Shown here: piece after piece, positions 1-64,000 of the stretch
How positions within the stretch are numbered: the stretch's first letter is position 1
Layout of the letters: each line of letters opens with the position of its first letter
Source of the DNA: Candidatus Microgenomatus sp.
GTDB taxonomy: Bacteria > Patescibacteriota > Microgenomatia > UBA8517
Length of the DNA stretch: 64,000 bases
Assembly: GCA_020724585.1 (NCBI GenBank)
Contig: DYGS01000001.1
Location: 136,096 to 200,095 of the forward strand
Direction of reading: 5' to 3'
Program-made: the position numbers and the translations under genes
The notes under the pieces: model-generated
The model's database searches: none
Told to the model about the DNA's origin: nothing
The model's input: only the letters and a program-made list of their open reading frames with translations

Positions 1-2
1 AT

Positions 3-320
3 GCGGATATTGCTACAAATTTAATAGCAGGCATAGAAGAGCAGAGCAAGAATTTTCAGTCTCCAGAAGTAACAGCCGATACTTTCATGGTTTTTGCCGA
101 GCTTTTAAAAACGGGAGGAAAAAGACTGCCAAAAGTTATTCCTCAAAAGTTTCCGCAAGGCGCAATACCGACAATGCCCTACAGCCAAAAATTTACACCA
201 CAAGAAAATTCACTAATCAATCAAGTCGAAGAAGAAATTCCTATTCCCGAAGAGGTACCGCACGATATCCCCCCAACCTGGTCCGAACCAAAAATCTTCA
301 CAGGAACTAATATAAGTTAG
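3..320 (+). CDS. 3' end of a gene truncated by the window edge; product unknown, Pro/Glu-rich C-terminal tail
   Basis: Reading frame open from nt 3 to TAA at 318-320 with no start in the window. The 87..320 ORF in the track is its tail. No recognisable motif. Confidence 0.4.
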   Translation, partial: ADIATNLIAGIEEQSKNFQSPEVTADTFMVFAELLKTGGKRLPKVIPQKFPQGAIPTMPYSQKFTPQENSLINQVEEEIPIPEEVPHDIPPTWSEPKIFTGTNIS

Positions 321-353
321 AAAAGTACTTTACTTCAGCGGTATAATTAAGCG

Positions 354-1136
354 ATGTATTTGATGTATATTGATGAGTCTGGAGATACTATCCCCCTTTC
401 TCAAAAAGGTAAGAAATTTCTCGTGCTGACGGGTTGCATAATTCATGAGAATAGTATTTGTGAAATTGAACAAAGGTTTAGAAAAATAAAGCATGATTAT
501 TATCAGAATAGCGATATAGAAATAAAGTCAAATTTTTTAAGATATGCTAACCCAGATTTGACTGAAGATTCACCATTAAAGTTAAATTCAAAAGATAAAT
601 ATAATGATTTAGAGAAAGATATTTCTGAATTACTGAAGAATATTGATGTTGTTTTATATTCTGTTGTAATAGATAAAGAGTCGTATTGGTCCCAATATCC
701 ATCTCAAAATCCATATAATATAGCATATTTGTTTTTATTAGAGAGATTCCAAATGTTTTTAAAAAGTAAGGATTCTTTAGGAATATGTATAATTGACCCT
801 CGTGAAGGTCAAACAGAAAAGCACTTTATGGGAAATGAATTAAACAATATTCATCAAAAAATGCGGCATGAGGATGGGTCTATATGGAAGAAGTGCTCAA
901 ATGTTATTGAAAAATTGTTATTTTCTCAATCAGATCAAACGATTGGAATTCAAATAGCAGATCTGTATTGCTATCCTATATATCATGTTTTTGAATATGA
1001 CAAAAAGTACAATGAATACTGGAGATTTGAAGAACTAAGTTTGCCAAAATTGTATAAGAACAATGACAAATTCGATGGCTTTGGATTGAAATATTTCCCA
1101 GATAAAACGAAAAAAGACCTTAGATTTTTCTCCTAA
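354..1136 (+). CDS. DUF3800-family protein (predicted RNase H-like fold), function unknown
   Basis: N-terminal 'MYIDESGD' is the DUF3800 hallmark (YIDESG). A later 'IQIADLYCY' resembles the conserved QxAD motif. ATG at 354 (or 363); a TATAAT lies 6 nt upstream. Confidence 0.6.
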   Translation: MYLMYIDESGDTIPLSQKGKKFLVLTGCIIHENSICEIEQRFRKIKHDYYQNSDIEIKSNFLRYANPDLTEDSPLKLNSKDKYNDLEKDISELLKNIDVVLYSVVIDKESYWSQYPSQNPYNIAYLFLLERFQMFLKSKDSLGICIIDPREGQTEKHFMGNELNNIHQKMRHEDGSIWKKCSNVIEKLLFSQSDQTIGIQIADLYCYPIYHVFEYDKKYNEYWRFEELSLPKLYKNNDKFDGFGLKYFPDKTKKDLRFFS

Positions 1137-1301
1137 GATCTTGTTTCGATGGGCGCGATTTTTACCTCGCGACCAACTGTATTATATACCATACCTGTCA
1201 AGTGGATCAAATCAATCCCAAATTTTTGCAAGAACTAGTGTGAGCTGAGCACGAAATTTACTGGTTGAATTCTGTAGAGAGAGAGAAATATCGGCCATAT
1301 T

Positions 1302-1469
1302 ATGGCAAATGAATTAGGATCAAGAGTTGGGAGTGTTGTCGACATAACCGCATTTCTTAGAATGAAAGAATTGCCAATAGTTTTGACCAATACAGCAGAA
1401 AAATCAAAATCTAAACCAAAGGAAAAAGCTAAAAAGGTGAAAAAACCTGCAAAGAAAAAAGGTAATTAA
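1302..1469 (+). CDS. hypothetical 55-aa protein with a Lys-rich tail (below the ORF-track size cutoff)
   Basis: ATG 1302 to TAA 1467-1469: MANELGSRVGSVVDITAFLRMKELPIVLTNTAEKSKSKPKEKAKKVKKPAKKKGN. No homology recognised; could be spurious. Confidence 0.25.
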   Translation: MANELGSRVGSVVDITAFLRMKELPIVLTNTAEKSKSKPKEKAKKVKKPAKKKGN

Positions 1470-1476
1470 TTCCCCT

Positions 1477-1505
1477 TTGTAAATATCTACTAAGCCTGTT
1501 ATAAT
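1477..1505 (+). promoter_or_regulatory. sigma70-like promoter upstream of rpsO (TTGTAA-17-TGtTATAAT, extended -10)
   Basis: TTGTAA 1477-1482, 17-nt spacer, TG at 1497-98, TATAAT 1500-1505; followed by a 76-nt leader before the rpsO ATG. Confidence 0.4.
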
Positions 1506-1581
1506 ACTCTTAAGTTTGCAAGGTTTAACCTAAATCATGCTTAATGGTTCTACTTTAGCAAAACGATAATTTTAAATAAAT

Positions 1582-1851
1582 ATGGCATTAAAAAAAGAAG
1601 AGAAGAAAGATTTAATTAAGAAGTTTGCGAGGGAAAAAGGCGATACAGGATCACCCGAGATTCAGATTGCGCTTCTAACAACCAAGATTAATAAACTTGC
1701 GGAGCATTTAAAAGAACACAAAAAAGATGTTCATTCAAGAAGGGGTTTACTTTCAATGGTTGCAAAAAGACGAAGACTTCTGGCATACTTGGCAAGGAAA
1801 GATGAAAAAAGATATAAAGATCTAATTAAAATATTAGGACTAAGTAAATAA
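1582..1851 (+). CDS. rpsO: 30S ribosomal protein S15
   Basis: 89 aa; '...[29 protein letters not shown]...' is the S15 signature; located upstream of pnp as in most bacteria. Confidence 0.95.
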
Positions 1852-1893
1852 CTAGTAAAATTAGATACTTCATTCAAATAAATCATAAATTAG

Positions 1894-4206
1894 ATGAAAA
1901 GAATAGAAAAAAAATTAGAATTGGGTGGTAAAACACTAACACTCACAACAGGAGAATTAGCAGAACAGACTGCCGCAGCTGTTACAGCAAGGATTGGCGA
2001 TACAGTGGTATTGGCTACTGTTGCCGCCGCCGATCTTAAACAAGAACTTGATTATTTTCCTCTGCTCATTGATTACCAAGAGAGGCTTTATGCGGGTGGA
2101 AGAATAAAAGGATCAAGATGGGTCAAAAGAGAGGGAAAACCCACAGATGAAGAGATTTTATCAGGGAGATTGATTGATAGGTCAATAAGACCGCTTTTCC
2201 CCAAAACTTACAAGAAAGAAGTTCAGATAGTTGTAACTGTGCTTTCAGTTGATTTGGAGAATGATCCTGCAATTGTTGGAGCTCTTGCCGCCTCAGCCGC
2301 TGTTCATATTACATCCCTTCCTTGGAAAGGGCCAGTATCTGTATTAAAAATTGGATCGGATAATGATGGAAAATACTTATTAAATCCAACTCATGCAGAA
2401 ATTGAAGCTTCAAAAATGGATCTGGTAGTTTCTTCAACTAAAGAAGCCGTTTTAATGGTTGAAGCTGGAGCTAATGAAGTTGTCGAGGAAGAAGTATTAA
2501 CAGGAATTAATTTTGCATTTGATGAAAGCAAAAAAATATTAAAGCTTATTGAAGACTTTGCAAAAGAAGTTGGGGTAAAAAGAGATGTTTATGAAGAAGA
2601 AACACCATCTGTCGAACTTGAAAAAGAAGTTTCAAAATTGGTTAAAGATGAACTGCCTAAACTTGTTAAAAATATGGCGCTTCATGAGGGTGCATCAAGC
2701 GAATTTGAAGAATTTGTATTAGCTGTTTCCGAGAAGTTTGACGCGGAAGAAGATAAAAAGTGGGTTTCCTACATAATTGATCACCTTAAAAAAGATTACA
2801 TCAGAAATCAAATATTAGAAAAAGGGTTAAGACCAGACGGAAGAAAATTAACTCAAATTAGACCACTTTCGGCTCAAGTTTCATATCTTCCAAGAGTTCA
2901 TGGTTCAGGAATTTTTCACAGAGGTCAAACACAAGTATTGTCCGTTGCAACACTGGCTGCTTCGTCTGAAAGTTTGCTTTTAGAGTCAGCAGAAGGTGAG
3001 GATGAAAAACGCTATATTCATCACTATTCAATGCCTCCATATGCAAACGGCGAGACAGGAAGAATCGGGACGCCTGGAAGGCGCGAGATAGGTCACGGAG
3101 CATTAGCCGAACGGGCACTGCTTCCTGTAATTCCCTCCAAAGAAGAGTTCCCATATACAATTAGGGTAGTTTCTGAGGTCATGAGTTCGAATGGTTCTAC
3201 ATCAATGGCTTCAGTTTGTGGATCGACCTTAGCTTTGATGGATGCGGGCGTACCGATTAAAGCGCCTGTTTCAGGAATTGCCATGGGCTTAATTTTTGGT
3301 GATAAAGGCAAATTTGCAGTCTTGTCTGACATAATGGGGATTGAAGACTTTAATGGCGATATGGACTTTAAAGTCGCTGGAACTGATAAGGGAATTACCG
3401 CTTTACAGCTTGATGTTAAGACTTTGGAATTAACACCTGAAATTTTAGAAACGGCCTTAAAACAGGCAAAAGAAGGCAGGAGCCAAATCTTAAAAGTTAT
3501 AACTGAGACAATTGGCGAGCCAAGAAAGGAGGTCAGTGTTTATGCTCCAAAAATTAAAGTTGTTACTATTCCTGTTGATAAAATTGGCGAGCTAATAGGC
3601 CCAAGCGGCAAAAACATCAAGAAGTTATCAGCTGATACTGGCGCAGAAATTGAAGTTGACGATTTTGGGCAAGTTAGCATATCGGCGGTGGATGTCTCAG
3701 CTCTTGAAAAGGCGGTTTCCTATGTAGAGGGTTTGACAAAAGAGGTTCAGCCAGGAGAAATCTACGATGGAGAGGTTGTAAGGCTTATGAATTTCGGAGC
3801 TTTTGTTAATATTCTTCCGGGTAAAGACGGAATGGTTCATGTTTCAGACATGGGTCAGAGCGGGTATGTAAACGATGCCTCTGATGTTTTATCAATTGGT
3901 CAAAAAATAAAAGTAAGAGTCAAAAAGATTGATGAAATGGGGAGAGTTAATCTCTCTTTGAATCTTGATCCGTCAATGGATGAGAAAGTGGAAGAAGAAA
4001 AAAAATCACATTTCATTTCCCGTGGGAATTCCGGTAACAGAGAAAGGGGTCATTTTAATCGAGGTCCAAGAGGCGGATTTAACAGAGATAAGCAAAGCTT
4101 GGCCGGCTACGGCAGTAGAGGCAGCGATAGAAGAAACGGCAGGCCAGGCGGCCCGCACTTTCCAACTTCAAGATACTTCCAGTCAAATACAAATCCTGAC
4201 AGGTGA
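1894..4206 (+). CDS. pnp: polynucleotide phosphorylase (PNPase) with ~75-aa Arg/Gly-rich C-terminal extension
   Basis: Two RNase PH-like domains ('RPLSAQVSYLPRVHGSGIFHRGQTQVL', 'MPPYANGETGRIGTPGRREIGHG'), then KH ('IGELIGPSGKNIKKL') and S1 ('GEVVRLMNFGAFVNILPGKDGMVHVS'). The tail contains RGNSGNRERGHFNRGPRGGFNRD...RGSDRRNGRPGG. Confidence 0.95.
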   Translation: MKRIEKKLELGGKTLTLTTGELAEQTAAAVTARIGDTVVLATVAAADLKQELDYFPLLIDYQERLYAGGRIKGSRWVKREGKPTDEEILSGRLIDRSIRPLFPKTYKKEVQIVVTVLSVDLENDPAIVGALAASAAVHITSLPWKGPVSVLKIGSDNDGKYLLNPTHAEIEASKMDLVVSSTKEAVLMVEAGANEVVEEEVLTGINFAFDESKKILKLIEDFAKEVGVKRDVYEEETPSVELEKEVSKLVKDELPKLVKNMALHEGASSEFEEFVLAVSEKFDAEEDKKWVSYIIDHLKKDYIRNQILEKGLRPDGRKLTQIRPLSAQVSYLPRVHGSGIFHRGQTQVLSVATLAASSESLLLESAEGEDEKRYIHHYSMPPYANGETGRIGTPGRREIGHGALAERALLPVIPSKEEFPYTIRVVSEVMSSNGSTSMASVCGSTLALMDAGVPIKAPVSGIAMGLIFGDKGKFAVLSDIMGIEDFNGDMDFKVAGTDKGITALQLDVKTLELTPEILETALKQAKEGRSQILKVITETIGEPRKEVSVYAPKIKVVTIPVDKIGELIGPSGKNIKKLSADTGAEIEVDDFGQVSISAVDVSALEKAVSYVEGLTKEVQPGEIYDGEVVRLMNFGAFVNILPGKDGMVHVSDMGQSGYVNDASDVLSIGQKIKVRVKKIDEMGRVNLSLNLDPSMDEKVEEEKKSHFISRGNSGNRERGHFNRGPRGGFNRDKQSLAGYGSRGSDRRNGRPGGPHFPTSRYFQSNTNPDR

Positions 4207-4302
4207 TTGATTTTTGGTGATAAAACCTATAAATATAAAACAATTCACACACTTTTAGAACTTCCTGCTATACTATAACTACGATTACTGTTTAAATTAA
4301 AT

Positions 4303-5352
4303 ATGGACAATACTGCCTTTCAAGAAATAGATGTACTTTCTTCAAAAATTTCAGGTTCTAGTATACCTGAAGATTTGTTAAAGTCGGTAAACATTCGTTT
4401 GGAACAATTAAAAAAATTAACAAATTCTCCCACTTTTTTACCCGAATATGACAGGATAAATAAATATATTGATTGGATTGTTTCGCTTCCTTGGGAGAAA
4501 AAGTCGCAAGACAACCTTGATTTGGAAAATGCCAAAAAAATATTAGATGAACATCACTATGGCTTGGAAGATATTAAAAATAGAGTCTTGGAATATCTTG
4601 CAGTCATGAAATTAAAACAGGAAAAAGGTGAAGGAAGCGATGTATATAGGGCACCAATCCTCTGCTTCGTGGGTTTAGTTGGAACCGGCAAGACAACAAT
4701 TGCTTATTCGATTGCAGAGGCTTTAGGGCGAAAAATTGCCCGCATTCCATTTGGAGGAATGGGAGATCCACTAGATCTTCGTGGACAATCAAAGATGCAT
4801 CCTGAAGCTGAACCGGGAAAAATTATTAAAGCCCTAAGAGATACTGGCTTTAGAAATTCTGTGATTCTTCTTGATGAAATAGACAGGGTCACAGACCAAG
4901 GTAGAGCCTCAATAATGGGTGTTTTGGTTGAACTTTTGGATCCCGGACAAAACCATGCTTTTACGGATCACTATATAGATTATCCAATAAATCTTTCGGA
5001 GTGTATTTTTATAGCAACTGCCAACAATACAACAAATATTTCAACTGCTGTGATGGACAGAATTGAGCCTATTATGATGCCTTCGTATACAGATCAGGAA
5101 AAAATTGTAATTGGGAAACAGTATGTTTTTCCCAAAGCTCTAAAATCATCGGGGCTTCCAGAAAATACGATTTCTATAGACGATGAGGTATGGGTAAATT
5201 TGGTAAGGCCATTGGGATACGATGCTGGTATCCGTACAATGGAGAGGACAATCGCAGGCTTGGTCAGGAAAGTTGCCAAAATGGTGGTTGAGGGCAAAGG
5301 AACCCACTTTGATGTAAACTCCCAAAATATAAAACAGTTTTTACCACAATAA
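4303..5352 (+). CDS. Lon-type AAA+ ATPase module without LAN N-domain and without protease domain
   Basis: 'LPWEKKSQDNLDLENAKKILDEHHYGLEDIKNRVLEYLAV' matches the Lon pre-AAA segment. Walker A GLVGTGKT, Walker B ILLDEID, sensor-1 TANN, Arg finger VMDRIEP, sensor-2 GIRTMER. The ORF stops where the Lon protease domain would begin. Confidence 0.8.
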   Translation: MDNTAFQEIDVLSSKISGSSIPEDLLKSVNIRLEQLKKLTNSPTFLPEYDRINKYIDWIVSLPWEKKSQDNLDLENAKKILDEHHYGLEDIKNRVLEYLAVMKLKQEKGEGSDVYRAPILCFVGLVGTGKTTIAYSIAEALGRKIARIPFGGMGDPLDLRGQSKMHPEAEPGKIIKALRDTGFRNSVILLDEIDRVTDQGRASIMGVLVELLDPGQNHAFTDHYIDYPINLSECIFIATANNTTNISTAVMDRIEPIMMPSYTDQEKIVIGKQYVFPKALKSSGLPENTISIDDEVWVNLVRPLGYDAGIRTMERTIAGLVRKVAKMVVEGKGTHFDVNSQNIKQFLPQ

Positions 5353-5383
5353 TAATGAAAAACAAGAATACAATGTAGATTTA

Positions 5384-5470
5384 ATGTTTGCCTCAATTGG
5401 AATAGTTGTGGCTGTTGTCTCATTGCAAATTGCTGTAAAATACAGAGAAGGAGTAAATAAAAATGGATGA
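5384..5470 (+). CDS. mini-ORF 1: 28-aa single-TM peptide (MFASIGIVVAVVSLQIAVKYREGVNKNG)
   Basis: ATG 5384, TGA 5468-70. Hydrophobic core with a basic tail. Its stop overlaps the next start (ATGGATGA). Confidence 0.3.
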   Translation: MFASIGIVVAVVSLQIAVKYREGVNKNG

Positions 5471-5564
5471 AAGAATATCAATAGTTTATGCGATTGGAAT
5501 AATAGCTACTTTTTCGTTTATTTTATGGTCTTATAGACAGATTTTTGGAGACAAGAAAAAATGA
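5463..5564 (+). CDS. mini-ORF 2: 33-aa single-TM peptide (MDERISIVYAIGIIATFSFILWSYRQIFGDKKK)
   Basis: ATG 5463, TGA 5562-64. ATGA overlap with mini-ORF 3. Confidence 0.3.
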   Translation: MDERISIVYAIGIIATFSFILWSYRQIFGDKKK

Positions 5565-5674
5565 GTTTGCCAACCTTTTTATACATAGTTGCGTCAGTAA
5601 TTGCTGTTTACACGATTTATATCGTGTTTTATAAAGATAAAAAAATTGATAACTATTGTGATAAACGAGTTTGA
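5561..5674 (+). CDS. mini-ORF 3: 37-aa single-TM peptide (MSLPTFLYIVASVIAVYTIYIVFYKDKKIDNYCDKRV)
   Basis: ATG 5561, TGA 5672-74. Same architecture as the other two peptides: short N-terminus, ~18-aa TM helix, Lys/Arg-rich tail. Confidence 0.3.
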   Translation: MSLPTFLYIVASVIAVYTIYIVFYKDKKIDNYCDKRV

Positions 5675-5717
5675 CTTTGTTAAAGCAAGCTTGCCATTAA
5701 AATGGTAAAATTTCCCC

Positions 5718-6176
5718 ATGAAATCCTATTCTGAATTATTAGATGAGTTTAAAGAAATTTCTGCTGAATTAGAAAAGTTAATAATTAAATTTCCGAAAGA
5801 AAAGGTAGAAATAACTGTCTTTGATAAATGGTCATTAAAAAATGTTGTTTCACATCTCAATCATTGGATGGAACACGATATTCTATGTTTAGAATCATTA
5901 CAAAATGGAATTGTCCCATTTTGGGAACCAGATGTTGAAGAATTTAATAGAAAAGGAGTTGAAGCAAGAAAAGATTATAGTTGGGATATTGTGTTTAAAG
6001 AGTTTTTAGATTTAAAAGCAAAACTAATAAATATTTTTAAAAATTTAGAACTAGATTTAGAAAATGCAAGAATATGGCCAGATAAAAATGAAACGCCAAG
6101 GAGATTTTTAGAAGAAGACATTAAACATTGGAGAGATGAACACATAAAATCTCTAAACGACTTTTTCAATAAATGA
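5718..6176 (+). CDS. ClbS/DfsB-like (DUF1706) four-helix-bundle protein
   Basis: 'WSLKNVVSHLNHW' resembles the ClbS 'W..KDLVSYLLGW' core. Size 152 aa with an all-helical pattern. The assignment is tentative. Confidence 0.5.
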   Translation: MKSYSELLDEFKEISAELEKLIIKFPKEKVEITVFDKWSLKNVVSHLNHWMEHDILCLESLQNGIVPFWEPDVEEFNRKGVEARKDYSWDIVFKEFLDLKAKLINIFKNLELDLENARIWPDKNETPRRFLEEDIKHWRDEHIKSLNDFFNK

Positions 6177-6631
6177 AACTTCTGATTATTGGTGATACTC
6201 ATGACAATATTGCAAACATAAAACATGTTGCAGGATTTGCCAAAGAGATTGATGCAGACGCCATTATTCATACAGGTGATTGGTGTCACATTAAAAGTTT
6301 TGAAATTTTAAAAGAATACAATATTCCTATTTATTCTGTTTTAGGTAATGGAGACATTGATCCAGAATTATCAAAATATTTTAAAGAAAGTGAAGAAATA
6401 GGGTTAGGTGGTTTAAAAATTGGAATTGTTCATAGACAAAGAGAAATTAAAAAATATTTTATGGATAAAAAACTCGATATTATTTTTAGTGGACATCATC
6501 ATTCACAATCAGATGAAATAATTGAAGGTACAAGATTAATAAGGCCAGGTGCATTGGAAAACAATATTAATTTTGCAATTTTTGATACAAAAACTAAGAT
6601 GGTAGAATTTGTTAAAGATGACCAAATTTGA
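6173..6631 (+). CDS. YfcE/MJ0936-type metallophosphoesterase
   Basis: Motifs IGDTHDN, HTGDW, LGNGD and SGHHHS. ATGA overlap with the upstream gene. Confidence 0.8.
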   Translation: MKLLIIGDTHDNIANIKHVAGFAKEIDADAIIHTGDWCHIKSFEILKEYNIPIYSVLGNGDIDPELSKYFKESEEIGLGGLKIGIVHRQREIKKYFMDKKLDIIFSGHHHSQSDEIIEGTRLIRPGALENNINFAIFDTKTKMVEFVKDDQI

Positions 6632-7190
6632 AGAACTCCACAAACTTAAAGATTTGATGGAAAAGGATGACACACTTCCTTTAAAAAAGGGTGCCAATAA
6701 ACTAGTTTTTGGATCGGGTAATACTGAAGCAAAAATACTTTTAATTGGAGAGGGTCCCGGGTTTAATGAAGATGCTCAAGGGTTACCATTCGTAGGTCAA
6801 GCCGGAAAACTTTTAGATAAACTACTGGAGCTGGCTGGTCTTGAAAGAAGAAAAGTATTTATAACAAACATAGTACATCATAGACCGCCCAATAATCGAG
6901 ACCCTATCCCCAATGAAATTGAGAGTTATGGCAAGTATTTAGATCAAATAATTAAAATTATTAGCCCAAAAATAATTATAACTTTAGGCAGATTTTCAAT
7001 GGCTAAATTTTTGCCGAATATTTACATATCGGATGTTCACGGAAAAAAATTTGAGATTAATTGGAGCGGGCAAAAATTAATTGTTGTCCCAATGTATCAT
7101 CCCGCCGCCAGTCTTCGAAATGGGAAAATTTTAGAGGCAGAAAAACAGGATTTTATTAATCTTGGGAAAGTGTTAAAATCAGTTAAATAA
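6618..7190 (+). CDS. uracil-DNA glycosylase, family 4
   Basis: 'LLIGEGPGFNEDAQGLPFVGQAGKLLDKLL' carries the family-4 GEGPG motif A; 'HHRPP' is also present. The track start 6609 is a TTG; ATG 6618 is preferred. Overlaps the phosphoesterase by 14 nt. Confidence 0.8.
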   Translation: MTKFEELHKLKDLMEKDDTLPLKKGANKLVFGSGNTEAKILLIGEGPGFNEDAQGLPFVGQAGKLLDKLLELAGLERRKVFITNIVHHRPPNNRDPIPNEIESYGKYLDQIIKIISPKIIITLGRFSMAKFLPNIYISDVHGKKFEINWSGQKLIVVPMYHPAASLRNGKILEAEKQDFINLGKVLKSVK

Positions 7191-7197
7191 GTAAATT

Positions 7198-8862
7198 ATG
7201 TTGCGCTTCATAGCTCTTTCAGGTACCACCGGCGTAACCGAAAACCTCTATCTTTACGAAACCGATAAAGAAATGGTGGTATTGGATTGTGGGATAGGAT
7301 TCCCCGATCTAGAAATGCCTGGAGTTGACCTTGTAATCCCTGATTTCTCATATGTTGTTAAAAATAGCCATAAATTAAGGGGAATAATCTTATCCCAAGG
7401 CCACGAGGATCATATCGGATCGCTACCCTTTTTATTGCGAGATTTATGGTCGAAAAAAAATAAAACACAAATCTGGGGTGCCGCTTTGGTTCGTGAATTT
7501 TTGGAATATAAATTCAAAGATTATGCTATACCTCGGGATAGCTATAAAATAAATGTTTTTAACCCCGAAAAGGACAGTTTTTTTGTGGGCCAGTTTAAGG
7601 TTTCACCTTTTAGGGTTACGCATTCCGTTCCCGACACTGTTGGTTTTCTGATTGAGGCGGAAGGTAAGAGAATAATGCATGTGCCTGAGCATAAAATGGA
7701 TCAAGAGTCAGTTGATGGCATGTCTTTTGATATTTCCCGCGCCAAAGCTTTAGCACAAGATGGAGTGCTAGCTTTAATGCTTGATTGTCTTGGAGCAAAT
7801 CAATCCGGTTTCACCCCAAGCGGCGTTCCTATAGAAGAAAATCTGTTTAAAATTTCAAGAAATGCTAAAGGAGCTATTTTTATGTCAGCGATGTCCTCGT
7901 CAATCGGCAGATTCCAGCAAATGATAAATGTTGCCAATCGTTTGGGTAGAAAAGTTGTATTTGTAGGAAGGTCTATAATCGAAAAAGCGAAAAGTGCGCA
8001 CAAACTTGGCTATCTAAAATATCTTGACGATAATATTGTTGAATTAAGAAATGTGGGGAAATACTCTAGGGAAAAACTTGTATATATAATTGCTGGTTGT
8101 TATGGCCAGATAGGGAGCTCTGTTTACAGAGTTTCATTAAACGAAGAGGATAGGGTAAAAGTGAAAAATGGTGATGTATTTATTTTTTCTGCAAATCCTG
8201 CACCTCCATATTCAAAGGAAAGTCAGGATTTTGTGATCGACGAATTGATTGATAAGGGGGTTGATGTTCATTATTACGATCTCCATGAAAACCTGCATGT
8301 CTCCGGTCACGGTTATCAGGAGGATATCAAAGCTTTAATTAATATCGCCAAGCCCAAATATTTAGTGCCCACAGGTGGAACGATCAGACACATGAGTGCT
8401 TTTGAAAAATTAGTCGTTTCTATGGGGAAACCCTCAAAAAGCGTTTTTAAATTAAAACCAGGAGATTCTATAGAATTTAAGGACGGCTATGCTGTTTTGG
8501 GCAAGAAAATAAAGGTTAAAGAAGTGATGGTTCACGGATTGGGGATCGGAGATATCGGAAAGACGGTTTTAAAACACAGAACTCTTTTGGGAAAACAAGG
8601 AGTTGTTGTTATTGCAATCAAAGCTGACAAAAAAGGAAAAATTTTAGGATTTCCTGAAATAGTTTCTCGCGGATTTGTTTTTGAGGGAATCTCAAGCGGA
8701 CTATTAAATGATTCGGTTCAGAGGCTCTTGAAGCATTTAAGATACAAAAACGGCATGAATGCAAAAGCGATCAAAGAAGAAACTGTAAAGTTTTTGGAAA
8801 ACCACTTTTACCAAGTGACTGCTCGAAGCCCAATGATTATACCTGTTGTAGTTGAAGTATAG
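7198..8862 (+). CDS. rnj: ribonuclease J (metallo-beta-lactamase / beta-CASP)
   Basis: 'SQGHEDHIGSLPFLL' is the HxHxDH motif. 554 aa with a beta-CASP middle region and an RNase J-type C-terminal domain. Confidence 0.9.
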   Translation: MLRFIALSGTTGVTENLYLYETDKEMVVLDCGIGFPDLEMPGVDLVIPDFSYVVKNSHKLRGIILSQGHEDHIGSLPFLLRDLWSKKNKTQIWGAALVREFLEYKFKDYAIPRDSYKINVFNPEKDSFFVGQFKVSPFRVTHSVPDTVGFLIEAEGKRIMHVPEHKMDQESVDGMSFDISRAKALAQDGVLALMLDCLGANQSGFTPSGVPIEENLFKISRNAKGAIFMSAMSSSIGRFQQMINVANRLGRKVVFVGRSIIEKAKSAHKLGYLKYLDDNIVELRNVGKYSREKLVYIIAGCYGQIGSSVYRVSLNEEDRVKVKNGDVFIFSANPAPPYSKESQDFVIDELIDKGVDVHYYDLHENLHVSGHGYQEDIKALINIAKPKYLVPTGGTIRHMSAFEKLVVSMGKPSKSVFKLKPGDSIEFKDGYAVLGKKIKVKEVMVHGLGIGDIGKTVLKHRTLLGKQGVVVIAIKADKKGKILGFPEIVSRGFVFEGISSGLLNDSVQRLLKHLRYKNGMNAKAIKEETVKFLENHFYQVTARSPMIIPVVVEV

Positions 8863-8888
8863 TATTATTTTGTTATAATATCGTTTAT

Positions 8889-9092
8889 ATGATTGAAATG
8901 AATAGAATGGCAATTGTATTTGACCCAAAGAGCGTTTTAGGTCCAACAAAACGAGTTGATGTTGTAGGTTCTCTAAAAATTGTTGCACTTAAGAGTAGTG
9001 ACCAACCCTCAACGGTAGTAAAAGAAGAGTATCTAAAAGAAAAAGGGGTAATAGTTTTGATAAGGTATCCATTTCCTCCGTCTGCAAGCTAA
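8889..9092 (+). CDS. hypothetical small protein
   Basis: ORF only; no motif recognised. Confidence 0.2.
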   Translation: MIEMNRMAIVFDPKSVLGPTKRVDVVGSLKIVALKSSDQPSTVVKEEYLKEKGVIVLIRYPFPPSAS

Positions 9093-9136
9093 TTACTGGC
9101 TTCGCAACTTCAAGTTTGATATTATGTATATTGCGT

Positions 9137-11236
9137 ATGGCAAAAAAACATAAAAGAAAAGCTGATAAGCGGTCCTTTAAGTTAAAATTAAAACCGCAAA
9201 CTTATGCTTCTATTGCTCAAATTTTTTTTCTAGCGCTAGCGGGTCTTATAATCATATCCTTTTCAAGGAGGGGGCTGCTGCTTTATCGTTTCAACGATAT
9301 AGTCATGTCTATTTTTGGCTGGGCCTCAATTTTTTTGCCTTTTCTGTGTCTTTCGTTTTCATTTGTGATTGGAAGAATTAAACTTCCATTGTCTCAGCCT
9401 AATGTAATTGTGGGATCGCTTCTTCTTTTTTTATCGATTTCGGCTATGGGTAAATCGGGACAGATGGGAATTATAATCTGGGATAGTATTTCGACTTTAG
9501 TTACTCCAGCTGGTGCGATAATTGTCTTTTTTGGATTGGTCTTAACAGGACTCGTCGTACTTTTTAACACATCATTTGATCAATTGTTTAAACTTCTTAA
9601 ATCTATTTGGTCAATTGTCTCTTTTTATGTTTTTGGTCAGAAAGCTGTAGAGAGAGATAAAATTTTGCCGCGAAAAGACTTTAAAATTTCAGGAGCAACC
9701 GCAACTGTTTCCGAAACTAAGCCTGTACAAACTATATTAAATAAAGAACCAGATAACAAAAAAGACTTGGAAGAAAAACTGGTGAGCAATATAAAAGGAG
9801 ACGAAACAATTTGGAAGTACCCGTCTATAGATTTGTTTTCAAGCGATTCAATTGGAAGGGTTGATAGAGGCGATATTAACGGTAATGCAGATATTATTGA
9901 AAAAACGCTTGAATCTTTTGGAATAACTGCAAAAGTAGTCGAAGTTAATTTGGGCCCCGCGGTTACTCAGTATGCAATCGAAGTGGCGTTGGGAACAAAA
10001 CTTAGCAAGATTACGGCTCTGGAGAGGGATTTGGCGCTAGCTCTTTCCGCACCTACGGGGGCCATAAGAATTGAGGCGCCGATTCCGGGTAGAAATTTGG
10101 TTGGTATTGAGCTTCCTAACAAATCTCCAGAATTTGTACCAATAAAGAGGATTTTAGAATCAGACGAAATGGCTTCAAATAAGTCAAAACTTGCAATTGC
10201 TCTAGGTCTTGATGTTTCTGGAAAGCCCGTTGTTACTGATATTTCCAGAATGCCGCATGTCTTGGTTGCGGGGCAGACCGGGTCGGGTAAATCAGTTGCG
10301 ATTAACACTTTTTTGGCATCAATGCTTTTTAGAAACAGTCCTTCTGAGGTAAAGTTTATAATGGTTGATCCAAAAAGAGTCGAGCTAACTGGTTACAACG
10401 ATATTCCCCATCTTTTATCCCCTGTAATAGTTGATGCTGATAAAGTTATATCGGCGCTCAAATGGCTGACTAATGAAATGGACAGACGATACAAAAAATT
10501 TGCTGAGGTTGGAGCAAGAAATATTGATGCATATAACGAAATGAGCGGATTTCAAGCACTTCCCTACATAGTTTTAATAATCGATGAGTTGGCAGACATC
10601 ATGCTTTTATCTCCAGTTGAGGTTGAAGACGCAATTACAAGAATTGCCCAAATGAGCCGAGCGGTAGGAATACATATGGTTCTTGCAACCCAGCGGCCTT
10701 CGGTAAATGTTATTACGGGTTTAATTAAAGCAAATATTCCAACAAGAATCGCTTTTGCGGTTTCCTCCCAAGTTGACAGCCGTGTAATCTTAGACACCCA
10801 AGGAGCAGAAAAACTTTTAGGTAAAGGAGACATGTTGTATCTTCCGCCTGATCAGGCAAAGCCATCAAGAATTCAAGGAGCTTTTGTGAGCGATTCTGAA
10901 ATTAGAAATTTAGTTGGGTTTATAAAAAATCAAGGTGTGCCCGTTCAATATACCGAAGAGGTGACAACAATGACAAAATCAGGAAAACTGCCTGTACCGG
11001 GAGTTGGAGGAGATACCGACGATTTTTTCACCGAAGCAGTTAAAGTTGTTTGTCAATATGACAGAGCTTCGGCTTCACTGTTGCAGAGAAGACTTGCAAT
11101 TGGCTATGCTAGGGCGGCAAGAGTGATTGATCAACTAGAAAGTGCGGGAGTAATTGGCCCAAGTGATGGCTCAAGTAAAGCACGCGAGGTTTTAATTAAA
11201 AATGCAGACGAATTTCTATCCCGTCTTCAAAGTTAG
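9137..11236 (+). CDS. ftsK: DNA translocase FtsK/SpoIIIE
   Basis: N-terminal TM helices; 'LVAGQTGSGKSVAINTFL' (Walker A), 'IVLIIDELADIM' (Walker B), and a C-terminal winged-helix gamma domain ('LLQRRLAIGYARAARVIDQLE'). ATG 9137 is preferred over the TTG 9116 used by the track. Confidence 0.9.
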   Translation: MAKKHKRKADKRSFKLKLKPQTYASIAQIFFLALAGLIIISFSRRGLLLYRFNDIVMSIFGWASIFLPFLCLSFSFVIGRIKLPLSQPNVIVGSLLLFLSISAMGKSGQMGIIIWDSISTLVTPAGAIIVFFGLVLTGLVVLFNTSFDQLFKLLKSIWSIVSFYVFGQKAVERDKILPRKDFKISGATATVSETKPVQTILNKEPDNKKDLEEKLVSNIKGDETIWKYPSIDLFSSDSIGRVDRGDINGNADIIEKTLESFGITAKVVEVNLGPAVTQYAIEVALGTKLSKITALERDLALALSAPTGAIRIEAPIPGRNLVGIELPNKSPEFVPIKRILESDEMASNKSKLAIALGLDVSGKPVVTDISRMPHVLVAGQTGSGKSVAINTFLASMLFRNSPSEVKFIMVDPKRVELTGYNDIPHLLSPVIVDADKVISALKWLTNEMDRRYKKFAEVGARNIDAYNEMSGFQALPYIVLIIDELADIMLLSPVEVEDAITRIAQMSRAVGIHMVLATQRPSVNVITGLIKANIPTRIAFAVSSQVDSRVILDTQGAEKLLGKGDMLYLPPDQAKPSRIQGAFVSDSEIRNLVGFIKNQGVPVQYTEEVTTMTKSGKLPVPGVGGDTDDFFTEAVKVVCQYDRASASLLQRRLAIGYARAARVIDQLESAGVIGPSDGSSKAREVLIKNADEFLSRLQS

Positions 11237-11249
11237 CTAAATTAATACT

Positions 11250-11876
11250 ATGCAGACAGTAGGAGAATATCTTAAAAATGCCCGTGTGAGTAGAGGGATT
11301 TCTTTAAAAAAACTTGAAAAAATTACTAAAATTAAGGCAAGTTTTATTTCCCTAATTGAAAAAAACGATTGGAATAACCTGCCAAGTTATGCCGTAACTT
11401 CGGGATTTATTAAAAATATAAGTCTGGCATTGAAAATCTCACAAAACACAACTTCAGCGATGTTTCGGCGCGACTATCCAATTAAAAAAGAAATAAGCGC
11501 ACCCAAACAGGAAATTAATAGTAAGTTTAGCTGGTCTCCAAAGATAACATTTATTCTTGCCGTATCTCTGGTAACAATATTTGTTATTGGCTACTTGGTT
11601 TTTGAGTACATCAAATTTATAAGTCCTCCCGATATTAAAATTACAAAACCTCTAGACGGAGAAGTGGTTTTGTCGGATAGAGTTAAAGTTTCAGGTTCAA
11701 CCAAGACGGATGTAGTTTTAACCATAAACAACCAACCGGTAATTTTAGACATAAATGGCAACTTTGAGACGGAGATTGAAGTTAACAAAGACACAAAAGA
11801 ATTAAAATTTGAGGCAGTTTCAAGGTCTGGTAAAAAAGCCTACAAAACTGTTAGAATTACTGTCGATACAGAATAA
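11250..11876 (+). CDS. RodZ-like HTH (XRE-type) bitopic membrane protein
   Basis: N-terminal HTH 'YLKNARVSRGISLKKLEKITKI', one TM helix, and a beta-rich C-terminal domain. Confidence 0.55.
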   Translation: MQTVGEYLKNARVSRGISLKKLEKITKIKASFISLIEKNDWNNLPSYAVTSGFIKNISLALKISQNTTSAMFRRDYPIKKEISAPKQEINSKFSWSPKITFILAVSLVTIFVIGYLVFEYIKFISPPDIKITKPLDGEVVLSDRVKVSGSTKTDVVLTINNQPVILDINGNFETEIEVNKDTKELKFEAVSRSGKKAYKTVRITVDTE

Positions 11877-11881
11877 TTTAT

Positions 11882-12115
11882 ATGGATATTCAAAGATTGT
11901 TAATAGTGGTTGTTATAAGTTTAACTGCTCTTTTGGTTGTGGTTGGGGTTCAAGTTGTGTTTATCATTTTGGACCTTAGAAAGGCAATAAAAAGATTAAA
12001 CTCAATTTTAGAAGATGCAATTTTAGGAGGAGGGCTTATTAGACCTGAAAAACTAACAGGCATAATGGAACTATTTGGAAAAAATAAAACAACAACAACC
12101 CACGGACAAGAATAA
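11882..12115 (+). CDS. small single-TM membrane protein, unknown function
   Basis: 'LLIVVVISLTALLVVVGVQVVFIIL' hydrophobic helix. Confidence 0.4.
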   Translation: MDIQRLLIVVVISLTALLVVVGVQVVFIILDLRKAIKRLNSILEDAILGGGLIRPEKLTGIMELFGKNKTTTTHGQE

Positions 12116-12116
12116 A

Positions 12117-12371
12117 TTAGTGTTTGTATGCATTTTGTCTGTGTTGGATTTTGTTTACTAAAATAATTAATTCTTTTTTCTTAAATTCATAAATAATTCT
12201 ATATGGCCATGCTCGAATGGTATAACTTCCGATTAGTTTTCCTGTAAGCGGTTTTCCTGAAAGGGGGTTTGATTCAATTGATTTTAATTTTTTAATAACC
12301 TTTTTTTGCTCTGATTTTGGAAGTTTAGAAAATTCTTTCTCTGAATCTTTTGTAAGTACTAATTGAGACAT
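12117..12371 (-). CDS. RelE/ParE-family type II toxin
   Basis: 84 aa with a RelE-like '...YRIIYEFKKKELIILVNKIQHRQNAY' C-terminus; overlaps the upstream Phd-like gene by 1 nt. Confidence 0.75.
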   Translation of the reverse strand: MSQLVLTKDSEKEFSKLPKSEQKKVIKKLKSIESNPLSGKPLTGKLIGSYTIRAWPYRIIYEFKKKELIILVNKIQHRQNAYKH

Positions 12372-12652
12372 TAATTAATGTTATACTTCTTGGTAAGGTT
12401 ATCAAGAGTTATGAAATTGCCTTTTTTGTAGTCTATTTGGGATTTTTTAATATCCCTCATGAGTTTTTTGTCACTTAATATTTCAAGTGTTTCCTCCCAG
12501 GCTTCAACATCTTCGATAGGCATAACAACCGCCCTAGTTTTACCCCTGTGTGTAATTATAAAACGGCGTAAATTATCTCCAACTTCTTCAAGAATTTGGT
12601 AAAAATTAGCACGAGCAATATTTGCAGGTAATGTTCCTGATAATACATTCAT
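12371..12652 (-). CDS. Phd/YefM-family antitoxin
   Basis: 'ARANFYQILEEVGDNLRRFIITHRGKTRAVVMPIEDVEAWEETLEIL' is the canonical Phd/YefM pattern. Confidence 0.8.
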   Translation of the reverse strand: MNVLSGTLPANIARANFYQILEEVGDNLRRFIITHRGKTRAVVMPIEDVEAWEETLEILSDKKLMRDIKKSQIDYKKGNFITLDNLTKKYNIN

Positions 12653-12702
12653 AACTTAATAGTACTATTAGTTGTACCATTTGTCAAGCATGAGAAGATT
12701 AT

Positions 12703-12909
12703 CTAGTGTTGTTCGATTACTAAAGATTTTAAATCTTCCTTTAAACTGCCCTGCATGCCGATTGTTGCTTTTAGTTCCTCAAGAGTGATTTTGTCACTAT
12801 TATAATCATTCAGAGCTCGAGCAATTTTCGAGTGTAGGTCGCCTCGCCAGTCTTCCAAAGGCTGCTTGCCTTCCATGGAACTTTTCTTACTCCTCTCAAA
12901 GAATGTCAT
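12703..12909 (-). CDS. hypothetical 68-aa helical protein directly upstream of phd-relE on the same strand
   Basis: ORF only; charged and helical; possibly a third component of the TA locus. Confidence 0.3.
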   Translation of the reverse strand: MTFFERSKKSSMEGKQPLEDWRGDLHSKIARALNDYNSDKITLEELKATIGMQGSLKEDLKSLVIEQH

Positions 12910-12974
12910 TGATATGTAGCAATTATATATCTTTACACTTCAAATTCCAAACTTTGGCCTGTATAATTAGCTTC

Positions 12975-14687
12975 ATGATGAGAAGTAATGATGTTAGAGA
13001 AAAGTATTTAAAATTTTTTGAAAAAAGAGGGCACAAAATAATTTCTCCTGCACCACTTGTATTAGAAACTGATCCAACAACACTTTTTACAAGTTCTGGT
13101 ATGCAACCACTCGTTCCTTATTTAATGGGAGAAAAACATCCAGAAGGAGTAAGGCTTGTTGATAGCCAACCGTCTATAAGACTTCAAGATATTGAAGAAG
13201 TTGGAGATAACAGACATACAACTTTTTTTGAAATGTTAGGCAATTGGAGTTTGGGAGATTATTTTAAAAAAGACCAACTTCCGTGGATCTGGGAATTTTT
13301 AACCAAAGAATTAAACTTACCAAAAGAAAAATTATATGTGTCAATTTTTGAGGGAAACGAACTTGTTCCTAAAGATTTGGAATCGAAAGAAATTTGGTTG
13401 TCACTTGGGGTTAGCGAATCTCACATTTTTGAATATGGAGTTAAAAAGAATTGGTGGAGTAGAAGTGGAACTCCTGATCAAATGCCTGTGGGTGAAATTG
13501 GAGGACCAGATAGCGAAATCTTTTACGAGTTCACCTCGGTTGAACATCAACATGAGTTTGGCTCAAAATGTCATCCAAATTGTGATTGTGGAAGATTTTT
13601 AGAAATTGGCAATTCAGTTTTTATACAGTATAAAAAAACAGACAAGGGTTTAGAAGAGTTACCTCAAAAAAATGTAGATTTTGGCGGTGGTTTAGAACGC
13701 ATAACTGCAGCTATTAATAATGATCCTGATATTTTTAAAACTGATATTTACTGGCCATCTATCCAAAAGTTAGAAGAGTTAACTGGTAAAAAATATAAGG
13801 ATAATATGGCAAGTTTCAGAATTTTTGCAGATCACTTAAGAGCATCATTGGCATTAGTTAATGCTGGTGTTATTCCTGGTAATAAAATGCAAGGTTATAT
13901 CTTAAGAAGATTAATTAGAAGAATGACAACTAAATTTCCCGAAATAGATAAAATTATTGACAACACTGTTATTGGTGACGAGATTAAAAAATTTAAAATT
14001 ACATTAAATAAGGGACTAAAGGAAATTGGTAAAATTGACAAAATTACGGGCAAGATAGCCTTTGATCTTTACCAATCTTATGGTTTCCCACTTGAGCTTA
14101 CAGTTGAACTTTTTAAAGAAAAGGGACAAGAAGTTGATTTAGAAGAATTTAGAAAAGAATTTGAAGTACACAAAGACAAATCTAAGTCACTTTCTGCGGG
14201 AGTTTTTAAGGGGGGCCTTGCTGATCATTCACCAGGTGTCGTCAAACTTCACACGGCAACACATCTTTTATTGGCATCTCTAAGGAAAGTTTTGGGAGAC
14301 AATGTTGTCCAAATGGGGCAAAACATAACTAAAGAGAGGTCAAGATTTGATTTCCCTAATTCTAGAAAACTAACGGTTGAGGAGCTGACAAAAGTTGAGG
14401 ACATGATAAATAATGTCATTAAAAGAGATTTGCCCGTAAATTTTGCCGTAATGCCAAAAGAAGAAGCTTTAAAAACTGGGGCAATTCATGCCTTTAACGA
14501 AAAGTATGCGGATACAGTTAAAGTTTATTATGTTGGCAGTGACCTAGAATCGGCTTTTTCAAAGGAGTTTTGCGGGGGGCCTCATGTTGCAAAAACTTCC
14601 GAGATCGGACATGTTACAATAAATAAACAGGAGAAAATCGGCTCCGGTTTACTAAGAGTATATGTTGTCATATCCAATCAGAAATAA
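12975..14687 (+). CDS. alaS: alanine--tRNA ligase, short form (catalytic + editing domains, no C-Ala domain)
   Basis: 'FTSSGMQPLVPYLMGEKHP...RHTTFFEMLGNWSLGDYFK' is the class-II AlaRS core. Editing-domain motifs 'HTATHLL' and 'CGGPHV' are present. ATG at 12975/12978 is preferred over 12903. Confidence 0.9.
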   Translation: MMRSNDVREKYLKFFEKRGHKIISPAPLVLETDPTTLFTSSGMQPLVPYLMGEKHPEGVRLVDSQPSIRLQDIEEVGDNRHTTFFEMLGNWSLGDYFKKDQLPWIWEFLTKELNLPKEKLYVSIFEGNELVPKDLESKEIWLSLGVSESHIFEYGVKKNWWSRSGTPDQMPVGEIGGPDSEIFYEFTSVEHQHEFGSKCHPNCDCGRFLEIGNSVFIQYKKTDKGLEELPQKNVDFGGGLERITAAINNDPDIFKTDIYWPSIQKLEELTGKKYKDNMASFRIFADHLRASLALVNAGVIPGNKMQGYILRRLIRRMTTKFPEIDKIIDNTVIGDEIKKFKITLNKGLKEIGKIDKITGKIAFDLYQSYGFPLELTVELFKEKGQEVDLEEFRKEFEVHKDKSKSLSAGVFKGGLADHSPGVVKLHTATHLLLASLRKVLGDNVVQMGQNITKERSRFDFPNSRKLTVEELTKVEDMINNVIKRDLPVNFAVMPKEEALKTGAIHAFNEKYADTVKVYYVGSDLESAFSKEFCGGPHVAKTSEIGHVTINKQEKIGSGLLRVYVVISNQK

Positions 14688-16677
14688 TAAGGAAGATGAA
14701 GCCTACTGGGCGATTATTTTGGAGGATAATTGGGTATCTTCTGCCGTTTGGGTTATTAAGGATGGTAACGCCCAGATCATTTTTCAGGGAGAAGGAATAA
14801 GATATGAAGAAAATTTGACTGAAGCAGTTGATACATCGCTTTCAACGGTTGCTCAAAATTTGCCTGAGGATATCAAAGAACCTTCAAAAACTGTTTTTGG
14901 TCTTCCTTCAAATTGGGTTAGCGAAGGTAATATAAAAGAAGAGAAACTTGCGGTTTTGAAGAAGATTTGTGAAGATTTATCCTTAGCACCATCAGGATTT
15001 GTGGTTTTATCTGAAGCAATCGCCCATTTTATCAAATCCGAAGAGGGATCTGACTTTTCAGGAATTGTTGTGGGTGTTAATGATTCAGAACTTGATGTAT
15101 CAATTTTTAATTTGGGGAAACTCATTGGTACCACTTTGGTTGCAAGAAGTGTTGTGCCATCGGATGATTTAATTGAAGGTTTAAGCAGACTTTCATCGCT
15201 TATAAATTTATATCCATCCAGGATCGTGATTTTTAATCAAAAACAAGATGAGCTCGCCTCCATAAAACAAAGTTTTGAAGATGTTAGTTGGGGCAAGGTG
15301 GGGGAGGCAAGTTTTGCACATCCTCCAGTGATTGAAATTTTTGATCCTTATAAAAAACTTGCCGCAGTTTGTCTTGCTGGCGGAGCGGAATTGGGTGCGG
15401 TAGGTGCTGACATTGTCAAAACTGACGATTTGATTGTAAATATTGAGGAGCCAGCAGGCGTAACTCCAGAAGATTTAGGTTTTAAAGTGGAGCCAACCGA
15501 ACAAAGCGAAAAGCCGAGTTTAAAGATTCCTCAAGTTCCAAGTTTACCCAAAATAAATTTTAATTTGAACCTAGCGTTTTTGAGATCGCAAAGAAGTTTA
15601 GTTGTAATTTTAGCTTCAATTGCCACATTTATAGTCTCTGGTTTTTCTGTCTGGTGGTTTTTGCCTAAAGCTGATGTTGTTGTTTTTGTGTCCCCTAAAA
15701 AAATAGAAGAAAGTTTTGAAATGGATATCGAAAATAATCTTGATCTAAAAGAGGTTGGTGCAGAGCAAGCAGGAGAAAAGACAAAACAAACAACCGGAAC
15801 TAAAACAGTTGGAGATAAAGCAAAAGGTTCTGTCAAAATCCAAAATGGTACAGCTTTTCCAATAAATTTACCTGCAGGGACACAACTTGTGTCGACATCA
15901 GATTTAAAGTTCCAAACTACTAAACAGGCTTCAGTTTCCGGTGCTATCTCGCCAAGCAATCCTGGGACTGCAACCATTGATCTGGAAGCTGTAAATATTG
16001 GTTCAGAATATAATTTATCAAAAGATGAAGTTTTTAAAGTTGGAAATTATCCAAAAGCTGAAGTTGATGCAGTCGCCGTTGATAATTTTAGTGGCGGATC
16101 GAGTAGGCAAATCCCTGCAGTTTCAAAAGATGACATAGACACTCTTTTTGACGAACTTAAAGAGGAACTCTTGGAAAAGGCTAAGGCCGATTTATTGAGA
16201 GAAATCTCAAGCGATGAAGTGTTAATTGAAGATTCTTTAGAAGAAAGCGTGGTAGAAGATGACTACAGTAATAAACTTGGAGATGAAGCGACTTCCATTA
16301 AACTTTCTTTGAAAATTAAAGTGGTCGCTAAAGTTGCAAAAAAGGGGGAGCTTACAAAACTTGCAAGAGAAAAACTTGAAGGGAGTGTGCCGTCGGGATT
16401 TGTCCTAAAAGATGACCAGATAGAATACAATTTTGATTTAAATGGAGATGGGCAAGATAAACTTAAAGTATCAGCCAATCTTATACCTGATATTTCAACT
16501 GAAGAAATTGCTAAAAAAATTTCTGGCAAATATCCAAAAGTTGCGGAAGAATATCTATCAACAATACCTGGATTTGTGAGTGCTGAGTTTAGACTAAGAC
16601 CAAGATTCCCAGAAAAGATTAAGACGCTCCCCCACATTTTAAAAAATATTGATATAGTTATATCTGCCCAAAAATGA
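14662..16677 (+). CDS. large bitopic membrane protein: ~310-aa cytoplasmic N-domain, one TM helix, ~335-aa extracytoplasmic beta-rich C-domain; function unknown
   Basis: TM 'LVVILASIATFIVSGFSVWWFL' at about aa 315-336. The N-domain has a weak, Gly-poor resemblance to actin-like PilM/FtsA beta-hairpins (tentative). Overlaps alaS by 26 nt and the sortase gene by 4 nt. Confidence 0.65.
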   Translation: MLSYPIRNNKEDEAYWAIILEDNWVSSAVWVIKDGNAQIIFQGEGIRYEENLTEAVDTSLSTVAQNLPEDIKEPSKTVFGLPSNWVSEGNIKEEKLAVLKKICEDLSLAPSGFVVLSEAIAHFIKSEEGSDFSGIVVGVNDSELDVSIFNLGKLIGTTLVARSVVPSDDLIEGLSRLSSLINLYPSRIVIFNQKQDELASIKQSFEDVSWGKVGEASFAHPPVIEIFDPYKKLAAVCLAGGAELGAVGADIVKTDDLIVNIEEPAGVTPEDLGFKVEPTEQSEKPSLKIPQVPSLPKINFNLNLAFLRSQRSLVVILASIATFIVSGFSVWWFLPKADVVVFVSPKKIEESFEMDIENNLDLKEVGAEQAGEKTKQTTGTKTVGDKAKGSVKIQNGTAFPINLPAGTQLVSTSDLKFQTTKQASVSGAISPSNPGTATIDLEAVNIGSEYNLSKDEVFKVGNYPKAEVDAVAVDNFSGGSSRQIPAVSKDDIDTLFDELKEELLEKAKADLLREISSDEVLIEDSLEESVVEDDYSNKLGDEATSIKLSLKIKVVAKVAKKGELTKLAREKLEGSVPSGFVLKDDQIEYNFDLNGDGQDKLKVSANLIPDISTEEIAKKISGKYPKVAEEYLSTIPGFVSAEFRLRPRFPEKIKTLPHILKNIDIVISAQK

Positions 16678-17330
16678 ACAAGAGAAAAATAATTAAAGCC
16701 TCGGCGTTAATCTCTGCGCTGTCGGGGGTAGTAATACTCTCAGCCTCGACATGGCCGATTATTGAATACCAGTTAGTTGATGCTCAAAATTATCAAACAC
16801 TGTTAACACCTCTTTCTTTAGAAAAATTTAACGCCCAAAACCCAACCGATTACACAAAGGCGTCAAATTGGTTTCCCGATGCTTCTCAAAATGTTGATTT
16901 TAATTCACCAAAAGTGACTTATTACACTCTTTCAATTCCAAAACTTAGAATTGAAAACGCCTCTGTTGCCATAGGTGGAGAGGATTTGTCAAAAAGCCTA
17001 GTACAGTATCCTGGAACCGCCCTTCCTGGAAAACGAGGGAACGCTGTGATTTTTGGTCACTCTATACTTCCAATATTTTATAACCCCAAAAATTATATGG
17101 CCATCTTTTCAACGCTGCCGACATTAAGAAATGGCGACGAAATATTTATAAATTATGACGGCGTAAATTATAAATTTGTCGTTGAAGAAGTTTATGAAAT
17201 TTTTCCATCTGATATTCAGATATTGGAACAGGATCCAAGCGATTCGTTTATAACTTTGGTCACATGTACGCCGCCTGGCGATCCTAGAAATCCGAAAAGA
17301 TTAATTGTCAAAGCAAGAGTAGTTTCTTGA
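16674..17330 (+). CDS. sortase (transpeptidase) family protein
   Basis: N-terminal TM anchor; catalytic His in 'NAVIFGHS', Cys in the 'TLVTCTPPG' (TLxTC) motif, and Arg in 'RLIVKARV'. Confidence 0.8.
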   Translation: MNKRKIIKASALISALSGVVILSASTWPIIEYQLVDAQNYQTLLTPLSLEKFNAQNPTDYTKASNWFPDASQNVDFNSPKVTYYTLSIPKLRIENASVAIGGEDLSKSLVQYPGTALPGKRGNAVIFGHSILPIFYNPKNYMAIFSTLPTLRNGDEIFINYDGVNYKFVVEEVYEIFPSDIQILEQDPSDSFITLVTCTPPGDPRNPKRLIVKARVVS

Positions 17331-17332
17331 AA

Positions 17333-17722
17333 ATGAATATACTGGGAATCGATTACGGGAAAAGTAAAGTAGGTCTGGCCCTTTCTCGGGGCAAACTTTC
17401 CGAGCCCCTAAGAGTTATTAAATACAAAGATGAAAACAATTTAATTCAAGAAATACAAAAAATAATAATACAAGAAAAAATAGAAAAAATTGTTGTTGGA
17501 ATATCAGAGGGAGAAATGGCTGAAGAGTCGAAGAAGTTTAGTTTAGATTTAAAGAACGCTTTAGATGTTTCTGTTGTTAATCAAGACGAAACACTTTCAA
17601 CAAGGGATGCTATAAATTTGTCTATTCAAGGTGGAATTGGAAGAAAAAAGAGAAAAGAAATGGAAGATGCCTATGCCGCTTCCATAATGCTCCAGAATTA
17701 TATTGACTCTTTTTCCCATTGA
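17333..17722 (+). CDS. ruvX: Holliday-junction resolvase-like RuvX/YqgF
   Basis: 'MNILGIDYGKSKVGLALS' N-terminus. ATG 17333 is preferred; the track start 17327 is a TTG. Confidence 0.85.
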   Translation: MNILGIDYGKSKVGLALSRGKLSEPLRVIKYKDENNLIQEIQKIIIQEKIEKIVVGISEGEMAEESKKFSLDLKNALDVSVVNQDETLSTRDAINLSIQGGIGRKKRKEMEDAYAASIMLQNYIDSFSH

Positions 17723-17753
17723 CGAGGAGGGTTTCATGGTATAATTTAACTGC

Positions 17754-17951
17754 ATGTTTAAGAATGTGATAGCTCCAATACAGGCATGGCTCCTTTCCCA
17801 AGGAAAGTGTGTCGGTTGTGGGATGCCCCTGTCAAAGGCTAAAACTCAAAAGCATAAGTATGGACAAATGGTGACATGTAAATGTGGAAGAATTTATATT
17901 CAAGACATGAAAACCAAAAAATACAGAAGAGCACTGCTAAATGAAGTCTAG
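17754..17951 (+). CDS. small zinc-ribbon protein (CxxC...CxC)
   Basis: 'CVGCG...CKCGRIY'. Confidence 0.4.
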   Translation: MFKNVIAPIQAWLLSQGKCVGCGMPLSKAKTQKHKYGQMVTCKCGRIYIQDMKTKKYRRALLNEV

Positions 17952-18903
17952 AATAAAAAAAATTATACTTCTTGTCATTCCGATTGCTGTTGCAGTTATT
18001 TTTGCCGCTTTTTATTTAAAAATGCTTTTTGAACCTATTTCAAACGATAGTAGAGAAATTGACTTTTTGATCACCAAGGGGTCATCTGTGTCGCAAATAG
18101 GAAAAAAACTTGAAAAAGAGGGAATAATTAGAAGCGCTGTCGCCTTTAAATTTTATGTTCAGCTAACCAGTTCTACCAGCAAAATCCAGGCGGGTGAATT
18201 CCAATTATCTCCCAATTTAACACTTATGCAAATTGTTGACAGGCTTAAAAAAGGACCAACTGAAATTTGGGTGACAATTCCTGAAGGGTTGCGCAGGGAA
18301 GAGATTGCCTTGAAATTTGCAGAAATTCTGGAAAAAGATCAATCTTTTATCAAAGAGTTTCTAAAATTAACTCAAGATAAGGAGGGTTACTTATTTCCTG
18401 ATACATATCTTTTCCCCAAAAATGCTGCAGCTGAAAGTATTGTTAACAAAATGATCTCAACTTTTGAAAAGAAAAACGGCGATGTTGCATATAAAGAGTT
18501 AATCATGGCATCACTTCTTGAAAGAGAAACTTTAAGCGATGAGGAAAAACCGATAGTTGCAGGGGTTCTTTACAAAAGATTAAGTAATAATTGGCCACTT
18601 CAGGTAGATGCAACACTTCAATATGCTAAGGCAAGTGTTAAGTGTCAAGCGTCAAGTGCCAAGTGTGATTATTGGGAGGTACCGACCAGTTTAGATAAAG
18701 AGATAAATTCAGCTTTTAATACTTATAAAAATACAGGACTTCCTCCTAGTCCCATAGCAAATCCGGGAAAAACATCAATTGATGCCGCCAAAAACCCCCA
18801 AGAATCGGACTATTGGTTTTACATTCATGACAGTCAAGGCAGAATTCATTTTGCAAAAACTATAGAGGAGCACAATGTAAATATTGAGAGATATTTAAGA
18901 TGA
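17941..18903 (+). CDS. mltG: endolytic murein transglycosylase MltG (YceG-like)
   Basis: N-terminal TM helix and a YceG-like domain ('GYLFPDTYLFP', 'PLQVDATLQY', 'TGLPPSPIANPG'). Confidence 0.85.
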   Translation: MKSRIKKIILLVIPIAVAVIFAAFYLKMLFEPISNDSREIDFLITKGSSVSQIGKKLEKEGIIRSAVAFKFYVQLTSSTSKIQAGEFQLSPNLTLMQIVDRLKKGPTEIWVTIPEGLRREEIALKFAEILEKDQSFIKEFLKLTQDKEGYLFPDTYLFPKNAAAESIVNKMISTFEKKNGDVAYKELIMASLLERETLSDEEKPIVAGVLYKRLSNNWPLQVDATLQYAKASVKCQASSAKCDYWEVPTSLDKEINSAFNTYKNTGLPPSPIANPGKTSIDAAKNPQESDYWFYIHDSQGRIHFAKTIEEHNVNIERYLR

Positions 18904-18914
18904 TTTTTCCCCAC

Positions 18915-18942
18915 TTGACAGTGCGGGAAAATCACATATAAT
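18915..18942 (+). promoter_or_regulatory. consensus sigma70 promoter TTGACA-16-TATAAT upstream of rpoB
   Basis: TTGACA 18915-18920, 16-nt spacer, TATAAT 18937-18942. Confidence 0.5.
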
Positions 18943-18952
18943 CCCTAATCAG

Positions 18953-18994
18953 GCCTAACTTGAATTAGGCTCTCCTGTTTTCGGGAGATTTTTA
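18953..18994 (+). terminator. two leader hairpins, the second followed by a T-run (candidate attenuator in the rpoB leader)
   Basis: GCCTAA-cttgaa-TTAGGC (18953-18970); TCTCC-tgttttcg-GGAGA (18971-18988) followed by TTTTTATTTATTT. Confidence 0.35.
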
Positions 18995-19012
18995 TTTATT
19001 TGTAAATTTCAA

Positions 19013-22000
19013 ATGAGCTTAAAAACAACCCTTAGACGAAGTTTTGGTAAAAAAGAAGACGATTTACCCAAACTAGACTTAACTCTTGTACAACGCGAGT
19101 CTTGGCAGTGGTTTTTAACTTTTGGCATAGCAGAAGAACTCAAAAATATATCTCCAATTGATGATTTTACTGGTAAAAACTGGCAACTTTTATTTAGTGA
19201 ACACAGTCTTGGAAAGCCGTCTATAACTGCCTCACATGCGCAGGCTAAAGGACTGACATATTCAAGCCCTCTAAAAATTACAGCAACTCTTATCAATAAA
19301 AAAACAGGAAAAGAAATAACACAAGAAGTTTTTTTGGGTGATCTTCCTCAAATGACATCAAGAGGAACATTTATTATAAATGGAATTGAAAGAGCTGTTA
19401 TAAACCAAATTGTTAGAAGCCCCGGTGTTTATTTCGCGGGAGAGGTTGAGCCGGCTTCAGGAAGAAGCCTTTATTCCGGAGAGATAAGGCCGCTTCATGG
19501 CACATGGCTTGAGTTTGAGGTGACAAAAGGTGATTTGATTTATGCCCGAATAGACAGACGCAAAAAAGTTTTAGCAACAACTCTTTTGAGGGCTTTTGGT
19601 TTGGAAACAGATGAAGAGATCAAGAATTTATTTAAGGATGTAGATATTGATAAGAATCATAAATATATTGAGACTACTTTATCCAAAGATTCCACAAAAT
19701 CTAAAGACGAAGCATTGCTTGATATCTATAGAAAACTAAGACCAGGAGAACCAGTCTTAATAGAAAACGCTACAAAACTCTTTGAAGACATGTTTTTGGA
19801 TAAAAGAAGATATGATCTGGGCAAGGTCGGAAGGTATAAAATAAACAAAAGACTTGGAGTTGACCGAGATGAAAAACTTACAGAAGTTTTGACTCAAAAA
19901 GATGTCGTCATGACTTTAAAATATCTTGTCGGTTTACAAAACGGTCAAGGCGGGGTTGATGATATTGACCATCTTGCTAACAGAAGGCTAAGAAGGGTTG
20001 GGGAATTGGTAAGCATTAATGCTTTTAGAATTGGACTACTCCGCCTTGAAAGAAGCGTCAAGGAAAAAATGAGTTTGGTTTCTCCTGATGATAAGCCTCT
20101 CCCTTCAAATTTGATTAATGCCCGACCACTAATTTCTTCCTTAAACGAGTTCTTCAGAAGTAACCAGCTATCGACAATTTTAGACGATACAAATCCTCTT
20201 TCTGAGGTTGATAATTTAAGAAGGGTTTCAGTTTTAGGAACTGGCGGAATTAATCGCGATAGAGCATCATTTTCAATAAGAGATGTTAATTCATCGCAGT
20301 ATGGAAGAATTGATCCTGTAAGGAGCCCTGAGGGTCCGAATATTGGTCTTGTCACTTATCTCTCTTTATATGCACGAGTGAATGAATATGGATTTTTGGA
20401 GACTCCATATAGAAAAGTTGAGAAAAAGGGCGGCAAAGTTAGGGTTACAGATGAAATAGTCTATTTAACCGCTGACGATGAAGAGGGCTATTATCTTACT
20501 CACTCAAGCATAAGTATTGACGAAAACGGATTTATTAAAGACCAAAGGGTGCCGTTAAGACATATGGGTAATTTTACCGAAGGATCGGTTGATTTGATTG
20601 ATTTTGTAGATATCTCCCCAAGACAGTTGGTTGGAACATCGGCTTCGCTTATTCCGTTTTTAGCTCATGACGAAGGAAATAGAGCTCTCATGGGTTCCAA
20701 CATGCAGTGTCAGGCTGTTCCTTTAGTTAATCCTGAAGCCCCTATTGTGGGTACAGGTATGGAAAACGCTATTTCTCTGGCTATGAATAGAGCTGTTATT
20801 GCAAGACATGACGGTCTAGTCGAGTATGCAGACAGCAGTAAAATTGAGATTAGGCTTGATCAAAAAGTTTCTATCGATGAATCTGTTGAGGATATTGAGG
20901 TGGTAAATGGAGGGAAAAGTGAAGTTTATCAAGTATCTAAGTTTAGAAGAACAGCTCACTCAACTTGCTATAACCAGGTTGTTTTGGTTAAACCTGGCGA
21001 TAAAGTCAAAAAAGGCCAAGTTTTAGCAGATGCTCCGTCAAGTGACCAAGGAGAACTTTCTTTGGGCAGGAACTTAATGGTTGCCTATACCACTTACGGC
21101 GGTTATGGATTTGAGGATGCAATTTTAATATCAGATAGATTAGTTAAAGAAGATTTACTAACCTCAATTCACATAGAAGAGTATGAAGCAGAACTTGTTG
21201 ATACAAAGCTAGGGCCTGAAGAAAGAACAAAAGATATACCAAATGTTTCTGAAGCAGAGCTTGCAAACCTAGGTCCGGATGGAATAGTTGTTATTGGGGC
21301 CGAGGTTTCCCCAAATGATATTCTGGTTGGAAAAATTGCTCCGAAGGGAGAGACAGAGTTGACTTCTGAAGAAAGACTGCTTCGCGCAATCTTTGGTGAA
21401 AAAGCAAGAGAAGTTAGAGACACATCTCTTCGTGTTCCTCATGGTGAAAAAGGAATAGTTGTGGGCGTTGACATTCTAGATAGAAGCAAAGGTGATGAAC
21501 TTGGCCCAGGAGTAATTGAAAAAATAATCGTTAAAGTAGCCCAGATCAGAAAGATTACTGTGGGGGATAAAATTGCCGGGAGACATGGAAATAAGGGTGT
21601 TATTGCCAAAATAATGCCAGTTGAGGACATGCCGTATCTTGAAGATGGAACACCTGTCGATGTAATTATTTCTCCTTTGTCAGTACTTTCCCGTATGAAC
21701 TTGGGTCAGCTTTTGGAAGCTCATTTTGGACTTGCGCTTTACAAAAAAGGAGAAAAAGGAGCCTTTCCTGTTTTTGACAAAGTAACAGAGGATGATCTTG
21801 TTAGAGAACTTAAAAGTGCGAACTTGCCAGTAAACGGCAAGATGAGATTGATTGACGGCAGAACTGGTGAGAAGTTTAAGGAGGACACTGTTGTTGGAGT
21901 GGGCTACATACTAAAGCTTACCCACATGGTCGAGGATAAGACTCATGCCAGGTCAACTGGTCCGTACTCGCTTGTTACACAACAACCTCTTGGCGGTAAA

Positions 22001-22378
22001 GCACAAATGGGTGGCCAAAGATTGGGAGAAATGGAGGTCTGGGCTCTTGAAGCACATCGTGCACAACATATTTTGCAGGAAATGCTGACCATAAAATCTG
22101 ACGATATCGTCGGACGGGCTAAAGCGTTTGAAGCAATTGTTAAAGGTCTTGATATTCCTGAATCAACGATACCCGAGTCATTTAAAGTATTAACCCGTGA
22201 ATTAAACGCTCTTGGTCTAAATATTATTCCAAGAGGTGTAGTTATTGCCAGGAGTGATACTGATGAGGTATCATCCGCTGGAGAGGAATTGGCAAAGGCA
22301 ACAGGCGCCGAAGTAGTAGCAACAGAAGAATTGCTAAGTGCGGACGGGCCAATGGAGGTAGAAGATGTCAACGAATAA
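19013..22378 (+). CDS. rpoB: DNA-directed RNA polymerase subunit beta
   Basis: 1121 aa; conserved blocks 'GTFIINGIERAVINQIVRSPGVYF' and 'RHGNKGVIAKIMPVEDMPYLEDGTPVDVI'. Confidence 0.97.
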   Translation: MSLKTTLRRSFGKKEDDLPKLDLTLVQRESWQWFLTFGIAEELKNISPIDDFTGKNWQLLFSEHSLGKPSITASHAQAKGLTYSSPLKITATLINKKTGKEITQEVFLGDLPQMTSRGTFIINGIERAVINQIVRSPGVYFAGEVEPASGRSLYSGEIRPLHGTWLEFEVTKGDLIYARIDRRKKVLATTLLRAFGLETDEEIKNLFKDVDIDKNHKYIETTLSKDSTKSKDEALLDIYRKLRPGEPVLIENATKLFEDMFLDKRRYDLGKVGRYKINKRLGVDRDEKLTEVLTQKDVVMTLKYLVGLQNGQGGVDDIDHLANRRLRRVGELVSINAFRIGLLRLERSVKEKMSLVSPDDKPLPSNLINARPLISSLNEFFRSNQLSTILDDTNPLSEVDNLRRVSVLGTGGINRDRASFSIRDVNSSQYGRIDPVRSPEGPNIGLVTYLSLYARVNEYGFLETPYRKVEKKGGKVRVTDEIVYLTADDEEGYYLTHSSISIDENGFIKDQRVPLRHMGNFTEGSVDLIDFVDISPRQLVGTSASLIPFLAHDEGNRALMGSNMQCQAVPLVNPEAPIVGTGMENAISLAMNRAVIARHDGLVEYADSSKIEIRLDQKVSIDESVEDIEVVNGGKSEVYQVSKFRRTAHSTCYNQVVLVKPGDKVKKGQVLADAPSSDQGELSLGRNLMVAYTTYGGYGFEDAILISDRLVKEDLLTSIHIEEYEAELVDTKLGPEERTKDIPNVSEAELANLGPDGIVVIGAEVSPNDILVGKIAPKGETELTSEERLLRAIFGEKAREVRDTSLRVPHGEKGIVVGVDILDRSKGDELGPGVIEKIIVKVAQIRKITVGDKIAGRHGNKGVIAKIMPVEDMPYLEDGTPVDVIISPLSVLSRMNLGQLLEAHFGLALYKKGEKGAFPVFDKVTEDDLVRELKSANLPVNGKMRLIDGRTGEKFKEDTVVGVGYILKLTHMVEDKTHARSTGPYSLVTQQPLGGKAQMGGQRLGEMEVWALEAHRAQHILQEMLTIKSDDIVGRAKAFEAIVKGLDIPESTIPESFKVLTRELNALGLNIIPRGVVIARSDTDEVSSAGEELAKATGAEVVATEELLSADGPMEVEDVNE

Positions 22379-25300
22379 TAATATTTCACAAGAACAATTG
22401 ATTGATTTAAAAAATATAGAGGATTTTAAGTCCTTGGTGGTTAAATTGGCTTCACCTGACGATATTAGAAAGTGGAGTCGCGGTGAAATAACAAAACCGG
22501 AAACCATAAATTATCGGACACTAAAATCCGAAAAAGATGGTCTTTTTGATGAAAAAATCTTCGGACCCACAAAAGATTGGGAATGTTACTGCGGCAAATA
22601 CAAGAGAATAAGGTTTAAGGGGGTTATCTGTGACAAATGCGGCGTCGAGGTAACTCAGTCAAGAGTTAGAAGAGAACGAATGGGCCATATTAGTTTGGCT
22701 TGCCCTGTTGCCCACATTTGGTACTTTAAGGGAGCTCCTTCAAAGATTTCAAATATTTTGGGTGTTCCTCCAAAATCTTTAGAGCAAGTTGTTTATTTTG
22801 CAAGATATTTAGTTTTAAATGTTGATGAAGACAAGAAGAAAGAAGCCGTTAAGATATTGCAAACGGCTCTTTTGGATAATGAGAAAAAAATAGTTGAGTC
22901 GTTTAAAGAAAAAAAAGAAAATCTTGATGCAGAGGCACTTAAAGCCAAGGAAAAAATTGAGGGGAAGATAAAAGATAAAGAACAACAAGCCTTAGCAATT
23001 TCTGAAGTTGAATTGACCTTAAGAAAGAAAGAAACCGCAATTGTTGAGGAAGAAAAATCTGCTTTAAGTAGGAATTCCAGATTATTTGAAAACTTAATAA
23101 GCCTTGTTAAGGGCCTTAAAGTTTTAAGCATTTTGTCTGAAGAGGAATATGATGAGCTTTCGAATTACTCAGCGGCCGATTTCTTTGAAGCAAAAATGGG
23201 TGCAGAAGCTGTTTTAGAAATATTAAGCGGTGTCAATATAGAAAAACTATCTGTAGACTTGAGAAAAGAAGTCGAGGAAACAAAAACTAATAGCCCTAAA
23301 TATGCAAAAGTTGTCAAAAGACTTAAAGTTGTTAATGGACTAAGAAAGGCAAAAATTGATCCAACTTGGATGATATTAAAAGTTTTGCCTGTTCTACCTC
23401 CTGATCTTCGACCGATGGTTCAGTTATCAGGCGGAAGATTTGCCACCTCTGATTTGAATGATTTGTATAGAAGAGTCATAAACAGGAATAATAGATTGAA
23501 ACATCTAATTGGACTAGGTGCTCCCGAAATAATTTTAAGAAATGAGAAAAGAATGCTTCAAGAGGCAGTTGATTCTCTTCTTGATCAAAGTCAGAGAAAA
23601 GCAACCAGAAAAGCAAGAGGAAGACAGCCTTTAAGGTCTCTCTCAGACATGCTTAAAGGTAAACAAGGAAGATTTAGACAGAACTTGTTGGGTAAGAGAG
23701 TTGATTACTCTGGAAGAAGTGTAATTGTCGTTGGGCCCGAACTAAATCTTAATCAATGCGGTCTTCCCAAAGAGATGGCTCTTGAAATGTTTAAGCCATT
23801 TGTTCTTCGGGAAATGATAGGAAGAGGAATTGCCCCAAATGTCAAGTCAGCTAAAAATATGTTGGACAGAAGACCGCCTGAAGTTTTTGATATTTTGGAA
23901 GAGATTACCAAAGACCATCCTGTTATCTTGAATCGTGCTCCTACACTTCATAAACTAGGTATGCAGGCATTTTATCCAATTCTTATTGAAGGATCAGCAA
24001 TTAGACTTCACCCCGCTGTTTGTGCAGGTTTTAATGCAGATTTCGATGGAGATCAAATGGCCGTTCATGTCCCTCTTTCTGCCAAGGCAATTGAAGAAGC
24101 CAAAAAATTGATGCTTCCGGAACACAATTTGCTTCGCCCGGCTGATGGAACACCCGTTTCGACCCCGTCATCGAAAGAAATGGCTCTGGGTGTTTATTAT
24201 CTTACTTCACCAGACATTAGGATTGAGAAGGATCAAACTGTATATGCTGATCAAAATGAAGCAGTAATAGCTCATCAGACGGGAAAAATTGAGTTAAGAC
24301 AATTAATTATGGTTAGGATTAATGAGCAGGTTGTAGAGACAACGGTCGGTAGAATTTATTTCAATGAGATTTTACCTTCGGTTTTTGGATTTGTGAATGA
24401 ATCTGCTACATCTTCTGTTATAAAGAAATTGTTTAATGTTGCTTATGCAAAGTGCGATGAGAAAACGGTTGTTAAAATGATTGATGATGTCAAATCGATA
24501 GGCTTCTGGGCAGGTACAATTTCAGGAATTTCATTTGGTGTTTTTGATGCAGTGCTTTTGCCGGACAAGCAGGAAATAATTCAGGAAGCAGAAGAAAAGA
24601 TTGCAGAAATTGAGAATAACTTTAACATGGGCTTAATTACAGCGGGTGAGAAAAAAAGAATGTCTCAGGAGGTTTGGATTGATGTTTCAGAGGTTTTGGC
24701 TGATAAGACTTGGGATTTGATGGAGCCTACAAATCCAATCAGAGTTGTAATAGATGCAAAAGTAGGAAGGGCTTCAAGAGATCAGGTTAAACAATTGTCT
24801 GCTATGAGGGGACTAGTTACTGATCCAACGGGTAAAATTGTAGAACTTCCAATTAAGAGTAATTTTAGGGAGGGATTGTCAGTTTTTGAATATGTGACTT
24901 CTTCAAGAGGCTCAAGAAAAGGACTGACCGATACGGCCATCAAGACCGCTGATGCAGGATATTTGACCCGAAGGCTAGTTGATGTCTCCCACGATGTGAT
25001 AATTAGAAAAGATGATTGTGGAACAAGCGACGGATTGACTATTAGAAAAAAGGATAGACCCCAATCTTATCCTTCTAGAATACTTGGCAGATATTTGGTG
25101 CAGGATGTTAAAGATTCAAACGGCAAAGTTATTGCTGTTGCGGGTGACTTGTTGGACGAGGAATTGTCATCTAAAATATCTGAAGCAACAGAGGAAGTTG
25201 TAGTTAGATCTCCCCTGACATGTCAACTGAGGTTTGGGCTTTGTGTCAAATGTTACGGTTGGGATTTGTCCAACAAAAAAGCGGTTGAGATTGGAACCCC

Positions 25301-26096
25301 TGTTGGGGTGATTGCAGCCCAGTCAATTGGTGAACCGGGAACACAGCTTACACTAAGAACCAAACACGCGGCGGGTGCAATTGGTGCTGATGTCACCCAA
25401 GGCTTACCTAGAGTTGAAGAATTAGTTGAGGCCCGTGCCCCGAAGGTTTTGTCATCGCTTGCTCAAGCTTCTGGTAAAGTCTCCGTAACCGAAACGGATG
25501 CGGGTTATAAAGTTGTTATTAGAACCTCTAGCAAATCAAAAGACGAATTGGAGTATATTGTACCTAAAGCTCTTGAACTTTCAGTAAAAGATGGAGATAT
25601 TGTTGAGGAAGGTAGCGCACTTGCTTTGGGACCTCTGGATATCAAAGAAGTCTTGTTGGTTAGAGGTTTAAGGTCTGCTCAAGAATATTTGATTTCTGAG
25701 CTTCAAAAAGTTTATGAATCTCAAGGTATTGGCATAAACGATAAGCATTTTGAGATTATCGTTAGAAAAATGTCTGACGAATTGAGGGTTGTAACAGCTG
25801 GAGATACACAGTTCTTGCCTGGCGAATTTGTAAGCAAAGCCAATTTTGAGACAGAAAATGAAAAAACAATTGCAGCTGGAGGCGAGCCTGCAACAGCACA
25901 ACAAATTATTTTAGGGATAACGAGACGGGCTTTGTATACAGATAGCTGGTTATCTGCTGCTTCATTTGAACAAACAACCGAGGTTTTGACAGAAAGCTCT
26001 TTGATGGCGCGGGAAGATAAATTATTGGGGTTGAAAGAAAATGTAATAATTGGAAGATTAATTCCTGTAACTGAAGATCGGGCTTTGATGGAATAA
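22365..26096 (+). CDS. rpoC: DNA-directed RNA polymerase subunit beta'
   Basis: Zn-binding '[23 protein letters not shown]' and catalytic '[14 protein letters not shown]'; 1243 aa. Confidence 0.97.
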
Positions 26097-26100
26097 TATT

Positions 26101-26520
26101 ATGCCAACAGCAAATCAATTAATAAGACACGGTAGAAAATCAACTAAAAAGAAGTCTAAGACGACTTCCTTGAAAAAGTGGTTTAATGCCAAAGATAGAA
26201 GTTATGGAGAAAACTCATCTCCTTTTAAAAGAGGAGTTGTCATATCGGTTAGAACCATGACTCCAAGAAAACCAAATTCAGCTCTTCGCAAAGTTGCAAG
26301 AGTTAGGCTCTCTAATAAGCAGGAAATTACGGCTTATATTCCAGGCGAAGGCCATGAGCTAGCTGAGCATTCAGTTGTGATGGTTAGGGGCGGAAGAGTA
26401 AAGGATTTATCGGGTGTAAAATATACGGTTGTTAGGGGAAAATTTGATACAACCGGAGTAGCAGGTCGAAAAACATCAAGAAGCAGGTATGGAGTTAAAA
26501 GAAATCAAGGAGGAAAATAA
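26101..26520 (+). CDS. rpsL: 30S ribosomal protein S12
   Basis: '[18 protein letters not shown]...[14 protein letters not shown]'. Confidence 0.97.
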
Positions 26521-26524
26521 TTAA

Positions 26525-27004
26525 ATGAGTAGAAAAGGTCCATCAAGAAAAAGAAAAATTGCAGGCGATCCTGTTTATGGCAGTGTGTTGTTATCAAAAC
26601 TTATAAATAGGGCAATGTATGATGGCAAAAAGTCTGTTGCTCAAAAAGAAGTTTATGGTGCTTTGGAAATTATTAAACAAAAAGGGGAAGAAGATCCAGC
26701 TGCCGTTTTTGAAAAGGCTGTTGAATCTGTAAAGCCAGAGATGGAGGTTAGAGCCAGAAGAATAGGAGGAGCGGCCTACCAAGTTCCAATGCAGGTAAGA
26801 GGCGATAGACAGGTTTCATTGGCTATAAGATGGATAGTCAATGCCGCGCGGTTAAGACCAAGTTCTGAATATCATACATTCGCTGAAAAATTAGCTCAGG
26901 AGCTTTTAGATGCAGTCAAAGGCGAGGGCGGTGCTATAAAAAAGAAACAGGACATGGAAAAACAAGCAGAAGCCAATAAAGCATTCAGTCATTTTAAATG
27001 GTAA
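26525..27004 (+). CDS. rpsG: 30S ribosomal protein S7
   Basis: 'DPVYGSVLLSKLINRAMYDGKKS...GGAAYQVPMQVRGDRQVSLAIRW'. Confidence 0.97.
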   Translation: MSRKGPSRKRKIAGDPVYGSVLLSKLINRAMYDGKKSVAQKEVYGALEIIKQKGEEDPAAVFEKAVESVKPEMEVRARRIGGAAYQVPMQVRGDRQVSLAIRWIVNAARLRPSSEYHTFAEKLAQELLDAVKGEGGAIKKKQDMEKQAEANKAFSHFKW

Positions 27005-27016
27005 ACCTATAGTATT

Positions 27017-27259
27017 ATGTCGAAGATTGATATCCAGGGTTCACTTCCAGAAAGCCTTAAAGAATTCTACGCTGGACATAAAGACCATGGTAGGTTTGGT
27101 ATAATATTCGCCGGTAGGAGAAGAGGGTTTTTTGGAGATCCAATTAAACTTGGTTGTAGCAACTGTGCTGTTGGACCACATCCTGTAACTACTTCCGAAA
27201 CGATATTGCCAGATGAAGATTTAGTCATTGTAGCAAAAAACCTCCAAGAAGTTTGGTAG
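27017..27259 (+). CDS. hypothetical 80-aa ORF in the rpsG-fusA spacer (may be non-coding leader)
   Basis: ORF only. Contains an internal TGGTATAAT extended -10 box at about 27104-27112. Confidence 0.25.
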   Translation: MSKIDIQGSLPESLKEFYAGHKDHGRFGIIFAGRRRGFFGDPIKLGCSNCAVGPHPVTTSETILPDEDLVIVAKNLQEVW

Positions 27260-27324
27260 TAGTTATTGAATTAGTTTTCCACTCCTGCTACAATCACATT
27301 TGTCCTTCGATTTCGCTCAGGATT

Positions 27325-27352
27325 AAAACTCTTGATTTGGAGTTTTGTTTTG
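27325..27352 (+). terminator. AT-rich hairpin + T-run between rpsG and fusA (candidate attenuator)
   Basis: AAAACTC-ttgatttg-GAGTTTT followed by GTTTTG. Confidence 0.3.
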
Positions 27353-27370
27353 CTACTTACTAGTTCTTCA

Positions 27371-27405
27371 TTTAGAATTTAGCATTTAGCATTTGTAATT
27401 TTTAA
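27371..27405 (+). promoter_or_regulatory. 'TTTAGAATTTAGCATTTAGCATTTGTAATTTTT' leader motif 4 nt upstream of fusA (related to the motifs before rpsN and rpsM)
   Basis: Direct reading; tandem TTTAGCATT units. Confidence 0.35.
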
Positions 27406-27408
27406 GAT

Positions 27409-29577
27409 ATGGCTGAAGAGAAAACAAAGAAATCTGCAATGGTTATGACGGTCACAAAAGACCGTGTTGTCCCTTTGGATAAAATTAGAAATATTGGAAT
27501 TATTGCCCATATCGATGCAGGCAAAACAACAACAACCGAAAGACTTCTTTATGAAACAGGCAGAACTTATAAATTAGGCTCAGTTGATGAAGGAACCACA
27601 GTTACTGACTGGATGGCTCAGGAAAGAGAAAGAGGAATAACAATAGTTTCCGCGGCAATTACTGCCTTTTGGGAGCTTAAAAAAACCACATCAGTTGAAG
27701 AAGGGAAATATAGAATTAACTTAATAGATACCCCGGGCCATATTGATTTTACAGCTGAAGTTGAAAGGTCTCTTCGTGTTCTTGATGGAGCCTTGATGGT
27801 CTTCGACGGAAGAACTGGAGTTGAAAGCCAATCTGAAACTGTTTGGAGGCAAGCTGATAAATACAATGTTCCAAGGATTTGCGTTTTGAATAAATTGAAT
27901 TTGATAGGTGCAGATTTTGACAAGTCAATTGCATCAATCAGGGAAAGATTGGGGGCCAATGCGTCGCCGGTAATTTATCCAATCGGCCAAGAACATGCCC
28001 ATAGGGGTGTTATTGATTTAATTACAATGAAGGCTTTAAGTTATAAGGCCATTGAAGACCACGAGCTAATAGAAGAAGAAATTCCTGCTGACCTTTTAGA
28101 TATTGCCAAAAAATATAGAACAGAACTTATTGAAAAAGTTTCAGAATTTGATGATCAGGCTCTAGAATTCTATCTAAATGGGCAAGAACCCGACGAGACT
28201 GTTTTAAAGCGAGCTATTAGAAAAGGGGTAATTCTTGGTAAATTTTTCCCAATTTTTGGAGGAGACAATAGAACGGCGGAGAGCCAGCTTTTGTTGAATG
28301 GTGTTGTTGAATATTTACCTTCACCGATAGACTTATCTGCTGTTTCTGGTACCAATCCAAAAACAGGCGAAACTGAAGCAAGAGAAAGAAAAAATGAAGC
28401 TCCATTTTCCGGCCTTGCTTTTAAAGTTGTTACTGATCCTCATGTGGGTAGACTTGTTTATGTTAGGGTTTACTCAGGCAGTTTAAAAACTGGTCAAACT
28501 GTCTATAACTCCACGAAACAAATACAGGAAAGAATTGGAAAACTTGTTCTTTTGCATGCTGATCAAAGAGAACTTATAGAGGAAGCTTTTGCAGGTGAAA
28601 TTGTTGCTGTGGTTGGAGTTAAAGATACTTCAACAGGACATACCATTTGCGATCCTGCGCATCCGATTTATCTTGAGTCAATATCATTTCCTGAACCCGT
28701 TATCTCTCTTGCGATTGAACCTGCGACAAAATCTGATCAGGAAAAAATGGGTTTGGCTCTAAATAAACTTTCTGATGAAGATCCTACATTTAGAATAAAG
28801 ACCAATCATGAAACAGGGCAAACTATTATTTCGGGAATGGGAGAGCTCCAACTTGAAGTGTTGGTTGATAGAATGAAAAGAGAATTTAATGTAGTTGCAA
28901 CAACTGGTGCGCCTCAAGTTGCTTATAAAGAAACAATCAAGAAATATGCCGAGGGCGAAGGGAAGTATATAAGACAGACTGGGGGGCGTGGTCAATATGG
29001 ACACTGTTTCATCAAGGTTGAACCTAAAGGTAGAGGGGAAGGATTTGAATTTGTGAACCAAATTAAAGGTGGAGCAATTCCAGCTGAGTACATTCCTGCA
29101 ATTGAAAAAGGTGTTAAAGAAAAATTGGAGAATGGAATTCTTGCAGGTTTTCCAATGGTTGATATTAAAGTAATTGTTTACGATGGAACTTACCATGATG
29201 TTGATTCATCAGAAATGGCCTTTAAGATAGCGGGTTCTTTGGGTGTTGAAGATGCCATTAAAAAAGCTGAGATGACCCTTCTTGAACCTATCATGAAGGT
29301 TGAAGTCTTTACCCCTGCAGAATATATGGGGGATGTTATGGGTGACCTTTCAAGTAAAAGAGCACAAATTTCAGGAACCGAAGAAAAGATGGGAGAAACA
29401 GTTGTCTATGCAACTGCTCCTTTGGCTGAGCTTTCAGGATATGCAACGAAGTTAAGATCTCTAACCCAAGGTAGAGCAAGAGCCTTTATTGAGCCAAGTC
29501 ACTATGAAGAAGTTCCTCCACACATTGCAGCCCAAATCGTTGCCAAATCAGGCAAGACCGAAATGCCAAGAGGGTAA
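27409..29577 (+). CDS. fusA: elongation factor G
   Basis: 'GIIAHIDAGKTTTTERLL' (G1) and 'DTPGHIDF'; 722 aa. Confidence 0.97.
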   Translation: MAEEKTKKSAMVMTVTKDRVVPLDKIRNIGIIAHIDAGKTTTTERLLYETGRTYKLGSVDEGTTVTDWMAQERERGITIVSAAITAFWELKKTTSVEEGKYRINLIDTPGHIDFTAEVERSLRVLDGALMVFDGRTGVESQSETVWRQADKYNVPRICVLNKLNLIGADFDKSIASIRERLGANASPVIYPIGQEHAHRGVIDLITMKALSYKAIEDHELIEEEIPADLLDIAKKYRTELIEKVSEFDDQALEFYLNGQEPDETVLKRAIRKGVILGKFFPIFGGDNRTAESQLLLNGVVEYLPSPIDLSAVSGTNPKTGETEARERKNEAPFSGLAFKVVTDPHVGRLVYVRVYSGSLKTGQTVYNSTKQIQERIGKLVLLHADQRELIEEAFAGEIVAVVGVKDTSTGHTICDPAHPIYLESISFPEPVISLAIEPATKSDQEKMGLALNKLSDEDPTFRIKTNHETGQTIISGMGELQLEVLVDRMKREFNVVATTGAPQVAYKETIKKYAEGEGKYIRQTGGRGQYGHCFIKVEPKGRGEGFEFVNQIKGGAIPAEYIPAIEKGVKEKLENGILAGFPMVDIKVIVYDGTYHDVDSSEMAFKIAGSLGVEDAIKKAEMTLLEPIMKVEVFTPAEYMGDVMGDLSSKRAQISGTEEKMGETVVYATAPLAELSGYATKLRSLTQGRARAFIEPSHYEEVPPHIAAQIVAKSGKTEMPRG

Positions 29578-29636
29578 TTAGTCGCTTTGCTCCAATTATC
29601 AATTTCCAATTTACAATTTTCAAAAAATAAATCAGC

Positions 29637-29666
29637 GTGTCATTGCGAACTTTAGTGAAGCAATCT
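29637..29666. repeat. 30-nt element GTGTCATTGCGAAC-TTTA-GTGAAGCAATCT; second copy at 63944-63972
   Basis: 14-nt and 12-nt arms are identical between the two loci. Abuts the relE-like stop codon here and overlaps the secF stop at the other locus. Confidence 0.5.
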
Positions 29667-29668
29667 GT

Positions 29669-29929
29669 TTAACCTTTATAAATATCATGCGTTCCAGCTT
29701 TATGAAAAACAACTTCACCTTTATCTATAAAATCAAAGATAATTCTGTATTTACGATTGATTGAAAATGCCCAATAACCCTTTAATTTCCCAGTTAGTTT
29801 ATGAGTTTTGAGACTTGGAGCAAATGGTTCTTTCTTGAATAATTTTTCTTTTGGTTCTGACTCAATTTTTATAGCTTCAGGAAGCTTCTTGTAACTAGAA
29901 ATAAATTTATTTGTGTAATAAATTTTCAC
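29669..29929 (-). CDS. RelE/YafQ-family type II toxin (mRNA interferase)
   Basis: 86 aa; '...YWAFSINRKYRIIFDFIDKGEVVFHKAGTHDIY' is a RelE/YafQ-like C-terminus. Confidence 0.7.
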   Translation of the reverse strand: MKIYYTNKFISSYKKLPEAIKIESEPKEKLFKKEPFAPSLKTHKLTGKLKGYWAFSINRKYRIIFDFIDKGEVVFHKAGTHDIYKG

Positions 29930-29938
29930 TAATTAATA

Positions 29939-30163
29939 TTAGCGCAAATCTTTTAAAGAATTAAGTATTTTAAATCTTCCTGCTTTAAAATCAGCTCGAC
30001 TAGCTTTTAATTCTCTTAATAATTTTTCTTCTTTCCAAAATCGAAGAACATGCCTAAAGAATTCACTTTTGGTAGCAAAGTTGCCCAAAGTTACTTCAGT
30101 TTCAATTTCTTCAATCATAGGCTTTGGAAGTGATATATTTAATATTGCTCTCATATGTAACAC
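29939..30163 (-). CDS. ribbon-helix-helix (CopG/ParD-like) antitoxin
   Basis: N-terminal 'ILNISLPKPMIEEIE' is an RHH beta-strand + helix pattern; lies 9 nt upstream of the toxin on the same strand. Confidence 0.6.
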   Translation of the reverse strand: MLHMRAILNISLPKPMIEEIETEVTLGNFATKSEFFRHVLRFWKEEKLLRELKASRADFKAGRFKILNSLKDLR

Positions 30164-30221
30164 ATTGTATTACAGGTTATTACACATTGTCAACTGGAAA
30201 GTTGAGATGGCAAGGGGATAA

Positions 30222-30485
30222 TTATTTTCCAAGTTCCTTAGTTCCCACTTGTGATTTTATACATTCTTTATAAAAATCAGTAAAAGCATGGGCTAACTCT
30301 TTTAGTTCACCTGAAGCGTTTTCATCTTCTAGAATAGTTATAGCTTCTTGCTTCACTGTTTCTAAATCAAGTTCTTGATCAAAATATAAGTCAAAAAATT
30401 TATTGTGTGCTTCAAGCAAAGTGATTTCGTTTACCAAACTCTTTAACATGGTAGAATTATAGCATGTTTTTGGGTGTTGACACAC
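30222..30485 (-). CDS. hypothetical acidic small protein (likely starts at M13, 30449)
   Basis: ORF only; Glu/Asp-rich helical protein. Confidence 0.3.
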   Translation of the reverse strand: MCQHPKTCYNSTMLKSLVNEITLLEAHNKFFDLYFDQELDLETVKQEAITILEDENASGELKELAHAFTDFYKECIKSQVGTKELGK

Positions 30486-30506
30486 ATATTTAGCTTCGAA
30501 TATAAT
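30477..30506 (+). promoter_or_regulatory. consensus promoter TTGACA-18-TATAAT upstream of tuf
   Basis: TTGACA 30477-30482, TATAAT 30501-30506. Confidence 0.45.
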
Positions 30507-30515
30507 TTAAGAGTT

Positions 30516-30540
30516 GAGGCAAATTAGCCTCTTGTTTTTT
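30516..30540 (+). terminator. hairpin GAGGC-aaatta-GCCTC + TTGTTTTTT (intrinsic terminator / attenuator) immediately downstream of that promoter
   Basis: Direct reading; stem 30516-20 / 30527-31, T-run 30532-40. Confidence 0.45.
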
Positions 30541-30615
30541 GCCCATTCGGCAAGCTCAGGGTAAAAAAGTAATACTAGACATAAATATATTAAGCATTTA
30601 TAATACACAAATAAT

Positions 30616-31821
30616 ATGGCAGCCCAAGATACAAAACAAAAATTTGACAGAAGCAAACCCCATGTGAATATTGGTACTATTGGTCATGTCGATCATGGTA
30701 AAACTACTTTAACTGCGGCAATTACCACAGTTTTGGCTAAAAATTTCCCCGGTGGAGTTAATAAGGCTTATGCATTTGATCAAATTGATGCCGCTCCTGA
30801 AGAGAAACAAAGAGGAGTTACAATTAATATTTCTCATGTTGAATACGAGACAGATAAGAGGCATTATGCGCACATTGATGCTCCGGGTCATGCTGATTAC
30901 ATCAAAAACATGATTACTGGTGCGGCTCAAATGGACGGCGCGATTTTGGTTGTTTCTGCTCCAGATGGACCTATGCCTCAAACAAGAGAACATGTCATCC
31001 TGGCAAGACAGGTTAATGTTCCTTCCTTAATTGTTGCTTTAAATAAATGTGATGCTATGACTGATCCTGAGCTTTTGGATTTAGTTGAGGCTGATATTAG
31101 AGACTTACTTAAGAAATATCAGTTCCCAGGTGATGAGACGCCTATCGTTAGAGTCTCAGCATTGAAGGCATTGGAGGGAGATGTGGAAGCCGAAAAAGCT
31201 GTTTTAGAACTGATGAAGACAGCAGATTCATACATTCCTGATCCTGTAAGAGATACAGATAAGCCATTTTTGATGCCGGTTGAAGATGTCTTTTCAATTT
31301 CTGGTCGAGGCACAGTTGTTACCGGCCGTGTTGAAAGAGGATTATTGAAAGTCAATGAGGAAGTTGAAATTGTGGGAATAAACCCAACTCAAAAGACCGT
31401 TGTTACAGGGATTGAAATGTTTAAGAAACTTCTTGATGATGCTCAAGCGGGTGATAATGTTGGTGTTTTACTTCGAGGCATCGAAAAAAATCAAGTTGAA
31501 AGAGGTCAGGTTTTGGCCAAACCAAGTTCTGTCACTCCTCATACAGAATTTGAAGCTGAGGTTTATATACTTTCAAAAGATGAAGGAGGAAGGCATACAC
31601 CATTCTTTTCGGGCTACAAACCTCAATTCTTTATAAGAACAGCAGATGTTACAGGTGAGGTTAAGCTGGCGGAAGGCGTTGAGATGATTATGCCTGGCGA
31701 TAATGCAAAAATGACTGTAAAATTAATTGCTCCAGTTGCTATGGAGGAAGGTTTGAGATTTGCCATAAGAGAAGGCGGACACACAGTTGGTGCAGGTGTT
31801 ATAACCAAAATAATCGCTTAA
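30616..31821 (+). CDS. tuf: elongation factor Tu
   Basis: '[15 protein letters not shown]', 'DAPGHADY', 'NKCD'; 401 aa. Confidence 0.97.
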
Positions 31822-31855
31822 TTTGAAAGAATAGCTCGTTCATAGGGCCTAATTT

Positions 31856-32158
31856 ATGCAAAGGTTAAGAGTAAAGCTGAAAGCTTACGACCATAGAGTA
31901 ATAGATGAGGCGGCGGTAAAGATTATAGACGCTGCTCTTGCTTCAGGTGCTAAAATTTCAGGTCCGATTCCACTTCCAACAGATAGATCAGTAATGGCTA
32001 TCAAAGAATCTCCTTTTACAGATAAAGATGCTCAGGAACATTATGAGGTACTGATTCACAAAAGGTTGATAGATATAATAGAACCAACTGCCAGAACAGT
32101 TGATGCGCTCTCCAATATGGATCTCCCGGCAGGAGTATCAATTGAGATAAAAATGTAA
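31856..32158 (+). CDS. rpsJ: 30S ribosomal protein S10
   Basis: 'QRLRVKLKAYDHRVIDEA...GPIPLPT'. Confidence 0.95.
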   Translation: MQRLRVKLKAYDHRVIDEAAVKIIDAALASGAKISGPIPLPTDRSVMAIKESPFTDKDAQEHYEVLIHKRLIDIIEPTARTVDALSNMDLPAGVSIEIKM

Positions 32159-32313
32159 CCTACTCCTTGCGAAGATTGGGCAATATTGATATAATTCCAC
32201 AATAGAAAATATGGAGGTGGTTTTAGTAAAATAACCCCGAAATAGATTAAACAAAAGCAGGTGATAAATAGGCGCTTTTGGCGCTTTTTTATTTGGCTAA
32301 ATTTTTAGAAAAA

Positions 32314-33015
32314 ATGGACACATTATTCGGCATAAAAGGAAGGATGACACAAACCTTTATTGAAGGTTTTAGAATTCCTGTAGCAAAAATTAATCTTGGA
32401 CCATGTCGTGTCCTTGGGATTAAGAATATGCAAAAAGATGGCTATTGGGCACTTCAATTAGGCTTCCAAGAAAAAAAGACTTCAAAAAAAACTCCAAAAA
32501 ATAATCAAAACAAATTCAAATTCATAAAAGAAGTAAGATTTATGGAAGAACCAAAGTATAAAGTCGGCGACACGATATCAATTTCAGATATTTTTAAAAT
32601 AGGCGACATTGTCAATGTTTCGGGCATTACTAAAGGAAAAGGTTTTGCGGGAGGGGTTAGAAGATACAACTTTAGAGGCGGACCCAAGACGCATGGTCAG
32701 TCCGATCGTCATAGGGCTCCAGGGTCAATTGGACAAACTACTACTCCCGGGAGGGTTTATAAAGGCAAAAGAATGGCGGGTAGAATGGGAAGTGATTTGG
32801 TGACGATTAAAAACTTACATGTTGTTAATGTTTATCCTGAATTGAATCAAATTGATTTGTCAGGCCCTGTACCGGGAAGATTTGGATCTTTTTTAACCGT
32901 TAGAAAAATCAAATCTGGGTCTTTACATGATTTGGAGAAAGAAACAGTTGCACAAGTTGTTGAGGTTGAAACGCCTGCTGATGAAAATAAGGAGGGAGTA
33001 AAAAATGAAGGTTGA
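32314..33015 (+). CDS. rplC: 50S ribosomal protein L3
   Basis: 'GIKGRMTQTF', 'GKGFAGGVRRYNFRGGPKTHGQSDRHRAPGSIG'. ATG 32314 is preferred over the upstream extension. Confidence 0.95.
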   Translation: MDTLFGIKGRMTQTFIEGFRIPVAKINLGPCRVLGIKNMQKDGYWALQLGFQEKKTSKKTPKNNQNKFKFIKEVRFMEEPKYKVGDTISISDIFKIGDIVNVSGITKGKGFAGGVRRYNFRGGPKTHGQSDRHRAPGSIGQTTTPGRVYKGKRMAGRMGSDLVTIKNLHVVNVYPELNQIDLSGPVPGRFGSFLTVRKIKSGSLHDLEKETVAQVVEVETPADENKEGVKNEG

Positions 33016-33577
33016 ACAAATAATAAAATTGCCAAAAGAAATCGAGGCAAAGATGAATGAAGGACTGGTGGCTCAGGCAAAGAGAGTTTATGAGGATAGA
33101 ATTCATCTTGGGCTTGCTAAAGTTAAAACGAGATCGGAAATTTCTCGAACCAAAAAGAAATGGTATAGACAAAAGGGTACGGGAGGAGCAAGACACGGGG
33201 CAAGATCGGCACATATTTTTGTTGGCGGTGGGGTAGTTCATGGCCCAACAGGGGTTAAGAAACTGTTAAGATTTCCATCTAAAATGAAAAAATTGGCATT
33301 AAATATGGTTTTAACCAAGATAGCTAAGGAAAAAAGACTATTTGTAATTAAAGAAGTGAATAAAGTTAAAAAAACTAAAGATGCGGCAAAACTTGTTGAG
33401 GATATCAGATTGGTATTATTGGCGGATAAAAATAGTCAGGTTTTGAAATATTTTAGAAATTTAAAATCAGCCTCGGTTAAACTCTTTAAAGACTTAAATG
33501 TTTTGGATTTAATAAAAAGTTCCAAAGTTTTAATTGATGCAGATGTTTTTGAAACAAGGAAAGGAAAAGCAAAATGA
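33005..33577 (+). CDS. rplD: 50S ribosomal protein L4
   Basis: 'KKWYRQKGTGGARHGARSAHIFVGGGVVHGP'. Confidence 0.95.
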   Translation: MKVEQIIKLPKEIEAKMNEGLVAQAKRVYEDRIHLGLAKVKTRSEISRTKKKWYRQKGTGGARHGARSAHIFVGGGVVHGPTGVKKLLRFPSKMKKLALNMVLTKIAKEKRLFVIKEVNKVKKTKDAAKLVEDIRLVLLADKNSQVLKYFRNLKSASVKLFKDLNVLDLIKSSKVLIDADVFETRKGKAK

Positions 33578-33846
33578 AAATAAAACCTATTTTTACTGAA
33601 AAAAGTATGAAAGATGCCAAGAATGGAGCATACACATTTGGCGTACTCCCAAAATACACAAAATGGGAGATTAAAAAAGTTATTGAAAAAGTTTTTGGCG
33701 TTAAGGTCGAGGGAATTAGAACACTAAATTACAAAAAAAATATTCAAAAAAATTTAAGGGGCAGAAATAAAGTTAAAAAATCTATCAAAAAAATTTTAGT
33801 GACATTAAAATCAGGAAAAATCGATCTTTTTGAAGAAACTAAATGA
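33574..33846 (+). CDS. rplW: 50S ribosomal protein L23
   Basis: Position and size; 'TEKSMKDAKNGAYTFGV'. Confidence 0.9.
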   Translation: MKIKPIFTEKSMKDAKNGAYTFGVLPKYTKWEIKKVIEKVFGVKVEGIRTLNYKKNIQKNLRGRNKVKKSIKKILVTLKSGKIDLFEETK

Positions 33847-34598
33847 TTATGAAAAATTTAAAAGTGCTGTTAAAGAAAAAATCGGGTAGAAGTAGAGGTA
33901 AACTGACAGTTCGCCACCAGGGAGGTCGTGCAAAAAGGTTTTTAAGAGTGATTGATTTTAAAAGATCGAAAAAGGATATTTGGGCAAAAGTTGAGGCAAT
34001 TGAATACGATCCCAATAGAAATGCAAGAATTGCAAGACTCATCTATTCTGATGGTACAAGAAGCTATATAATAGCCCCTGATGGCTTGAGTATCGGGGCC
34101 AAAGTTATTGCATCGAGTGATGCGCCAATTGAAGCTGGCAACTGTCTCCCGCTTTCAAAGATTCCTGTTGGTCAGGCCGTGCATAATATTGAAATAAAGT
34201 CAGGCAGAGGAGGGCAAGTTGCAAGGGGGGCGGGAGTTGCGGCTTTTGTTTTTGGTAAGGAAGAGAATTATGTTTTAGTTAAAATGCCGTCAGGAGAGAT
34301 AAGAAGATTTAATCCTGATGCCCAAGCGACTATTGGCCAAGTTAGCAATGTCGATTATAAGAATAGGAAGCTTAAGAAGGCGGGACAAAATAGATGGAGG
34401 GGAATAAGACCGACTGTTAGGGGTGTTGCAATGCATCCAGATGCCCATCCTCATGGAGGTGGAGAAGGTAGAAGCAGCATTGGACTTAAGTACCCGAAGA
34501 CCCCTTGGGGTAAAAAAACGGTTGGTAAAACCAGAGTACCTGATAAGTATTCGAATGATTTGATTGTTCAAGGCAGGCAGAGAGGAAAGAAAGTTTAA
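33843..34598 (+). CDS. rplB: 50S ribosomal protein L2
   Basis: '[22 protein letters not shown]'. Confidence 0.97.
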
Positions 34599-34603
34599 AA
34601 AAT

Positions 34604-34888
34604 ATGAGTAGTAGAAGCAGTAAAAAAGGACCGTTTGTTGATGAGAGGCTAACTAAAAAAATAGCTTCTGGTTTGGGTGTTAAGGAAAAGCCAATAAAGA
34701 CCTGGTCCAGAGCTAGCCAGATTTCGCCTGAGTTTGTTGGCAAATATTTTCAAGTTCATAATGGCAGAGTGTTTATAGATGTTTTTGTGACGGAAGACAT
34801 GGTTGGTCATCGGCTTGGTGAGTTTGCACCAACCAGAACATTCAAAGGACATGGAGAAGTTGTCAAAAGAACCATGGACAAGACTTAA
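34604..34888 (+). CDS. rpsS: 30S ribosomal protein S19
   Basis: '[14 protein letters not shown]...[32 protein letters not shown]'. Confidence 0.97.
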
Positions 34889-34900
34889 TTTATTAAAAAT

Positions 34901-35326
34901 ATGGAATACATATCTGAACAAAAATATTTAATTATAAGTCCAAGAAAATTGAGACCTATAGTTGAGATTATCAAAAAGTTAAAACCGAGCCAGGCATTGG
35001 AAAAAGTTTCTTTTATTAAAAAAAGAGGTAGTGAATATCTTTACAAAGTGATTAAATCTGCGATTGCCAATGCTTATCAAAAAGGTTCAAGTGCAGAAAA
35101 GCTTATTTTTAAAGAAATTCAAATTATGGAAGGTCCGAGGCTTAAAAGGGGAAGGCCGGTGTCGCGCGGACGATGGCACCCGATCAAGAAAAGAATGAGC
35201 CATATACGCGTTGTATTGATAGAGCAAAATTCTAAGTTACAAATGTCAAACGCTAAATTAAAACAGCAAGATAAAGTTACAAAAACAAAAAAGAAAGGAG
35301 TCAAAAAAGATGTCACAAAAAATTAA
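34901..35326 (+). CDS. rplV: 50S ribosomal protein L22
   Basis: Position; 'IMEGPRLKRGRPVSRGRWHPIKKRMSHI'. Confidence 0.95.
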   Translation: MEYISEQKYLIISPRKLRPIVEIIKKLKPSQALEKVSFIKKRGSEYLYKVIKSAIANAYQKGSSAEKLIFKEIQIMEGPRLKRGRPVSRGRWHPIKKRMSHIRVVLIEQNSKLQMSNAKLKQQDKVTKTKKKGVKKDVTKN

Positions 35327-35963
35327 TCCAATTGGTTTTAGAGTTGGCAGAACATTGCCCTGGAGATCAAGGTGGTTTTCCAATAATAAAAATTACAAAG
35401 AGTTTTTATTGGAAGATATAAAAATAAGATCAATGCTTATGAAAAAGTTATCTCTGGCTGGAATTATTGGTGTTGAGATTGAGAGATTGCCAAAAAGTAT
35501 TGTTATTGCGGTTTGGGTGTCTCGACCCGGAATGGTAATTGGAAGAGGCGGATCGGGAATAGAAGACCTTAAAAAAGATGTGATGGAAATTCTTAAAAAG
35601 AGCAAAGTTACCAAGGTTGAACAGGTAAAAGTTGATTTTAAAATTCAGGAAGTCAAAAATCCTGAATTGTCAGCCCACTTGATTGCCGAGAAAATTGCGT
35701 CTGATTTGGAAAGAAGGATTCCGCACAGAAGAGCAGTTACCAAGGCTATGGAGAGGGTAATGTCTGCTGGGGCAACTGGAGTAAAAATTGTTTTGGGAGG
35801 GCGAATAAATGGTGCAGAAATTTCAAGAGTTGAAAAGTTCCACCAAGGATCAGTTCCTACACAAACCTTAAGAGAAATAATAGATTATGCTCAAAAACCG
35901 GCTTTGGCTAAAAGAGGCTATGTTGGTGTTAAGGTTTGGATACACAGAAAGGAGGACCAATAA
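35310..35963 (+). CDS. rpsC: 30S ribosomal protein S3
   Basis: 'QKINPIGFRVG', KH domain, 'GRINGAEISR'. Confidence 0.97.
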   Translation: MSQKINPIGFRVGRTLPWRSRWFSNNKNYKEFLLEDIKIRSMLMKKLSLAGIIGVEIERLPKSIVIAVWVSRPGMVIGRGGSGIEDLKKDVMEILKKSKVTKVEQVKVDFKIQEVKNPELSAHLIAEKIASDLERRIPHRRAVTKAMERVMSAGATGVKIVLGGRINGAEISRVEKFHQGSVPTQTLREIIDYAQKPALAKRGYVGVKVWIHRKEDQ

Positions 35964-36003
35964 TACCAATAAATACAAATTGGGCATTATTTAAAATTGA
36001 TCT

Positions 36004-36408
36004 ATGTTGCAGCCAAAAAAAAGAAAATTTATCAAAGATATGAGGGGCAGGAGAAAAGGCCTGTCTTTTCGTGGGAGTGAAGTTAATTTTGGCGATTTTG
36101 GTTTGAAGTCATTAGGTACAGCCTGGGTAACAGCTAATCAAATTGAGGCGGCGAGAAAAGCCATTACACATTTTCTTAAAAAAGGAGGAAGGGTGTGGAT
36201 TAGAATTTTTCCTGATAAACCTGTAAGCGGTCGAGCCGCTGGCAAAAGAATGGGTGGGGGAAAAGGAGAAGTTGAAAAGTATGTTGCAGTTATAAAACCT
36301 GGCAGAGTTTTATTTGAAGTTGCCGGTGTATCCAAGGAAATTGCTAAGGAGGCTTTTGTTAGAGCCTCTGCAAAATTACCGATAAAAACTATAATGGTTG
36401 AAAACTAA
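36004..36408 (+). CDS. rplP: 50S ribosomal protein L16
   Basis: 'MLQPKKRKF...[14 protein letters not shown]'. Confidence 0.97.
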
Positions 36409-36417
36409 TTTAAAACT

Positions 36418-36624
36418 ATGAAAAAAAGCGAAAAAGTTAAAATCAGAAGCATGACAGTTGATCAAATAAAAAAAATTGTCGGCGAGAAAAGGGATAATTT
36501 GTTAAAATATGCATCTGGTGTTTTGGATAAAAATAACAAAAACAGAAAAAAGGTTTGGAGTACAAGAAAAGAACTGGCATTGCTTTTAACAATTTTAAAG
36601 GAAAAAGAAATGGAGGGTAAATAA
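36418..36624 (+). CDS. rpmC: 50S ribosomal protein L29
   Basis: Position between rplP and rpsQ; 68-aa helical protein. Confidence 0.85.
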   Translation: MKKSEKVKIRSMTVDQIKKIVGEKRDNLLKYASGVLDKNNKNRKKVWSTRKELALLLTILKEKEMEGK

Positions 36625-36629
36625 AAAAT

Positions 36630-36851
36630 ATGAAGGTATTTACAGGTATGGTTGTTTCTTTAAAGATGGCAAAGACTATAACTGTTGAGGTTGAGAGATT
36701 TGTCAGCCATCCTGTTTATAAAAAGAGATTCAAAAGAACAAAGAAGTACCAAGTTGCCAGCAGTAAAGAGCACAAGGTTGGGGATGTGGTTAAATTTATC
36801 GAAACCGCGCCCATTAGTAAAACAAAAAAATGGAAGGAGTTAGATAAATAA
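36630..36851 (+). CDS. rpsQ: 30S ribosomal protein S17
   Basis: 'GMVVSLKMAKTITVEVERFVSHPVYKKRFKRTKKY'. Confidence 0.95.
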   Translation: MKVFTGMVVSLKMAKTITVEVERFVSHPVYKKRFKRTKKYQVASSKEHKVGDVVKFIETAPISKTKKWKELDK

Positions 36852-36853
36852 CA

Positions 36854-37219
36854 ATGGTTCAATTAAGATCGATTTTAGTTCCAGCTGATAATTCAGGCGC
36901 CAAAAAATTGATGATAATTGGCGTTCCAGGAAGAATTGGGAAAGTGGCAACGCTTGGCGACACTGTTTTGTGTGTTGTAAAAGGAGCAGATCCAAACGGT
37001 ACTGTGAAAGATCATGAAAAAGTGAGCGCTGTCGTTGTTAGAGTTAGAAAAGAGGTAAGAAGAAAAGACGGAACATATATCAGATTTGATGATAATGCAG
37101 GCGTGGTAATTGATAAGCAGGGCATGCCTTTAGGAACTAGAGTTTTAGGGCCTGTTGCAAGAGAAGTAAAAGAAGTTGGATTTAATAAAATTGCATCATT
37201 GTCAAGGGAGGTTGTCTAA
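36854..37219 (+). CDS. rplN: 50S ribosomal protein L14
   Basis: 'MVQLRSILVPADNSGAKKLMIIGV'. Confidence 0.97.
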   Translation: MVQLRSILVPADNSGAKKLMIIGVPGRIGKVATLGDTVLCVVKGADPNGTVKDHEKVSAVVVRVRKEVRRKDGTYIRFDDNAGVVIDKQGMPLGTRVLGPVAREVKEVGFNKIASLSREVV

Positions 37220-37223
37220 AAAT

Positions 37224-37541
37224 ATGGGAAATAAAATAGTAAAGATTAAAAAAGGTGATTTAGTAAAGGTGGTTTTGGGTAAAGATAAAGGCCGCGAGGG
37301 TAAGGTTGAAGCTGTGTATAAAAAGAAGAATGCGGTATTAGTTCCTACGCTAAATCTTTATAAAAGACATTTAAAAGGCGGCCAAGGACAAAAAAGCGGT
37401 ATCTATGAGGTGCCAAGGCCAATAAATGTTTCTAAAATTATGCTAATTTGCCCAAACTGCAAAAAAATAACGCGAGTTGGGTTTAAAATTGAAAAAAAAG
37501 AAAAGTTTAGAGTTTGTAGGAAATGCAATAAAAGAATATGA
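37224..37541 (+). CDS. rplX: 50S ribosomal protein L24
   Basis: KOW motif 'IKKGDLVKVVLGKDKGREGKV'. ATG 37224 is preferred over the track's 37176. Confidence 0.9.
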   Translation: MGNKIVKIKKGDLVKVVLGKDKGREGKVEAVYKKKNAVLVPTLNLYKRHLKGGQGQKSGIYEVPRPINVSKIMLICPNCKKITRVGFKIEKKEKFRVCRKCNKRI

Positions 37542-38086
37542 GTAGATTAAAAGAATATTACAACAGTAAAATAGTGCCAATTCTTATGGAAGAGTTTGGT
37601 ATAAAAAATAAGATGGGCGTGCCCAAACTTGTTAAAATCAATGTCAATGTTGGAATTGGTGACTTAACAAAAAATAAAGAGGGAAAGGAAAAATTGGAGC
37701 AGGATTTTAACAATATCTGCGGCCAAAAATTATCAGAAAGAAGAGCCAAGATTTCAGTTGCATCATTTTCAGTCAGGCAGGGGATGGTTGTTGGGCTGGG
37801 AGCAACATTAAGAAAGAACAGGATGTATGATTTTTTTGATAAATTTGTTAATATCGTTCTTCCAAGACTTAGAGATTTTAGAGGCGTTAAGGTTTCCGGT
37901 TTTGATAACTACGGAAACTACACGATTGGGCTAACGGATCATACCGTTTTTCCTGAAATTGATACATCAAAATCTGCTCCGGCGCATGGATTTGAGATTA
38001 CTTTTGTTACAAATGCTAAAGATCAGGAAAAAGGCAAAAGATTATTAGAATTATTAGGGATGCCCTTTAAGAAAAAAGATAAATGA
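37538..38086 (+). CDS. rplE: 50S ribosomal protein L5
   Basis: 'LKEYYNSKIVPILMEEFGIKNKMGVPKLVKINVNVG'. Confidence 0.97.
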   Translation: MSRLKEYYNSKIVPILMEEFGIKNKMGVPKLVKINVNVGIGDLTKNKEGKEKLEQDFNNICGQKLSERRAKISVASFSVRQGMVVGLGATLRKNRMYDFFDKFVNIVLPRLRDFRGVKVSGFDNYGNYTIGLTDHTVFPEIDTSKSAPAHGFEITFVTNAKDQEKGKRLLELLGMPFKKKDK

Positions 38087-38147
38087 TAAAAATGAAAATG
38101 ATAAACTATTTAGCATTTAGTTTTTTGAAATTTAGCATTTAACAATT
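38078..38147 (+). promoter_or_regulatory. conserved ~42-nt leader element GATAAATGATAAAAATGAAAATGATAAACTATTTAGCATTTAG plus a second TTTAGCATTT, ending at the rpsN ATG; near-identical copy before rpsM
   Basis: Direct comparison with 43522-43563 (~93% identity, two 1-nt indels). Confidence 0.45.
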
Positions 38148-38333
38148 ATGGCAAAAATATCAAAAATTGTAAGAGAAACAAAAAAACTAAAATATAAAGT
38201 GCGCTACCGCAACAGGTGCAGAATCTGCGGCAGGTCAAGGGGATATATCAGAAAATATGGGATCTGCAGATTATGTTTTAGAAGTCAGGCTTTGGCTGGA
38301 AATTTGCCTGGGGTTAGAAAGGCAAGCTGGTAA
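38148..38333 (+). CDS. rpsN: 30S ribosomal protein S14, Zn-ribbon type (type Z)
   Basis: 61 aa; '[22 protein letters not shown]'. Confidence 0.95.
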
Positions 38334-38334
38334 T

Positions 38335-38712
38335 ATGACAAACTATCATTTAGGTGATTTTCTAATCAGACTTAAAAATGCCGCAATGGCGAACTTGAAA
38401 GAGGTTTCGTTTCCAAAGACGAAACTTGTTTTGGCTGTTGCCCAAGTGTTGAAAAAGGAAAAATTTATAGATGAGATTAAAGTTTTGGAGAATAAAATAG
38501 TGGTAACATTAACATATTATTCAAAAAAACCAATTTTAACTGATGTGGCCATTGTCTCAAAACCTGGTCTCAGAATTTACATGAATGTAGATAAAATTGA
38601 AAAAATTAAAAGTCCGTATACTTTTATTTTCTCAACAAATAAAGGAGTGATGACCAAGGAAACTGCTGTTAAAGAAAGAATCGGAGGCGAGTTAATAGCA
38701 AAAGTTATTTAA
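38335..38712 (+). CDS. rpsH: 30S ribosomal protein S8
   Basis: 'DFLIRLKNAAMANLKEVSFPKTKL'. ATG 38335 is preferred over the track's 38257, which would overlap rpsN. Confidence 0.95.
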   Translation: MTNYHLGDFLIRLKNAAMANLKEVSFPKTKLVLAVAQVLKKEKFIDEIKVLENKIVVTLTYYSKKPILTDVAIVSKPGLRIYMNVDKIEKIKSPYTFIFSTNKGVMTKETAVKERIGGELIAKVI

Positions 38713-38717
38713 TTATT

Positions 38718-39260
38718 ATGAGTAAAATCGGAAAAAAACCAATTAAATTGCCAGGCGGGACAACAGTTGAGGTTAGTGGAAAAACTTTGAGTGCTAAAGG
38801 TACAAAAGGCGTTTTGGAAATCAAATTACCTGAAAATCTGAAAGTCAAAGTTGAGGATGGAAGCATTTTCGTGTCCGCCCAAAAAAATGACAGAGAGACA
38901 ATTTCAATGTGGGGAACGATCGCCAAAATTATATCTAACATGGTTAATGGAGTGAGTGAGGGGTGGCAGAAGCAATTAGAAATTATTGGTACCGGTTACA
39001 GAGCAGAAGTTCAGGGTAATACTTTAATTTTAACTGTTGGATATTCGCACCCTGTTAAAATTGAAGCACCTGAAAATATCAGTTTTTCTGTTGCCAAAAA
39101 TGTGATAACAGTTTTTGGCATAGACAGACAGGTAGTTGGCCAGATTGCGGCAGAGATTAGAAAAGTTAGGCCGCCCGAGCCGTATAAAGGCAAGGGTATA
39201 AAGTATATCGATGAGGTTATCCGAAGAAAGGCAGGTAAAGCGGCCAAAGCAGCTGCTTAA
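38718..39260 (+). CDS. rplF: 50S ribosomal protein L6
   Basis: 'MSKIGKKPIKLPGGTTVEV'. Confidence 0.97.
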   Translation: MSKIGKKPIKLPGGTTVEVSGKTLSAKGTKGVLEIKLPENLKVKVEDGSIFVSAQKNDRETISMWGTIAKIISNMVNGVSEGWQKQLEIIGTGYRAEVQGNTLILTVGYSHPVKIEAPENISFSVAKNVITVFGIDRQVVGQIAAEIRKVRPPEPYKGKGIKYIDEVIRRKAGKAAKAAA

Positions 39261-39268
39261 GTGAAAAT

Positions 39269-39619
39269 ATGAAAAAAGAATTGAATTTCAACAGAAGAAA
39301 GAATAGGACTAGAATAAAGATAAAAAGTTTGACCGACAAACCTAGGATTTGTGTCTACAAATCAAACAGGTTTATGTATGTACAGACAATTGACAGTGAC
39401 GGCAATGTGATTGGCGCCGTTTCTGATAAGAGTTTAGGAAAACTCGGCAAGCTAGGCAAGAACAATATAGATAGGATGAAAGAGCTTGGTAAGATGATAG
39501 CAGAAAAATTGTTGAAGAAAAAAGTAAAAGATGTTGTTTTTGACAGAAGCGGGTACAGATATCACGGTCGTGTGAAAGCTGTCGCCCAAGGAGCAAGGGA
39601 AGGAGGGCTAGTCTTTTAA
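39269..39619 (+). CDS. rplR: 50S ribosomal protein L18
   Basis: 'RKNRTRIKIKSLTDKPRICVYKSNRFMYVQ'. Confidence 0.95.
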   Translation: MKKELNFNRRKNRTRIKIKSLTDKPRICVYKSNRFMYVQTIDSDGNVIGAVSDKSLGKLGKLGKNNIDRMKELGKMIAEKLLKKKVKDVVFDRSGYRYHGRVKAVAQGAREGGLVF

Positions 39620-40113
39620 TGGATAAGAATTATTATAACCAACAAGAAAAAGAGTTTATTGATACAGTTGTTGAAATAAACAGAATTTCCAAAAAAACAA
39701 AGGGTGGAAATCAGATCAGATTTGCTGCAACGGTTGTTGTTGGTGATAAAAAAGGTAAAGTTGGAGTTGGCAATGCAAAGGCGACAGATGTCCGAAATGC
39801 TATTAGAAAATCAATCGAGGATGCTAAAAAGAATATGGTTAGCGTTTTAATAAAAGGAACGACCATCCCTTGCTCAGTTAACTATAAATTAGGAGCGTCT
39901 AGAATTATTCTAAAACCCGCTCCTCCTGGTTCAGGAATTATAGCAGGAGGACCCATGAGAATTGTTTTGGAAACAGCTGGTTTTAAAGATGTCGTTGGAA
40001 AGGTCTTGGGAAGCAACAATAAGATATTAAATGTTCGAGCAACTGTTGAAGCCTTGGAAAAAACAAGATTTTTATTTGAGAAAAAGAGCTTTCAAAAAGG
40101 GGGTAAAAGGTAA
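39619..40113 (+). CDS. rpsE: 30S ribosomal protein S5
   Basis: 'VVEINRISKKTKGGNQIRFAATVVVGDKKGKVGVGNAKA'. Confidence 0.97.
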   Translation: MDKNYYNQQEKEFIDTVVEINRISKKTKGGNQIRFAATVVVGDKKGKVGVGNAKATDVRNAIRKSIEDAKKNMVSVLIKGTTIPCSVNYKLGASRIILKPAPPGSGIIAGGPMRIVLETAGFKDVVGKVLGSNNKILNVRATVEALEKTRFLFEKKSFQKGGKR

Positions 40114-40115
40114 AT

Positions 40116-40478
40116 ATGGCAAAAAGAGTTGGCAGAGGTTACGGCAGCGGTAAAGGCGGACATACAACCGGCCGAGGTCAAAAAGGTCAAAAGGCCAGGG
40201 GCAGTGTTCATATCCTTTTTGAGGGTTTGAAGGTCAAAAAATCAACACTTAAGAAGTTACCTCTTTTGAGGGGAAAGGGCAAATTTGCTCCAAAACAAAA
40301 GCCTGTTATTGTTAATATCAATAAATTGAAGGATTTAAAACCGGGCGATGAAGTAACCCTAGAATTATTGGTCAGGAAGGGAATTATTTCAGCTAAATTG
40401 GCAAAATTAGGCATTAAAATTTTGGGAAAAAGCGAATTTAAGAAAGACTTAATTTTTAAAGTGCCTGTTTCAAAATAA
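40116..40478 (+). CDS. rplO: 50S ribosomal protein L15 (follows S5 directly; no L30 gene)
   Basis: 'GRGYGSGKGGHTTGRGQKGQKARG'. Confidence 0.95.
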   Translation: MAKRVGRGYGSGKGGHTTGRGQKGQKARGSVHILFEGLKVKKSTLKKLPLLRGKGKFAPKQKPVIVNINKLKDLKPGDEVTLELLVRKGIISAKLAKLGIKILGKSEFKKDLIFKVPVSK

Positions 40479-41758
40479 TGTTTGACAAAATTGCCCAGTT
40501 TTTTAAAAAAGTAATTACACATAGAGCTTTAAGAAGAAAAATCTTAATAGTTGCCCTGGTTTTGGTTGTTTTTAGAATAGCTTCTCACATACCTGCGGCA
40601 GGGGTTGATAGAGAAAGTTTATCAGCTCTGTTTTTAGGAAGCCCGTTACTGTCGCTTCTTGATATCTTTTCAGGTGGAACTCTGGCCAATTTTTCAATTA
40701 TGGCGCTGGGGCTAAACCCTTATATAAATGCTTCAATTATAATGCAGATTTTAAGCTATGTTATTCCTTCGCTTGAAGAACTGCAAAAAGAAGGTGAGTA
40801 CGGACAGGAAAAAATAAATATGTACACAAGATATTTGACCGTCCCTCTGGCTGTTATGCAGAGCTTCGGAATGTACGCCTTATTAAAATCCCAATCAATA
40901 ATTTCCAATTTACAGTTTTTTGATTTGATGCTTTTGTGTTTAACAATGACAGCGGGTACGATGTTTGCTGTTTGGCTTGGAGACTTAATTACCGAATATG
41001 CATTTAAAAATGGCGTATCTTTCTTAATTTTTATAGGTATCGTTTCAAGATTGCCTGTTGTTATTGGTCAAACTTATTCAACATTTGATGCGCAAGATAT
41101 ATTTAAATATTTAATTTTTGCAATTTTGGCAATTGTTATTATGGGAACAATTATATTTTTTAATGAGGCAATTAGAAAAATACCAATAAGTTATGCCAAA
41201 CAAACAAGCGGTTTAAGACAAAATCAATCATACCTGCCCTTAAGACTGAATCAGGCAGGGGTGATCCCTATAATTTTTGCAGTATCTTTGGTTTTAATGC
41301 CCTCAATGATTGTTCAGTTTTTAGGTTCATCCGGCAATGAGGCAATAACAAATTTAGCCTTAAATATTCAAAAATATCTTGATCCTAATTCATTTTTCTA
41401 TAATTTAATTTATTTCTTACTCGTTTTAGGATTTACATATTTTTACACATCTGTTGTTTTTAATCCGGAAAAAATATCTGAGAATTTGCAGAAATCGGGC
41501 GGATTTATTCCTGGAATCAGGCCTGGGCAATCAACCATTAAATATTTAAGCTTTGTGTTAAATAGAATTACGCTGGTTGGGGCAAGTTTTCTGGGAGCAG
41601 TAGCCGTTCTTCCATCGATTTTCCAAAACACAATTGGAATTGCCAACTTAGCAATTGGCGGGACGGGGCTTCTAATTGCAATATCTGTGGTTTTGGAGAT
41701 TATTAGGGAAATTGAGGGAGAGATGGTTATGACAAAATACGAGATTTATACAAGATGA
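40478..41758 (+). CDS. secY: preprotein translocase subunit SecY
   Basis: 10-TM protein; 'ALGLNPYINASIIMQIL'; placed after rplO. Confidence 0.97.
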   Translation: MFDKIAQFFKKVITHRALRRKILIVALVLVVFRIASHIPAAGVDRESLSALFLGSPLLSLLDIFSGGTLANFSIMALGLNPYINASIIMQILSYVIPSLEELQKEGEYGQEKINMYTRYLTVPLAVMQSFGMYALLKSQSIISNLQFFDLMLLCLTMTAGTMFAVWLGDLITEYAFKNGVSFLIFIGIVSRLPVVIGQTYSTFDAQDIFKYLIFAILAIVIMGTIIFFNEAIRKIPISYAKQTSGLRQNQSYLPLRLNQAGVIPIIFAVSLVLMPSMIVQFLGSSGNEAITNLALNIQKYLDPNSFFYNLIYFLLVLGFTYFYTSVVFNPEKISENLQKSGGFIPGIRPGQSTIKYLSFVLNRITLVGASFLGAVAVLPSIFQNTIGIANLAIGGTGLLIAISVVLEIIREIEGEMVMTKYEIYTR

Positions 41759-42384
41759 ACATAATATTTTTTGGGCCTCAAGGTTCGGGCAAAGGAACAC
41801 AAGCAAGACTTTTATCAGAAAAATACGGATTTTTCTATTTTGAATCAGGAGCTTATTTGAGGCGCTTAGCCTTGGAACACCCTGATATTAAAGCAATTAT
41901 GGACTCGGGTAAACTTGTTCCCGATCAAGAGTTTACATCGTATTTGACAGCTTATTTAGATGAACAAAATTTATACGATGGAATTATTTTTGATGGTTTT
42001 CCGAGGACAGTTGAACAATATTTGTTTTTAAAAAAATGGCTATCGCAAAAAAAAGTATCAATTGATCTTGCTATTGTTCTTGAAATAAGTGAACGCGAGA
42101 CGATAAAAAGACTTAGCGCCCGAAGGCTTGATCCAGAAACTGGCAGGATTTATAACTTAATAACCGATCCTCCGCCAAATGATATAACGACAAGGCTCAT
42201 CCAAAGAGATGATGACAAGCCGAGCGCTATATCAAGGCGGCTTGCAATTTATAATGTTAAAACAAAAGAGCTGATTGAGTATTTTAAGAAAAATACTAAA
42301 GTTATAAGGATTAATGGTGAGAGGCCAATTGAAGAAATACATAAAGATATAATAAATGTTGTTGAAAGTCTTCGGCCAAAATGA
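41755..42384 (+). CDS. adk: adenylate kinase
   Basis: 'IIFFGPQGSGKGTQA', 'FDGFPRTVEQ'. Confidence 0.95.
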   Translation: MNIIFFGPQGSGKGTQARLLSEKYGFFYFESGAYLRRLALEHPDIKAIMDSGKLVPDQEFTSYLTAYLDEQNLYDGIIFDGFPRTVEQYLFLKKWLSQKKVSIDLAIVLEISERETIKRLSARRLDPETGRIYNLITDPPPNDITTRLIQRDDDKPSAISRRLAIYNVKTKELIEYFKKNTKVIRINGERPIEEIHKDIINVVESLRPK

Positions 42385-43136
42385 ACAAATTAACTATAAA
42401 AACCCCAGAGGAACTAAAAATTATGCAAGAGTGTGGGAAAATTTTATCGGATATTAAAAAAACGCTTGTTAATCATATAAAAATTGGGGTGTCGGCTTTT
42501 GATATAGATAAACTGGCTGAAAACTTAATTGAAAAAGCAGGTGCTAAACCTTCTTTTAAAATGGTAAAAGATTATAAATGGTCAACTTGTATAAGTGTAA
42601 ACGAAGGTGTTGTTCACGGCATTCCACATAAACACATAATTTTTAAACGAGGTGATTTAGTTAGTCTTGATTTGGGAATTTTTTACAAAGGGTTTCATAC
42701 AGACACCTCAACAACTCTTTGCTTAGGGAAGGATGCAATAAAGGATAGATTTTTAAATATTGGTAGAGAAGCTTTTTCCCATGCAGTTTATTCTATTAAA
42801 CCAAATAACTCCTATATTTATGATATCTCTAACGCAATGGAAAGCGTTTTGATTAAAAATGGCTATTCGCCAATAAAGGATCTAACGGGACATGGCATAG
42901 GCAAAAACTTACATGAAGACCCTTATATTCCATGTTTTGCTTCCGGTAGAAGAGAGGATACAGCAAAAATAATTACCGGCATGGCTCTTGCAATTGAAGT
43001 AATGTATGTTGAAGGTAATTCAAAGTTGATGGTTGAAAATGATGGGTGGACAATTAAGACTCGAGATGGTAAAATGGCAGGGCTTTTTGAAGATACTGTA
43101 ATAGTTACCCAAAAAGGTTATAAAGTAATCACTTAA
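42381..43136 (+). CDS. map: methionine aminopeptidase type I
   Basis: 'VVHGIPHKHIIFKRGDLVSLDLG', 'HGIGKNLHEDP'. Confidence 0.95.
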   Translation: MNKLTIKTPEELKIMQECGKILSDIKKTLVNHIKIGVSAFDIDKLAENLIEKAGAKPSFKMVKDYKWSTCISVNEGVVHGIPHKHIIFKRGDLVSLDLGIFYKGFHTDTSTTLCLGKDAIKDRFLNIGREAFSHAVYSIKPNNSYIYDISNAMESVLIKNGYSPIKDLTGHGIGKNLHEDPYIPCFASGRREDTAKIITGMALAIEVMYVEGNSKLMVENDGWTIKTRDGKMAGLFEDTVIVTQKGYKVIT

Positions 43137-43173
43137 AAGGTTTTTAAGTGATTAATTTTTGATTTTTTTAAAA

Positions 43174-43392
43174 ATGAACAGAGATAAAGAAAATTACGAA
43201 GTTGAAGGTGAGGTTTTAGAGTTGCTGCCAAATACAATGTTTAGGGTTTTATTAAAAGACGGTAGGAAAGCTTTGGCCGTTTTAAAAGGAAGCCTTAGAA
43301 AGAGTTACATTAGGATTTTTCCAGGAGACAGGGTAAAAGTTGAAATGACGCCTTATGACTTGGAAAGAGGAAGAATCGTATATAAATTTTAA
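43174..43392 (+). CDS. infA: translation initiation factor IF-1
   Basis: '[62 protein letters not shown]'. ATG 43174 is preferred; the track start 43159 is a TTG. Confidence 0.95.
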
Positions 43393-43397
43393 AGATC

Positions 43398-43511
43398 ATG
43401 AAAGTTTTAGCGTCTGTTAAAAAAAGATGTAGGGATTGTAAACTTATTAAGCGAGCCGGGGTTTTGCGTGTGGTTTGTAAAAATCCAAGGCACAAACAAC
43501 GCCAGGGCTAA
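43398..43511 (+). CDS. rpmJ: 50S ribosomal protein L36 (37 aa; missing from the ORF track because of its size)
   Basis: Translated by hand: [37 protein letters not shown]. This is the L36 Zn-ribbon pattern C-x2-C...C...H. Confidence 0.85.
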
Positions 43512-43521
43512 AGTCTGATAA

Positions 43522-43569
43522 GATAAATGATTAAAAAGAAAATGATAAATTATTTAGCATTTAATATAT
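43522..43569 (+). promoter_or_regulatory. second copy of the conserved leader element (GATAAATGATTAAAAAGAAAATGATAAATTATTTAGCATTTAAT) ending at the rpsM ATG
   Basis: Aligned by eye to 38078-38119. Confidence 0.45.
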
Positions 43570-43977
43570 ATGGCAAGATTAGCTGGAATTGAGTTAAATG
43601 ATAATTGGAGAGTTGATTATGCTTTAACAAAAATAAAAGGCATTGGTTGGTCGTTATCCAAAAAGGTTTTGGACAGTTTAAAAATTGCCCATTCTACAAG
43701 AATTAAGGATGTTTCAGTTGAGAATTTGAACAAAATTGGTTCCGAGATAGAAAAATATCCAATAGAGGGAGAACTTTTAAGAAAAGTCAGAGCAAATATT
43801 GCTCGACTCCAGGCAATTATTTCTTATAGAGGCTTAAGACATGCAAAAGGATTACCTGTTAGAGGCCAAAGAACTAAAACAAACGCCAGAACCAAAAGAG
43901 GAAAGAGAAAGACTGTTGGTGCATTTAAGAAAGAAGTTTTGGCTAAGCAAAAAACGGCCGAAAACGCGAAAAAATAA
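43570..43977 (+). CDS. rpsM: 30S ribosomal protein S13
   Basis: 'MARLAGIELNDNWRVDYALTKIKGIG'. Confidence 0.97.
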   Translation: MARLAGIELNDNWRVDYALTKIKGIGWSLSKKVLDSLKIAHSTRIKDVSVENLNKIGSEIEKYPIEGELLRKVRANIARLQAIISYRGLRHAKGLPVRGQRTKTNARTKRGKRKTVGAFKKEVLAKQKTAENAKK

Positions 43978-43980
43978 AAT

Positions 43981-44331
43981 ATGGCAAATAAATTAGGTAA
44001 AGTATATATATCAGCATCATTTAATAATACTTTGGTTACAATAACCAATGAAAAAGGGGAGACAATTACCTGGTCTTCCTCTGGAAATGTTGGCTTTAAA
44101 GGTACTCGAAAATCAACTCCATTTGCGGCTACTTCGGCTTTAGAAAAAGCTGTAACTAAAGCTAAAGAAAAAGGTGTCGAGGAAGTCGAGATTTATGTTA
44201 AAGGACCCGGTCCTGGCAGAGATGCCGCATTAAGAGCGATTAGAGCATCAGGAGTTAAAATATCGTCGATTGCGGATGTTACGCCAATTCCGCATAATGG
44301 TCCAAGGCCGAAAAAGCACAGGCGGGCATAG
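43981..44331 (+). CDS. rpsK: 30S ribosomal protein S11
   Basis: 'GKVYISASFNNTLVTITNEKGETITWSSSG'. Confidence 0.97.
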   Translation: MANKLGKVYISASFNNTLVTITNEKGETITWSSSGNVGFKGTRKSTPFAATSALEKAVTKAKEKGVEEVEIYVKGPGPGRDAALRAIRASGVKISSIADVTPIPHNGPRPKKHRRA

Positions 44332-44353
44332 AAACTATTAGTATTTAATTATT

Positions 44354-44956
44354 ATGGCAAGATATACAGGTCCAAAAGATAAATTATCAAGAAGGGAAGG
44401 GGTTGACCTCTTTGGGAAAGGGGCCAAACTGACGAGGTTGAATATTCCGCCTGGTGTTCATGGACCAAAAGGACTGACAAAATCGCAATCGCAGTTTGGA
44501 AGACAGCTTAGGGAGAAACAAAAGGTCAAAAGAATGTACGGATTGATGGAAAAACAGTTTAAAAAATATGTGGAAAAAGCACTTAAATCAAAGGGTAATA
44601 CGGGAGAGGCTCTTTTGGTTGAACTTGAGAGAAGGCTTGATAATGTTGTCTATAGATTAGGGTTTGCCAATACCAGGGCAATGGCCAGGCAGTTGGTTTC
44701 CCACAGACATATTGAGGTGAATGGAAAAAGAGTAAATATAGCTTCGTATCAAGCAAAAATTGGTGATTTAGTTTCACTTGTCGCAAAAGCTGTAAATAAT
44801 GTGAACATAAAAAAAGTTTTGGATAATGAGGATCATACTCTACCACCTTGGCTTGAAAGAAAAGCGACGGTTGGTAAAATACTACGGCTTCCTGTTAGAG
44901 AAGATATCAAAGAAGATGTGTCGGAATCTGATATAGTTGAATTTTACTCACGATAA
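44354..44956 (+). CDS. rpsD: 30S ribosomal protein S4
   Basis: 'MARYTGPKDKLSRREGVDLF', S4 domain 'RLDNVVYRLGFANTRAMARQLVSHRHIEVNGKRVN'. Confidence 0.97.
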   Translation: MARYTGPKDKLSRREGVDLFGKGAKLTRLNIPPGVHGPKGLTKSQSQFGRQLREKQKVKRMYGLMEKQFKKYVEKALKSKGNTGEALLVELERRLDNVVYRLGFANTRAMARQLVSHRHIEVNGKRVNIASYQAKIGDLVSLVAKAVNNVNIKKVLDNEDHTLPPWLERKATVGKILRLPVREDIKEDVSESDIVEFYSR

Positions 44957-45031
44957 CCTTGATTCTTATTCCCGTTGATTTGAATCAAGGATGATGGTAA
45001 AATTCGAGAACTTGAGATGAGGTGATATTTT

Positions 45032-45940
45032 ATGTCGCAAAAATTATTTGAAATTATTGAAGAAGAAAACAAGAATAATTATTCAAAGGTTGTAATTACT
45101 CCGTTGGAGCAGGGGTATGGTTACACATTGGGAAATTCTTTAAGGAGAGTACTTCTATCATCCTTAAAAGGAGCAGCAATTACCTCTGTTAAGATAGCGG
45201 GTGTTAATCATCAATTCTCTTCCCTTTTGGGAATGAAGGAAGATATTGTTGAATTCTGCCTTAATCTTAAAAAGGTTAGGTTATCCTATGACGGAGACAA
45301 GCCAACAACTGCAGCTCTTAAAGTATCAACTGTTGGAGAAGTAAAGGCAGGCGATATTAAAGTACCAACGGGTGTTAAGATTGCGAATCCCGGCCTGGTT
45401 CTGGCAGTTTTAAATAAAGGGGCAAAACTTGACGCGGTTTTAACTATCGAATCAGGAGTGGGTTATGTTCAAGCTGATACCAAAAATGTTTCGGAAATTG
45501 GTCTAATTCCATTAGACGCGGCATTTTCGCCTGTAGTTAGAGTCAATTATAAAGTTGAGGAGACTCGTGTTGGTAGACTTACGAATTATGACAAATTGAC
45601 TCTTGATATAGTAACTGACGGTACTATTGATGGGAAATCCGCAGTACAGCAGGCTGCCTCAATACTTGTTGATTATTTCAGTCAGATAGTAAATCCCAAA
45701 AAAGTTGAAAAAAAGAAAGAGGATCACGCGGTAAATGATCTGGGAGCAGTAGGAAAGCTTTCAGTTGAAGAAATTGGTCTTCCCACAAGGGTTGCAAATG
45801 CCTTAGTTAAGGCGGGATATGAAACTGTTGAAGCATTAGTTAAAGCAGATAAAAACGAACTTGTAAAAGTCAGGAATTTGGGCGAAAAATCTTTAAAAAT
45901 TATATCTGCTGCACTTGGGGAAAAAGGAGTTGCCTTTTAA
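45032..45940 (+). CDS. rpoA: DNA-directed RNA polymerase subunit alpha
   Basis: 'PLEQGYGYTLGNSLRRVLLSSL'; C-terminal HhH domain 'VEEIGLPTRVANALVKAGYETVEAL'. Confidence 0.97.
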   Translation: MSQKLFEIIEEENKNNYSKVVITPLEQGYGYTLGNSLRRVLLSSLKGAAITSVKIAGVNHQFSSLLGMKEDIVEFCLNLKKVRLSYDGDKPTTAALKVSTVGEVKAGDIKVPTGVKIANPGLVLAVLNKGAKLDAVLTIESGVGYVQADTKNVSEIGLIPLDAAFSPVVRVNYKVEETRVGRLTNYDKLTLDIVTDGTIDGKSAVQQAASILVDYFSQIVNPKKVEKKKEDHAVNDLGAVGKLSVEEIGLPTRVANALVKAGYETVEALVKADKNELVKVRNLGEKSLKIISAALGEKGVAF

Positions 45941-45943
45941 TTA

Positions 45944-46339
45944 ATGAAAAAATTGGTTTTTGGTAAAAAACTCTCAAGAGGGAGGTCTTCACGCGAGATG
46001 CTTTTTGTATCTTTAGTAGAGGGCCTTATTGGGAATGGCAAAATAGTAACAACTAAAGCTAAGGCTAAAGCTGTTGCAGGTTTTGCTGATAAGTTAGTGA
46101 CGCTTGCCAAAAAAGGAACGCTTTCATCAAAAAGACTAATACTAAAAAAGCTTAAAAACAGTAAGCTCTCCAGTAAATTGTGGCAGGATATTGCTAAATT
46201 GTTTGAAGATAGAAATGGCGGTTATACAAGGATTGTTCCTTTGGTTTCGAGGAAAGGAGACTTGGCAAAAATGGTCAGGCTTGAATGGACAAGCAAAAAG
46301 AAAGATGAAAACTTATCAACCAAAACAAAAAGAAATTAA
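45944..46339 (+). CDS. rplQ: 50S ribosomal protein L17
   Basis: 'GGYTRIVPLVSRKGDLAKMVRLE'. Confidence 0.95.
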   Translation: MKKLVFGKKLSRGRSSREMLFVSLVEGLIGNGKIVTTKAKAKAVAGFADKLVTLAKKGTLSSKRLILKKLKNSKLSSKLWQDIAKLFEDRNGGYTRIVPLVSRKGDLAKMVRLEWTSKKKDENLSTKTKRN

Positions 46340-46721
46340 AAGAGAGTGGCACTTGATTGATGCAAAAGACCAGATTTTAGGGAGACTTGCAACAAAAGCG
46401 GCGAATCTTTTGATGGGAAAACATAAAAATAACTATTCATCTCATATGGATTCTGGCGATTTCGTTGTTGTTATTAATGCAGAAAAAATTACCTTGACGG
46501 GTAAAAAAGCAGAATCAAAAGTTTATCGAAGCCACTCTGGATATCCTGGTGGTTTTAAAGAGGTAAGTTTCTCTAAAATGCTAAAGGAACATCCTAATAG
46601 AATTGTTGAATATGCTGTCTATGGGATGCTGCCGGATAATAGACTAAGAGATCAAAGAATAGCTAGGCTATTTGTAACCAGGGGTGAGAAACACAAATAT
46701 GAAAACAAATTCAATCGGTAG
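46305..46721 (+). CDS. rplM: 50S ribosomal protein L13
   Basis: 'MKTYQPKQKEIKREWHLIDAKDQILGRLATKAANLLMGKHK'. ATG 46305 gives a 35-nt overlap with the rplQ 3' end. Confidence 0.95.
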   Translation: MKTYQPKQKEIKREWHLIDAKDQILGRLATKAANLLMGKHKNNYSSHMDSGDFVVVINAEKITLTGKKAESKVYRSHSGYPGGFKEVSFSKMLKEHPNRIVEYAVYGMLPDNRLRDQRIARLFVTRGEKHKYENKFNR

Positions 46722-47088
46722 AAGAAAAACTGCATCAGCAAGGGTTCGTCTTTTGAAAGGCAAAGGCGAAAGTGTTATTAATGGAAAAAATATTGAGCAT
46801 TATTTTGTAAACAAGGTTGATAGATTATTGATTAGTAAAGTGTTTGATCTAGTCGGTTTGACTGATAAATATTATTTTAGTGCAAAGGTTGCTGGCGGTG
46901 GCAAATCGGGTCAAATTGCTGCAATTGTACATGGAATTGCGAGGGCAATAGTCAAGATTGACAAGGAAAAATACAAAAGTTTGCTTAAAAAAGCAGGATA
47001 CTTAAAAAGAGACCCTAGAGAAAGACAGAGAAGGATGGTAGGTACAGGTGGTAAATCAAGAAGGAAGAAGCAATCCCCGAAGAGATAG
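46699..47088 (+). CDS. rpsI: 30S ribosomal protein S9
   Basis: 'IGRRKTASARVRL...GGGKSGQIAAIVHGIARA...RDPRERQRRMVGTGGKSRRKKQSPKR'. Confidence 0.95.
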   Translation: MKTNSIGRRKTASARVRLLKGKGESVINGKNIEHYFVNKVDRLLISKVFDLVGLTDKYYFSAKVAGGGKSGQIAAIVHGIARAIVKIDKEKYKSLLKKAGYLKRDPRERQRRMVGTGGKSRRKKQSPKR

Positions 47089-47101
47089 AGGGCATAAAAA
47101 C

Positions 47102-48115
47102 ATGCCAAGATTAAAAAATTTTGTCAAAAAACATTGGAAGAAGATACTGGTTTTTTTAGTAGTTACTGCTTTTATATCCTGGATATTTTGGGGGAGAAAA
47201 AATAAAAATATCGAATCGACTCAAATAAGAAAGGGAAATTTACAGGAGGAAATGATTTTATCTGGGGAAATTGACGCCGTAAATCACGCAAAACTTTCAT
47301 TTGAAACTTCAGGAAAAATTGTTTTTGTCGGTGTTAAAGAGGGAGATAAAGTTAACAAAGGAAAACTTTTGAGTAAGTTAGATACGACAATTTTAAATTC
47401 AAGTTACCAGATTGCCCTTTCCAACCTAAGACTCTATGAAGCGACAGCACAGAATGTTTTGGACCAAGTTAAAAATAATGATAATGATGAGACATTTGCT
47501 CAAAAAGACCAAAGAACTACAGCTGAGGCAAATAAAGATAAAGCCCATGAAGCAGTAATTCAAGCAAAAAGAAATTTAGATGGGGCGTTTCTTTATGCAC
47601 CGTTTAGCGGCATAGTGACTTATCTTGCTCATCCTTTTCCAAATGTTTTTACAACAGCCGGGGCTGTTGAGGTTGAGGTAATTGATCCGTCTACAATGTA
47701 TTTCAAAGTTTTGGCGGATCAAATTGAAGTAACCAAGTTAAACTTGGGGCAAAGAGTTGAAATAGTTCTTGACCCGTTTGAGGAAAAAACATTTGAAGGA
47801 AAAGTTTCAAACATATCTTTTGTTCCAAGTATTGGCGAGGCGGGATCCACTTACTCTGTAAAAGTTGATTTTAAAAACATAACTTTAAGTGATAGTAAAT
47901 TTAAAATTGCAATGACAGGTGATGCTAAATTTATAATTTCTGAAAAAAATGATGTTTTATATCTTCCTTTAAATTATGTCAAACAAGATAAACAGGGTAA
48001 ATTTATAAAAATAAACAAAAAAGGACAAAGACAATATATTGAAACAGGAATAGAATCAGAAGATTATATTGAAATTAAAGGTGATCTAAAAGAAGGCCAG
48101 TTGGTTTTTGATTAA
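47102..48115 (+). CDS. HlyD/MacA-family periplasmic adaptor (membrane-fusion protein)
   Basis: N-terminal TM anchor, coiled-coil segment, and beta-barrel/lipoyl-like blocks ('GKLLSKLDT', 'FLYAPFSGIV'). Confidence 0.75.
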   Translation: MPRLKNFVKKHWKKILVFLVVTAFISWIFWGRKNKNIESTQIRKGNLQEEMILSGEIDAVNHAKLSFETSGKIVFVGVKEGDKVNKGKLLSKLDTTILNSSYQIALSNLRLYEATAQNVLDQVKNNDNDETFAQKDQRTTAEANKDKAHEAVIQAKRNLDGAFLYAPFSGIVTYLAHPFPNVFTTAGAVEVEVIDPSTMYFKVLADQIEVTKLNLGQRVEIVLDPFEEKTFEGKVSNISFVPSIGEAGSTYSVKVDFKNITLSDSKFKIAMTGDAKFIISEKNDVLYLPLNYVKQDKQGKFIKINKKGQRQYIETGIESEDYIEIKGDLKEGQLVFD

Positions 48116-48791
48116 TGTGGTTAAACTTTTAAATGTTTATAAAACTTATTATCTTGGAGAAGATCTGGTAAAAGCCTTAGATGGCGTTTCTTTGACTATT
48201 AAAAAGGGTGAGTATATAAGCATTTTGGGTTCATCGGGATCGGGCAAGTCTACTTTAATGCATATAATTGGGCTTTTAGATAAGCCCACTTCAGGGATAG
48301 TAGAAATAAAAGGTGATGATATTTCAAAATTAAATGATAATCAAATATCCAAAATCAGAAGCACCTTTGTAGGATTTGTTTTTCAGCAGTTTAATCTAAT
48401 AAACAAGCTAACAGTTTTGGAAAATGTTATGCTTCCCGCAATTTATAGCAAAGAAAAGCTTAAGTTTGATCCGCAGAAGAAAGCGAAAGATTTGCTTATC
48501 AAATTCGGTATGGAGGAAAGGCTTAATTTCTATCCAAATAAAATATCAGGTGGACAGCAACAAAGAGTTGCCATTGCAAGAGCTTTAATTATGGATCCAG
48601 ACCTGATTCTAGCTGATGAACCGACGGGGAATTTAGATAGCAGAACAGGTGATGAGATTTTGGATATATTGGAAGATTTAAATAAAAAAACGGGAGTAAC
48701 AGTAGTAATAGTTACCCACGAAAAAGATGTTGCCGACAGAACAAGAAGAAGAATATATATAAAAGACGGCAAGGTTGTAAACAAATACTAA
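48108..48791 (+). CDS. MacB/LolD-type ABC transporter ATP-binding protein
   Basis: 'ILGSSGSGKST', 'LSGGQQQRVAIARAL', 'ILADEPTGNLD'. The track start is a TTG; a GTG at 48117 is an alternative. Confidence 0.9.
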   Translation: MINVVKLLNVYKTYYLGEDLVKALDGVSLTIKKGEYISILGSSGSGKSTLMHIIGLLDKPTSGIVEIKGDDISKLNDNQISKIRSTFVGFVFQQFNLINKLTVLENVMLPAIYSKEKLKFDPQKKAKDLLIKFGMEERLNFYPNKISGGQQQRVAIARALIMDPDLILADEPTGNLDSRTGDEILDILEDLNKKTGVTVVIVTHEKDVADRTRRRIYIKDGKVVNKY

Positions 48792-48801
48792 ACAAAATAA
48801 T

Positions 48802-50007
48802 ATGAACCAATATAAAAATTTAGTTGCGTCATCGTTTGACGATTTTAAAAGAAACAAAGTCAGAACTTTTTTAACCTCTCTTGGAATTATGGTTGGTGTA
48901 ATGTCTGTTGTTTTGTTAATTGCATTAGGTCTTGGTTTAAAAAATTATATTGAGGAACAATTTGAAAGTTTGGGTGCAAACTTATTAATAATTTTTCCAG
49001 GCAATGTATTTTCAGAAGACAGTGGTACTGGAGGAAACTTTGGCGCAGGGTTTGCAGGTGGAGCAAATTTTGATGAAAAGGATGTTCGAACTTTGAAAAA
49101 AGTTAGTAATGTCAAATATGTCGTTCCACTTTTTTCCAAAAGTATGGCCATATCAAATGGAAAAGAAAAGAAAGCGGGGTATATCAATGGTTCTTCAGAT
49201 GAGGCGTTTGAAGTGATGAATATAGAAATCGAAGAGGGCAGAACCTTTAATAAAAGTGATTTGACGGGCAGGGCAAAAAAGGGTGTTATGGGTTATACAA
49301 TGGCTGAAAAATTGTTTGCAGATCCTTTAAGTGCTGTAGGAAAAACAGTCAAAGCGAGCGACATAAGATTTGAAATAATAGGCGTTGCTAAAAAGAAGGG
49401 AGACAGACAAATGGATGATGGAATATTTGTACCGTATACTTCAACTTTTGGAAGTTTAAATCCTAATAAAACTTTTTTTGCAATTTATCTGGGTACTGAT
49501 TCCGAGGATTCAATTCAATCGGTTAAAGTGGGTGCAAAAGAAGCTCTTTTGAAAAGATATGATGAAGATGACTTTTCAGTTACCGAACAATCGCAGATAT
49601 TGTCATCTGTGAATCAGATATTTGGGATTATTAATACTATTTTAATTGCAATCGGTTCAATATCGCTGTTTGTGGGAGGTATTGGAATTATGAATATAAT
49701 GTACTCAACTGTTACAGAAAGAACCAAAGAAATAGGAATCAGGCGAGCAATTGGGGCGACTGAAAGAGATATACTTTTGCAGTTTTTAATGGAATCAGTG
49801 ATATTATCGCTTTTGGGTGGAATAGTTGGGTTGATACTTTCGGGAATCATAGTTTTTATAGTCAGGTTTTTCTTTCCTGCAAGTCTTAATTTGACAGCAA
49901 TTTTAGTTGCAGTAATAGTCTCGTCAATTATTGGGATAGTTTTTGGGGTATTCCCTGCCCGCCGCGCCGCCAAACTCTCCCCAATCGAAGCTATTAGATA
50001 TGAGTAA
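48802..50007 (+). CDS. FtsX/MacB-family ABC transporter permease
   Basis: One N-terminal TM, a large extracytoplasmic loop, and three C-terminal TM helices ('EIGIRRAIGAT'). Confidence 0.85.
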   Translation: MNQYKNLVASSFDDFKRNKVRTFLTSLGIMVGVMSVVLLIALGLGLKNYIEEQFESLGANLLIIFPGNVFSEDSGTGGNFGAGFAGGANFDEKDVRTLKKVSNVKYVVPLFSKSMAISNGKEKKAGYINGSSDEAFEVMNIEIEEGRTFNKSDLTGRAKKGVMGYTMAEKLFADPLSAVGKTVKASDIRFEIIGVAKKKGDRQMDDGIFVPYTSTFGSLNPNKTFFAIYLGTDSEDSIQSVKVGAKEALLKRYDEDDFSVTEQSQILSSVNQIFGIINTILIAIGSISLFVGGIGIMNIMYSTVTERTKEIGIRRAIGATERDILLQFLMESVILSLLGGIVGLILSGIIVFIVRFFFPASLNLTAILVAVIVSSIIGIVFGVFPARRAAKLSPIEAIRYE

Positions 50008-50021
50008 ATTTGTTTGTTAAA

Positions 50022-50092
50022 ATATTACTACGGGGATTAGTTTAACGGTAGAATGGGCGCATGGGGTGCGTCCGGCCTGAGTTCAATTCTCA
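50022..50092 (+). tRNA. tRNA-Pro (anticodon GGG)
   Basis: Hand-folded cloverleaf. Acceptor CGGGGAT/ATCCCCG, D-stem GTTT/GAAT with D-loop AACGGTA, anticodon stem GGCGC/GCGTC, anticodon loop A-T-GGG-G-T (U33, G37), T-arm CTGAG-TTCAATT-CTCAG, discriminator A. CCA is not encoded. Confidence 0.75.
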
Positions 50093-50153
50093 GATCCCCG
50101 ACATTTCCCCTATTGCATTTGGGGAAAGTTCGTAATATCTTGTAAGAAGCAAT

Positions 50154-51242
50154 ATGGCGAAGAAAAAGCAAGACATTACTTCTGCCCCGATAAAACAGGA
50201 AGGTTCTGCACAAAAACTTCAAGCTATAAAAATTGCCATGGAGCAAATTGAAAAGCAATATGGCAAGGGGTCAATTATGAAACTTGGTGAAGGCACCAAA
50301 GATATTAAAATAGATGTTATCCCAACTGGGTCGATTGCTCTTGATTTGGCACTTGGTGTTGGCGGTTTGCCAAGAGGTAGGATAATTGAAATATATGGTC
50401 CTGAGGCTTCAGGTAAGACAACTTTGGCCTTGTCTGTCATTGCAGAAGCTCAAAAAATGGGAGGGCAGTGCGCCTTTGTTGATGCAGAACATGCACTTGA
50501 TCCTGTAAGAGCTGAAACAATTGGTGTTAACCTTGACGAACTTTTGCTGTCTCAACCAGATACAGGGGAGCAAGCTCTAGAAATTACGGAGACTTTAGTT
50601 AGAAGTGGAGCTTTAGATGTTATCGTTGTCGATTCTGTGGCGGCGCTTGTTCCAAGAGCTGAACTTGAGGGACAAATGGGTGACGCAGTTATGGGGCTTC
50701 AGGCGCGGTTAATGAGTCAGGCTTTAAGAAAATTAACCGGAGCAATAAGTAAAAGCAAAACAGTTTTGATATTTACAAATCAGCTTCGTCAGAAGATCGG
50801 TGTAATGTTTGGAAATCCTGAGACAACAACTGGAGGAATGGCTTTGAAATTCTATGCTTCTGTCAGGCTTGACATAAGACGAGTTGAATCCATTAAAGAC
50901 GGAGATAATGTTATTGGGACAAGATCAAGAGTCCGAGTTGTTAAAAATAAAGTAGCGCCTCCCTTAAAAGTTGCTGAATTTGATATCATGAACGATGAAG
51001 GTATTAGTAAATCAGGCAATTTCTTGGATGTCGCAGTTGATCTGGGGTTAATCATAAAATCAGGATCATTCTTTAACTATGAAGGTAAAGTTTTGGCTCA
51101 AGGGAGAGAAGGAGCAAAACTGTATATAAAAGAAAATGAAAAATTCGCAATAGAACTTGAGAAAAAAATCAGAGAATTGGCAACTTCAGGTACAAAACTC
51201 CCAAAGGAAATAGGTGAGGAAGAAAAAGATGAAGAAGAATAG
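50154..51242 (+). CDS. recA: recombinase RecA
   Basis: '[19 protein letters not shown]', '[11 protein letters not shown]'. Confidence 0.97.
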
Positions 51243-51701
51243 ATGGACGACAAAATTTTTAATAGAATCCTCAAATTTATAAATATAAGACCAAGATCTG
51301 AAAAAGAAGTAGTCGATTATTTAAAGCGAAAGCGTATCGATGTATTAAAACATCGATACATAATAGAAAGAATTAAAAATCTAAATCTTTTAGATGATTT
51401 TGAATTTACAAAGTTTTGGATCGAATCAAGAATTAGTCAAGGTAAATCCAAAAAATCTATTGTTTACGAGTTAAAAATTAAGGGTATAAGTAAAGAGATA
51501 TTAGAAGAAGTTTTTAATAAGATGGAGATAGATGAATTAAAAATTGCTAAAGAACTAGTAGCTAAAAAAAGGTATAAATGGCAAAAATACGATGAAAAAA
51601 CAAGGAAACAAAAAATTTCCCAATATTTGCTAAGTAAAGGATATGATTGGAATGTGATAAATGATGTGATAAAATATAAGACAGGAGATAGATATGAGTA
51701 A
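51243..51701 (+). CDS. recX: RecX-like regulatory protein
   Basis: Immediately downstream of recA; helical-repeat protein of RecX size. Confidence 0.7.
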   Translation: MDDKIFNRILKFINIRPRSEKEVVDYLKRKRIDVLKHRYIIERIKNLNLLDDFEFTKFWIESRISQGKSKKSIVYELKIKGISKEILEEVFNKMEIDELKIAKELVAKKRYKWQKYDEKTRKQKISQYLLSKGYDWNVINDVIKYKTGDRYE

Positions 51702-51742
51702 AATTTTAAACAAATTTGCTTCAGAGAGACTCTCCGTTATTT

Positions 51743-52906
51743 ATGGCTACACAAAATGATTATATTAAAAAACTAGAAGCAGTTTCTAAAATGACAGCTG
51801 ATGAAGCTAAAAAGGTGCTTCTTGAAGAAGTTTCTAAAGAATTAACTGCCGAAATTGCCAAAAGAATAAGACAGGCTCAGGAAAAGATTAAACTTGAATC
51901 GCAGGAAAAGTTTAAGGAGATTTTAGCAGATAGTCTAAAACATGGAGTTACTTCATTTGTTGCAGAATATACTGTTTCATCAATTATTGTTCCTAATGAA
52001 GAAGTAAAAGGGAGAATAATAGGCGCCGAAGGGAGAAACATTAGAGCAATTGAAAAAGAAGGCGGAGTTGAGATTTTGATAGACGAAACAAACGAAATAA
52101 GAATTTCATCATTTGATTCAATAAGGAGAGAAATTGCCAAAAGGGCCTTAGAGATACTAATTAAAGATTCAAGAATTCAGCCTTCGAGAATTGAGGAAGT
52201 TTTTAAACAGGTGAGGGCTGACTTGGATGTTGTTTTACTGGAAGAGGGTAAAAGAATTGCCGAGGAATGCGGAGTTTATAATTTACCTGTTGAACTTATT
52301 AAACTCCTAGGCAAATTCAAGTTTAGAACATCATATGGTCAAAATTTAGGTCACCATACTATTGAAGAAACTAAAATTGGTGTTGCAATTGCAGAAGAGC
52401 TGGGTGCAAAAGTTGATGTTGTAAGACTTGGGTGTTTGCTCCACGACATTGGAAAAGTAGTCACCGATGAAGAAGGAAATCACATTGATGTAGGAGTCGC
52501 AACACTTAAAAAATATGGAATTCCCAAGGAAGTTGTAAATTGTGTTGCAGAACACCATGAAGACAAGCCATTTTCATCAATTGAAAGTTATATAGTTTGG
52601 ATAGCTGATGCGGCGTCAGGTTCAAGGCCTGGAGCCAGGTATGAACCGCACGAGGGTTATGTCAAAAGAATGGATAAAATTGAGGCTTTGGTCAAAAGTT
52701 TTGATGGTGTGGAGACCGCTTATGCATTTCAGGCAGGCCGCGATGTCCGTGTTTTTGTTAATCCTAATGAAGTTGATGATGATAAGCTAACTATTTTGAC
52801 TCATGAGATAGTTAAAAAACTTGAGAAAGAAGCGGAGTACGCGGGGCAAATAAAAGTAACTGCAGTTCGCGAAGTGCGTGCTGTTGACACAACCAAGGCT
52901 AAATAG
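51743..52906 (+). CDS. rny: ribonuclease Y (KH + HD domains; no N-terminal TM anchor)
   Basis: KH 'IIGAEGRNIRAIEKEGGVEI'; HD 'GQNLGHHTIEETKIGVAIAEELG...LLHDIGK'. ATG 51743 is preferred; the track start 51716 is a TTG. Confidence 0.85.
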   Translation: MATQNDYIKKLEAVSKMTADEAKKVLLEEVSKELTAEIAKRIRQAQEKIKLESQEKFKEILADSLKHGVTSFVAEYTVSSIIVPNEEVKGRIIGAEGRNIRAIEKEGGVEILIDETNEIRISSFDSIRREIAKRALEILIKDSRIQPSRIEEVFKQVRADLDVVLLEEGKRIAEECGVYNLPVELIKLLGKFKFRTSYGQNLGHHTIEETKIGVAIAEELGAKVDVVRLGCLLHDIGKVVTDEEGNHIDVGVATLKKYGIPKEVVNCVAEHHEDKPFSSIESYIVWIADAASGSRPGARYEPHEGYVKRMDKIEALVKSFDGVETAYAFQAGRDVRVFVNPNEVDDDKLTILTHEIVKKLEKEAEYAGQIKVTAVREVRAVDTTKAK

Positions 52907-52923
52907 TATCATAAGGTGCATAT

Positions 52924-53199
52924 ATGACAAAAAGAGATATTGTCGATCAGGTAGCAAGAAAAGCTCATTTAACCAAAAAGGGAGCCGAGGAGGCAATAGA
53001 AGTGTTTTTGGCAGAAATAGGGAGAGTGCTTTCTAAGGGTGAAAAAGTTGTTCTTTCCGGATTTGGTACTTTCAGAGTTATTTCAATGAAGGGAAAGACT
53101 GTTAAAATTCCAAAGACCGACAAAATGGTAACGATTAAAACTCATAGGGCTCCAAAATTTACTCCAGGTAAAACTCTCAAAAGACAAGTTTCAAGATAA
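52924..53199 (+). CDS. hup: DNA-binding protein HU
   Basis: 'MTKRDIVDQVARKAHLTKKGAEEAIEVF...GFGTFRV...RAPKFTPGK'. Confidence 0.9.
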   Translation: MTKRDIVDQVARKAHLTKKGAEEAIEVFLAEIGRVLSKGEKVVLSGFGTFRVISMKGKTVKIPKTDKMVTIKTHRAPKFTPGKTLKRQVSR

Positions 53200-53223
53200 A
53201 GGGTGGTATAATAACTTTTGCTA

Positions 53224-54216
53224 ATGGAGAAGGCAATAATAGTTGATCGTTTGATCAAAAATTTCCAAATATCTCAGAAAGAGTCTGGTTTTGTTGGCTT
53301 TATATCTTCTATTGCAAATCCAACAAAAAAAACTATACACGCTTTAAAAGGGGTATCTTTTACTGTTCAATCTGGCGAGCTGGTTGGTTTTATTGGTCCT
53401 AATGGTGCAGGGAAAACCACAACAATGAAAATTTTATCGGGACTTATCCACCCCACCTCAGGTTTTGTATCGGTTTTGGGTTTTGACCCTTGGGAAAAAA
53501 GCTATGATTATCTTAAAAAAATATCTCTAGTAATGGGTCAGAAAAATCAGCTTTGGTGGGATCTTCCTGTTATTGATAGTTTTGAGTTTAATAAAGAAAT
53601 TTATGAAATCCCCGATAAAGAATACCAAAAGAATTTATCTGATCTTGTAGAAATTTTAAATGTGGAAGATTTATTAAAAACTCAAGTTAGAAAGCTATCT
53701 TTAGGGCAACGAATGAAAATGGAGTTAATAGCCTCTCTAATCCACAAGCCTGAAGTAATGTTTTTGGATGAACCAACAATCGGTCTTGATTTAGTAGCGC
53801 AGCAGGCGTTACGGGATTTCATTTATGAATACAATCGTAAAAATGGAGCAACAATAATTTTAACTTCTCACAATATGAATGATTTAATTGATTTAACAAG
53901 AAGAGTAATAGTAATTGATGAAGGAATAATTATTTATGATGGACCGCTGGAGGATCTATCCAAAAAATTCGCCAAAGAAAAAATAATCAAATTAACTCTT
54001 GAGGATGAAGCCAAAAAGGAGATATTTGAAGGTTTTGGCGAAATTAAGAAATATTCGCCTCGCGAGGTTTCAATCTCTGTTCCAAGAGAAACCACTGCTT
54101 TTGTGGCGGCTGAAATATTGCAGAGCATTAAGTTAAGTGATTTAAGTATCGAAGAACCGCCGATTGAAGATGTAATAAGAAGAGTTTTTAAGGGTGAACT
54201 AGCTAAAGAAGGATGA
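53224..54216 (+). CDS. ABC transporter ATP-binding protein (ABC-2 type)
   Basis: 'GPNGAGKTTT', 'LSLGQRMK', 'FLDEPT'. A TGGTATAAT extended -10 box lies at 53202-53210. ATG 53224 is preferred over the TTG at 53218. Confidence 0.85.
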   Translation: MEKAIIVDRLIKNFQISQKESGFVGFISSIANPTKKTIHALKGVSFTVQSGELVGFIGPNGAGKTTTMKILSGLIHPTSGFVSVLGFDPWEKSYDYLKKISLVMGQKNQLWWDLPVIDSFEFNKEIYEIPDKEYQKNLSDLVEILNVEDLLKTQVRKLSLGQRMKMELIASLIHKPEVMFLDEPTIGLDLVAQQALRDFIYEYNRKNGATIILTSHNMNDLIDLTRRVIVIDEGIIIYDGPLEDLSKKFAKEKIIKLTLEDEAKKEIFEGFGEIKKYSPREVSISVPRETTAFVAAEILQSIKLSDLSIEEPPIEDVIRRVFKGELAKEG

Positions 54217-55013
54217 CTAAGTATTTATCGAGTTTTAAATTGGCGTTAAAACAAGAATTTGTGTATAAACTGAATTTCGTATTAGGAAGATTTAGAAATA
54301 TTATTCATATATTAGTTTTTTTCTTTTTGTGGAGTAGTGTTTTTGATACAACAGTTGGCAATCATTTTGGCTATACAAAGAGTGCGATGTTGACATATGC
54401 TTTTTTGTTGATTCTTTTCCGCTCCATTACTTTGTCTTCGAAGTCGGGTGATATTGCGGGAATTATTTCAAATGGAGATCTGTCCAATTATCTTTTAAAG
54501 CCCATCAGTTTTTTTAAATATTGGTTAATGCGTGATTTTGCATCTAAAGCCCTGCATGTTATATTTTCAATTTTTGAAATAATTATTCTTTTTATAGTCC
54601 TGCGTCCCGATATATATTTGCAGACAAATCCTGTAAATCTGCTAATTTTTGTTTATCTTTGCATAACAGCAATTTTTATATTTTTTAATTTATTGATTTT
54701 AACTAGTTTTGTTCCTTTTTGGCTTCCCGAGCTTGGCTGGGGAGCCCAGTTTTTGATAGTTGCAATAATAGTTGAATTTTTTTCTGGTGCTGTTTTTCCT
54801 TTGGATATTTTCCCAAAAATATTTTTTGAAATTTTAAAATTTACACCTTTTCCCTACCTTGTATATGTTCCGATCAAAGTATATTTAGGAGGATCGGAGA
54901 TAAATCTTATTCAAAGTGCTCTGATTTCAACACTTTGGGTATTTATTCTTTTTCGAGTAACTAAAATTGTTTGGCATAAAGGTTTATTGGTTTATGACTC
55001 ATCAGGAAGGTGA
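54213..55013 (+). CDS. ABC-2 family permease
   Basis: Multi-TM protein coupled to the ATPase gene. Confidence 0.65.
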   Translation: MTKYLSSFKLALKQEFVYKLNFVLGRFRNIIHILVFFFLWSSVFDTTVGNHFGYTKSAMLTYAFLLILFRSITLSSKSGDIAGIISNGDLSNYLLKPISFFKYWLMRDFASKALHVIFSIFEIIILFIVLRPDIYLQTNPVNLLIFVYLCITAIFIFFNLLILTSFVPFWLPELGWGAQFLIVAIIVEFFSGAVFPLDIFPKIFFEILKFTPFPYLVYVPIKVYLGGSEINLIQSALISTLWVFILFRVTKIVWHKGLLVYDSSGR

Positions 55014-55016
55014 TAT

Positions 55017-55811
55017 ATGAAAGAGATAAGATTTATTTATTATTTTAAAATTTGGCTTGTAATGGCAAAAAACTCTTTTTTGGGATGGATATTTAAAAGA
55101 GGGGCGATAGCAATATTTTTAACGGGCAAGCTAATCAGATATTTTTTTTATTTTTTGTTTCTTTATTTTTTAACAAATCAGACACAAGGTTTTTTGGGCT
55201 ATACAAAAGACCAGATATTATTTTTTGCAGTAAGTTATTTATTTGTTGATGTTGCCGGTCAATTCTTTTTCAGAAATGTCTACACATTCAGACAGCTTGT
55301 TATAAGCGGAGATTTGGATTTGATTTTATCGAAACCAACAAATTCACTCTTCAGAGTTTTAATGGGTGGACCGGATCTATTGGATTTGATAACTATTCCC
55401 CCAATTATTTTTTTGATTTTTTATTTTGGTACTCCCGTGTTTTCAAATTTTGCCAATGTCTTTTATTACTCAGCCCTTTTGTTAAACGGTCTTATAATTT
55501 CGGCGGCATTTCATATTTTTGTTTTGGCTTTTGGCGTTATTACTTTAGAGGTTGATAATTTGGTTATGATTTATAGAGATATCCTTTCAATGGGCAGATT
55601 CCCAATTGATATTTATAAAGAACCGATAAAAAGTTTGCTTTTAGTTTTTGTGCCAATTGGGATTATGACAACGGTTCCAGCTAAAGCTATGATTGGTTTA
55701 GTAAGTCCTGTGGGTGTATTGTCAGCTCTAATTTTTGGAGTATCTCTTTTTACTCTCTCAACTAAATTTTGGCAATTGGCCCTGAAGAAGTATACTAGTG
55801 CAAGCAGTTAA
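55017..55811 (+). CDS. ABC-2 family permease (second subunit)
   Basis: Multi-TM protein. Confidence 0.65.
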   Translation: MKEIRFIYYFKIWLVMAKNSFLGWIFKRGAIAIFLTGKLIRYFFYFLFLYFLTNQTQGFLGYTKDQILFFAVSYLFVDVAGQFFFRNVYTFRQLVISGDLDLILSKPTNSLFRVLMGGPDLLDLITIPPIIFLIFYFGTPVFSNFANVFYYSALLLNGLIISAAFHIFVLAFGVITLEVDNLVMIYRDILSMGRFPIDIYKEPIKSLLLVFVPIGIMTTVPAKAMIGLVSPVGVLSALIFGVSLFTLSTKFWQLALKKYTSASS

Positions 55812-56741
55812 ATGAAAAAACTTCTAATTATTTGTGGTGCGACGGGAGTGGGGAAAACAAAACTTGGAATATATTTGGCAAAGAAATTTAATGGGGAGAT
55901 TATCTCTTCTGACTCAAGACAGGTTTATAAATACATGGATATTGGGACCGGCAAGGAATGGGATGAAACAGGAGAGGTCAAAATACACGGGTATGATTTA
56001 GTCGAGCCAAGTTATGATTATAGTGTCTTTGAGTTTTTTAAATTTGCAAAAAAAACGATAGAAGATATTTGGTCAAGAAATAAATTGCCGATTGCAGTCG
56101 GCGGGACGGGATTTTATATAAAAAGTATAACGGGCGGAATTGAAACTTTAGATGTTCCTAAAAATGTACAGCTGCGAAAAGAGCTTGAAAATTATTCTAC
56201 TGACCAACTTTTTGAAAAACTTGCAGTTTTGGATGGAGGCAGGGCAGCTAAATTGAATTTCTCCGATAAAAAAAACAAAAGGCGTTTGATAAGGGCAATA
56301 GAAATAGCAATTTGGAATTTAGAGAATTCCAAAAACCGCAAGATAATTAAAAAAAAGAGCAAACTGCTAGCGAATGAGGTGGATTTTTTAAGAATTGGAT
56401 TGGCGGAAAATATAGATATTTTGAAAAACAGGTTGGAGACAAAAATTGAGGATAGAATAAATAAAGGATTTATTGAAGAAATTGAATCTTTACTCCGGAA
56501 AGGAATTTCTTGGAAAAATCAGTCCATGAGAGCAATTGGTTATAAAGAAGCTGAAGATTTCTTAAAAAAAGGTCTTACTTATGAAGAATTTTTGAGAAAC
56601 TGGTTAAGCAGTGAAATGAAATATATTAAAAGGCAGATAACATGGTTTAAGAAAGATAGACAAATAAAATGGTTTAATGTTGGAGATTTAAATTTACATC
56701 AAAGAATAGAAAAAATAGTCAGAAAATGGTACGATATGTGA
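55812..56741 (+). CDS. miaA: tRNA dimethylallyltransferase
   Basis: 'LIICGATGVGKTKLGIYLAKKFNGEIISSDSRQVYKYMDIGTGK'. Confidence 0.9.
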   Translation: MKKLLIICGATGVGKTKLGIYLAKKFNGEIISSDSRQVYKYMDIGTGKEWDETGEVKIHGYDLVEPSYDYSVFEFFKFAKKTIEDIWSRNKLPIAVGGTGFYIKSITGGIETLDVPKNVQLRKELENYSTDQLFEKLAVLDGGRAAKLNFSDKKNKRRLIRAIEIAIWNLENSKNRKIIKKKSKLLANEVDFLRIGLAENIDILKNRLETKIEDRINKGFIEEIESLLRKGISWKNQSMRAIGYKEAEDFLKKGLTYEEFLRNWLSSEMKYIKRQITWFKKDRQIKWFNVGDLNLHQRIEKIVRKWYDM

Positions 56742-56742
56742 A

Positions 56743-57714
56743 ATGCCTAGAAAAATTGAAATATCTCATAAGACAATTGTTTTTACAGCGGTTTTTGTTG
56801 GTTTTTTGTGGCTTCTTTTCCAAATAAGGGATATATTGTTGCAGCTTTTTGTTGCGCTTTTGCTGATGGCGATTTTAAATCCTGCTGTAACAAAACTGTC
56901 AAAATATAAGATCCCAAAAGGCTTATCTGTTTTGGTCTCCTATCTACTACTTTTCGGCATTTTAGGTTTAGCTGTCAGTTCAATAATTCCGCCATTAGTT
57001 GAGCAGACAACAAATCTGGCAAGCAATCTTCCGGGATATATCCAAAAACTTAAACTCGAGCAGTATATAAGTGAGGATATTTTAAAAGAATTTGCTTCAC
57101 AACTTGGTAGTATTCCAGGACAGATAATAAAATCAATATTATCGCTTTTTGGCAATGTCATAAGCATTTTAACAGTTGCAATTTTGGCTTTTTATCTTCT
57201 ATTAACGCGGGATAATTTGGAAAATAATTTAGAGGATTGGTTCGGAGAAGATAATTCCAAAAAAATTGCCTTAGTAATTGATGATCTGGAAAGAAAACTT
57301 GGAGGTTGGGCAAGGGGTCAGTTGTTTCTAATGTTATTAATAGGGGTTTTAACCTATTTTGGCCTTTTGCTTTTAGGAATTCCCTATGCTCTGCCGTTAG
57401 CTATTTTTGCTGGAATAATGGAAATAATTCCATATATTGGCCCAATAGTCGCGGCGGTTCCTGCTGCAATTTTGGGTTTTAGTATTTCTCCCTTCTTAGG
57501 ATTTGCGTCTATTGGTCTATCTCTTTTAATTCAACAACTTGAAAATTATGTTTTTGTACCCAAAGTCATGGAGAAATCAACAGGTGTTCCTCCAATTATT
57601 GTTTTGATTGCTTTAGCGATTGGTTTTAATTTAGCTGGAGTAGTTGGGATGATTGTTTCGGTACCTGTTGTCATAATAATTCAGAGCTTGGTATCTTCAA
57701 AACTTTCTAAATAA
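56743..57714 (+). CDS. AI-2E family (PerM/YhhT-like) transporter
   Basis: 8-TM topology; 'LGGWARGQL', 'IIPYIGPIVAAVPA'. Confidence 0.75.
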   Translation: MPRKIEISHKTIVFTAVFVGFLWLLFQIRDILLQLFVALLLMAILNPAVTKLSKYKIPKGLSVLVSYLLLFGILGLAVSSIIPPLVEQTTNLASNLPGYIQKLKLEQYISEDILKEFASQLGSIPGQIIKSILSLFGNVISILTVAILAFYLLLTRDNLENNLEDWFGEDNSKKIALVIDDLERKLGGWARGQLFLMLLIGVLTYFGLLLLGIPYALPLAIFAGIMEIIPYIGPIVAAVPAAILGFSISPFLGFASIGLSLLIQQLENYVFVPKVMEKSTGVPPIIVLIALAIGFNLAGVVGMIVSVPVVIIIQSLVSSKLSK

Positions 57715-57744
57715 GTCCAATTTTGGTAAAATACAGTCTAGTTT

Positions 57745-58045
57745 TAGAGGTGGGACAATAGCCCCGTTATTTAACGGAGAGGAAAGTCCAGGCAGTAGAA
57801 GACAGGGTGCCTTGCCGCAAGGCAAGGGGTTTCTCCGCCATCGGCGGGGGAATACAGTCAGAGCAACAGAGACGAGTCCCCCGCTTGTCGGGGGAGTGAA
57901 ACGGGCAATCCTCCCCACTGCAACCTCCGAATTGGCCGATATTTGGATGTCTTCCCAATATCGCATTTGCGATGCGGCCTAAGGCATGAGGGCGTAGATA
58001 GATTATTGTCAATATTAAACAGAACCTGGCTTATCAGCCTCTAAA
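57745..58045 (+). ncRNA. rnpB: RNase P RNA (compact bacterial type)
   Basis: 'GAGAGGAAAGTCCAGGC' (P4 5' strand) at 57778-57794 and 'ACAGAACCTGGCTTATCAGCCTCTA' (P4 3' strand) at 58019-58043. There is a CCAGG/CCTGG covariation relative to the E. coli CCGGG/CCCGG. P1 pairs TAGAGG 57745-50 with CCTCTA 58037-42. The interval is GC-rich and has no ORF. Confidence 0.8.
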
Positions 58046-58075
58046 ACCAAAAATATATAGTTACTTTAGTCACAA

Positions 58076-58519
58076 ATGAAATTGGTAATTCAAAGAGTAA
58101 AACGAGCAAGTGTAAAAGTAATTAAGACTGGAAAAATTTCGGGTGAAATTAAAAAAGGTCTATTTGTCTTGTTTGGAGTTAAAAAAGGAGATACCAAGGA
58201 AAATGCGGACTTATTAGTTGAAAAAATTTCTAAATTAAGGATTATTTCTGATCAAAACGAAAAAATGAACTTATCAGTAATTGATTCTAAACAAGAAATT
58301 TTAGTAGTTTCACAATTTACACTCAATGCAAATACAAAAGATGGGAATAGACCGAGTTTCATTGAATCAGAGAATCCATTAAAAGCTAAAAAACTGTATA
58401 AATATTTTATTGATAGATTAAGATACAAAGGTATAGAGGTTAAAAGTGGCAGTTTTGGAGATAATATGGAGATAACAGCGGTTCTTGATGGACCCGTTAC
58501 AATTTTTTTAGAAAGCTAA
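58076..58519 (+). CDS. dtd: D-aminoacyl-tRNA deacylase
   Basis: 'MKLVIQRVKRASV...SQFTLNA'. Confidence 0.9.
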   Translation: MKLVIQRVKRASVKVIKTGKISGEIKKGLFVLFGVKKGDTKENADLLVEKISKLRIISDQNEKMNLSVIDSKQEILVVSQFTLNANTKDGNRPSFIESENPLKAKKLYKYFIDRLRYKGIEVKSGSFGDNMEITAVLDGPVTIFLES

Positions 58520-59169
58520 ATTAATTTTTCATTTCCCAAAAATTCTACGAGTTTTTTTGTTGTGGTGTACTGACGGCCAATTGAGACAAATAGACGGTTT
58601 ATATCTTTCCAATATTTTTTAGGAAGAATTTTTATAAGTTCTTTTTCAGTTTCCTCGGGCTTTTTTGTTTTTACCCAACCCAGTAGATTACTGATTCTGT
58701 GAACATGGATATCAACGGCCACGGCCGGAATACCAAAAGCGCGATTTAAAACCAAATTTGCGGTTTTTCTACCAACACCAGGAAGTTTCATAAGTTCCTG
58801 TCGTGTTTTTGGGATAAAAGCAGGGTGCAACCCTGCTATGGCTGTCAAATATTTTGCCTTGGTTTTGTAAAATCCCACAGGATATATTAAATTTCTAATC
58901 TCTAATTCACTTAATTGACATAATTTTTTTAAGTTCGGAGCTTTTTTAAAAAGTCTTTTTGATGCTTCGAATGTCACTTCATCTTTAGTTCTAGAAGAAA
59001 GCAATGTTGAAATCAGGGTATCGTATGGGTTTACAGAAAACACTTCAAGAGGCACTAGTTTGTAGTGCTTCCTGAAGGATTTAAAAACTGGCTCAAAATT
59101 AATTTCCGCCAATTTTGAACATTGTAGTTCCGCAAACTTCACAAACTGCCTTTGTTGCTTTTTTGCCAT
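58516..59169 (-). CDS. nth: endonuclease III-like HhH-GPD DNA glycosylase/lyase (no Cys4 Fe-S motif seen); true start uncertain
   Basis: 'LPGVGRKTANLVLNRAFGIPAVAVDIHVHRISN' contains the catalytic Lys and Asp of EndoIII. The C-terminus has no C-x6-C-x2-C-x5-C cluster. The first 70 nt overlap the DUF5679-like gene. Confidence 0.8.
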   Translation of the reverse strand: MAKKQQRQFVKFAELQCSKLAEINFEPVFKSFRKHYKLVPLEVFSVNPYDTLISTLLSSRTKDEVTFEASKRLFKKAPNLKKLCQLSELEIRNLIYPVGFYKTKAKYLTAIAGLHPAFIPKTRQELMKLPGVGRKTANLVLNRAFGIPAVAVDIHVHRISNLLGWVKTKKPEETEKELIKILPKKYWKDINRLFVSIGRQYTTTKKLVEFLGNEKLI

Positions 59170-59239
59170 TTTTCATTGTGACAGCTTGTGCGTCTTTACC
59201 TTCTCTTTTAGTTCTACACTTTACGCAGTACATCGCCAT
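59099..59239 (-). CDS. 46-aa zinc-ribbon protein (DUF5679-like)
   Basis: Hand translation: MAMYCVKCRTKREGKDAQAVTMKNGKKATKAVCEVCGTTMFKIGGN. CxxC...CxxC pattern. Confidence 0.55.
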   Translation of the reverse strand: MAMYCVKCRTKREGKDAQAVTMKNGKKATKAVCEVCGTTMFKIGGN

Positions 59240-59291
59240 ATTTAAATCACCCCCTTCGTTTTCGGCTAGCTTGGGGCAAGTCCCCAGGTGC

Positions 59292-59525
59292 CTATTTCGA
59301 AACCCAGTATATCACCACAAGGGAAATCACGATTAACAAGGCTAAAATCAAACTTTTTATAAGGTCTTTTTTGTCTAAGGTTGTTTCGATGTTTATTTCC
59401 GTATTTTTGGAATTTTTGTGGTTAAGTTGTTGTGCGGCGGGAACTTGGAACTTGTAATTCAATTGGGTATTGACAGGCTGTATATGAGCTTTATTTTTAT
59501 GCTTTTTTGTTCTTTTTTTTGCCAT
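59292..59525 (-). CDS. hypothetical small protein with a basic N-terminus and a C-terminal TM helix
   Basis: ORF only; 'MAKKRTKKHKNK...LILALLIVISLVVIYWV'. Confidence 0.35.
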   Translation of the reverse strand: MAKKRTKKHKNKAHIQPVNTQLNYKFQVPAAQQLNHKNSKNTEINIETTLDKKDLIKSLILALLIVISLVVIYWVSK

Positions 59526-59554
59526 AATTTTTATGTATCCTATTTTTAAGCTAC

Positions 59555-60004
59555 ATGAATATTACATTATCGTTTTTCATTTTGGCAACAGTTTGGCTTG
59601 TTGGACTGACGGTTTTTTTAGTATGGCTTTATCTAAGACTTAAAAATTTGTTTTTAAATGCCAAAGATGGAGATTTTCTAAAAGCCATTAAAAAGATTGA
59701 AAACCTCCAAGAGGCGTCCTTGTCAGATATTAAAGATATAAAGCGCGACATTTTAAGTTTTAAAGAGATTTCATTAAATGATTTTAGTAAAATTGGAGTG
59801 GTTAAATTTAACCCTTTTAACGACACTGGAGGTGGAAACAGTTTTTCTATGGCACTTCTAGATGGAAACAAGAATGGCATTATTGTCACAAGCCTTCATA
59901 GCAGGGAGAGGACAAGGCTTTATTTGAAGGAAATAAAATCTGGCAAAAGTACTGTTGAATTATCAAAAGATGAAGAAAAGGCACTTGCCAAGGCATTAAA
60001 ATAA
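59555..60004 (+). CDS. DUF4446-family protein
   Basis: N-terminal TM helix; 'GVVKFNPFNDTGGGNSFSMALLDGNKNGIIVTSLHSRERTRLYLK' resembles the DUF4446 core. Confidence 0.55.
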   Translation: MNITLSFFILATVWLVGLTVFLVWLYLRLKNLFLNAKDGDFLKAIKKIENLQEASLSDIKDIKRDILSFKEISLNDFSKIGVVKFNPFNDTGGGNSFSMALLDGNKNGIIVTSLHSRERTRLYLKEIKSGKSTVELSKDEEKALAKALK

Positions 60005-60011
60005 TGAAAAA

Positions 60012-61214
60012 ATGAAAAAACTAGAAATAATTATGTCTTCTAAAAATTTTATGCTGGTATTAGGCTTTTTGGGTTTATACCTTGTTTCAACGGGTGTATC
60101 TTTGGCAGGCTTTACATTTTTGGGCAAAGGTGAAACCGGGAGGAAAAATACAATTAGTCCGTCGGGCAAAGTCTCGAGAATTGATTTATCAAAACCGAAA
60201 ACCGAAGAGTGCCCAATAAACGGAGCATATTTTACCAAAGAAGAGAGGCAGTCTTGGGAGAAAAAACGGCCAATTATTGCAATGATTGAAAATTCAACCG
60301 ACGCAAGGCCCCAGTCGGGTTTGTCTTACGCAGACGTTATCTATGAGGCAGTGGCTGAGGGTGGAATAACGCGGTTTATGCCAGTTTTTTATTGCAACAC
60401 ATTAGCTGAGGAAGTAAAGATTGCACCCGTTAGGTCCGCAAGAATATATTTTATAAATTTAGCCATGGAATATGGAGATAAGCCAATATTTATGCATGTA
60501 GGCGGTGCCAATAACTACTCGGGGAGCGGAGACACTACCAAGGAGGTCAGGGCACTTGAATATTTGGAAACAATCGGTTGGAGAGTGCCGAGGGGTAATG
60601 ACTTTGACACAACATATGATTCTGCCTTTCCTGTTTTTTGGAGAAATTATGAAAGATTGGGTCGTGAAATAGCGACAGAACATACAATGATGGCGTCTCT
60701 TGATGCCGCCTATGAACAGGCCGCAAAGCGGAAGTTAAATTATAAGGATGAAGACGGCAAGGCTTGGGATGAGGATTTTAAGCCTTGGAAATTTGCAGAT
60801 GACAAACCACAAACTCCAAAGGCGTCTGAAATATCTTATGCATTTTGGGATGGCAAAGCTGATTATGATGTTTTATGGAAATACGATCAGAGTAAAAATG
60901 CGTATTTCAGATATACTGGCGGTCAGGAACACAAAGACCTCGAAACTCAACTGCCGCTAACTGCAAAGAATGTGGTTATTATGTTTGCCAAAGAAAAGGG
61001 ACCGGTTGATAAAAACATGCACATGTTTTACCAGGTAACAGGCGAGGGTGAGGCTTTGGTTTTTCAAAATGGACAGGTAATTGAAGGAACATGGGAGAAA
61101 AAAACAGGCTTTGATAGGACTCTATTTTTAGATAAAAATGGCGATGAAATCGAATTTGTTAGAGGTCGGACTTGGATTTCTGTCGTTCCGTCGGGAAATC
61201 GTATTAGTTATTAA
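60012..61214 (+). CDS. DUF3048-family (YerB-like) secreted protein or lipoprotein
   Basis: Signal/TM segment; 'IIAMIENSTDARPQSGLSYADVIYEAVAEGGITRFMPVF' resembles the DUF3048 N-terminal block. Confidence 0.55.
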   Translation: MKKLEIIMSSKNFMLVLGFLGLYLVSTGVSLAGFTFLGKGETGRKNTISPSGKVSRIDLSKPKTEECPINGAYFTKEERQSWEKKRPIIAMIENSTDARPQSGLSYADVIYEAVAEGGITRFMPVFYCNTLAEEVKIAPVRSARIYFINLAMEYGDKPIFMHVGGANNYSGSGDTTKEVRALEYLETIGWRVPRGNDFDTTYDSAFPVFWRNYERLGREIATEHTMMASLDAAYEQAAKRKLNYKDEDGKAWDEDFKPWKFADDKPQTPKASEISYAFWDGKADYDVLWKYDQSKNAYFRYTGGQEHKDLETQLPLTAKNVVIMFAKEKGPVDKNMHMFYQVTGEGEALVFQNGQVIEGTWEKKTGFDRTLFLDKNGDEIEFVRGRTWISVVPSGNRISY

Positions 61215-61263
61215 CTACCCCATTCATTTTTAAAAATAATATTGTATAATTATTGTAAACAAT

Positions 61264-61848
61264 ATGGCCAATATTTCAGATGTTATTACTTCAAAAGTCA
61301 GAGTTAAAATTTTAAATCTTTTTTACTCTAATTTAAAGGAAATGTACCATGTTAGAGGAATCGTTAGAGAGGTTGGTGAAGAAATAAATGCAGTAAGAAG
61401 AGAATTGATAAGGCTTGAAACTGCTGGAATTCTCAAGAAAGAACAAAGGGGGAACAGGGTTTACTATTTTGTACGCAGTGATTATCCTCTTTTTGGCGAT
61501 ATTTTGTCTATTGTTTCCAAAGAAACAGGTTTGGGAAAACAGTTAATTGAATCAAAATCAAAACTTGGAAAAGTTTCTTACATTATGTTTTCCGGTAGAT
61601 TTTCTAGAGGGAAATCCAGGAAAAAAGACGACGAAGTCGAAATTTTGGTAGTTGGCGACATTGTCTTGCCTGAGTTGGCCGCAATAGTAAGAGTTTACGA
61701 ATCAAAACTGGGTAGAGATATAAATTACACAGTAATGAGTAGGGAAGAACTAGATTATAGAAAAAAGAGAAGGGACCCGTTTTTACTTGGCATTTTAACA
61801 GCCAGTAGAACTATGATTATCGGAGATGAAGAAGAGCTTATTGGTTAA
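61264..61848 (+). CDS. winged-helix DNA-binding domain fused to a minimal nucleotidyltransferase (MNT-like) domain
   Basis: N-terminal wHTH 'VRRELIRLETAGILKKEQRGNRVYY'; 'FSGRFSRGKSRKKDDEVEILVVGD' fits the hG[GS]x9-13 Dx[DE] Pol-beta NTase motif. Confidence 0.5.
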   Translation: MANISDVITSKVRVKILNLFYSNLKEMYHVRGIVREVGEEINAVRRELIRLETAGILKKEQRGNRVYYFVRSDYPLFGDILSIVSKETGLGKQLIESKSKLGKVSYIMFSGRFSRGKSRKKDDEVEILVVGDIVLPELAAIVRVYESKLGRDINYTVMSREELDYRKKRRDPFLLGILTASRTMIIGDEEELIG

Positions 61849-63079
61849 ATTACTTCTAATTTTAGCAATTGTTGGCGTCTCACTATATGTGAGTTTTTTT
61901 GATTCCCGTTTTAAGTTTTCACTAGGACTTGATTTGGCGGGAGGAAGCCGCCTTGTTTTTGAGGCAGATACTAGTCGAGTTGATTTATCCATAAAGGACA
62001 AAGCACTAGAATCCTTAAGAACTGTAATTGAAAAAAGAGTCAATTTGTTTGGTGTGTCTGAAAGTAATGTATATTCGTCCAATTTTGAAAACAAAGATAG
62101 AATAATAGTGGAGCTTCCTGGGATTACTGATCCAAAAGAGGCAACATTATTAATCGGAAAAACTGCTCAGCTTGTTTTTGCTATACCTAATTCTGAATCG
62201 GAAGCAACCGCATCATCTGAAATTGTTGGGCTAATACCAACAAATTTGACAGGAGCGGATTTGAAATCGGCTGAAACGATTTTTGATCAAAATACAGGAA
62301 AACCTGCCGTGGCGATTGAATTTAATGACGAAGGTTCCAAAAAATTTGAGACAATAACGGGAGAAAATATAGGCAAGCCTCTGGCTATACTTTTAGATAA
62401 TGAAATCGTTTCATCGCCGCTTGTAAATGAGAAAATTACCGGCGGTAAGGCACAAATTTCAGGACAATTTACACTGGAAGAGGCAGAAAAGTTAGAAACT
62501 CAGCTAAATGCTGGCGCACTTCCTGTTCCTGTCTTATTGGTTGAAGAGAAGACTGTAGGAGCGTCTCTTGGCGTGGACTCGATTAATAAAAGTCTAAAAG
62601 CTGGAATAATTGGGCTTATAATGATATCTATTTTTATGATTCTTATTTATGGCAGATATGGAATTGTGTCGGTAATTTCTCTTTTAATTTTTGCCATAAT
62701 TACGATTGCTATTTATAAAATTATCCCGATTACGCTTACTCTTCCCGGAATTGCAGGGTTTCTACTGACAGTTGGAATGGCGGTTGATAGCAATATTTTG
62801 ATTTTTGAAAGACTTAAAGAAGAAATAAAGTTAAAATCGTTGGAGACGGCAATGGAAGTTTCTTTTGGCAAGGCTTGGGATTCTATAAGAGACGCAAATA
62901 TTGCAACACTAGTTGCGGCATTTATTCTGGCAAATCCGCTAGATTGGGGTTTTTTGCATATTTCAGGACCTGTTCGCGGTTTTGCAATAACATTAGCTTT
63001 GGGTATAGGTATAAGTTTGTTTACAGGAATAGTTGTAAGCCGTAGTTTACTTAGACTATTCATAAGAAATGACAAATAA
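61826..63079 (+). CDS. secD: protein translocase subunit SecD
   Basis: N-terminal TM helix; 'LGLDLAGGSRLVF'; periplasmic domain; C-terminal 6-TM bundle. Overlaps the upstream gene by 23 nt. Confidence 0.9.
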   Translation: MKKSLLVKLLLILAIVGVSLYVSFFDSRFKFSLGLDLAGGSRLVFEADTSRVDLSIKDKALESLRTVIEKRVNLFGVSESNVYSSNFENKDRIIVELPGITDPKEATLLIGKTAQLVFAIPNSESEATASSEIVGLIPTNLTGADLKSAETIFDQNTGKPAVAIEFNDEGSKKFETITGENIGKPLAILLDNEIVSSPLVNEKITGGKAQISGQFTLEEAEKLETQLNAGALPVPVLLVEEKTVGASLGVDSINKSLKAGIIGLIMISIFMILIYGRYGIVSVISLLIFAIITIAIYKIIPITLTLPGIAGFLLTVGMAVDSNILIFERLKEEIKLKSLETAMEVSFGKAWDSIRDANIATLVAAFILANPLDWGFLHISGPVRGFAITLALGIGISLFTGIVVSRSLLRLFIRNDK

Positions 63080-63160
63080 ATACAAATATCAAATAAATAC
63101 AAATGCTCAATATTGGAAATTTGCGATTGGTTTATTGGTAATTATTTTTATTTATTGATT

Positions 63161-63964
63161 ATGAATTGGATGAAATACAAGTTATTATATTTGACGATAT
63201 CCTTGGTTTTTATATCATCGGGATTATACAGTCTCTTCAAGTGGGGGCTAAGTTTGTCAATTGATTTTACTGGAGGAGTAAAGGCTGTTTATAAACTTGA
63301 AAATGGAGAGATTTTAAACATAAAAGAGGGGATAAAGACAATTCAGGAGGTGGATAAAATCAGAAATGAGTATAAGTCAAAAGGAGCAATTGAAGAGGTT
63401 TTTGAGGTGGTTGGACCTTCAATTGGCCCAGAGCTTATAAAAAAGACATATTATGCTGTTGGTATTTCAACTGTCCTTATTTTACTTTGGATTACAGTTC
63501 AATTTAGAAGTGTAAAATTTGGAATTTCTGCTGTTCTTGCTATGCTTCACGATATGTTGGTACTGATTGGATCATTTTCATTATTTGGCCATTTTCTTAA
63601 TGCTGAGATTGATTTTCTTTTTGTAACTGCAGTATTAACCACCCTTTCGTTTTCAGTTCACGACACAATTGTAGTTTTTGACAGAATTAGAGAAAAATTG
63701 AAATTATCGTCAACTGAAAACTTGGAGCTTATAGCAAATCAGGCGATTACAGAAACAATGGTTAGATCAGTCAATAACTCATTAACTATAATTTTTATGC
63801 TTTTATCTCTGATTCTTTTGGGTGGGGAGACAATTAAATGGTTTGGTTTAGCCCTTTTAATAGGGACAGTTTCAGGAACTTACTCATCTCCATTTGTTGC
63901 AATCCCATTTCTTGTTACATGGGAATACATACAGAAAAAATATGTGTCATTGCGAACAAAGTGA
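63161..63964 (+). CDS. secF: protein translocase subunit SecF
   Basis: 'LSLSIDFTGG'; 6-TM protein. ATG 63161 or 63170 is preferred; the track start 63113 is a TTG. Confidence 0.9.
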   Translation: MNWMKYKLLYLTISLVFISSGLYSLFKWGLSLSIDFTGGVKAVYKLENGEILNIKEGIKTIQEVDKIRNEYKSKGAIEEVFEVVGPSIGPELIKKTYYAVGISTVLILLWITVQFRSVKFGISAVLAMLHDMLVLIGSFSLFGHFLNAEIDFLFVTAVLTTLSFSVHDTIVVFDRIREKLKLSSTENLELIANQAITETMVRSVNNSLTIIFMLLSLILLGGETIKWFGLALLIGTVSGTYSSPFVAIPFLVTWEYIQKKYVSLRTK

Positions 63965-63972
63965 AGCAATCT
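63944..63972. repeat. second copy of the 30-nt element (GTGTCATTGCGAAC-AAA-GTGAAGCAATCT), overlapping the secF stop codon
   Basis: Matches 29637-29666 except for the central 3-4 nt. Confidence 0.5.
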
Positions 63973-64000
63973 AAATTAGATCCCCACACTCACTTTTGTT

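Follow-up and report, generated by a model that had tools for sequence, protein, structure and literature searches.

Whether the motor of a Lon protease can persist in nature without its peptidase, and what such a motor might then do, is the question raised by a single gene in the stretch of DNA described here (64,000 nucleotides, the whole of which is termed the window). LonA (endopeptidase La, MEROPS S16) carries a LAN N-domain, an NTD3H bundle, an AAA+ core of the HCLR type, a Lon lid and a Ser-Lys protease domain, and a review on Lon (PMC9569914) states that all Lons hold ATPase and protease domains in one chain. The gene at this locus encodes a protein that has the NTD3H bundle, the HCLR-type core and the Lon lid in common with LonA but is without both the LAN N-domain and the protease domain. 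It had been read in an earlier note, made from the sequence alone, as a Lon-type AAA+ module lacking these two domains, and Pfam, NCBIfam, PDB matches and tblastn agree in bearing this out. LonAAA is used below as a working name for the short Lon-derived family consisting of NTD3H, AAA+ and lid only. A full-text search of the literature brought up no paper about a naturally protease-less Lon or about Lon in CPR/Patescibacteria, and no example of a Lon-derived non-proteolytic AAA+ protein is described in the searchable literature.

Gene boundaries and domain architecture

The LonAAA gene lies at positions 4303..5352 on the plus strand and encodes 349 amino acids from an ATG start codon; its make-up of NTD3H, AAA+ and Lon lid is given by profile, PDB and structure matches alike. 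An in-frame TAA is found 6 nt 5' of the ATG, and an N-terminal extension of the ORF is therefore impossible. At the other end, inspection of the sequence revealed a triple in-frame stop, TAA TAA TGA (5350..5358, plus strand), and the next gene begins 365 nt after the stop codon. Every motif that had previously been quoted for the product (LPW, ILDEHHYGL, RVLEYLAV, GLVGTGKT, ILLDEID, TANN, MDRIEP and GIRTMER) was located. Pfam recognizes AAA at residues 120-258 and Lon_lid at residues 281-332 of the 349-aa product, in which no match to Lon_C (PF05362) or to the LON_substr_bdg/LAN domain (PF02190) was obtained. The NCBIfam model TIGR00763 'lon' matches with an E value of 3.9e-97 over profile positions 255-571 of 795, and NF008053 matches over positions 247-579 of 784, the scores in both cases being under the equivalog cut-offs (326.6 versus 608.05 bits and 249.2 versus 891, respectively). 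The top PDB sequence match is B. subtilis Lon (3m6a, E 2.9e-76) and the other PDB matches listed are also Lon; the best homologues are thus Lons, and the idea that they might be generic AAA ATPases can be laid aside.

The AF2 monomer model of LonAAA has a mean pLDDT of 89 and a pTM of 0.81, and Foldseek comparison of the full-length model with Lon chains yielded TM scores of 0.80-0.87 (query-normalised). Identity to LonA is about 36-44% across all 349 residues, and alignment places the product end to end on LonA residues ~245-580; the match to Lon proposed earlier stands, with the suggested span of ~260-600 moved slightly towards the N-terminus. Residues 1-61 (4303..4485, plus strand) form a three-helix bundle in the model (helices 2-17, 23-38 and 45-61), equivalent to the NTD3H of Lon, and alignment with canonical Lons exposes a family-specific insertion of three residues in this part, F45-L46-P47. 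Residue conservation, here and below, was measured over 100 non-redundant family members, and within the bundle Y55 (96%) and W58 (90%) stand out; these correspond to Lon Y294 and W297, the roles of which have been described (PMC7239648). The lid, a small alpha-helical subdomain, spans residues 263-349 (5089..5349, plus strand) and includes the Pfam Lon_lid match. Its C-terminus, NIKQFLPQ, aligns to the lid-to-protease junction of Lon, with N342 conserved in 96% and F/Y346 in 100% of members, in agreement with the earlier proposal that the ORF stops where the protease domain of Lon starts. The 349-aa protein is the LonA NTD3H bundle, AAA+ core and lid, and nothing further.

Of five features that mark membership of LonA, only the Lon-type AAA+ module with NTD3H and Lon lid is found; the N-domain, the protease domain, the pore-loop tyrosine and a score above the curated cut-off are all missing. 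LonAAA should not carry the annotation 'Lon protease'. In databases, proteins of the family are named 'AAA family ATPase' (NCBI) or 'ATP-dependent Lon protease' (JGI).

Search for the missing domains

When N-domain and protease-domain sequences taken from three full-length Lons were used as tblastn queries, no match was found in the 64-kb window at E<=1, and the same queries returned none at E<=1e-3 in 92 related loci totalling 1.2 Mb and extending about 8 kb either side of the LonAAA gene. An N-domain or protease encoded nearby in any frame is ruled out for the 64-kb window and for the ~8 kb flanks of the 92 loci, and the earlier statement that nothing protease-like follows the gene can be extended to the whole window, where the Lon protease-domain queries came back empty. 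Pfam searches with ten further ORFs of the window identified only MacAB, RecA, RNase Y, ABC transporter, DUF3048 and SecDF proteins.

These searches bear directly on the possibility of a split Lon, in which the AAA+ ring would dock on a peptidase ring whose gene lies elsewhere (a free-standing Lon_C, ClpP or HslV) and ATP-dependent proteolysis would be kept. Such an arrangement would fit with an intact ATPase site and a retained NTD3H bundle, and the conserved C-terminal tail (N342 and F/Y346) could be its docking element; however, that tail matches Lon's own lid-to-linker sequence, and the tyrosine needed to feed a proteolytic chamber by translocation has been lost. Split subunits are, moreover, usually neighbours in at least some genomes, but a Lon protease domain was not found in the window or in the flanks of any of the 92 loci. 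A split Lon is accordingly considered unlikely. Delivery of substrates by LonAAA to another protein is possible, and a peptidase gene was present within about 8 kb in none of the 92 loci.

Conservation and distribution of LonAAA

A short gene of this kind might also be an artefact or a decaying pseudogene, namely a lon truncated by frameshift, misassembly or recent decay. Against this, an identical protein, with identical boundaries, is encoded on five contigs from independent assemblies (the places shown being one JGI metagenome and two Logan runs). The LonAAA ORF is 317-383 aa in all 92 loci fetched, the 317-aa case being cut by a contig end, and the closest 120 clusters (formed at 90% identity, with 71-100% identity to LonAAA) are all 348-349 aa in length and contain AAA and Lon_lid only. 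Comparison with three species at 81-85% identity gave dN/dS values of 0.06-0.10, with dS near saturation, and the gene is under strong purifying selection. Taken with the triple stop and the short distance to the next gene, these observations exclude frameshift, truncation, misassembly and pseudogene, and the probability of an artefact is negligible. The frameshift scenario considered in the earlier note also fails on the recurrence of the short form, which was found in at least 587 confirmed matches when GTDB was scanned with one genome for each species, as well as in independent assemblies. The best 80 of these matches with an informative title came from Woese-, Shapiro-, Gottesman-, Ames-, Davies-, Levy-, Curtiss-, Roizman- and Collierbacteria; a complete genome (CP011214.1) is among the GTDB species genomes with LonAAA, and one distant relative is from Dojkabacteria. 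LonAAA is widespread in Microgenomatia and reaches Dojkabacteria.

An exhaustive HMMER search over 1.84 billion representatives recovered short but more distant relatives, with 40-57% identity and lengths of 348-669 aa (the surplus being low-complexity), and canonical Lons (~770-830 aa) at no more than 44% identity to LonAAA. A neighbour-joining tree was built from 258 Lon AAA modules; in this tree, which is a rough distance tree and not a rigorous phylogeny, 99 family sequences fall inside one clade of 100, the extra member of which is also of the short form, and this clade lies apart from 81 canonical Lons and 63 tandem-AAA modules. The mean corrected distance is 1.19 between the family and canonical Lon and 0.73 within the family.

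Several candidates were rejected in the course of these comparisons. P0200 and P0234, which among the canonical Lons lie nearest the family, were considered as N-less CPR Lons, but both look like artefacts of frameshift type, their C-termini decaying into Arg/Gly/Pro-rich stretches, and the contig of P0234 is without CPR-type gene context. Longer members that might have been Rosetta-stone fusions (P0125, P0132, P0140, P0146, P0152, P0162 and P0212) add only low-complexity N- or C-terminal extensions. P0121 and other long high scorers were dismissed as a parent family: they are tandem-AAA Lons whose scores are summed over modules, and they lie outside the family clade.

The tandem-AAA Lons (e.g. 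P0121, P0122, P0123, P0126 and P0137) resemble LonAAA in that their upstream NTD3H+AAA modules have no protease domain fused directly to them. They differ in being 900-1400 aa long with Lon_C at the end, often with hydrophobic N-termini, and in falling outside the short family in the neighbour-joining tree. Since these natural proteins place two to three Lon AAA modules before one Lon_C, extra modules can evidently be accommodated in one polypeptide together with a Lon protease domain, and it could be imagined that LonAAA is a non-proteolytic subunit that co-assembles with, or caps, and thereby tunes a full-length canonical Lon from another locus. Such a modulatory paralogue would be in keeping with the Lon-like character of the Arg finger, NTD3H and lid, but the family has diverged from canonical Lon, as the above distances indicate, also at several positions that Lon conserves, and we regard this reading as quite improbable.

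The ATPase site

The residue set of HCLR-clade AAA+ ATPases (Walker A and B, sensor-1, Arg finger and sensor-2) is present in full and is 100% conserved in the 100 family members. The Walker A motif (residues 124-131; 4672..4695, plus strand) reads GLVGTGKT, as compared with GPPGVGKT in Lon, and its residues G124, G127, G129, K130 and T131 are each invariant; so too are D191 and E192 of the Walker B motif ILLDEID (residues 188-194; 4864..4884, plus strand). Full conservation is likewise seen for the sensor-1 asparagine N241 (5023..5025, plus strand), the trans-acting arginine finger R253 (5059..5061, plus strand) and the sensor-2 arginine R311, which is located in the lid (5233..5235, plus strand); their counterparts in Lon are N473, R484 and R542, for which roles are given in PMC7239648. 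The equivalent of Lon Y456 is retained in LonAAA, and the bridging glutamate, E447 of Lon, in only 59% of family members. LonAAA possesses each of the residues that Lon needs to bind and hydrolyse ATP, and the earlier view of the ATPase site as intact is upheld at this level. An active ATPase is thus implied, and one that would be oligomeric, because an invariant trans-acting arginine finger makes sense only in an oligomer.

Remodelled pore loops

In Lon, Y398 and I399 of pore loop 1 insert themselves into the polypeptide as it is threaded, with R395/R396 acting as a brace for the loop (PMC7239648). Alignment with Lon shows that the corresponding loop of LonAAA, RGQSKMHPEAEPG (residues 160-172; 4780..4818, plus strand), has been rebuilt: Y398 is replaced by H166, I/V399 by P167, R395 by S163, G400 by E168 and M402 by E170. 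Among 81 representative canonical Lons the aligned residues are nearly fixed (R 98%, T 98%, Y 100% and G 98%), the tyrosine being found in 81 of 81, and the Lon pattern RGHRRTY[VI]GxMPG becomes RGQS[RK]x[H/F/R/S/N][P/A/L][D/E]AEPG in the family. At the core of the loop, RRTY[VI]G of LonA stands against S[RK]x[H/F/..][P/A/L][D/E] of LonAAA. Position 166 is occupied by H in 34, F in 15, R in 11, S in 11, N in 8 and Y in 7 of 100 members; position 168 is D/E in 92% and position 170 is E in 97%.

The segment VTDQGRASIMGV (residues 196-207; 4888..4923, plus strand), which we take to be the equivalent of the 'RGDPxSA' pore-loop-2 segment of Lon, is also altered and carries a two-residue insertion. 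In this putative loop the glycine of Lon (96%) gives way to A/G/S in the family, the proline (95%) to isoleucine (86%) and the alanine (99%) to valine (86%).

The substrate-gripping residues typical of a polypeptide translocase have thus been lost, with a conserved acidic loop in their place. This casts doubt on the description of the protein as a 'Lon unfoldase' in the earlier note: the tyrosine universal among the canonical Lons is kept in ~7% of the family and is histidine here, and the flanking arginine and glycine have become serine and Asp/Glu. Phe or Tyr persists at position 166 in about 22% of family members, and in these some substrate gripping may remain. The remodelling of pore loop 1 is a feature that had been missed in the earlier note.

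Comparison with other AAA+ systems

A close structural counterpart of LonAAA is an engineered E. coli Lon AAA+ construct, 6n2i, which has near-identical boundaries (the match covers chain residues 8-339 of 344) and superimposes on the LonAAA model with TM scores of 0.87 (query-normalised) and 0.89 (target-normalised). The construct is a laboratory truncation, whereas LonAAA is a natural gene product with pore loops of its own. LonC of Meiothermus taiwanensis and LonAAA are both natural relatives of Lon, each minus one of two coupled activities. In LonC the protease has been kept and the ATPase module is dead (PMC3391209, PMC13069640), making it the mirror image of LonAAA, which has a complete ATPase site and no protease. 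AAA+ motors of protease families that act without proteolysis include FtsHi/Ycf2 of chloroplasts and, when set beside ClpA, ClpB/Hsp104; these belong to other AAA+ clades and retain aromatic pore loops.

Genomic context

Immediately upstream of LonAAA is pnp (1894..4206, plus strand), a conserved neighbour encoding a PNPase of 770 aa with an Arg/Gly-rich C-terminal tail. The gap of 96 nt between the two genes that had been reported earlier is confirmed by the pnp stop at 4206, and the spacer (4207..4302, plus strand) is AT-rich; a terminator-like hairpin was looked for in it and none was found. The conserved downstream neighbour is RNase J (7198..8862, plus strand), which at this locus is separated from LonAAA by variable genes. 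Both belong to a conserved single-strand block with the order dnaK-dnaJ-nusA-infB-x-rpsO-pnp-[LonAAA]-(metallophosphoesterase/UDG)-RNase J-ftsK. Among GTDB species loci with enough flanking sequence, pnp ends directly upstream of LonAAA in 43 of 63, and RNase J starts no more than 4.5 kb downstream in 53 of 61, being directly adjacent in 26. Members at only 40-57% identity to the protein of the window still retain part of the pnp/RNase J arrangement. LonAAA is likely to be a housekeeping gene that shares a transcript with pnp and, in many cases, with RNase J. The retention of this synteny could also reflect simple descent and not a functional link; an rpsO-pnp ... rnj ... ftsK order is also seen in Firmicutes.

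Attention had previously been drawn to a triplet of tiny transmembrane peptides beside the gene. Three small hydrophobic ORFs do exist downstream of LonAAA (5384-5470, 5463-5564 and 5561-5674), but the nearest other species lack them, the slot that they fill is variable, and conservation is seen instead for PNPase on the upstream and RNase J on the downstream side; the link is species-specific, and a functional tie to these unconserved ORFs was dropped. A role as an anti-phage defence ATPase (e.g. of the BrxL type) was likewise rejected, as the PADLOC models gave only weak partial matches to other ATPase models (the best being DolB, 1.1e-09 over about 100 residues), and the context is one of housekeeping genes.

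The gene order invites a further reading, in which LonAAA would be an ATPase part or regulator of a PNPase/RNase J assembly, perhaps using its acidic pore to engage the Arg/Gly-rich tail of PNPase or other basic segments that bind RNA. The order pnp - LonAAA - (UDG/Metallophos) - RNase J is kept on one strand with short spacers in relatives at 40-100% identity, and nearly all neighbouring PNPases end in a basic Arg/Gly-rich tail, which would be complementary to an acidic pore loop. This reading draws, however, on nothing beyond synteny and complementary charge: RG-rich tails are a usual means of RNA binding, so that those of PNPase are a lead and not evidence, the gene order may be simply ancestral, and unrelated genes (UDG, metallophosphoesterase and homing endonucleases) are often inserted in the block. 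An accessory function in RNA decay is therefore a doubtful prospect. In its most specific and still more speculative form, for which we see little probability, the Lon motor would have been repurposed in Microgenomatia such that an acid-lined ring grips Arg/Gly-rich tails, for example that of the PNPase encoded upstream, either as a remodelling subunit of PNPase/RNase J RNA decay or in extracting basic RNA-binding proteins from RNA. The charge logic of this proposal would be the inverse of that by which katanin and spastin grip acidic tubulin tails.

Predicted role of LonAAA

The reading that we favour, with somewhat better than even confidence, is that LonAAA is a conserved descendant of LonA reduced to its motor, a ring ATPase that works protease-free as a remodeller or chaperone. 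The protein would build a Lon-like ring and hydrolyse ATP, as predicted from its ATPase residues. In pore loop 1 the Tyr-Ile/Val pair has been exchanged for the non-aromatic, acidic [H/F/R/S/N]-[P/A/L]-[D/E]-A-E-P-G, and, because of this replacement and of the changed pore-loop-2 segment, processive threading or unfolding of proteins into a peptidase would be unlikely. A protease-independent, ATP-driven chaperone, remodeller or disassembly factor would be the more likely function. The negative charge conserved at the pore suggests that clients may present basic segments, a proposal drawn from loop charge alone.

Implications for Lon and for CPR bacteria

LonAAA is a clear case of domain loss in a lineage that is widespread, under strong selection and remodelled at the pore, its role being a prediction from sequence. 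It represents a natural, strongly conserved, motor-only lineage in which the pore residues of a protein translocase have been replaced. One consequence is a correction of the JGI label 'ATP-dependent Lon protease', as LonAAA proteins cannot be proteases. If LonAAA is an active ring ATPase, it would offer a compact 349-aa Lon-type module for structural work and a natural setting in which to test the capabilities of a Lon AAA+ ring in the absence of proteolysis, and it would open a view on protein, and possibly RNA, quality control in CPR bacteria with small genomes.

Genomic setting of LonAAA

The gene for LonAAA, the Lon-type ATPase that lacks both the protease domain and the N-domain (window 4303-5352, + strand), lies in a stretch of nearly uniform orientation. 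GC skew is positive in all 2-kb bins of the composition profile across the window (1-64000), and of the 48 ORFs that reach 150 aa or more, 47 are read from the + strand; this skew and the bias in ORF orientation fit a leading-strand core region. Judged by the size and position of its ORFs, the region carries what look like rpoB/rpoC and the ribosomal-protein operons; of this core gene content, Pfam confirmed only recA, RNase Y and secDF. The otherwise housekeeping block is interrupted in the window's genome by a DUF3800 gene (window 354-1136) and by two ParE/Phd toxin-antitoxin pairs in the flanking regions (1964-2528 and 17815-18350 of L001, a locus from the same genome as the window).

The slot just 3' of the LonAAA gene differs in content between loci: in the window it holds three overlapping tiny hydrophobic ORFs of 28, 33 and 37 aa (5384-5674), in locus L014 an unrelated ORF of 131 aa (9070-9465), and in locus L008 genes for T5orf172 and GIY-YIG endonucleases (7984-9070). 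On the upstream side, the pnp product (PNPase) ends in an Arg/Gly-rich C-terminus of ~80 aa that follows the S1 domain (window 3960-4206). Across the retrieved loci (L013-L092), nearly every Microgenomatia PNPase has a similar basic, RG-rich C-terminal tail, with a 'GGPHFPTSR' motif common to the C-termini of several Woesebacteria-like loci; the tail is absent in L012, the locus of a distant relative.

Tandem-module Lon proteins and taxonomic labels

Among the proteins matched in the HMMER search with LonAAA, P0121-P0138, P0143, P0150, P0153 and others carry two to three tandem Lon modules, each a three-helix bundle (NTD3H) plus AAA domain, followed by one protease domain (Lon_C). These 'stacked' Lons are about 890-1400 aa in length and, to our knowledge, have not been described before; several have hydrophobic N-termini, and that of P0133 is a repeat-like region, ankyrin-like by eye.

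Several LonAAA loci (L013, L018, L029, L035, L081, L089 and others) are titled 'uncultured Gammaproteobacteria', 'Pseudomonadales', 'Candidatus Bathyarchaeia archaeon' or 'Candidatus Methanoperedens sp.'. Their gene order is rpsO-pnp-LonAAA-RNase J, as in labelled Microgenomates, and the non-Microgenomates titles are probably taxonomic mislabels or reflect mis-binned contigs.

What the first reader, a model, noticed from the sequence alone, without database searches (positions are those of the whole stretch)
5384..5674. Three translationally coupled mini-ORFs encoding 28/33/37-aa single-TM peptides
Hand translation of the 'empty' 5353-5717 interval gives three consecutive ORFs (5384-5470, 5463-5564, 5561-5674). 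Their stops and starts overlap (ATGGATGA and ATGA), which is the usual signature of coupled translation. Each product has a short N-terminus, one ~18-residue hydrophobic helix and a Lys/Arg tail. All are below the ORF-track cutoff. Paralogous small membrane peptides next to an orphan Lon ATPase could be modulators of membrane proteases or transporters, type-I-toxin-like peptides, or bacteriocin/immunity-like peptides. Nothing similar occurs elsewhere in the window.
Basis: seen in the sequence. Interest (0 to 1): 0.55.

Follow-up and report, generated by a model that had tools for sequence, protein, structure and literature searches.

The report
Conserved small membrane-protein gene trio, partly truncated
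The three tiny overlapping genes are real: they are a copy of an unannotated three-gene set for very small membrane proteins found in Woesebacteria and related uncultivated bacteria, but here the first gene has lost its front half, and nothing ties the set functionally to the neighbouring Lon-like ATPase.

Summary
The three ORFs exist exactly as described: 5384-5470, 5463-5564 and 5561-5674, with ATGGATGA and ATGA overlaps. Each encodes one hydrophobic helix and a basic tail.

Comparison with related loci shows a conserved three-gene module. Gene 1 is a 66-75 aa two-helix membrane protein. Genes 2 and 3 are 28-41 aa single-helix proteins.

- All 16 full-length gene-1 homologues recovered are followed by both mini-genes.
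- They lie in four different genomic neighbourhoods.
- A gene-1 profile finds 134 protein clusters, nearly all 56-92 aa.
- None matches Pfam, NCBIfam, PHROGs or PADLOC, and no viral contig carries one.

Genes 2 and 3 are under purifying selection (omega about 0.1-0.2 for gene 2).

ORF1 in this window is not a native 28-aa gene. An out-of-frame deletion of about 110 nt removed helix 1 of gene 1. What remains is a 7-codon stub (5355-5378) and helix 2. Three independent assemblies carry the same deletion.

Within the clade the module is patchy and often lost. Its position after the Lon-like ATPase is specific to one lineage.

The most likely reading is a small hetero-oligomeric membrane complex of unknown role, possibly decaying in this strain. 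It is a real, unannotated family, ordinary in kind and of moderate interest.

The parts
4303..5352 (+). Lon-like AAA+ ATPase gene without a protease domain. It is the upstream neighbour and is given for context only.
   Evidence: Pfam AAA plus Lon_lid. It aligns to Lon residues about 247-579 only. In relatives the gene-1 start overlaps its stop codon (ATGA).
5355..5378 (+). Seven-codon stub (ATG AAA AAC AAG AAT ACA ATG TAG, giving MKNKNTM*). It is the remnant of the original 5' end of gene 1.
   Evidence: It matches the MKNK... start of the L012 and P0010 gene-1 homologues. The DNA alignment shows a gap of about 110 nt relative to L100, L173 and L102. It is in a different frame from 5384-5470.
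5384..5470 (+). ORF1, 28 aa. It is the helix-2 and C-terminal tail fragment of gene 1 (normally 66-75 aa with two helices). It starts at an internal Met. No Shine-Dalgarno motif lies upstream.
   Evidence: It aligns to residues 43-70 of P0001 (75% identity). The gene-1 family HMM gives only E=1.6e-4 for it. The sequence is identical in independent assemblies L002 and L003.
5447..5453 (+). Shine-Dalgarno-like GAAGGAG, 9 nt upstream of the gene-2 ATG.
   Evidence: Read directly from the sequence. A purine-rich GGAG/GAGG motif sits at the same place in most cassettes.
5463..5564 (+). Gene 2, 33 aa. Acidic N-terminus, one transmembrane helix, basic tail. Inferred topology is N-out/C-in.
   Evidence: 82-88% identical in L100, L102, L167, L172 and L173, and recognisable in L012, L170, L171, L175, L176, L178 and L182. 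Omega is 0.08-0.20. Database homologues are P0014-P0018.
5548..5551 (+). GGAG, 9 nt upstream of the gene-3 ATG. A weaker Shine-Dalgarno-like motif.
5561..5674 (+). Gene 3, 37 aa. One transmembrane helix and a KDKK tail. The last 9 residues are a strain-specific extension; most relatives stop after KDKK.
   Evidence: 71-75% identical over 28 aa in L100 and L102, and 50% in L012. The family alignment keeps Y8, A11, T18, Y20 and F23. pN is about 0.2 against pS of 0.6-1.0.
5703..5711 (+). Extended -10 element TGGTAAAAT, 6 nt before the ATG (5718) of the next gene. It marks the 3' boundary of the cassette's transcription unit.
   Evidence: Read directly from the sequence. The same TGnTAAAAT-N6-7-ATG arrangement precedes the downstream gene in L100, L102, L167, L172, L009 and L010 (sequences).

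Best explanation
The interval holds one copy of a conserved, self-contained three-gene module for very small integral membrane proteins, found in Woesebacteria and in related, unnamed metagenomic contigs.

**Composition of the module**
- Gene 1 is a 66-75 aa helical hairpin, N-in/C-in. Its motif is K-V-Y-S-D-F-L-T-G-x-A-I-A-W-F-S-x-G-I-x-x-P in helix 1 and S-L-Q/R-x-A-V in helix 2.
- Genes 2 and 3 are single-pass proteins of 28-41 aa. Each has a short acidic or neutral N-terminus outside and a Lys/Arg tail inside.

**Inferred mechanism**
- The three are made together from one mRNA through overlapping stop and start codons.
- They pack into a hetero-oligomeric unit of four helices with almost no soluble parts. 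This would be either a minimal membrane complex in its own right or a detachable subunit set of a larger membrane machine.

**State in this genome**
- An out-of-frame deletion of about 110 nt has removed helix 1, the most conserved part of gene 1. ORF1 is the leftover helix 2.
- Genes 2 and 3, with their ribosome-binding sites, are intact.
- The module is accessory and often lost in this clade. This copy may be on its way out.
- Its place behind the Lon-like ATPase is a lineage-specific insertion site, not a functional coupling.

**Shown:** coding status, conservation of the trio, the truncation, independence from Lon.
**Inferred:** topology, co-assembly, membrane role.
For: - **ORFs and overlaps.** Verified.
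- **Same trio at the same site in relatives.** It sits directly after the Lon-like ATPase in L012, L100, L102, L164, L167, L170-L174, L176, L178 and L182.
- **The trio is constant.** All 16 full-length gene-1 homologues in fetched DNA are followed by two single-helix mini-ORFs. This includes three non-Lon contexts: L175 after ComEC with its own promoter, L180/L181 after AspRS, and L008/L182 on the minus strand between RNase J and FtsK.
- **Junctions.** Gene 1 to gene 2 is -8, -4 or -11 nt in most cassettes. Gene 2 to gene 3 is -4 nt in most. Shine-Dalgarno-like motifs are present.
- **Purifying selection.** For gene 2, window versus close relatives gives omega 0.08-0.20. For gene 3, pN is about 0.2 against pS of 0.6-1.0. 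The third codon position is the most variable in all three genes.
- **Breadth.** The gene-1 family has 134 clusters at E<=1e-3, nearly all 56-92 aa.
- **Fold.** AlphaFold gives a helix-loop-helix hairpin, H2-33 and H39-68, mean pLDDT 72.
- **The truncation is real.** The alignment gap is identical in JGI contig L001 and in two independent Logan assemblies, L002 and L003.
- **Patchy distribution.** On the Lon-ATPase tree, presence and absence interleave, which implies repeated loss.
- **No RNA signal.** Rfam finds nothing. The fold z-score is -1.57.
Against: - There is no experimental evidence of translation.
- Co-assembly is inferred only from constant co-occurrence and coupling. Overlapping stops and starts are common throughout this compact genome, for example 6173/6176, 16674/16677 and 41755/41758, so the overlap alone proves little.
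- No partner, substrate or phenotype is known.
- No homology to any characterised family was found.
- In the window the most conserved subunit is broken, so the local copy may be non-functional.
- ORF1 has no Shine-Dalgarno motif and may not be translated.
- The omega values mostly reflect evolution on other branches, not in this lineage.
- The taxonomic range of the 134 clusters could not be established. They carry no source names.
Confidence: 0.6

Rival explanations
1. In this strain the cassette is a decaying remnant. Loss of helix 1 of gene 1 inactivated the module, and ORF1-3 are leftovers that no longer do anything. This partly overlaps the best explanation: the family is real but this copy is dead.
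For: - The deletion removes the most conserved segment of gene 1 and shifts the frame.
- ORF1 has no Shine-Dalgarno motif.
- The cassette is absent from the closest Lon-ATPase relative, L004, and from many interleaved lineages, so loss is frequent.
- Gene 3 in the window has two unique changes at otherwise conserved positions (T10V, F12S) and a C-terminal read-through.
Against: - Genes 2 and 3 keep intact frames, start codons and Shine-Dalgarno-like motifs.
- Gene 2 is 82-88% identical to functional-looking orthologues despite near-saturated synonymous sites.
- The same sequence is fixed in three independent assemblies.
Confidence: 0.25
2. The small proteins are membrane anchors or adaptors of the Lon-like AAA+ ATPase. 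They would tether or regulate it at the membrane, as in membrane-bound LonB or the small-protein modulators of FtsH.
For: In the Woesebacteria clade gene 1 starts at or overlaps the ATPase stop codon, so the two are co-transcribed and possibly translationally coupled.
Against: - The ATPase is present in all 160 loci fetched with it, but only a small minority of them carry the cassette.
- More distant cassettes follow AspRS or ComEC, or lie on the opposite strand near FtsK, with no AAA+ gene beside them.
- The proteins have essentially no cytoplasmic domain to bind a partner.
Confidence: 0.07
3. A membrane-permeabilising system. Either gene 1 is a class II holin or pinholin-like hairpin with a weakly hydrophobic helix 1 and two modulators, or genes 2 and 3 are type-I-toxin-like peptides.
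For: - Gene 1 has holin-like size and topology: two helices, N-in/C-in, a charged C-tail, and a helix 1 rich in Gly/Ala/Ser/Thr.
- There are weak sub-threshold matches. ORF1 hits Phage_holin_2_3 at E=0.04. ORF3 hits a type I toxin model at E=0.009.
Against: - Both matches fall far below the curated cut-offs (14.3 versus 28.8 bits; 16.4 versus 60 bits).
- There are no PHROG hits and no relatives in 2.9 million viral contigs.
- No endolysin or prophage genes occur in any context. The neighbours are core housekeeping genes.
- Type I toxins are stand-alone genes under tight repression, not distal cistrons coupled to housekeeping genes.
Confidence: 0.05
4. A leaderless multi-peptide bacteriocin (genes 2 and 3) with a two-helix immunity protein (gene 1).
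For: The gene order and sizes resemble two-peptide or leaderless bacteriocin loci with a small membrane immunity protein. This rests on general knowledge only and was not tested by homology.
Against: - The peptides are classical membrane anchors: 18-20 contiguous hydrophobic residues, an acidic N-terminus and a basic C-terminus. They are not amphipathic cationic peptides.
- No ABC exporter or processing genes occur in any locus.
- The cassette keeps a fixed position and is under purifying selection.
Confidence: 0.02
5. Chance ORFs in AT-rich spacer DNA, or a non-coding RNA element.
For: - Hydrophobic mini-ORFs occur at the rate expected by chance in this AT-rich window: 8 against 10.7 in shuffles.
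- The interval is about 30% GC.
Against: - The frames are conserved across 16 or more cassettes with 30-88% amino-acid identity.
- Codon position 3 is the most variable and omega is below 1.
- Abutting chains were never seen in shuffles.
- There is no Rfam match, and the fold z-score is -1.57.
Confidence: 0.01

Closest known systems
Operon-encoded small single-helix subunits of membrane complexes (CydX/CydH of cytochrome bd, KdpF of Kdp-ATPase, AcrZ with AcrB). Reviewed in PMC12648545; see also PMC4325964.
   Same: - Proteins of 40 aa or fewer that are little more than one transmembrane helix with a charged tail.
- Encoded in the same operon as their partner, often with overlapping stop and start codons.
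- Routinely missed by annotation.
   Different: - No large enzyme or transporter partner is encoded with them here. The only constant partner is another small two-helix protein.
- No sequence-family match.
- Two different mini-proteins are always present together.
Class II holins / pinholins (for example phage 21 S21-68). Comparison from general knowledge.
   Same: Gene 1 has about 70 aa, two helices, N-in/C-in topology and a charged C-terminal tail. Helix 1 is rich in Gly/Ala/Ser/Thr.
   Different: - No phage or lysis-cassette context, and no endolysin.
- No Pfam or PHROG holin match above threshold, and none in viral contigs.
- It always comes with two extra single-helix genes in housekeeping neighbourhoods.
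Type I toxin-antitoxin toxins (Fst, TisB, Ldr, clostridial CD toxins).
   Same: Genes 2 and 3 are about 30-40 aa, with a single helix followed by a Lys-rich tail.
   Different: - They are translationally chained distal cistrons with Shine-Dalgarno motifs, not stand-alone genes opposed by an antisense RNA.
- The HMM score of 16.4 bits is far below the 60-bit cut-off.
- They are co-conserved as a trio.
CPR-enriched hypothetical membrane protein families (Meheust et al. 2019, PMC6744442).
   Same: The module is an unannotated membrane protein set seen so far only in Woesebacteria and in unnamed metagenomic contigs. That paper reports 35 Microgenomates-enriched families, mostly hypothetical, of which 14 are predicted to be in the membrane.
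   Different: That study warns that small, fast-evolving proteins are poorly captured by its clustering. Whether this trio is among its families was not checked.

Membership tests
Unnamed gene-1 family (66-75 aa two-helix hairpin; P0001-P0012, P0019-P0150) | Full-length match to the family profile, including the helix-1 motif KVYSDFLTGxAIAWFSxGIxxP | tested here: not met
   Window ORF1 matches only profile positions for helix 2 and the tail (E=1.6e-4, 21 bits). Helix 1 is deleted. It is a truncated member, not an intact one.
Unnamed gene-1 family (66-75 aa two-helix hairpin; P0001-P0012, P0019-P0150) | Followed immediately on the same strand by two single-helix ORFs of 28-41 aa | tested here: met
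   True for the window and for all 16 full-length homologues in fetched loci.
Type I toxin (for example NCBIfam NF047374, CD_typeI_toxin) | Score above the curated family cut-off | tested here: not met
   ORF3 scores 16.4 bits against a 60-bit cut-off. ORF1 and ORF2 have no hit.
Type I toxin (for example NCBIfam NF047374, CD_typeI_toxin) | Stand-alone toxin gene controlled by an overlapping or adjacent antisense RNA | tested here: inconclusive
   The ORFs are chained cistrons behind a housekeeping gene. Promoter-like sites in the region are no more frequent than in shuffles: 6 against 9.0. The presence of an antisense RNA cannot be tested without transcript data.
Holin (Pfam Phage_holin_2_3 and other holin families) | Family HMM match above the gathering score | tested here: not met
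   ORF1 scores 14.3 bits against a 28.8-bit cut-off. Full-length gene-1 homologues have no holin hit in Pfam or PHROGs.
Holin (Pfam Phage_holin_2_3 and other holin families) | Phage or lysis-cassette context with an endolysin nearby | tested here: not met
   The neighbours are S15, PNPase, Lon-AAA, a metallophosphoesterase, UDG, RNase J, FtsK, AspRS and ComEC. No relative occurs in viral contigs.
Two-peptide / leaderless bacteriocin with immunity protein | Amphipathic cationic peptides with a dedicated exporter or accessory genes in the locus | tested here: not met
   The peptides have contiguous hydrophobic helices of 18-20 residues with an acidic N-terminus. No ABC transporter occurs in any locus.
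Small accessory subunits (CydX, KdpF, AcrZ and similar) | Encoded with, and bound to, a large membrane enzyme or transporter | tested here: not met
   No such partner gene is adjacent in any of the four contexts. Physical binding cannot be tested here.
Anti-phage defence systems (PADLOC) | Match to a defence-system protein model | tested here: not met
   No hits for gene 1, gene 2 or gene 3.

The most novel reading that the evidence does not exclude
The trio is a previously unrecognised minimal membrane device specific to CPR bacteria. It would be a hetero-oligomeric channel or pinholin-like pore of 2+1+1 helices, whose gating helix (helix 1 of gene 1) has been naturally deleted in this strain. 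That deletion would give either a constitutively open or a dead variant, and so a natural experiment on how the device works.
Probability: 0.1. Interest if true: 0.6.

Novelty: new member of a known kind. Interest (0 to 1): 0.35.

Why it matters
Small membrane proteins are systematically under-annotated. CPR bacteria are known to carry many lineage-specific membrane families of unknown function (PMC6744442).

This work turns an 'empty' spacer into a defined, testable unit. It is a tri-cistronic module with 134 gene-1 clusters in public data, a clear sequence signature, conserved gene order, and a natural truncation allele.

It also corrects a tempting guilt-by-association inference with the Lon-like ATPase. 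If the trio proves to be a self-sufficient membrane complex, it would be one of the smallest multi-subunit membrane assemblies known. It would also be a useful marker family for Microgenomates genome annotation. As it stands it is a solid annotation gain rather than a surprise.

Tried and rejected
- **One three-helix gene split by frameshifts at the A-runs** (ORF1 and ORF3 share a frame). Rejected. Relatives keep the same three separate frames and overlaps. No fused homologue exists among 134 clusters; the longer members carry N-terminal extensions only.
- **Assembly artefact for the gene-1 truncation.** Rejected. The sequence is identical in three independent assemblies.
- **Family searches.** Pfam, NCBIfam, PHROGs and PADLOC give no significant family for any of the three proteins.
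- **Fold search.** Foldseek of the gene-1 model against the PDB gives a best E of 0.92, only generic helical hairpins. The afdb50 library was unavailable.
- **Viral contigs.** A scan with the gene-1 profile found nothing.
- **RNA.** Rfam and RNA folding found nothing.
- **Direct search with gene 3 alone.** A concatenated gene 2 + gene 3 profile recovered only gene-2 homologues, because gene 3 is mostly uncalled in databases.
- **Taxonomy of the wider family.** Cluster look-ups returned no names.
- **Literature on a Lon-like ATPase in Patescibacteria.** No papers found.
- **Paralogy of genes 2 and 3.** Inconclusive.

Full report
**1. The observation**

The window comes from a Woesebacteria (CPR/Microgenomates) genome. 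The Lon-like ATPase gene is found verbatim on JGI contig Ga0246236_1000003 (644 kb) and on two independent Logan assemblies. Its closest relatives are Woesebacteria MAGs.

The interval 5353-5717 lies between a Lon-like AAA+ gene (4303-5352) and a 152-aa gene of unknown function (5718-6176).
- 5384-5470, 28 aa
- 5463-5564, 33 aa
- 5561-5674, 37 aa

The overlaps are ATGGATGA and ATGA. Each product has one hydrophobic stretch of 18-19 residues (Kyte-Doolittle maximum 2.3-2.4) and a Lys/Arg tail.

A chance control gave a mixed answer. Isolated hydrophobic ATG mini-ORFs are as frequent as in shuffled sequence (8 against 10.7 +/- 2.6). Abutting chains never appeared in 30 shuffles, whereas there are two abutting pairs here.

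**2. Comparative evidence**

I fetched 160 loci that encode orthologues of the Lon-like ATPase, 80 from GTDB genomes and 80 from metagenomes. A conserved backbone emerged: S15, PNPase, Lon-AAA, a variable gap, a metallophosphoesterase, UDG, RNase J, FtsK.

The gap after the ATPase is a hot spot.
- In several close relatives it is empty (L004, L007, L008, L011).
- In others it holds unrelated small genes: soluble ORFs of 57-73 aa (L005, L010) and 96 aa (L006), a 131-aa protein, and in other loci a 50-64 aa zinc-ribbon protein or a Fuseless-like two-helix protein.
- In L012, L100 and L102 it holds recognisable homologues of all three window ORFs, in the same order and with the same kind of overlaps.

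There is one important difference. In those loci the first gene is 69-70 aa with two hydrophobic helices, and window ORF1 aligns only to its C-terminal 28 residues.

**3. The family**

A profile of gene 1 found 13 proteins in the word-indexed database. In the exhaustive search of 1.84 billion representatives it found 134 clusters at E<=1e-3, nearly all 56-92 aa.

The signature is K[VI]YS[DE]F[LF]T[GN]xA[IV]AWF[ST]xG[VI]IxP, then a short loop and a second helix ending in a charged tail.

I looked up contigs for eleven members. I also scanned all fetched DNA with a family HMM. This gave 16 distinct full-length gene-1 homologues. Every one is followed on the same strand by two single-helix ORFs of 28-41 aa.

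The module occurs in four contexts:
- directly after the Lon-like ATPase (the Woesebacteria clade)
- on the opposite strand between RNase J and FtsK (L008, and a second copy in L182)
- after AspRS and before a D-Ala-D-Ala carboxypeptidase (L180, L181)
- after a ComEC C-terminus (L175), where the cassette has its own TTGACA/extended -10 promoter and a leaderless gene 1

The trio is therefore a self-contained module. The Lon neighbourhood is one lineage's insertion site.

**4. Coding status**

- All frames stay open across cassettes that range from about 88% down to about 25% amino-acid identity.
- For gene 2, window versus close relatives gives omega 0.08-0.20 with synonymous sites near saturation.
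- For gene 3, pN is about 0.2 against pS of 0.6-1.0.
- The ORF1 fragment gives omega 0.16-0.40.
- In all three genes the third codon position varies most.
- Junction distances are conserved: -8, -4 or -11 nt for gene 1 to gene 2, and mostly -4 nt for gene 2 to gene 3. A purine-rich Shine-Dalgarno-like motif precedes gene 2 (GAAGGAG at 5447-5453 in the window) and, less clearly, gene 3.
- Rfam finds nothing in the region. The RNA folding z-score is -1.57.

**5. The truncation in this genome**

I aligned the window with L100, L173 and L102. Relative to them, the window lacks about 110 nt, which encode helix 1 of gene 1.
- The original start survives as a 7-codon stub at 5355-5378 (MKNKNTM*). Compare the MKNKYK... 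start of L012.
- ORF1 begins at an internal Met, which L100 also has (DLMFAM).
- The stub and ORF1 are in different frames, so the deletion was out of frame.
- The same sequence is present in three independent assemblies (L001, L002, L003), so this is not an assembly error.
- ORF1 has no Shine-Dalgarno motif. It could at best be reached by re-initiation after the stub.
- Genes 2 and 3 are intact.

**6. Distribution**

On a neighbour-joining tree of the ATPase, lineages with and without the cassette interleave within the clade sharing at least 79% identity. The window's closest relative, L004, lacks it (L164 is shown as '-' there only because its gene 1 overlaps the ATPase by 26 nt, and it does carry the cassette).

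The simplest reading is ancestral presence with repeated loss. The module is accessory, and the broken gene 1 here may be a snapshot of that loss.

**7. What it is and how it may work**

No characterised family matches. Pfam, NCBIfam, PHROGs and PADLOC give nothing significant. No viral contig carries a relative.

AlphaFold models gene 1 as a plain helical hairpin (pLDDT 72). It has no specific PDB neighbour (best E 0.92).

From charge distribution I infer the topologies:
- gene 1: N-in/C-in
- genes 2 and 3: N-out/C-in

This gives four helices with almost no soluble mass. Small residues recur at helix-packing spacing in all three proteins; I judged this by eye and it is an inference.

Constant co-occurrence and chained translation point to a hetero-oligomeric integral-membrane unit. 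Its role is unknown. A minimal channel-like or scaffold-like complex, or a detachable subunit set for a larger machine, are the options I consider most likely.

The rivals are weighed in the rival-explanations section of this report: decay of the local copy, a Lon adaptor, a holin or type-I-toxin-like system, and a bacteriocin with immunity protein. The context data argue against all but the first.

Paralogy of genes 2 and 3 is not established (hhalign 71% over 20 columns).

**8. Verdict**

The finding is a genuine but ordinary-in-kind addition: an unannotated trio of small membrane proteins. Named carriers are Woesebacteria; the wider family comes from unnamed metagenomic contigs. The copy here has a truncated first gene.

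Overall confidence in the full explanation is 0.6, broken down as follows:
- conserved coding genes: about 0.9
- ORF1 is a truncation remnant: about 0.85
- hetero-oligomeric complex: about 0.45

Noticed in passing
window 4303-5352: The 'Lon' gene encodes only the AAA+ module plus lid (349 aa, aligning to Lon residues about 247-579). It has no N-domain and no protease domain. It was recovered in 160 related loci (Woesebacteria, Levy-, Gottesman-, Shapiro- and Roizmanbacteria), most with S15 and PNPase upstream and RNase J and FtsK downstream. A protease-less Lon ATPase conserved this widely deserves its own look.
   Followed up: partly
window 5353-6176; L004-L012, L085/L086, L170-L173, L178: The junction between the Lon-like ATPase and the metallophosphoesterase is a hot spot for small accessory genes. 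In some lineages it is empty. In others it holds the membrane trio, a 50-64 aa CxxC zinc-ribbon protein, a 63-aa two-helix protein matching Pfam Fuseless (E=3.6e-10), a 131-aa protein, or the DinB/DUF1706-like 152-aa gene seen here.
   Followed up: partly
window 5703-5718 and 53204-53218; also L100, L102, L167, L172, L009, L010, L085, L175: An extended -10 element (TGnTAAAAT or TGnTATAAT) lies 6-7 nt before the start codon of several genes. This implies leaderless mRNAs. The pattern is conserved upstream of the gene that follows the cassette in many relatives. There are 8 matches on the + strand and 2 on the - strand of the window.
   Followed up: partly
L008 8458-8892 (minus strand); L182 (second copy, minus strand): A second, divergent paralogous trio (66 + 41 + 36 aa) sits on the opposite strand between RNase J and FtsK in some Woesebacteria. 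L182 carries both copies. The window lacks it and instead has a non-membrane 67-aa ORF at 8889-9092.
   Followed up: partly
L005, L010, L012, L013, L022, L025 and others (record titles): Many TPA metagenome-assembled genomes titled 'uncultured Gammaproteobacteria' or 'Pseudomonadales' carry loci that share 52-85% ATPase identity, and mostly the same flanking genes, with the Woesebacteria/Microgenomates loci. The record titles look taxonomically wrong.
   Followed up: no
L010 (CAZGHY010000078.1) and L178 (CAZGHY010000016.1): One assembly (GCA_964526015.1) holds two different Lon-ATPase loci, one with the trio and one without. This suggests a mixed bin or two strains.
   Followed up: no
L178 3249-3900: A RHH/PIN toxin-antitoxin pair is inserted between the metallophosphoesterase and UDG in one relative. 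This is further evidence that the backbone tolerates small insertions.
   Followed up: no

Follow-up and report, generated by a model that had tools for sequence, protein, structure and literature searches.

A Microgenomates membrane protein family with an actin-like cytoplasmic domain and a baseplate-J-like ectodomain, encoded beside a sortase

Much of bacterial diversity belongs to the CPR/Patescibacteria, yet very little is known about the biology of their envelopes. GspL/EpsL of type II secretion is a PilM-PilN-like fusion, i.e., it combines a nucleotide-free actin-like cytoplasmic domain, one transmembrane (TM) helix and an outside domain. FtsA is held by an amphipathic-helix anchor, while PilM binds a separate PilN. 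The Pfam family PF04865 covers protein J of the phage baseplate wedge, gp47 of Mu and XkdT of PBSX. Sortases of classes A-F have in common their fold, a His-Cys-Arg triad, a TLxTC-type motif and an N-terminal membrane anchor. A precedent for a membrane partner that controls sortase behaviour is given by SafA, a small TM protein with a sortase-binding FPW motif, which protects SrtA from signal peptidase (PMC9282373).

Here, we describe a gene pair from a window of 64 kb (the whole stretch of DNA analysed, part of a contig of ~745 kb) that encodes a 671-aa bitopic membrane protein, labelled BIG in the following, and a sortase. The respective features are:

12903..14687, + strand: alaS (short-form AlaRS; Pfam tRNA-synt_2c, 2.2e-100), upstream edge of the conserved slot
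14662..16677, + strand: BIG gene (ORF call)
14692..15399, + strand: minimal ASKHA/actin-fold domain, aa 11-246, cytoplasmic
15400..15588, + strand: disordered cytoplasmic linker, aa 247-309 (pLDDT <50 at aa 247-265 and 276-309)
15469-15483, + strand: conserved motif (E/D)-D-L-G-F, aa 270-274, inside the disordered linker
15589..15660, + strand: single TM helix, aa 310-333 (AF2 helix)
15661..16674, + strand: extracytoplasmic domain, aa 334-671, baseplate-J/gp47-like
15808-16098, + strand: Pfam PF04865 barrel match, aa 383-479, within the ectodomain
16674..16677, + strand: ATGA start/stop overlap of BIG and sortase (sequence reading)
16674..17330, + strand: sortase gene (ORF call, 218 aa; Pfam PF04203)
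17327..17722, + strand: ruvX (YqgF; Pfam RuvX, 4.2e-27), downstream edge of the conserved slot

Both reading frames and their 4-nt overlap had been reported in a preliminary description and agree with the ORF list and the sequence. Homologues have N-termini that support the BIG start codon at 14662. The bitopic plan with one TM helix likewise stands, since the AF2 model (mean pLDDT 83) places a helix at aa 310-333, and the hydrophobic segment LVVILASIATFIVSGFSVWWFL (aa 313-334) is found in all homologues (32-55% identity over full length), where it is followed by a conserved WWFLPKA. The basic RSQRS just before the helix fits an N-in/C-out topology. With its FtsA/PilM-like actin fold on the inner side and its phage baseplate-J-like domain on the outer side, BIG joins two folds that are not known in combination; the family is uncharacterised, and this domain arrangement is undescribed.

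For the cytoplasmic part, a resemblance to PilM/FtsA had been suspected. The modelled domain indeed shows the ASKHA (actin/Hsp70/sugar-kinase) fold rather than an unrelated one, i.e., the two RNase-H-like beta-beta-beta-alpha-beta-alpha-beta-alpha lobes that this superfamily requires, and in structure it comes closest to FtsA and PilM. The similarity to both amounts to ~11% identity only. None of 30 BIG family members matches Pfam FtsA or SHS2_FTSA at E<=0.1, and PilM_2 finds no match in the family. Compared to FtsA, BIG provides a minimal core of ~235 aa that is without the 1C/2B insertions; 212 aa of it enter the alignment with FtsA proteins, which have 370-383 aa. In contrast to the anchoring modes of FtsA and PilM, BIG has a true TM helix and a fused large ectodomain.

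The Gly-poor character of this domain, previously taken as a hint of a pseudo-ATPase, is confirmed when its sequence is inspected against the modelled hairpins: both the phosphate-1 (DxGxxxxK) and the phosphate-2 (DxGGGT) loop are absent. The first hairpin reads LEDNWVS (family consensus IEPxWI) and the second GIVVGVNDSELDV, while only the GG at the position of the adenosine motif is kept (LAGG, 238-241). The domain is thus probably a pseudo-ATPase. Judged from these motifs, nucleotide binding would have been lost, but the conserved D57, D169, E172, H220, E225 and GG-x-E243 could still form a ligand site. Within the subsequent linker, which otherwise varies in sequence and length, G273 and F274 of the listed motif are at least 95% conserved over three clades.

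The outside domain had been described as beta-rich. This domain is real, but its identity had been missed: the ectodomain (~335 aa) is baseplate-J/gp47-like and appears collinear with the small wedge proteins of phages. BIG scores 28.3 bits against PF04865 (gathering cut-off 21.1, E 1.3e-6), and 28/30 family members exceed the cut-off (best E 3.1e-7). PHROG 6 ('baseplate wedge subunit') is matched with E 7.6e-6. A Foldseek search of BFVD yields many phage 'Baseplate J like' matches (E 7e-8 to 3e-4) with ~340 aligned columns, which is nearly the whole length of phage proteins of 350-480 aa; the global TM-scores are only ~0.2, which points to different inter-domain angles. BIG and the wedge proteins share the Pfam barrel and PHROG 6, whereas in BIG the module forms the outside part of a cellular membrane protein whose gene belongs to a housekeeping operon. 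The LPAGT noted earlier as internal rather than C-terminal is indeed located at aa 403-407 within the ectodomain barrel, and it is not conserved (consensus INLxxGT).

The assignment of the second gene as a bona fide sortase holds (PF04203, E 2.2e-23). His129 in VIFGHS (nt 17058-17060), Cys198 in TLVTCTPPG (17265-17267) and Arg209 in RLIVKARV (17298-17300) are all present, and the respective motifs are conserved in 79 orthologues and three clades, so the enzyme is predicted from its triad to be catalytically intact and active. It shares with classes A-F the fold, the triad, the TLxTC-type motif (TLVTC) and the N-terminal membrane anchor. In contrast to these classes, orthologue alignments show a lineage-specific DYTxxxxWF (aa 58-67, before the catalytic domain) beside the signature TCxPPG...RL. 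Among PDB entries, pilus/class C-type sortases come closest in sequence (1.4e-10). All NCBIfam class scores stay far below their cut-offs (best class C with 56.6 bits vs. 160, next class E with 47.4 vs. 160), i.e., the sortase fits none of the described classes. No LPxTG-type substrate had been seen in the window, and our window search agrees. Neither a substrate with a C-terminal sorting signal nor a pilin or appendage gene is found in the 64-kb window or in the examined loci, and the surface-appendage or anchoring apparatus that had been suggested thus finds no counterpart among these genes.

The BIG family comprises 1,845 representatives at 50% identity (E<=1e-30), and it spans the Woesebacteria, Beckwithbacteria and Collierbacteria lineages of Microgenomates. 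The gene is always found in one housekeeping block of ~14 kb (RNase J-FtsK-RodZ-like-AlaRS-BIG-sortase-RuvX-MltG-RpoB), which is syntenic throughout the lineage. The two genes are conserved together: among loci with enough downstream DNA from the three lineages, the sortase lies directly 3' of BIG in 87/88. It does so in 77/78 Woesebacteria-type loci and in 9/9 loci of the divergent Beckwithbacteria-like and Collierbacteria-like clades. One locus (L008) keeps BIG with RuvX directly after it and has no sortase. In every examined locus, alaS is directly 5' of BIG. Within Microgenomates, BIG and sortase form a core module that is inherited vertically. Across the whole class, BIG is a single-copy core gene with a fixed place beside the sortase, in a surrounding of division and wall genes.

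We also compared the junctions within the block. None of the 87 loci holding both genes shows a gap >300 nt between BIG and sortase, while such gaps are observed for Srt|RuvX (5/84), RuvX|Zn-ribbon (7/76), MltG|RpoB (11/70) and smallTM|AlaRS (18/70). Genes inserted after the sortase (NUDIX and an M10-like protease; EamA; an M10-like protease) never separate the pair. The neighbourhood alaS-ruvX-mltG is old, since it is also present in Bacillus subtilis (where alaS is BSU27410), such that BIG and sortase look like a two-gene unit within that slot. On the other hand, the whole block is syntenic, and adjacency alone is therefore no proof of a functional link, i.e., the co-conservation is weaker evidence for such a link than it appears. 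With 1 insertion each, the junctions FtsK|RodZ-like and RodZ-like|small-TM come close to the stability of BIG|sortase, and the adjacency of BIG and sortase may therefore be historical rather than functional.

Given these data, we tentatively read BIG as a sortase-associated, envelope-spanning scaffold. That is, BIG would be non-enzymatic and act together with the housekeeping sortase of the cell. As in baseplate wedges, the ectodomain would probably form oligomers; on the outside of the membrane it would hold the sortase, its substrates or both, or bring them into position, and the actin-fold domain together with the linker peptide would tie this outer site to a cytoplasmic partner (cytoskeleton, divisome or secretion machinery). 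Wall anchoring would thereby take place at a defined position. SafA is alike in being encoded by a conserved membrane-protein gene beside a housekeeping sortase across a large lineage, as BIG is linked in 87/88 loci. In contrast to SafA, BIG has 671 aa and two large folded domains, and shows neither an FPW-type motif nor similarity to SafA. A further-reaching version seems unlikely to us, namely that the pair is the core of an unrecognised Microgenomates envelope-spanning apparatus in which a domesticated phage baseplate-wedge module oligomerises on the cell surface into a platform. On this platform, the dedicated, unclassified sortase would assemble or anchor some surface structure, and a connection through the membrane would link the platform to the nucleotide-free actin-fold domain, which would read cytoplasmic position or state. 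If true, this would be a new surface organisation for monoderm-like CPR cells, possibly also serving host attachment.

Among the alternatives, we consider it possible, if rather doubtful, that BIG is a divisome or elongasome tether unrelated to the sortase, with the FtsA-like domain or the DLGF peptide binding FtsZ, MreB or FtsA, the ectodomain engaging the machinery of wall synthesis or cleavage, and the sortase being a mere neighbour in a housekeeping superoperon. Long same-stranded gene arrays are typical for CPR, which makes neighbourhood a weak functional signal. Furthermore, BIG is without the partner-binding subdomains 1C and 2B of FtsA (~235 aa vs. 370-380), matches neither of the FtsA Pfam families, and its ectodomain shows no peptidoglycan-related fold or family. 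An improbable option is a GspL- or PilM-PilN-type platform, in which BIG would connect an ATPase of the cytoplasm with a filament outside the cell, i.e., a type IV pilus or a pseudopilus, and the baseplate-J-like domain would take the place of the ferredoxin-like periplasmic domain of PilN/GspL. BIG resembles GspL in its actin-like cytoplasmic domain, single TM helix and outside domain, but this likeness is one of architecture only: GspL is absent from the top 60 structural matches of the cytoplasmic domain, T2SSL and GspL_C find no match in the BIG family, the outside domain of GspL is ferredoxin-like instead of baseplate-J-like, T2SS/T4P gene context is absent at the examined loci, and pilN/pilO adjoin BIG in 0/89 loci.

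Even less probable is a domesticated prophage remnant or a surface receptor or adhesin whose ectodomain contacts host cells or phages independently of sortase and cytoskeleton. The likeness to baseplate wedge proteins of phages in sequence profile and fold would fit, as would the often episymbiotic life of CPR bacteria. Yet tblastn against phage genomes gives no match for BIG, PADLOC gives none either, and no phage tail, sheath, contractile-injection or T6SS baseplate genes occur at any examined locus, where all neighbours are housekeeping genes; such a position argues for a core cellular role. In addition, conservation within BIG is highest in the core of the ectodomain (~50% identity between clades), unlike in fast-evolving adhesins and receptors. 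Finally, it is very improbable that BIG itself is sortase-processed, with its C-terminal region covalently linked to peptidoglycan, e.g., at the conserved ...GTLPH..., 15 residues from the end. Since the N-terminus of BIG stays membrane-bound, such processing would yield a membrane-to-wall staple. The strict pairing with a sortase, the lack of another substrate nearby and the conserved C-terminal G-T-L-P-H/R, with P657 conserved to at least 95% across clades, point in this direction. In contrast, the motif reads LPH[VIL]x, i.e., it lacks Thr/Ala at P1 as well as Gly at P1', no hydrophobic segment with a basic tail follows, the residues after it are a predicted strand of the folded domain (E663-669), and the LPAGT of the window is not conserved.

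If BIG organises sortase-mediated anchoring or division, this lineage would have solved a basic problem in its own way, and BIG would offer access to the question of how these tiny cells build their surface. It would also show that core cell biology has recruited a structural fold of phages. Should the sortase link be only historical, BIG still is a well-defined, confidently modelled uncharacterised family, for which 'baseplate J/gp47 family protein' is too poor a name.

With regard to expression, the BIG gene is co-transcribed with the sortase gene. The preliminary description had read their 4-nt overlap as translational coupling, which is not a conserved trait: this spacing (-4) is found in 16/78 related loci, where values range from -14 to +146 nt. 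Since further 4-nt overlaps are frequent in the window (6173/6176, 41755/41758, 42381/42384, 54213/54216) and alaS and BIG overlap by 26 nt, the BIG/sortase overlap is not special to the pair, i.e., such overlaps are common in this genome while the family does not conserve them. The true start of ruvX is probably the ATG at 17333.

The genes of the 671-aa protein and the 218-aa sortase overlap by 4 bases (ATGA) and lie among housekeeping genes encoded almost throughout on the + strand. The transmembrane (TM) segment, the His/Cys/Arg sortase motifs and the internal LPAGT named in a preliminary description were all found in the window, as listed below.

Features of the gene pair and gene order of the window
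14662-16677 (+): ORF, gene of the 671-aa protein
aa 313-334 of the 671-aa protein: hydrophobic segment LVVILASIATFIVSGFSVWWFL (sequence inspection)
aa 403-407 of the 671-aa protein: internal LPAGT (sequence inspection)
16674-17330 (+): ORF, sortase gene, 218 aa
His129, Cys198 and Arg209 of the sortase: motifs VIFGHS, TLVTCTPPG and RLIVKARV, respectively (sequence inspection)
Gene order of the window: PNPase, Lon-like AAA protein, RNase J, FtsK, RodZ-like HTH_25+TM protein, small TM protein, ParE/Phd toxin-antitoxin (- strand), short-form AlaRS, 671-aa protein, sortase, RuvX, 65-aa Cys-rich protein, MltG/YceG, RpoB/RpoC

Our results show a bitopic 671-aa protein (N-in/C-out) with a degenerate actin fold inside and a baseplate-J-like domain outside. 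In its AlphaFold2 model (built on 30 homologues, mean pLDDT 83), two parts are well folded, residues 247-309 are disordered and residues 310-333 form a helix. The cytoplasmic domain, for which an actin-like fold had been correctly predicted, is reduced to a minimal core (about 235 residues) and lacks insertions of the FtsA 1C/2B type. None of the Pfam ASKHA families matched any of 30 family members at E<=0.1. The first phosphate-loop hairpin reads LEDNWVS (family consensus IEPxWI) and the second GIVVGVNDSELDV, i.e., DxG and DxGGGT are both absent; where the adenosine motif is expected, a GG is conserved (LAGG, 238-241). In terms of fold and motifs, the missing DxG and DxGGGT support the earlier suggestion of a Gly-poor, putative pseudo-ATPase. 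This domain is joined to the membrane by a linker of variable length and sequence, apart from a short (E/D)DLGF motif that looks like a docking peptide. In three Microgenomates clades (Woesebacteria, Beckwithbacteria-like, Collierbacteria-like), Gly273 and Phe274 of this motif show at least 95% conservation.

What is new and most unusual in the finding is the relationship of the ectodomain to phage baseplates. Residues 383-479 match Pfam Baseplate_J (PF04865) with 28.3 bits vs. a gathering score of 21.1, and 28/30 homologues score above the latter. The ectodomain is also matched by PHROG 6 ('baseplate wedge subunit', E 7.6e-6). Predicted viral structures were searched with Foldseek, and phage 'Baseplate J like'/gp47/XkdT proteins account for about half of the 50 best matches (E 7e-8 to 3e-4). 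The alignments, of about 340 columns, cover these 350-480-aa proteins almost from end to end; low global TM-scores go along with high rmsd values, as would be expected if the predicted subdomains were hinged differently. Since a tblastn search of 50,697 phage genomes with the ectodomain gave no hit at E<=0.01, the relationship is visible at the profile and fold level only. Our interpretation is that the ectodomain and a small baseplate-J/gp47 wedge protein are collinear; we regard homology as solid in the barrel and as probable elsewhere. The 671-aa protein is a Pfam Baseplate_J family member by its barrel domain, yet it stands outside any baseplate system. The preliminary description had called the outside domain beta-rich; its baseplate-J identity (PF04865, PHROG 6, Foldseek) had not been named.

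A profile search covering 1.84 billion representatives yielded 8,689 family proteins at E<=1e-3, of which 1,845 reach E<=1e-30. Full-length sequences (670-820 aa) make up most of the best 150, beside a few fragments (350-600 aa). Members with a named source belong to Woesebacteria, Beckwithbacteria, Collierbacteria and unclassified Microgenomates, and are annotated as 'baseplate J/gp47 family protein' or 'hypothetical'. NCBIfam holds no family for the 671-aa protein, and the family profile, run against PDB sequences, gave two chance matches alone (E 0.77 and 1.8). Our literature search (baseplate J or sortase in Patescibacteria/Microgenomates) found no description of the family, its architecture or its pairing with a sortase.

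The 218-aa protein is a genuine sortase (Pfam Sortase, E 2.2e-23) outside the class A-F models: it scores far below the cut-off of every NCBIfam class, the best being class C with 56.6 vs. 160 bits. The sortase is shown to be intact, membrane-anchored and of no described class. It carries two lineage-specific motifs, namely TCxPPG...RL and, before the catalytic domain, DYTxxxxWF. The latter (window 16845-16874, sortase aa 58-67) recurs in the sortases of the nine loci from the Beckwithbacteria-like and Collierbacteria-like clades and is conserved in all three clades. It sits in the extracytoplasmic segment about 20 residues ahead of the first strand of the catalytic domain, a position like that of the class C sortase 'lid', whose DP[WFY] motif is absent here.

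A search of all window ORFs for sortase substrates (LPxTG-like motif, or any C-terminal hydrophobic stretch with basic tail) gave nothing credible, in line with the earlier statement that the window holds no LPxTG-type substrate. Its single match (56719-57714) is a TM helix at the C-terminus of a membrane protein and lacks the motif. The internal LPAGT was rejected as a sorting signal, as it is not conserved.

We compared the gene pair among 89 related genome loci, of which 80 are Woesebacteria-type (32-53% identity) and nine belong to the two more divergent clades. The 80 loci share one essentially constant order (FtsK - RodZ-like - small TM - AlaRS - 671-aa-type gene - sortase - RuvX - Zn-ribbon - MltG - RpoB), and the nine divergent loci show the same arrangement. 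The sortase lies immediately 3' of the 671-aa-type gene in 77/78 Woesebacteria-type loci that extend far enough; with the nine divergent loci, the two genes, whose joint conservation the preliminary description had put forward as a test, stay together across the whole CPR class. A gap above 300 nt separates them in 0/87 loci (maximum 190). Such insertions are found at Srt|RuvX (5/84), RuvX|Zn-ribbon (7/76), MltG|RpoB (11/70) and small-TM|AlaRS (18/70), and in three divergent loci new genes stand directly behind the sortase (NUDIX + M10-like protease; EamA; M10-like protease), never within the pair. In B. subtilis, alaS adjoins yrrL, yrrK and yrzL. The locus tags of yrrL (mltG), yrrK (ruvX) and yrzL are neighbouring ones (PMC3814617). 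The alaS-ruvX-mltG neighbourhood is old, and the pair therefore looks like a unit that fills the slot between alaS and ruvX.

The syntenic block is present in every locus reached, with FtsK|RodZ-like and RodZ-like|small-TM junctions almost as stable as that of the pair, so co-conservation is weaker functional evidence than the raw count implies. Outside the block, we did not find the pair occurring independently, and all nine loci of the two more divergent clades still lie in it. One Woesebacteria-type locus (L008:851-3086) is the sole one without the sortase: the large gene is kept (end 2842) and RuvX follows directly (start 2847). As this contig measures 3 kb, that genome may encode its sortase at another place. 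The two genes had also been called translationally coupled. Here, the 4-nt overlap is present and co-transcription is justified, while the coupling is not conserved: 16/78 loci only show the overlap, with spacings otherwise from -14 to +146 nt, and 4-nt overlaps are common in the window.

Regarding the function of the 671-aa protein, we infer, tentatively and as the likeliest of the readings, a non-enzymatic scaffold that acts with the housekeeping sortase. On the outer face of the membrane, such a scaffold would keep the sortase or its substrates in place or position them, and it would tie this site to a cytoplasmic partner. In Actinobacteria, SafA is a conserved membrane partner encoded beside the housekeeping sortase SrtA (PMC9282373). 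This pair sets a precedent for a sortase partner, although SafA is small and unrelated to the 671-aa protein. The match to FtsA and the FtsK/RodZ/MltG context speak for a divisome or elongasome tether with the sortase as a mere neighbour, which we consider rather unlikely.

The 671-aa protein shares its fold with FtsA, PilM and GspL but lacks their family models, subdomains and operon context, i.e., it works like them without being a member. A GspL/PilM-PilN-type platform for a filament has the same architecture; with neither pil/gsp context nor a family match, it is improbable. We see only a slight chance for a surface receptor or prophage remnant, and hardly any for a sortase substrate stapled to the wall via the conserved C-terminal GTLPH, which was rejected as a sorting signal because it has no Thr at P1 and is followed by neither a TM segment nor a basic tail. 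We rate the 671-aa protein among known kinds, i.e., as a sortase-linked membrane partner or bitopic actin-fold scaffold, and we see only a small chance that it represents a genuinely novel apparatus spanning the envelope. PADLOC matched neither protein, which makes a defence system unlikely.

Several further observations concern the related loci. Two divergent lineages share a homologous gene of about 230-250 aa directly behind the sortase (L081:10768-11454 and L085:10379-11122), with a HExxHxxGxxH zinc-protease motif and a weak Pfam Peptidase_M10 match. No sorting signal was seen in it; the L085 protein has an N-terminal hydrophobic anchor, and the M10-like protein may be a further envelope partner. 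A second sortase-like ORF follows mltG in L079 (10514-11140), besides the one behind the 671-aa-type gene, so some lineages have sortase paralogues. In L083 (5061-6910) and L081 (5066-7032), alaS is called as 2-4 fragments, with the Pfam tRNA-synt_2c match split over several ORFs; these could be frameshifts, assembly errors or a decaying gene. Two contigs of one MAG (JAFGPD01; L071 and L073, 36% and 35% identity to the query) each carry the full block with differing sequences, which suggests a mixed bin rather than paralogues.

Within the window, the ParE toxin and Phd-YefM antitoxin genes (12117-12652, -; Pfam 1.2e-8 and 2.5e-14) are an opposite-strand insertion between the small TM gene and alaS, the most insertion-prone junction of the conserved block. 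The 65-aa Cys-rich protein between ruvX and mltG (17754-17951, +) is zinc-ribbon-like (CVGC...CKC) without a Pfam match, and a 66-aa counterpart occupies the same position in most related loci of all three clades. All 2-kb bins of positions 1-64000 have a positive GC skew (0.09-0.35), and nearly all ORFs of at least 150 aa lie on the + strand. Both fit a strongly strand-biased genome, as known from another Microgenomates genome (PMC7143001).

Follow-up and report, generated by a model that had tools for sequence, protein, structure and literature searches.

How does a toxin-antitoxin (TA) module come to lie antisense between fusA and tuf, and what has kept it there? The window analysed here, a stretch of 64,000 nucleotides from a Woesebacteria (CPR) genome, has a fusA-tuf spacer of 1038 nt according to the ORF list, and this spacer holds three minus-strand genes: a toxin of the RelE/YafQ fold, an RHH antitoxin and an acidic ORFan of 75 aa (Table 1). 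A preliminary description had reported this separation of fusA and tuf by about 1.04 kb with three antisense genes, and all of its features were recovered where it had placed them. The GC content of the cassette is 0.30, compared with 0.39-0.40 for the flanks. Since the cassette is 100% identical in a JGI contig of 644 kb and in two Logan assemblies made independently from other runs, an assembly artefact is ruled out.

Table 1. Features of the fusA-tuf region, in positions of the window.
Feature	Position	Strand	Details
fusA	27409..29577	+	EF-G, 722 aa; ORF list and Pfam families in gene table
fusA 3' end, duplication copy 1	29554-29577	+	last 24 nt of fusA (...KTEMPRG-stop); degenerate fusA-end pattern with 2 mismatches
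AT-rich filler	29578..29668		91 nt; separates the convergent fusA and toxin stop codons
30-nt repeat element	29636..29668	+	GTGTCATTGCGAACTTTAGTGAAGCAATCT; abuts the toxin stop
Toxin, RelE/YafQ/YoeB fold	29669..29929	-	86 aa, pI 9.8, GTG start; profiles, AF2 and Foldseek
RHH (CopG/ParD-like) antitoxin	29939..30154	-	71 aa; RHH_1; or 74 aa from GTG 30163
TA promoter	30160..30193	-	-35 TTGACA 30193-30188, -10 TACAAT 30169-30164; 11/12 consensus matches
fusA 3'-end remnant, copy 2	30198..30221	+	AAAGTTGAGATGGCAAGGGGATAA (...KVEMARG-stop); alignment reaches ~30193
Acidic ORFan	30222..30449	-	75 aa, pI 4.6; or 87 aa from GTG 30485
ORFan promoter-like site	30456..30483	-	GTGTCA-16-TGnTATAAT
tuf promoter P1	30477..30506	+	TTGACA-18-TATAAT; 12/12 consensus
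Terminator-like hairpin and T-run	30516..30541	+	downstream of P1, conserved
tuf promoter-like site P2	30576..30604	+	TAGACA-17-TATAAT, 11 nt before tuf ATG
tuf	30616..31821	+	EF-Tu, 401 aa; ORF list and gene table

The toxin scores above the curated threshold of NCBIfam TIGR02385 RelE/StbE (34.4 bits, cutoff 27.9) and above that of Pfam HigB-like (27.8, cutoff 27), and lies just below that of Pfam YafQ (29.7, cutoff 30). Its AF2 model (pLDDT 95.2, pTM 0.84; elements E-H-H-E-E-E-H) has the beta-alpha-alpha-beta-beta-beta arrangement of the RelE microbial-RNase fold. Foldseek searches of the PDB with this model returned YafQ, YoeB, RelK, HigB and RelE as top matches, at probability 1.0 and TM 0.7-0.78, and every one of the 45 PDB matches at E<=1e-3 is a RelE-superfamily toxin. 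The closest structures are those of YafQ (9lew_B/4mmg), YoeB (2a6r), RelK (3oei) and HigB, and identity to any solved toxin among the Foldseek matches is only 18-23%. The RelE/YafQ-like assignment of the preliminary description, which had called for a check of the fold, is therefore upheld both by the TIGR02385 profile and by structural matches to YafQ, YoeB, RelE and HigB. Across 41 homologues, 14 positions are invariant, including H43, R62, H81 and Y84, and K41, K50 and H76 are nearly so; we take the motif AGTHDIY to be similar to the C-terminal His-containing motif of YafQ. The toxin would be a RelE/YafQ-type enzyme, a ribosome-dependent mRNA endonuclease.

At every related locus examined the antitoxin gene adjoins that of the toxin, forming a co-conserved two-gene operon, and here 9 nt separate the end of the antitoxin gene from the toxin start. 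The N-terminal domain of the antitoxin (residues 8-46) matches Pfam RHH_1 at 21.5 bits, above the cutoff of 20.5, in agreement with its earlier designation as an RHH protein; the match to ParD TIGR02606 is weak. At least 356 clusters are homologous to it, many of them annotated as Arc/MetJ RHH regulators. With a pI of 10 the antitoxin is basic, which is atypical for RelB-like antitoxins. The -10 element of the TA promoter ends 9 nt before the antitoxin ATG, so that there is either no leader or a very short one. A pair of ACACATTGT repeats (30160-30168 and 30182-30190, 22 nt apart) overlaps the -10 and -35 elements and forms a putative RHH operator, and this promoter/repeat block is kept in all TA-bearing relatives. 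The two genes constitute an intact type II toxin-antitoxin operon. Two further antisense RelE-superfamily TA modules are present in the region, giving three within about 85 kb of a reduced genome; the other two have no flanking target duplications.

With its basic RelE-fold toxin of about 86 aa, the antitoxin gene upstream and, apparently, the conserved His, Arg and Tyr positions, the module resembles DinJ-YafQ, RelBE and YefM-YoeB; the DinJ antitoxin also has an RHH DNA-binding domain. Unlike these systems, its antitoxin is basic and short (71 aa), its toxin gene begins with GTG and lacks a Shine-Dalgarno sequence, its promoter abuts the antitoxin start codon in a leaderless-type arrangement, and its antisense position between fusA and tuf is kept from species to species. 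Overall, the module is a type II TA of the ordinary kind whose location is unusual and conserved.

The third gene is not part of the TA. It encodes, as described earlier, an acidic orphan of 75-87 aa; the grouping of all three genes into one cassette fails, because the ORFan is missing at every other TA-bearing locus, and each of the fusA-tuf loci of other species has a different ORFan instead. A role as a third TA component was rejected, since the gene is not co-conserved with the TA and 1.8 billion representatives yielded just one real homologue (P0123, 44-47% identity), which lies in an unrelated context. Its AF2 model predicts a four-helix protein (pLDDT 78) with no significant PDB neighbour or fold match, and it has no Pfam, NCBIfam or PADLOC match; the PADLOC defence-system models did not match the toxin or the antitoxin either. 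The ORFan fills exactly the interval between the fusA-end remnant and the tuf -35. The -10 of its promoter-like site ends 6 nt before its ATG, again a leaderless-type arrangement, and its -35 stands back to back with the -35 of tuf promoter P1 and overlaps it.

A consensus promoter had been reported at 30477-30506 and is indeed there; the suggestion that tuf acquired it has to be abandoned. The TTGACA-18-TATAAT of P1 is invariant in nine of nine aligned relatives, four of which are cassette-free, and P1 is therefore ancestral. In these four, the closest species-representative genomes (L001-L004), the fusA-tuf spacer measures 44-101 nt and is clean, with no trace of the three genes, so that relative to them the cassette is an insertion, as had been proposed. 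It is placed exactly between the fusA stop and P1. The hairpin and T-run downstream of P1 are retained in eight of the nine aligned relatives, with stem changes between GAGGC/GCCTC and AGGGC/GCCCT (compared in L001-L003, L084, L088, L089 and L100), and probably represent either a leader element or the point at which fusA read-through originally ended. tuf itself has no Shine-Dalgarno sequence, and TATAAT-ACAC...ATG is found likewise in L004, L088, L100 and L103. Shuffled sequences fold as well as the 91-nt filler and the tuf leader do, and a search for structured RNA in the fusA-tuf spacer gave no Rfam match even at E<=1. From the fusA stop to 30516 the plus strand has no predicted terminator-like site, which makes the convergent transcription into fusA put forward earlier plausible: fusA and the TA would be transcribed convergently, and their transcripts probably overlap. 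On the minus strand, a candidate terminator is located within fusA at 29421-29394.

The filler is absent in L084, L089 and L100, where the fusA and toxin stops lie 1-4 nt apart. It contains the 30-nt element that had been said to recur at secF, and it does: the pattern GTGTCATTGCGAAC(TTT/AA)AGTGAAGCAATCT occurs at 29636-29668 and at 63943-63972 (two matches versus 0.00 expected by chance), the second copy overlapping the stop of the SecD_SecF_C protein (secF, 63113-63964). Another antisense TA lies downstream of the secF copy. A different candidate for the element, 29592-29620, matches 40891-40919 (25/29) within the secY coding sequence; this match, which is of low complexity and has one side in coding sequence, is probably due to chance and was discarded.

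The relatives also date the TA. No fewer than five further Woesebacteria lineages, with EF-G 79-91% identical, have this TA at this position (loci L100, L088, L102-L105, L084-L087 and L089). Since related species carry it at the same spot, the TA is not recent, and the one-off insertion implied by the preliminary description is contradicted both by this sharing and by a divergence that matches the flanks. Between the window and L084 the dS of the toxin is 1.73 and that of fusA 1.77; between the window and L100 both are 1.21; between L084 and L089 they are 0.71 and 0.75. Toxin dN/dS is 0.04-0.12 at a dS of 0.7 or more. The toxins of the window and L084 share 86% protein identity, compared with 79% for EF-G and 77% for EF-Tu. 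A recent horizontal transfer, suggested by the toxin being more conserved than EF-Tu, was rejected because toxin dS matches flank dS, and the high identity is instead a mark of purifying selection. The toxin tree largely mirrors the EF-G tree: the fusA-tuf toxins other than that of L103 form one group that is split in the same way, and the toxin of L092, a short contig with no detectable fusA, nests within it. In L103 the toxin is 56% identical and the antitoxin 76%, so the module has not been purely vertical, and an early horizontal transfer between the two subclades may also have occurred, dS being near saturation. The TA family is widespread, defence-island-like contexts included, and toxins 74% identical adjoin R-M systems elsewhere; a metagenome scan with the toxin found only nine loci, none of them with fusA or tuf. 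Comparing the fusA-tuf junction in relatives, as had been recommended, shows the TA in at least five lineages and its absence from L001-L004. Of the proposal that the spacer content might be universal in the clade and ancestral, the part that holds is that the TA is old and shared; it is not universal, its distribution being patchy.

How the TA could have entered is indicated by its borders. Beyond the TA lie 24-29 nt of the fusA 3' end. Positions 30198-30221 match the clade's degenerate fusA-end pattern with 0 mismatches, apart from them only the real fusA end matches it in the 64 kb (expected 0.01), and alignment to the fusA ends of relatives supports the remnant as well. Equivalent remnants in L088 and L089 have 30/35 matches each, and none of 200 shuffles was as good. 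In clade B the copy lies elsewhere, in L089 after a 56-aa gene; the fusA-end junction of clade A lies about 29 nt before the stop, and that of clade B differs. The fusA-end copy has decayed in L100 and L103, L100 having no match to its own fusA end, and own-fusA-end matches in L084 and L085 were rejected, as they lie inside the toxin gene and are probably due to chance. On the tuf side, a copy of the -35 (TTGGGTGTTGAC) occurs twice in L088, once abutting the toxin stop, and a near-identical TTTAGGTGTTGACAC abuts the toxin stop in L103; no -35 copy is recognisable on the toxin-stop side in the window, L100, L084 or L089. The locus thus combines flanking direct repeats with scar-free empty sites, the signature of an att-type target duplication. 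Neither the spacer nor the neighbouring genes of the window, L083 and L102-L103 contain an integrase or recombinase; since none adjoins the cassette, the mechanism is inferred from the repeats. The fusA 3'-end remnant behind the TA and the duplicated tuf -35 in relatives are new here, and as sequence features they point to Campbell-type integration and to a route for clean excision.

Integrative elements at tRNA/tmRNA-type att sites insert into the 3' end of a target gene and restore it with their own copy. Our locus is similar in that 24-35 nt of the target 3' end are repeated, directly and imperfectly, on the two sides of the insert, the upstream copy completes the gene and the empty sites are scar-free. 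It differs in that the insert is only about 0.6 kb and has no integrase, and the target is the end of a protein-coding gene plus the -35 of the next promoter.

Taken together, we regard as probable an intact TA that entered long ago by a Campbell-type event and, kept by purifying selection, has been passed on mainly by vertical descent. According to this model, a circular element carrying the TA would have recombined, in an ancestor of this Woesebacteria subgroup, within a segment of about 50 nt that takes in the final ~30 nt of fusA and continues to the tuf -35. The segment would thereby have been doubled on both sides of the TA, the window keeping the fusA-end copy, and L088 and L103 additionally the -35 copy. 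The antisense TA would sit in the only permissive place of the cluster, a gap of about 10 nt between the fusA stop and the independent, ancestral tuf promoter; as it lies between the two, tuf expression would be undisturbed. Within the operon, the RHH antitoxin would neutralise the toxin and probably repress its own consensus promoter through the two repeats, and the toxin would be translated, downstream of the antitoxin, from a weak GTG start. Recombination between the repeats could remove the TA cleanly and would account for the relatives whose empty site bears no scar. In each lineage the two copies of the gap would have gained small, unrelated ORFans or filler, in the window the 75-aa ORFan on one side and the 91-nt filler with the 30-nt element on the other.

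The evidence can be read in other ways. That a mobile insertion of all three genes, recent and strain-specific, split a co-transcribed fusA-tuf pair and forced a new tuf promoter is highly improbable and already largely refuted: the cassette is missing from the four closest genomes, its GC is low, and the TA family is widespread, also in defence-island-like contexts, yet the same TA and site recur in at least five other lineages with toxin dS close to flank dS, the promoter is invariant in cassette-free relatives, and elsewhere the ORFan is unlinked to the TA. We give as little credence to the notion that a degraded mobile element left the module behind as a relic without function, now in decay and kept only because deleting it is neutral or happens rarely. 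No mobile-element genes are left nearby, the antitoxin is unusually basic and the Pfam scores are marginal; against this stand the intactness of both ORFs in all lineages, the invariant toxin positions with their catalytic-type His, Arg and Tyr, the low dN/dS, the conserved promoter/operator block and the very high confidence of the toxin model.

The gap could also be a dedicated site-specific, att-like integration hot spot between the fusA 3' end and the tuf -35, at which small promoter-bearing cassettes, TA and ORFans alike, were repeatedly captured and exchanged between lineages; the TA would then stem from several independent integrations and not from one old event with later losses, a scenario we consider improbable. 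Both subclades contain clean empty sites, and TA-bearing genomes are nested among these; parsimony counts two gains against one gain plus at least three losses. Sequences at the boundaries are present twice, clades A and B differ in their fusA-end junction, different ORFans lie on either side of the TA in every lineage, the L103 toxin has apparently been swapped, and the toxins of the window and L084 are more conserved than EF-G and EF-Tu. However, the toxin subclades mirror those of EF-G, synonymous divergence matches that of the flanks, neither a recombinase nor an attC-like or other recombination site was recognised, and the other two TA modules near the region lack flanking duplication. 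Vibrio superintegrons have relBE, higBA and parDE cassettes in chromosomal integron arrays, and the present locus shares with these a small self-promoted TA among variable ORFans at a hypervariable spot; by analogy, a role in stabilising neighbouring DNA is plausible. Unlike in those arrays, no integrase, attI or attC is recognised, the repeats duplicate the host target (fusA 3' end, tuf -35), and the array lies between two essential translation genes. A bolder proposal, also unlikely, is that in this clade the ~50 nt between the fusA 3' end and the tuf -35 serve as a recombination or attachment site where self-promoted mini-cassettes, the TA plus ever-changing ORFans, build up and are exchanged without a linked integrase, and that the TA is wired to the translation-factor cluster, str read-through setting toxin and antitoxin expression. 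Convergent, overlapping transcription of fusA and the TA would then be obligatory, because the stops are 1-4 nt apart in relatives. Mostly vertical inheritance after one old integration remains our preferred reading.

Searching the literature for a TA at the fusA-tuf junction gave nothing specific. In inter-operon gaps of Gammaproteobacteria, insertions are argued to be tolerated only in the few nucleotides from the last CDS to the following operon's promoter (Brandis et al. 2019, PMC6735719). The cassette fills exactly such a stop-to-promoter gap, whereas here the gap lies inside what is classically a single operon (str), and it is available because tuf has its own promoter in this clade. In CPR genomes even the most conserved gene cluster of bacteria is thus porous, only at a few stop-to-promoter nucleotides, and a TA can persist in such a gap over long evolutionary time under purifying selection. 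Annotation calls for caution, since an "own promoter" beside an insertion may be ancestral. With the duplicated fusA end, the way small promoter-bearing cassettes get into and out of such gaps can be put as a concrete and testable model, and three TA modules in about 85 kb raise the question of their role in CPR bacteria, be it phage defence, DNA stabilisation or coupling to translation.

The closest EF-G matches of the window come from Woesebacteria MAGs (Candidatus Woesebacteria, CPR/Patescibacteria), and its genes lie on the + strand nearly throughout, apart from a few such as the three minus-strand ORFs in the 1038-nt fusA-tuf spacer. The region is 100% identical in the JGI contig Ga0246236_1000003 (644 kb) and in two independent Logan assemblies, so this arrangement is not an assembly artefact. 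In four cassette-free relatives (L001-L004; EF-G 79-85% identical), 44-101 nt separate fusA from tuf and none of the three genes is present; relative to these nearest cassette-free genomes, the cassette is indeed inserted, as the preliminary description had proposed. Its suggestion that tuf acquired its own promoter does not stand. The spacers of L001-L004 carry TTGACA-17/18-TATAAT immediately 3' of the fusA stop, followed in three of the four by a GC hairpin with a T-run, and these are the same elements as promoter P1 and the hairpin upstream of tuf in the window. Since they are present in cassette-free relatives, and both P1 hexamers are invariant in a nine-locus alignment, tuf had its own promoter before any insertion. 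The cassette sits precisely between the fusA stop and P1. Brandis et al. argue that such gaps tolerate insertions into concatenated translation operons (PMC6735719).

Coordinates of features in the window and in related loci (locus numbering where a locus is named)
Feature	Position	Strand	Details
fusA	end 29577	+	ORF list
tuf	start 30616	+	ORF list
Toxin ORF	29669-29929	-	86 aa, pI 9.8, GTG start
Antitoxin ORF	29939-30154	-	71 aa; above Pfam RHH_1 cutoff
TA promoter	30193-30164	-	TTGACA-18-TACAAT, near-consensus; ends 9 nt 5' of antitoxin ATG
fusA-end remnant	30198-30221		AAAGTTGAGATGGCAAGGGGATAA
Acidic ORFan	30222-30449	-	75 aa
tuf P1	30477-30506
tuf leader hairpin	30516-30541
30-nt element	29636-29668		GTGTCATTGCGAAC(N2-3)AGTGAAGCAATCT; adjoins toxin stop
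30-nt element, second copy	63943-63972		GTGTCATTGCGAAC(N2-3)AGTGAAGCAATCT; overlaps secF stop
TA downstream of secF	L106 12118-12925	antisense	Gp49/HigB-like 115 aa + HTH_3 protein 98 aa
Phd/YefM antitoxin	12371-12652	-	Pfam 53 bits
RelE/ParE-like toxin	12117-12371	-	84 aa
L102/L103 toxin	4235-4492
rpsG-fusA gap	27005-27408		80-aa ORFan at 27017-27259, no Pfam match
L004 rpsG-fusA gap	1767-6000	+	4.2-kb insert, five genes
L103 rpsG-fusA gap ORF	7289-7627		112 aa
Spacer ORF, distant CPR	L033 8126-8377
Spacer ORF, distant CPR	L040 8101-8409
Spacer ORF, distant CPR	L041 4403-4672
Spacer ORF, distant CPR	L042 10797-11075
Spacer ORF, distant CPR	L044 5729-6010
Spacer ORF, distant CPR	L050 4686-5048

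The architecture of the tuf leader is conserved in the window (30477-30615), L001-L003, L084, L088, L089, L100 and L103: consensus P1, a GC hairpin with a T-run at most about 10 nt from the -10, and a second TATAAT 6-11 nt 5' of the tuf ATG, with no Shine-Dalgarno sequence. The hairpin shows compensatory stem changes between subclades. This layout suggests that a terminator follows the promoter and that the tuf mRNA is leaderless or nearly so. The window has an extra hairpin of its own, TTTTTTGCCC...GGGTAAAAAA (30534-30567). Upstream of tuf P1, L085 (~1215-1290) and L089 (~4560-4630, both in window orientation) carry a GC-rich insert of ~55 nt (…CTTCGCTCAGGGCTTCGCGGGGCAGG…) that separates the real tuf promoter from a duplicated -35-like copy (GGGTGTTGAC / GGGATTGAC); it resembles the short repeats common in CPR genomes.

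The RelE-type identity claimed for the toxin holds: it scores above the curated cutoff of NCBIfam TIGR02385 RelE/StbE (34.4 bits, cutoff 27.9) and above that of Pfam HigB-like, falling slightly below that of Pfam YafQ. When 41 homologues are aligned, 14 positions never vary, among them H43, R62, H81 and Y84. The AlphaFold model built from this alignment has very high confidence (pLDDT 95.2), and its 45 significant PDB neighbours are without exception toxins of the RelE superfamily (YafQ, YoeB, RelK, HigB, RelE; TM 0.7-0.78). The antitoxin, lying 9 nt from the toxin, is likewise of the RHH type proposed, and its family comprises at least 356 clusters, many annotated as Arc/MetJ RHH. Two ACACATTGT repeats overlap the -10 and -35 of the TA promoter, through which we infer that the antitoxin represses it; this promoter block is kept whole in relatives. 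Public records already annotate the toxin family, a known one, as RelE/StbE.

In other lineages, too, the closest homologues of both proteins are encoded antisense in the fusA-tuf spacer. Identities to the window for EF-G, toxin and antitoxin are 91, 91 and 92% in L100, 90, 86 and 74% in L088, 87, 56 and 76% in L102-L105, 79, 87 and 56% in L084-L087, and 80, 79 and 58% in L089; toxins at most 74% identical occur at other locations, for example beside restriction-modification genes. The EF-G tree splits into two subclades, both of which contain empty as well as TA-bearing genomes. All fusA-tuf toxins except that of L103 group together in the toxin tree; the group is split as in the EF-G tree and includes the toxin of L092, a short contig without detectable fusA. 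The L103 toxin is a long-branch outlier, and that of L102/L103 has either been swapped or evolved very fast inside an otherwise syntenic module. At synonymous sites the toxin has diverged about as far as fusA and tuf have (dS 1.73 against 1.77 for fusA between window and L084; 0.71 against 0.75 and 0.54 between L084 and L089), with toxin dN/dS of 0.04-0.12. Together with the shared split, these values indicate that the TA is old at this site, has been inherited mostly vertically and is under purifying selection; because dS is near saturation, an early transfer between the two subclades is possible.

Target sequences appear duplicated around the TA. Directly after the TA promoter, a fusA-end remnant encodes KVEMARG-stop, to which the clade's fusA C-terminus is closer than to the present fusA end, KTEMPRG. 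A degenerate fusA-end pattern finds only the true end (2 mismatches) and the remnant (0 mismatches) in the 64-kb window (chance expectation 0.01), and L088 and L089 contain equivalent remnants (30/35 matches each; 0/200 shuffles as good). A copy of the tuf -35 region also abuts the toxin stop in L088 (TTTGGGTGTTGACAC) and in L103 (TTTAGGTGTTGACAC, almost identical). The resulting order is fusA end (1), gap X, -35 (1), toxin<-antitoxin, fusA end (2), gap Y, -35 (2), tuf. It would arise if a circular element sharing a ~50-nt segment from fusA end to -35 recombined with the chromosome by one crossover. Later recombination at the repeats would remove the TA scarlessly, in keeping with the clean empty sites. 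No recombinase gene lies near the cassette, and this integration mechanism is inferred from the repeats.

Gaps X and Y contain a 91-nt filler and the 75-aa ORFan in the window, ORFs of 74, 85 and 225 aa in L088, of 151 and 79 aa in L103, of 88 aa in L100, and a 56-aa ORF plus one of 118 or 106 aa in L085 / L089. The contents differ in every lineage and almost none of these ORFs has a family match, which makes the gap a hot spot of small ORFans. The acidic ORFan has its own promoter-like site (-10 placed 6 nt 5' of the ATG) and is probably a real gene. A word-indexed search of 5.8 billion proteins returned no homologue; HMMER, run exhaustively against 1.8 billion representatives, gave a single credible one (80 aa, 44-47% identical, unrelated context). 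Pfam, NCBIfam and PADLOC gave no match, and its 4-helix model (pLDDT 78) has no significant structural neighbour. Being absent from every other TA-bearing locus, it is unlinked to the TA, and the three minus-strand genes do not form one cassette as previously described. Within the filler, an AT-rich stretch of 29 nt (29592-29620) matches a secY coding segment (40891-40919) at 25/29 positions, exceeding the best of 300 random 29-mers (maximum 23); the match is probably fortuitous, a product of low complexity. The clade varies in its rpsG-fusA gap too, where L089 has an 81-aa ORF. In distant CPR groups (Parcubacteria-type: Portnoy-, Moran-, Falkowbacteria), the fusA-tuf spacer contains a conserved same-strand ORF of 83-120 aa, with the N-terminus '...IIVENGKPxYVVMxxxEYExL' and then an acidic tail. 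It matches Phd/YefM antitoxin weakly (E=0.003, below cutoff); the str cluster of these groups may thus include a lone antitoxin-like gene.

The reported recurrence of the 30-nt element at secF was confirmed. Extending the contig beyond the window revealed another antisense RelE-superfamily TA ~100 nt downstream of the secF copy, so each copy sits where a core gene converges with a TA operon, in the gap before the operon's 3' end. The element has just these two copies and no more than a weak hairpin; it may act as a terminator, mark a cassette boundary or simply be a small repeat. A further antisense TA module lies at 12117-12652 (-), its toxin stop 1 nt from that of a + strand ORF (11882-12115) and its promoter -10 ending 6 nt 5' of the antitoxin ATG; a search for target duplications on its flanks was negative.

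Predictions place no terminator-like site on the + strand from the fusA stop up to the conserved hairpin at 30516, and put the nearest minus-strand one inside fusA (29421-29394). The stops of fusA and toxin are 1-4 nt apart in L084, L089 and L100. Given the lack of a predicted terminator and the closeness of these stops, convergent, overlapping fusA/TA transcription is probably intrinsic to the arrangement. A ATTTAGCATTTAGCA-type motif (repeat D4; 44 nt, 93% identity) recurs at 27353-27394, 38076-38169 and 43520-43591, a short distance 5' of where fusA starts and of two other start codons (~38148 and ~43570), and may be an internal promoter or regulatory motif.

The TA is real and intact, an ordinary type II module of the RelE/RHH kind. 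What is unusual about it is that its place between fusA and the ancestral tuf promoter has long been conserved, that target sequences are duplicated, and that ORFans turn over around it.
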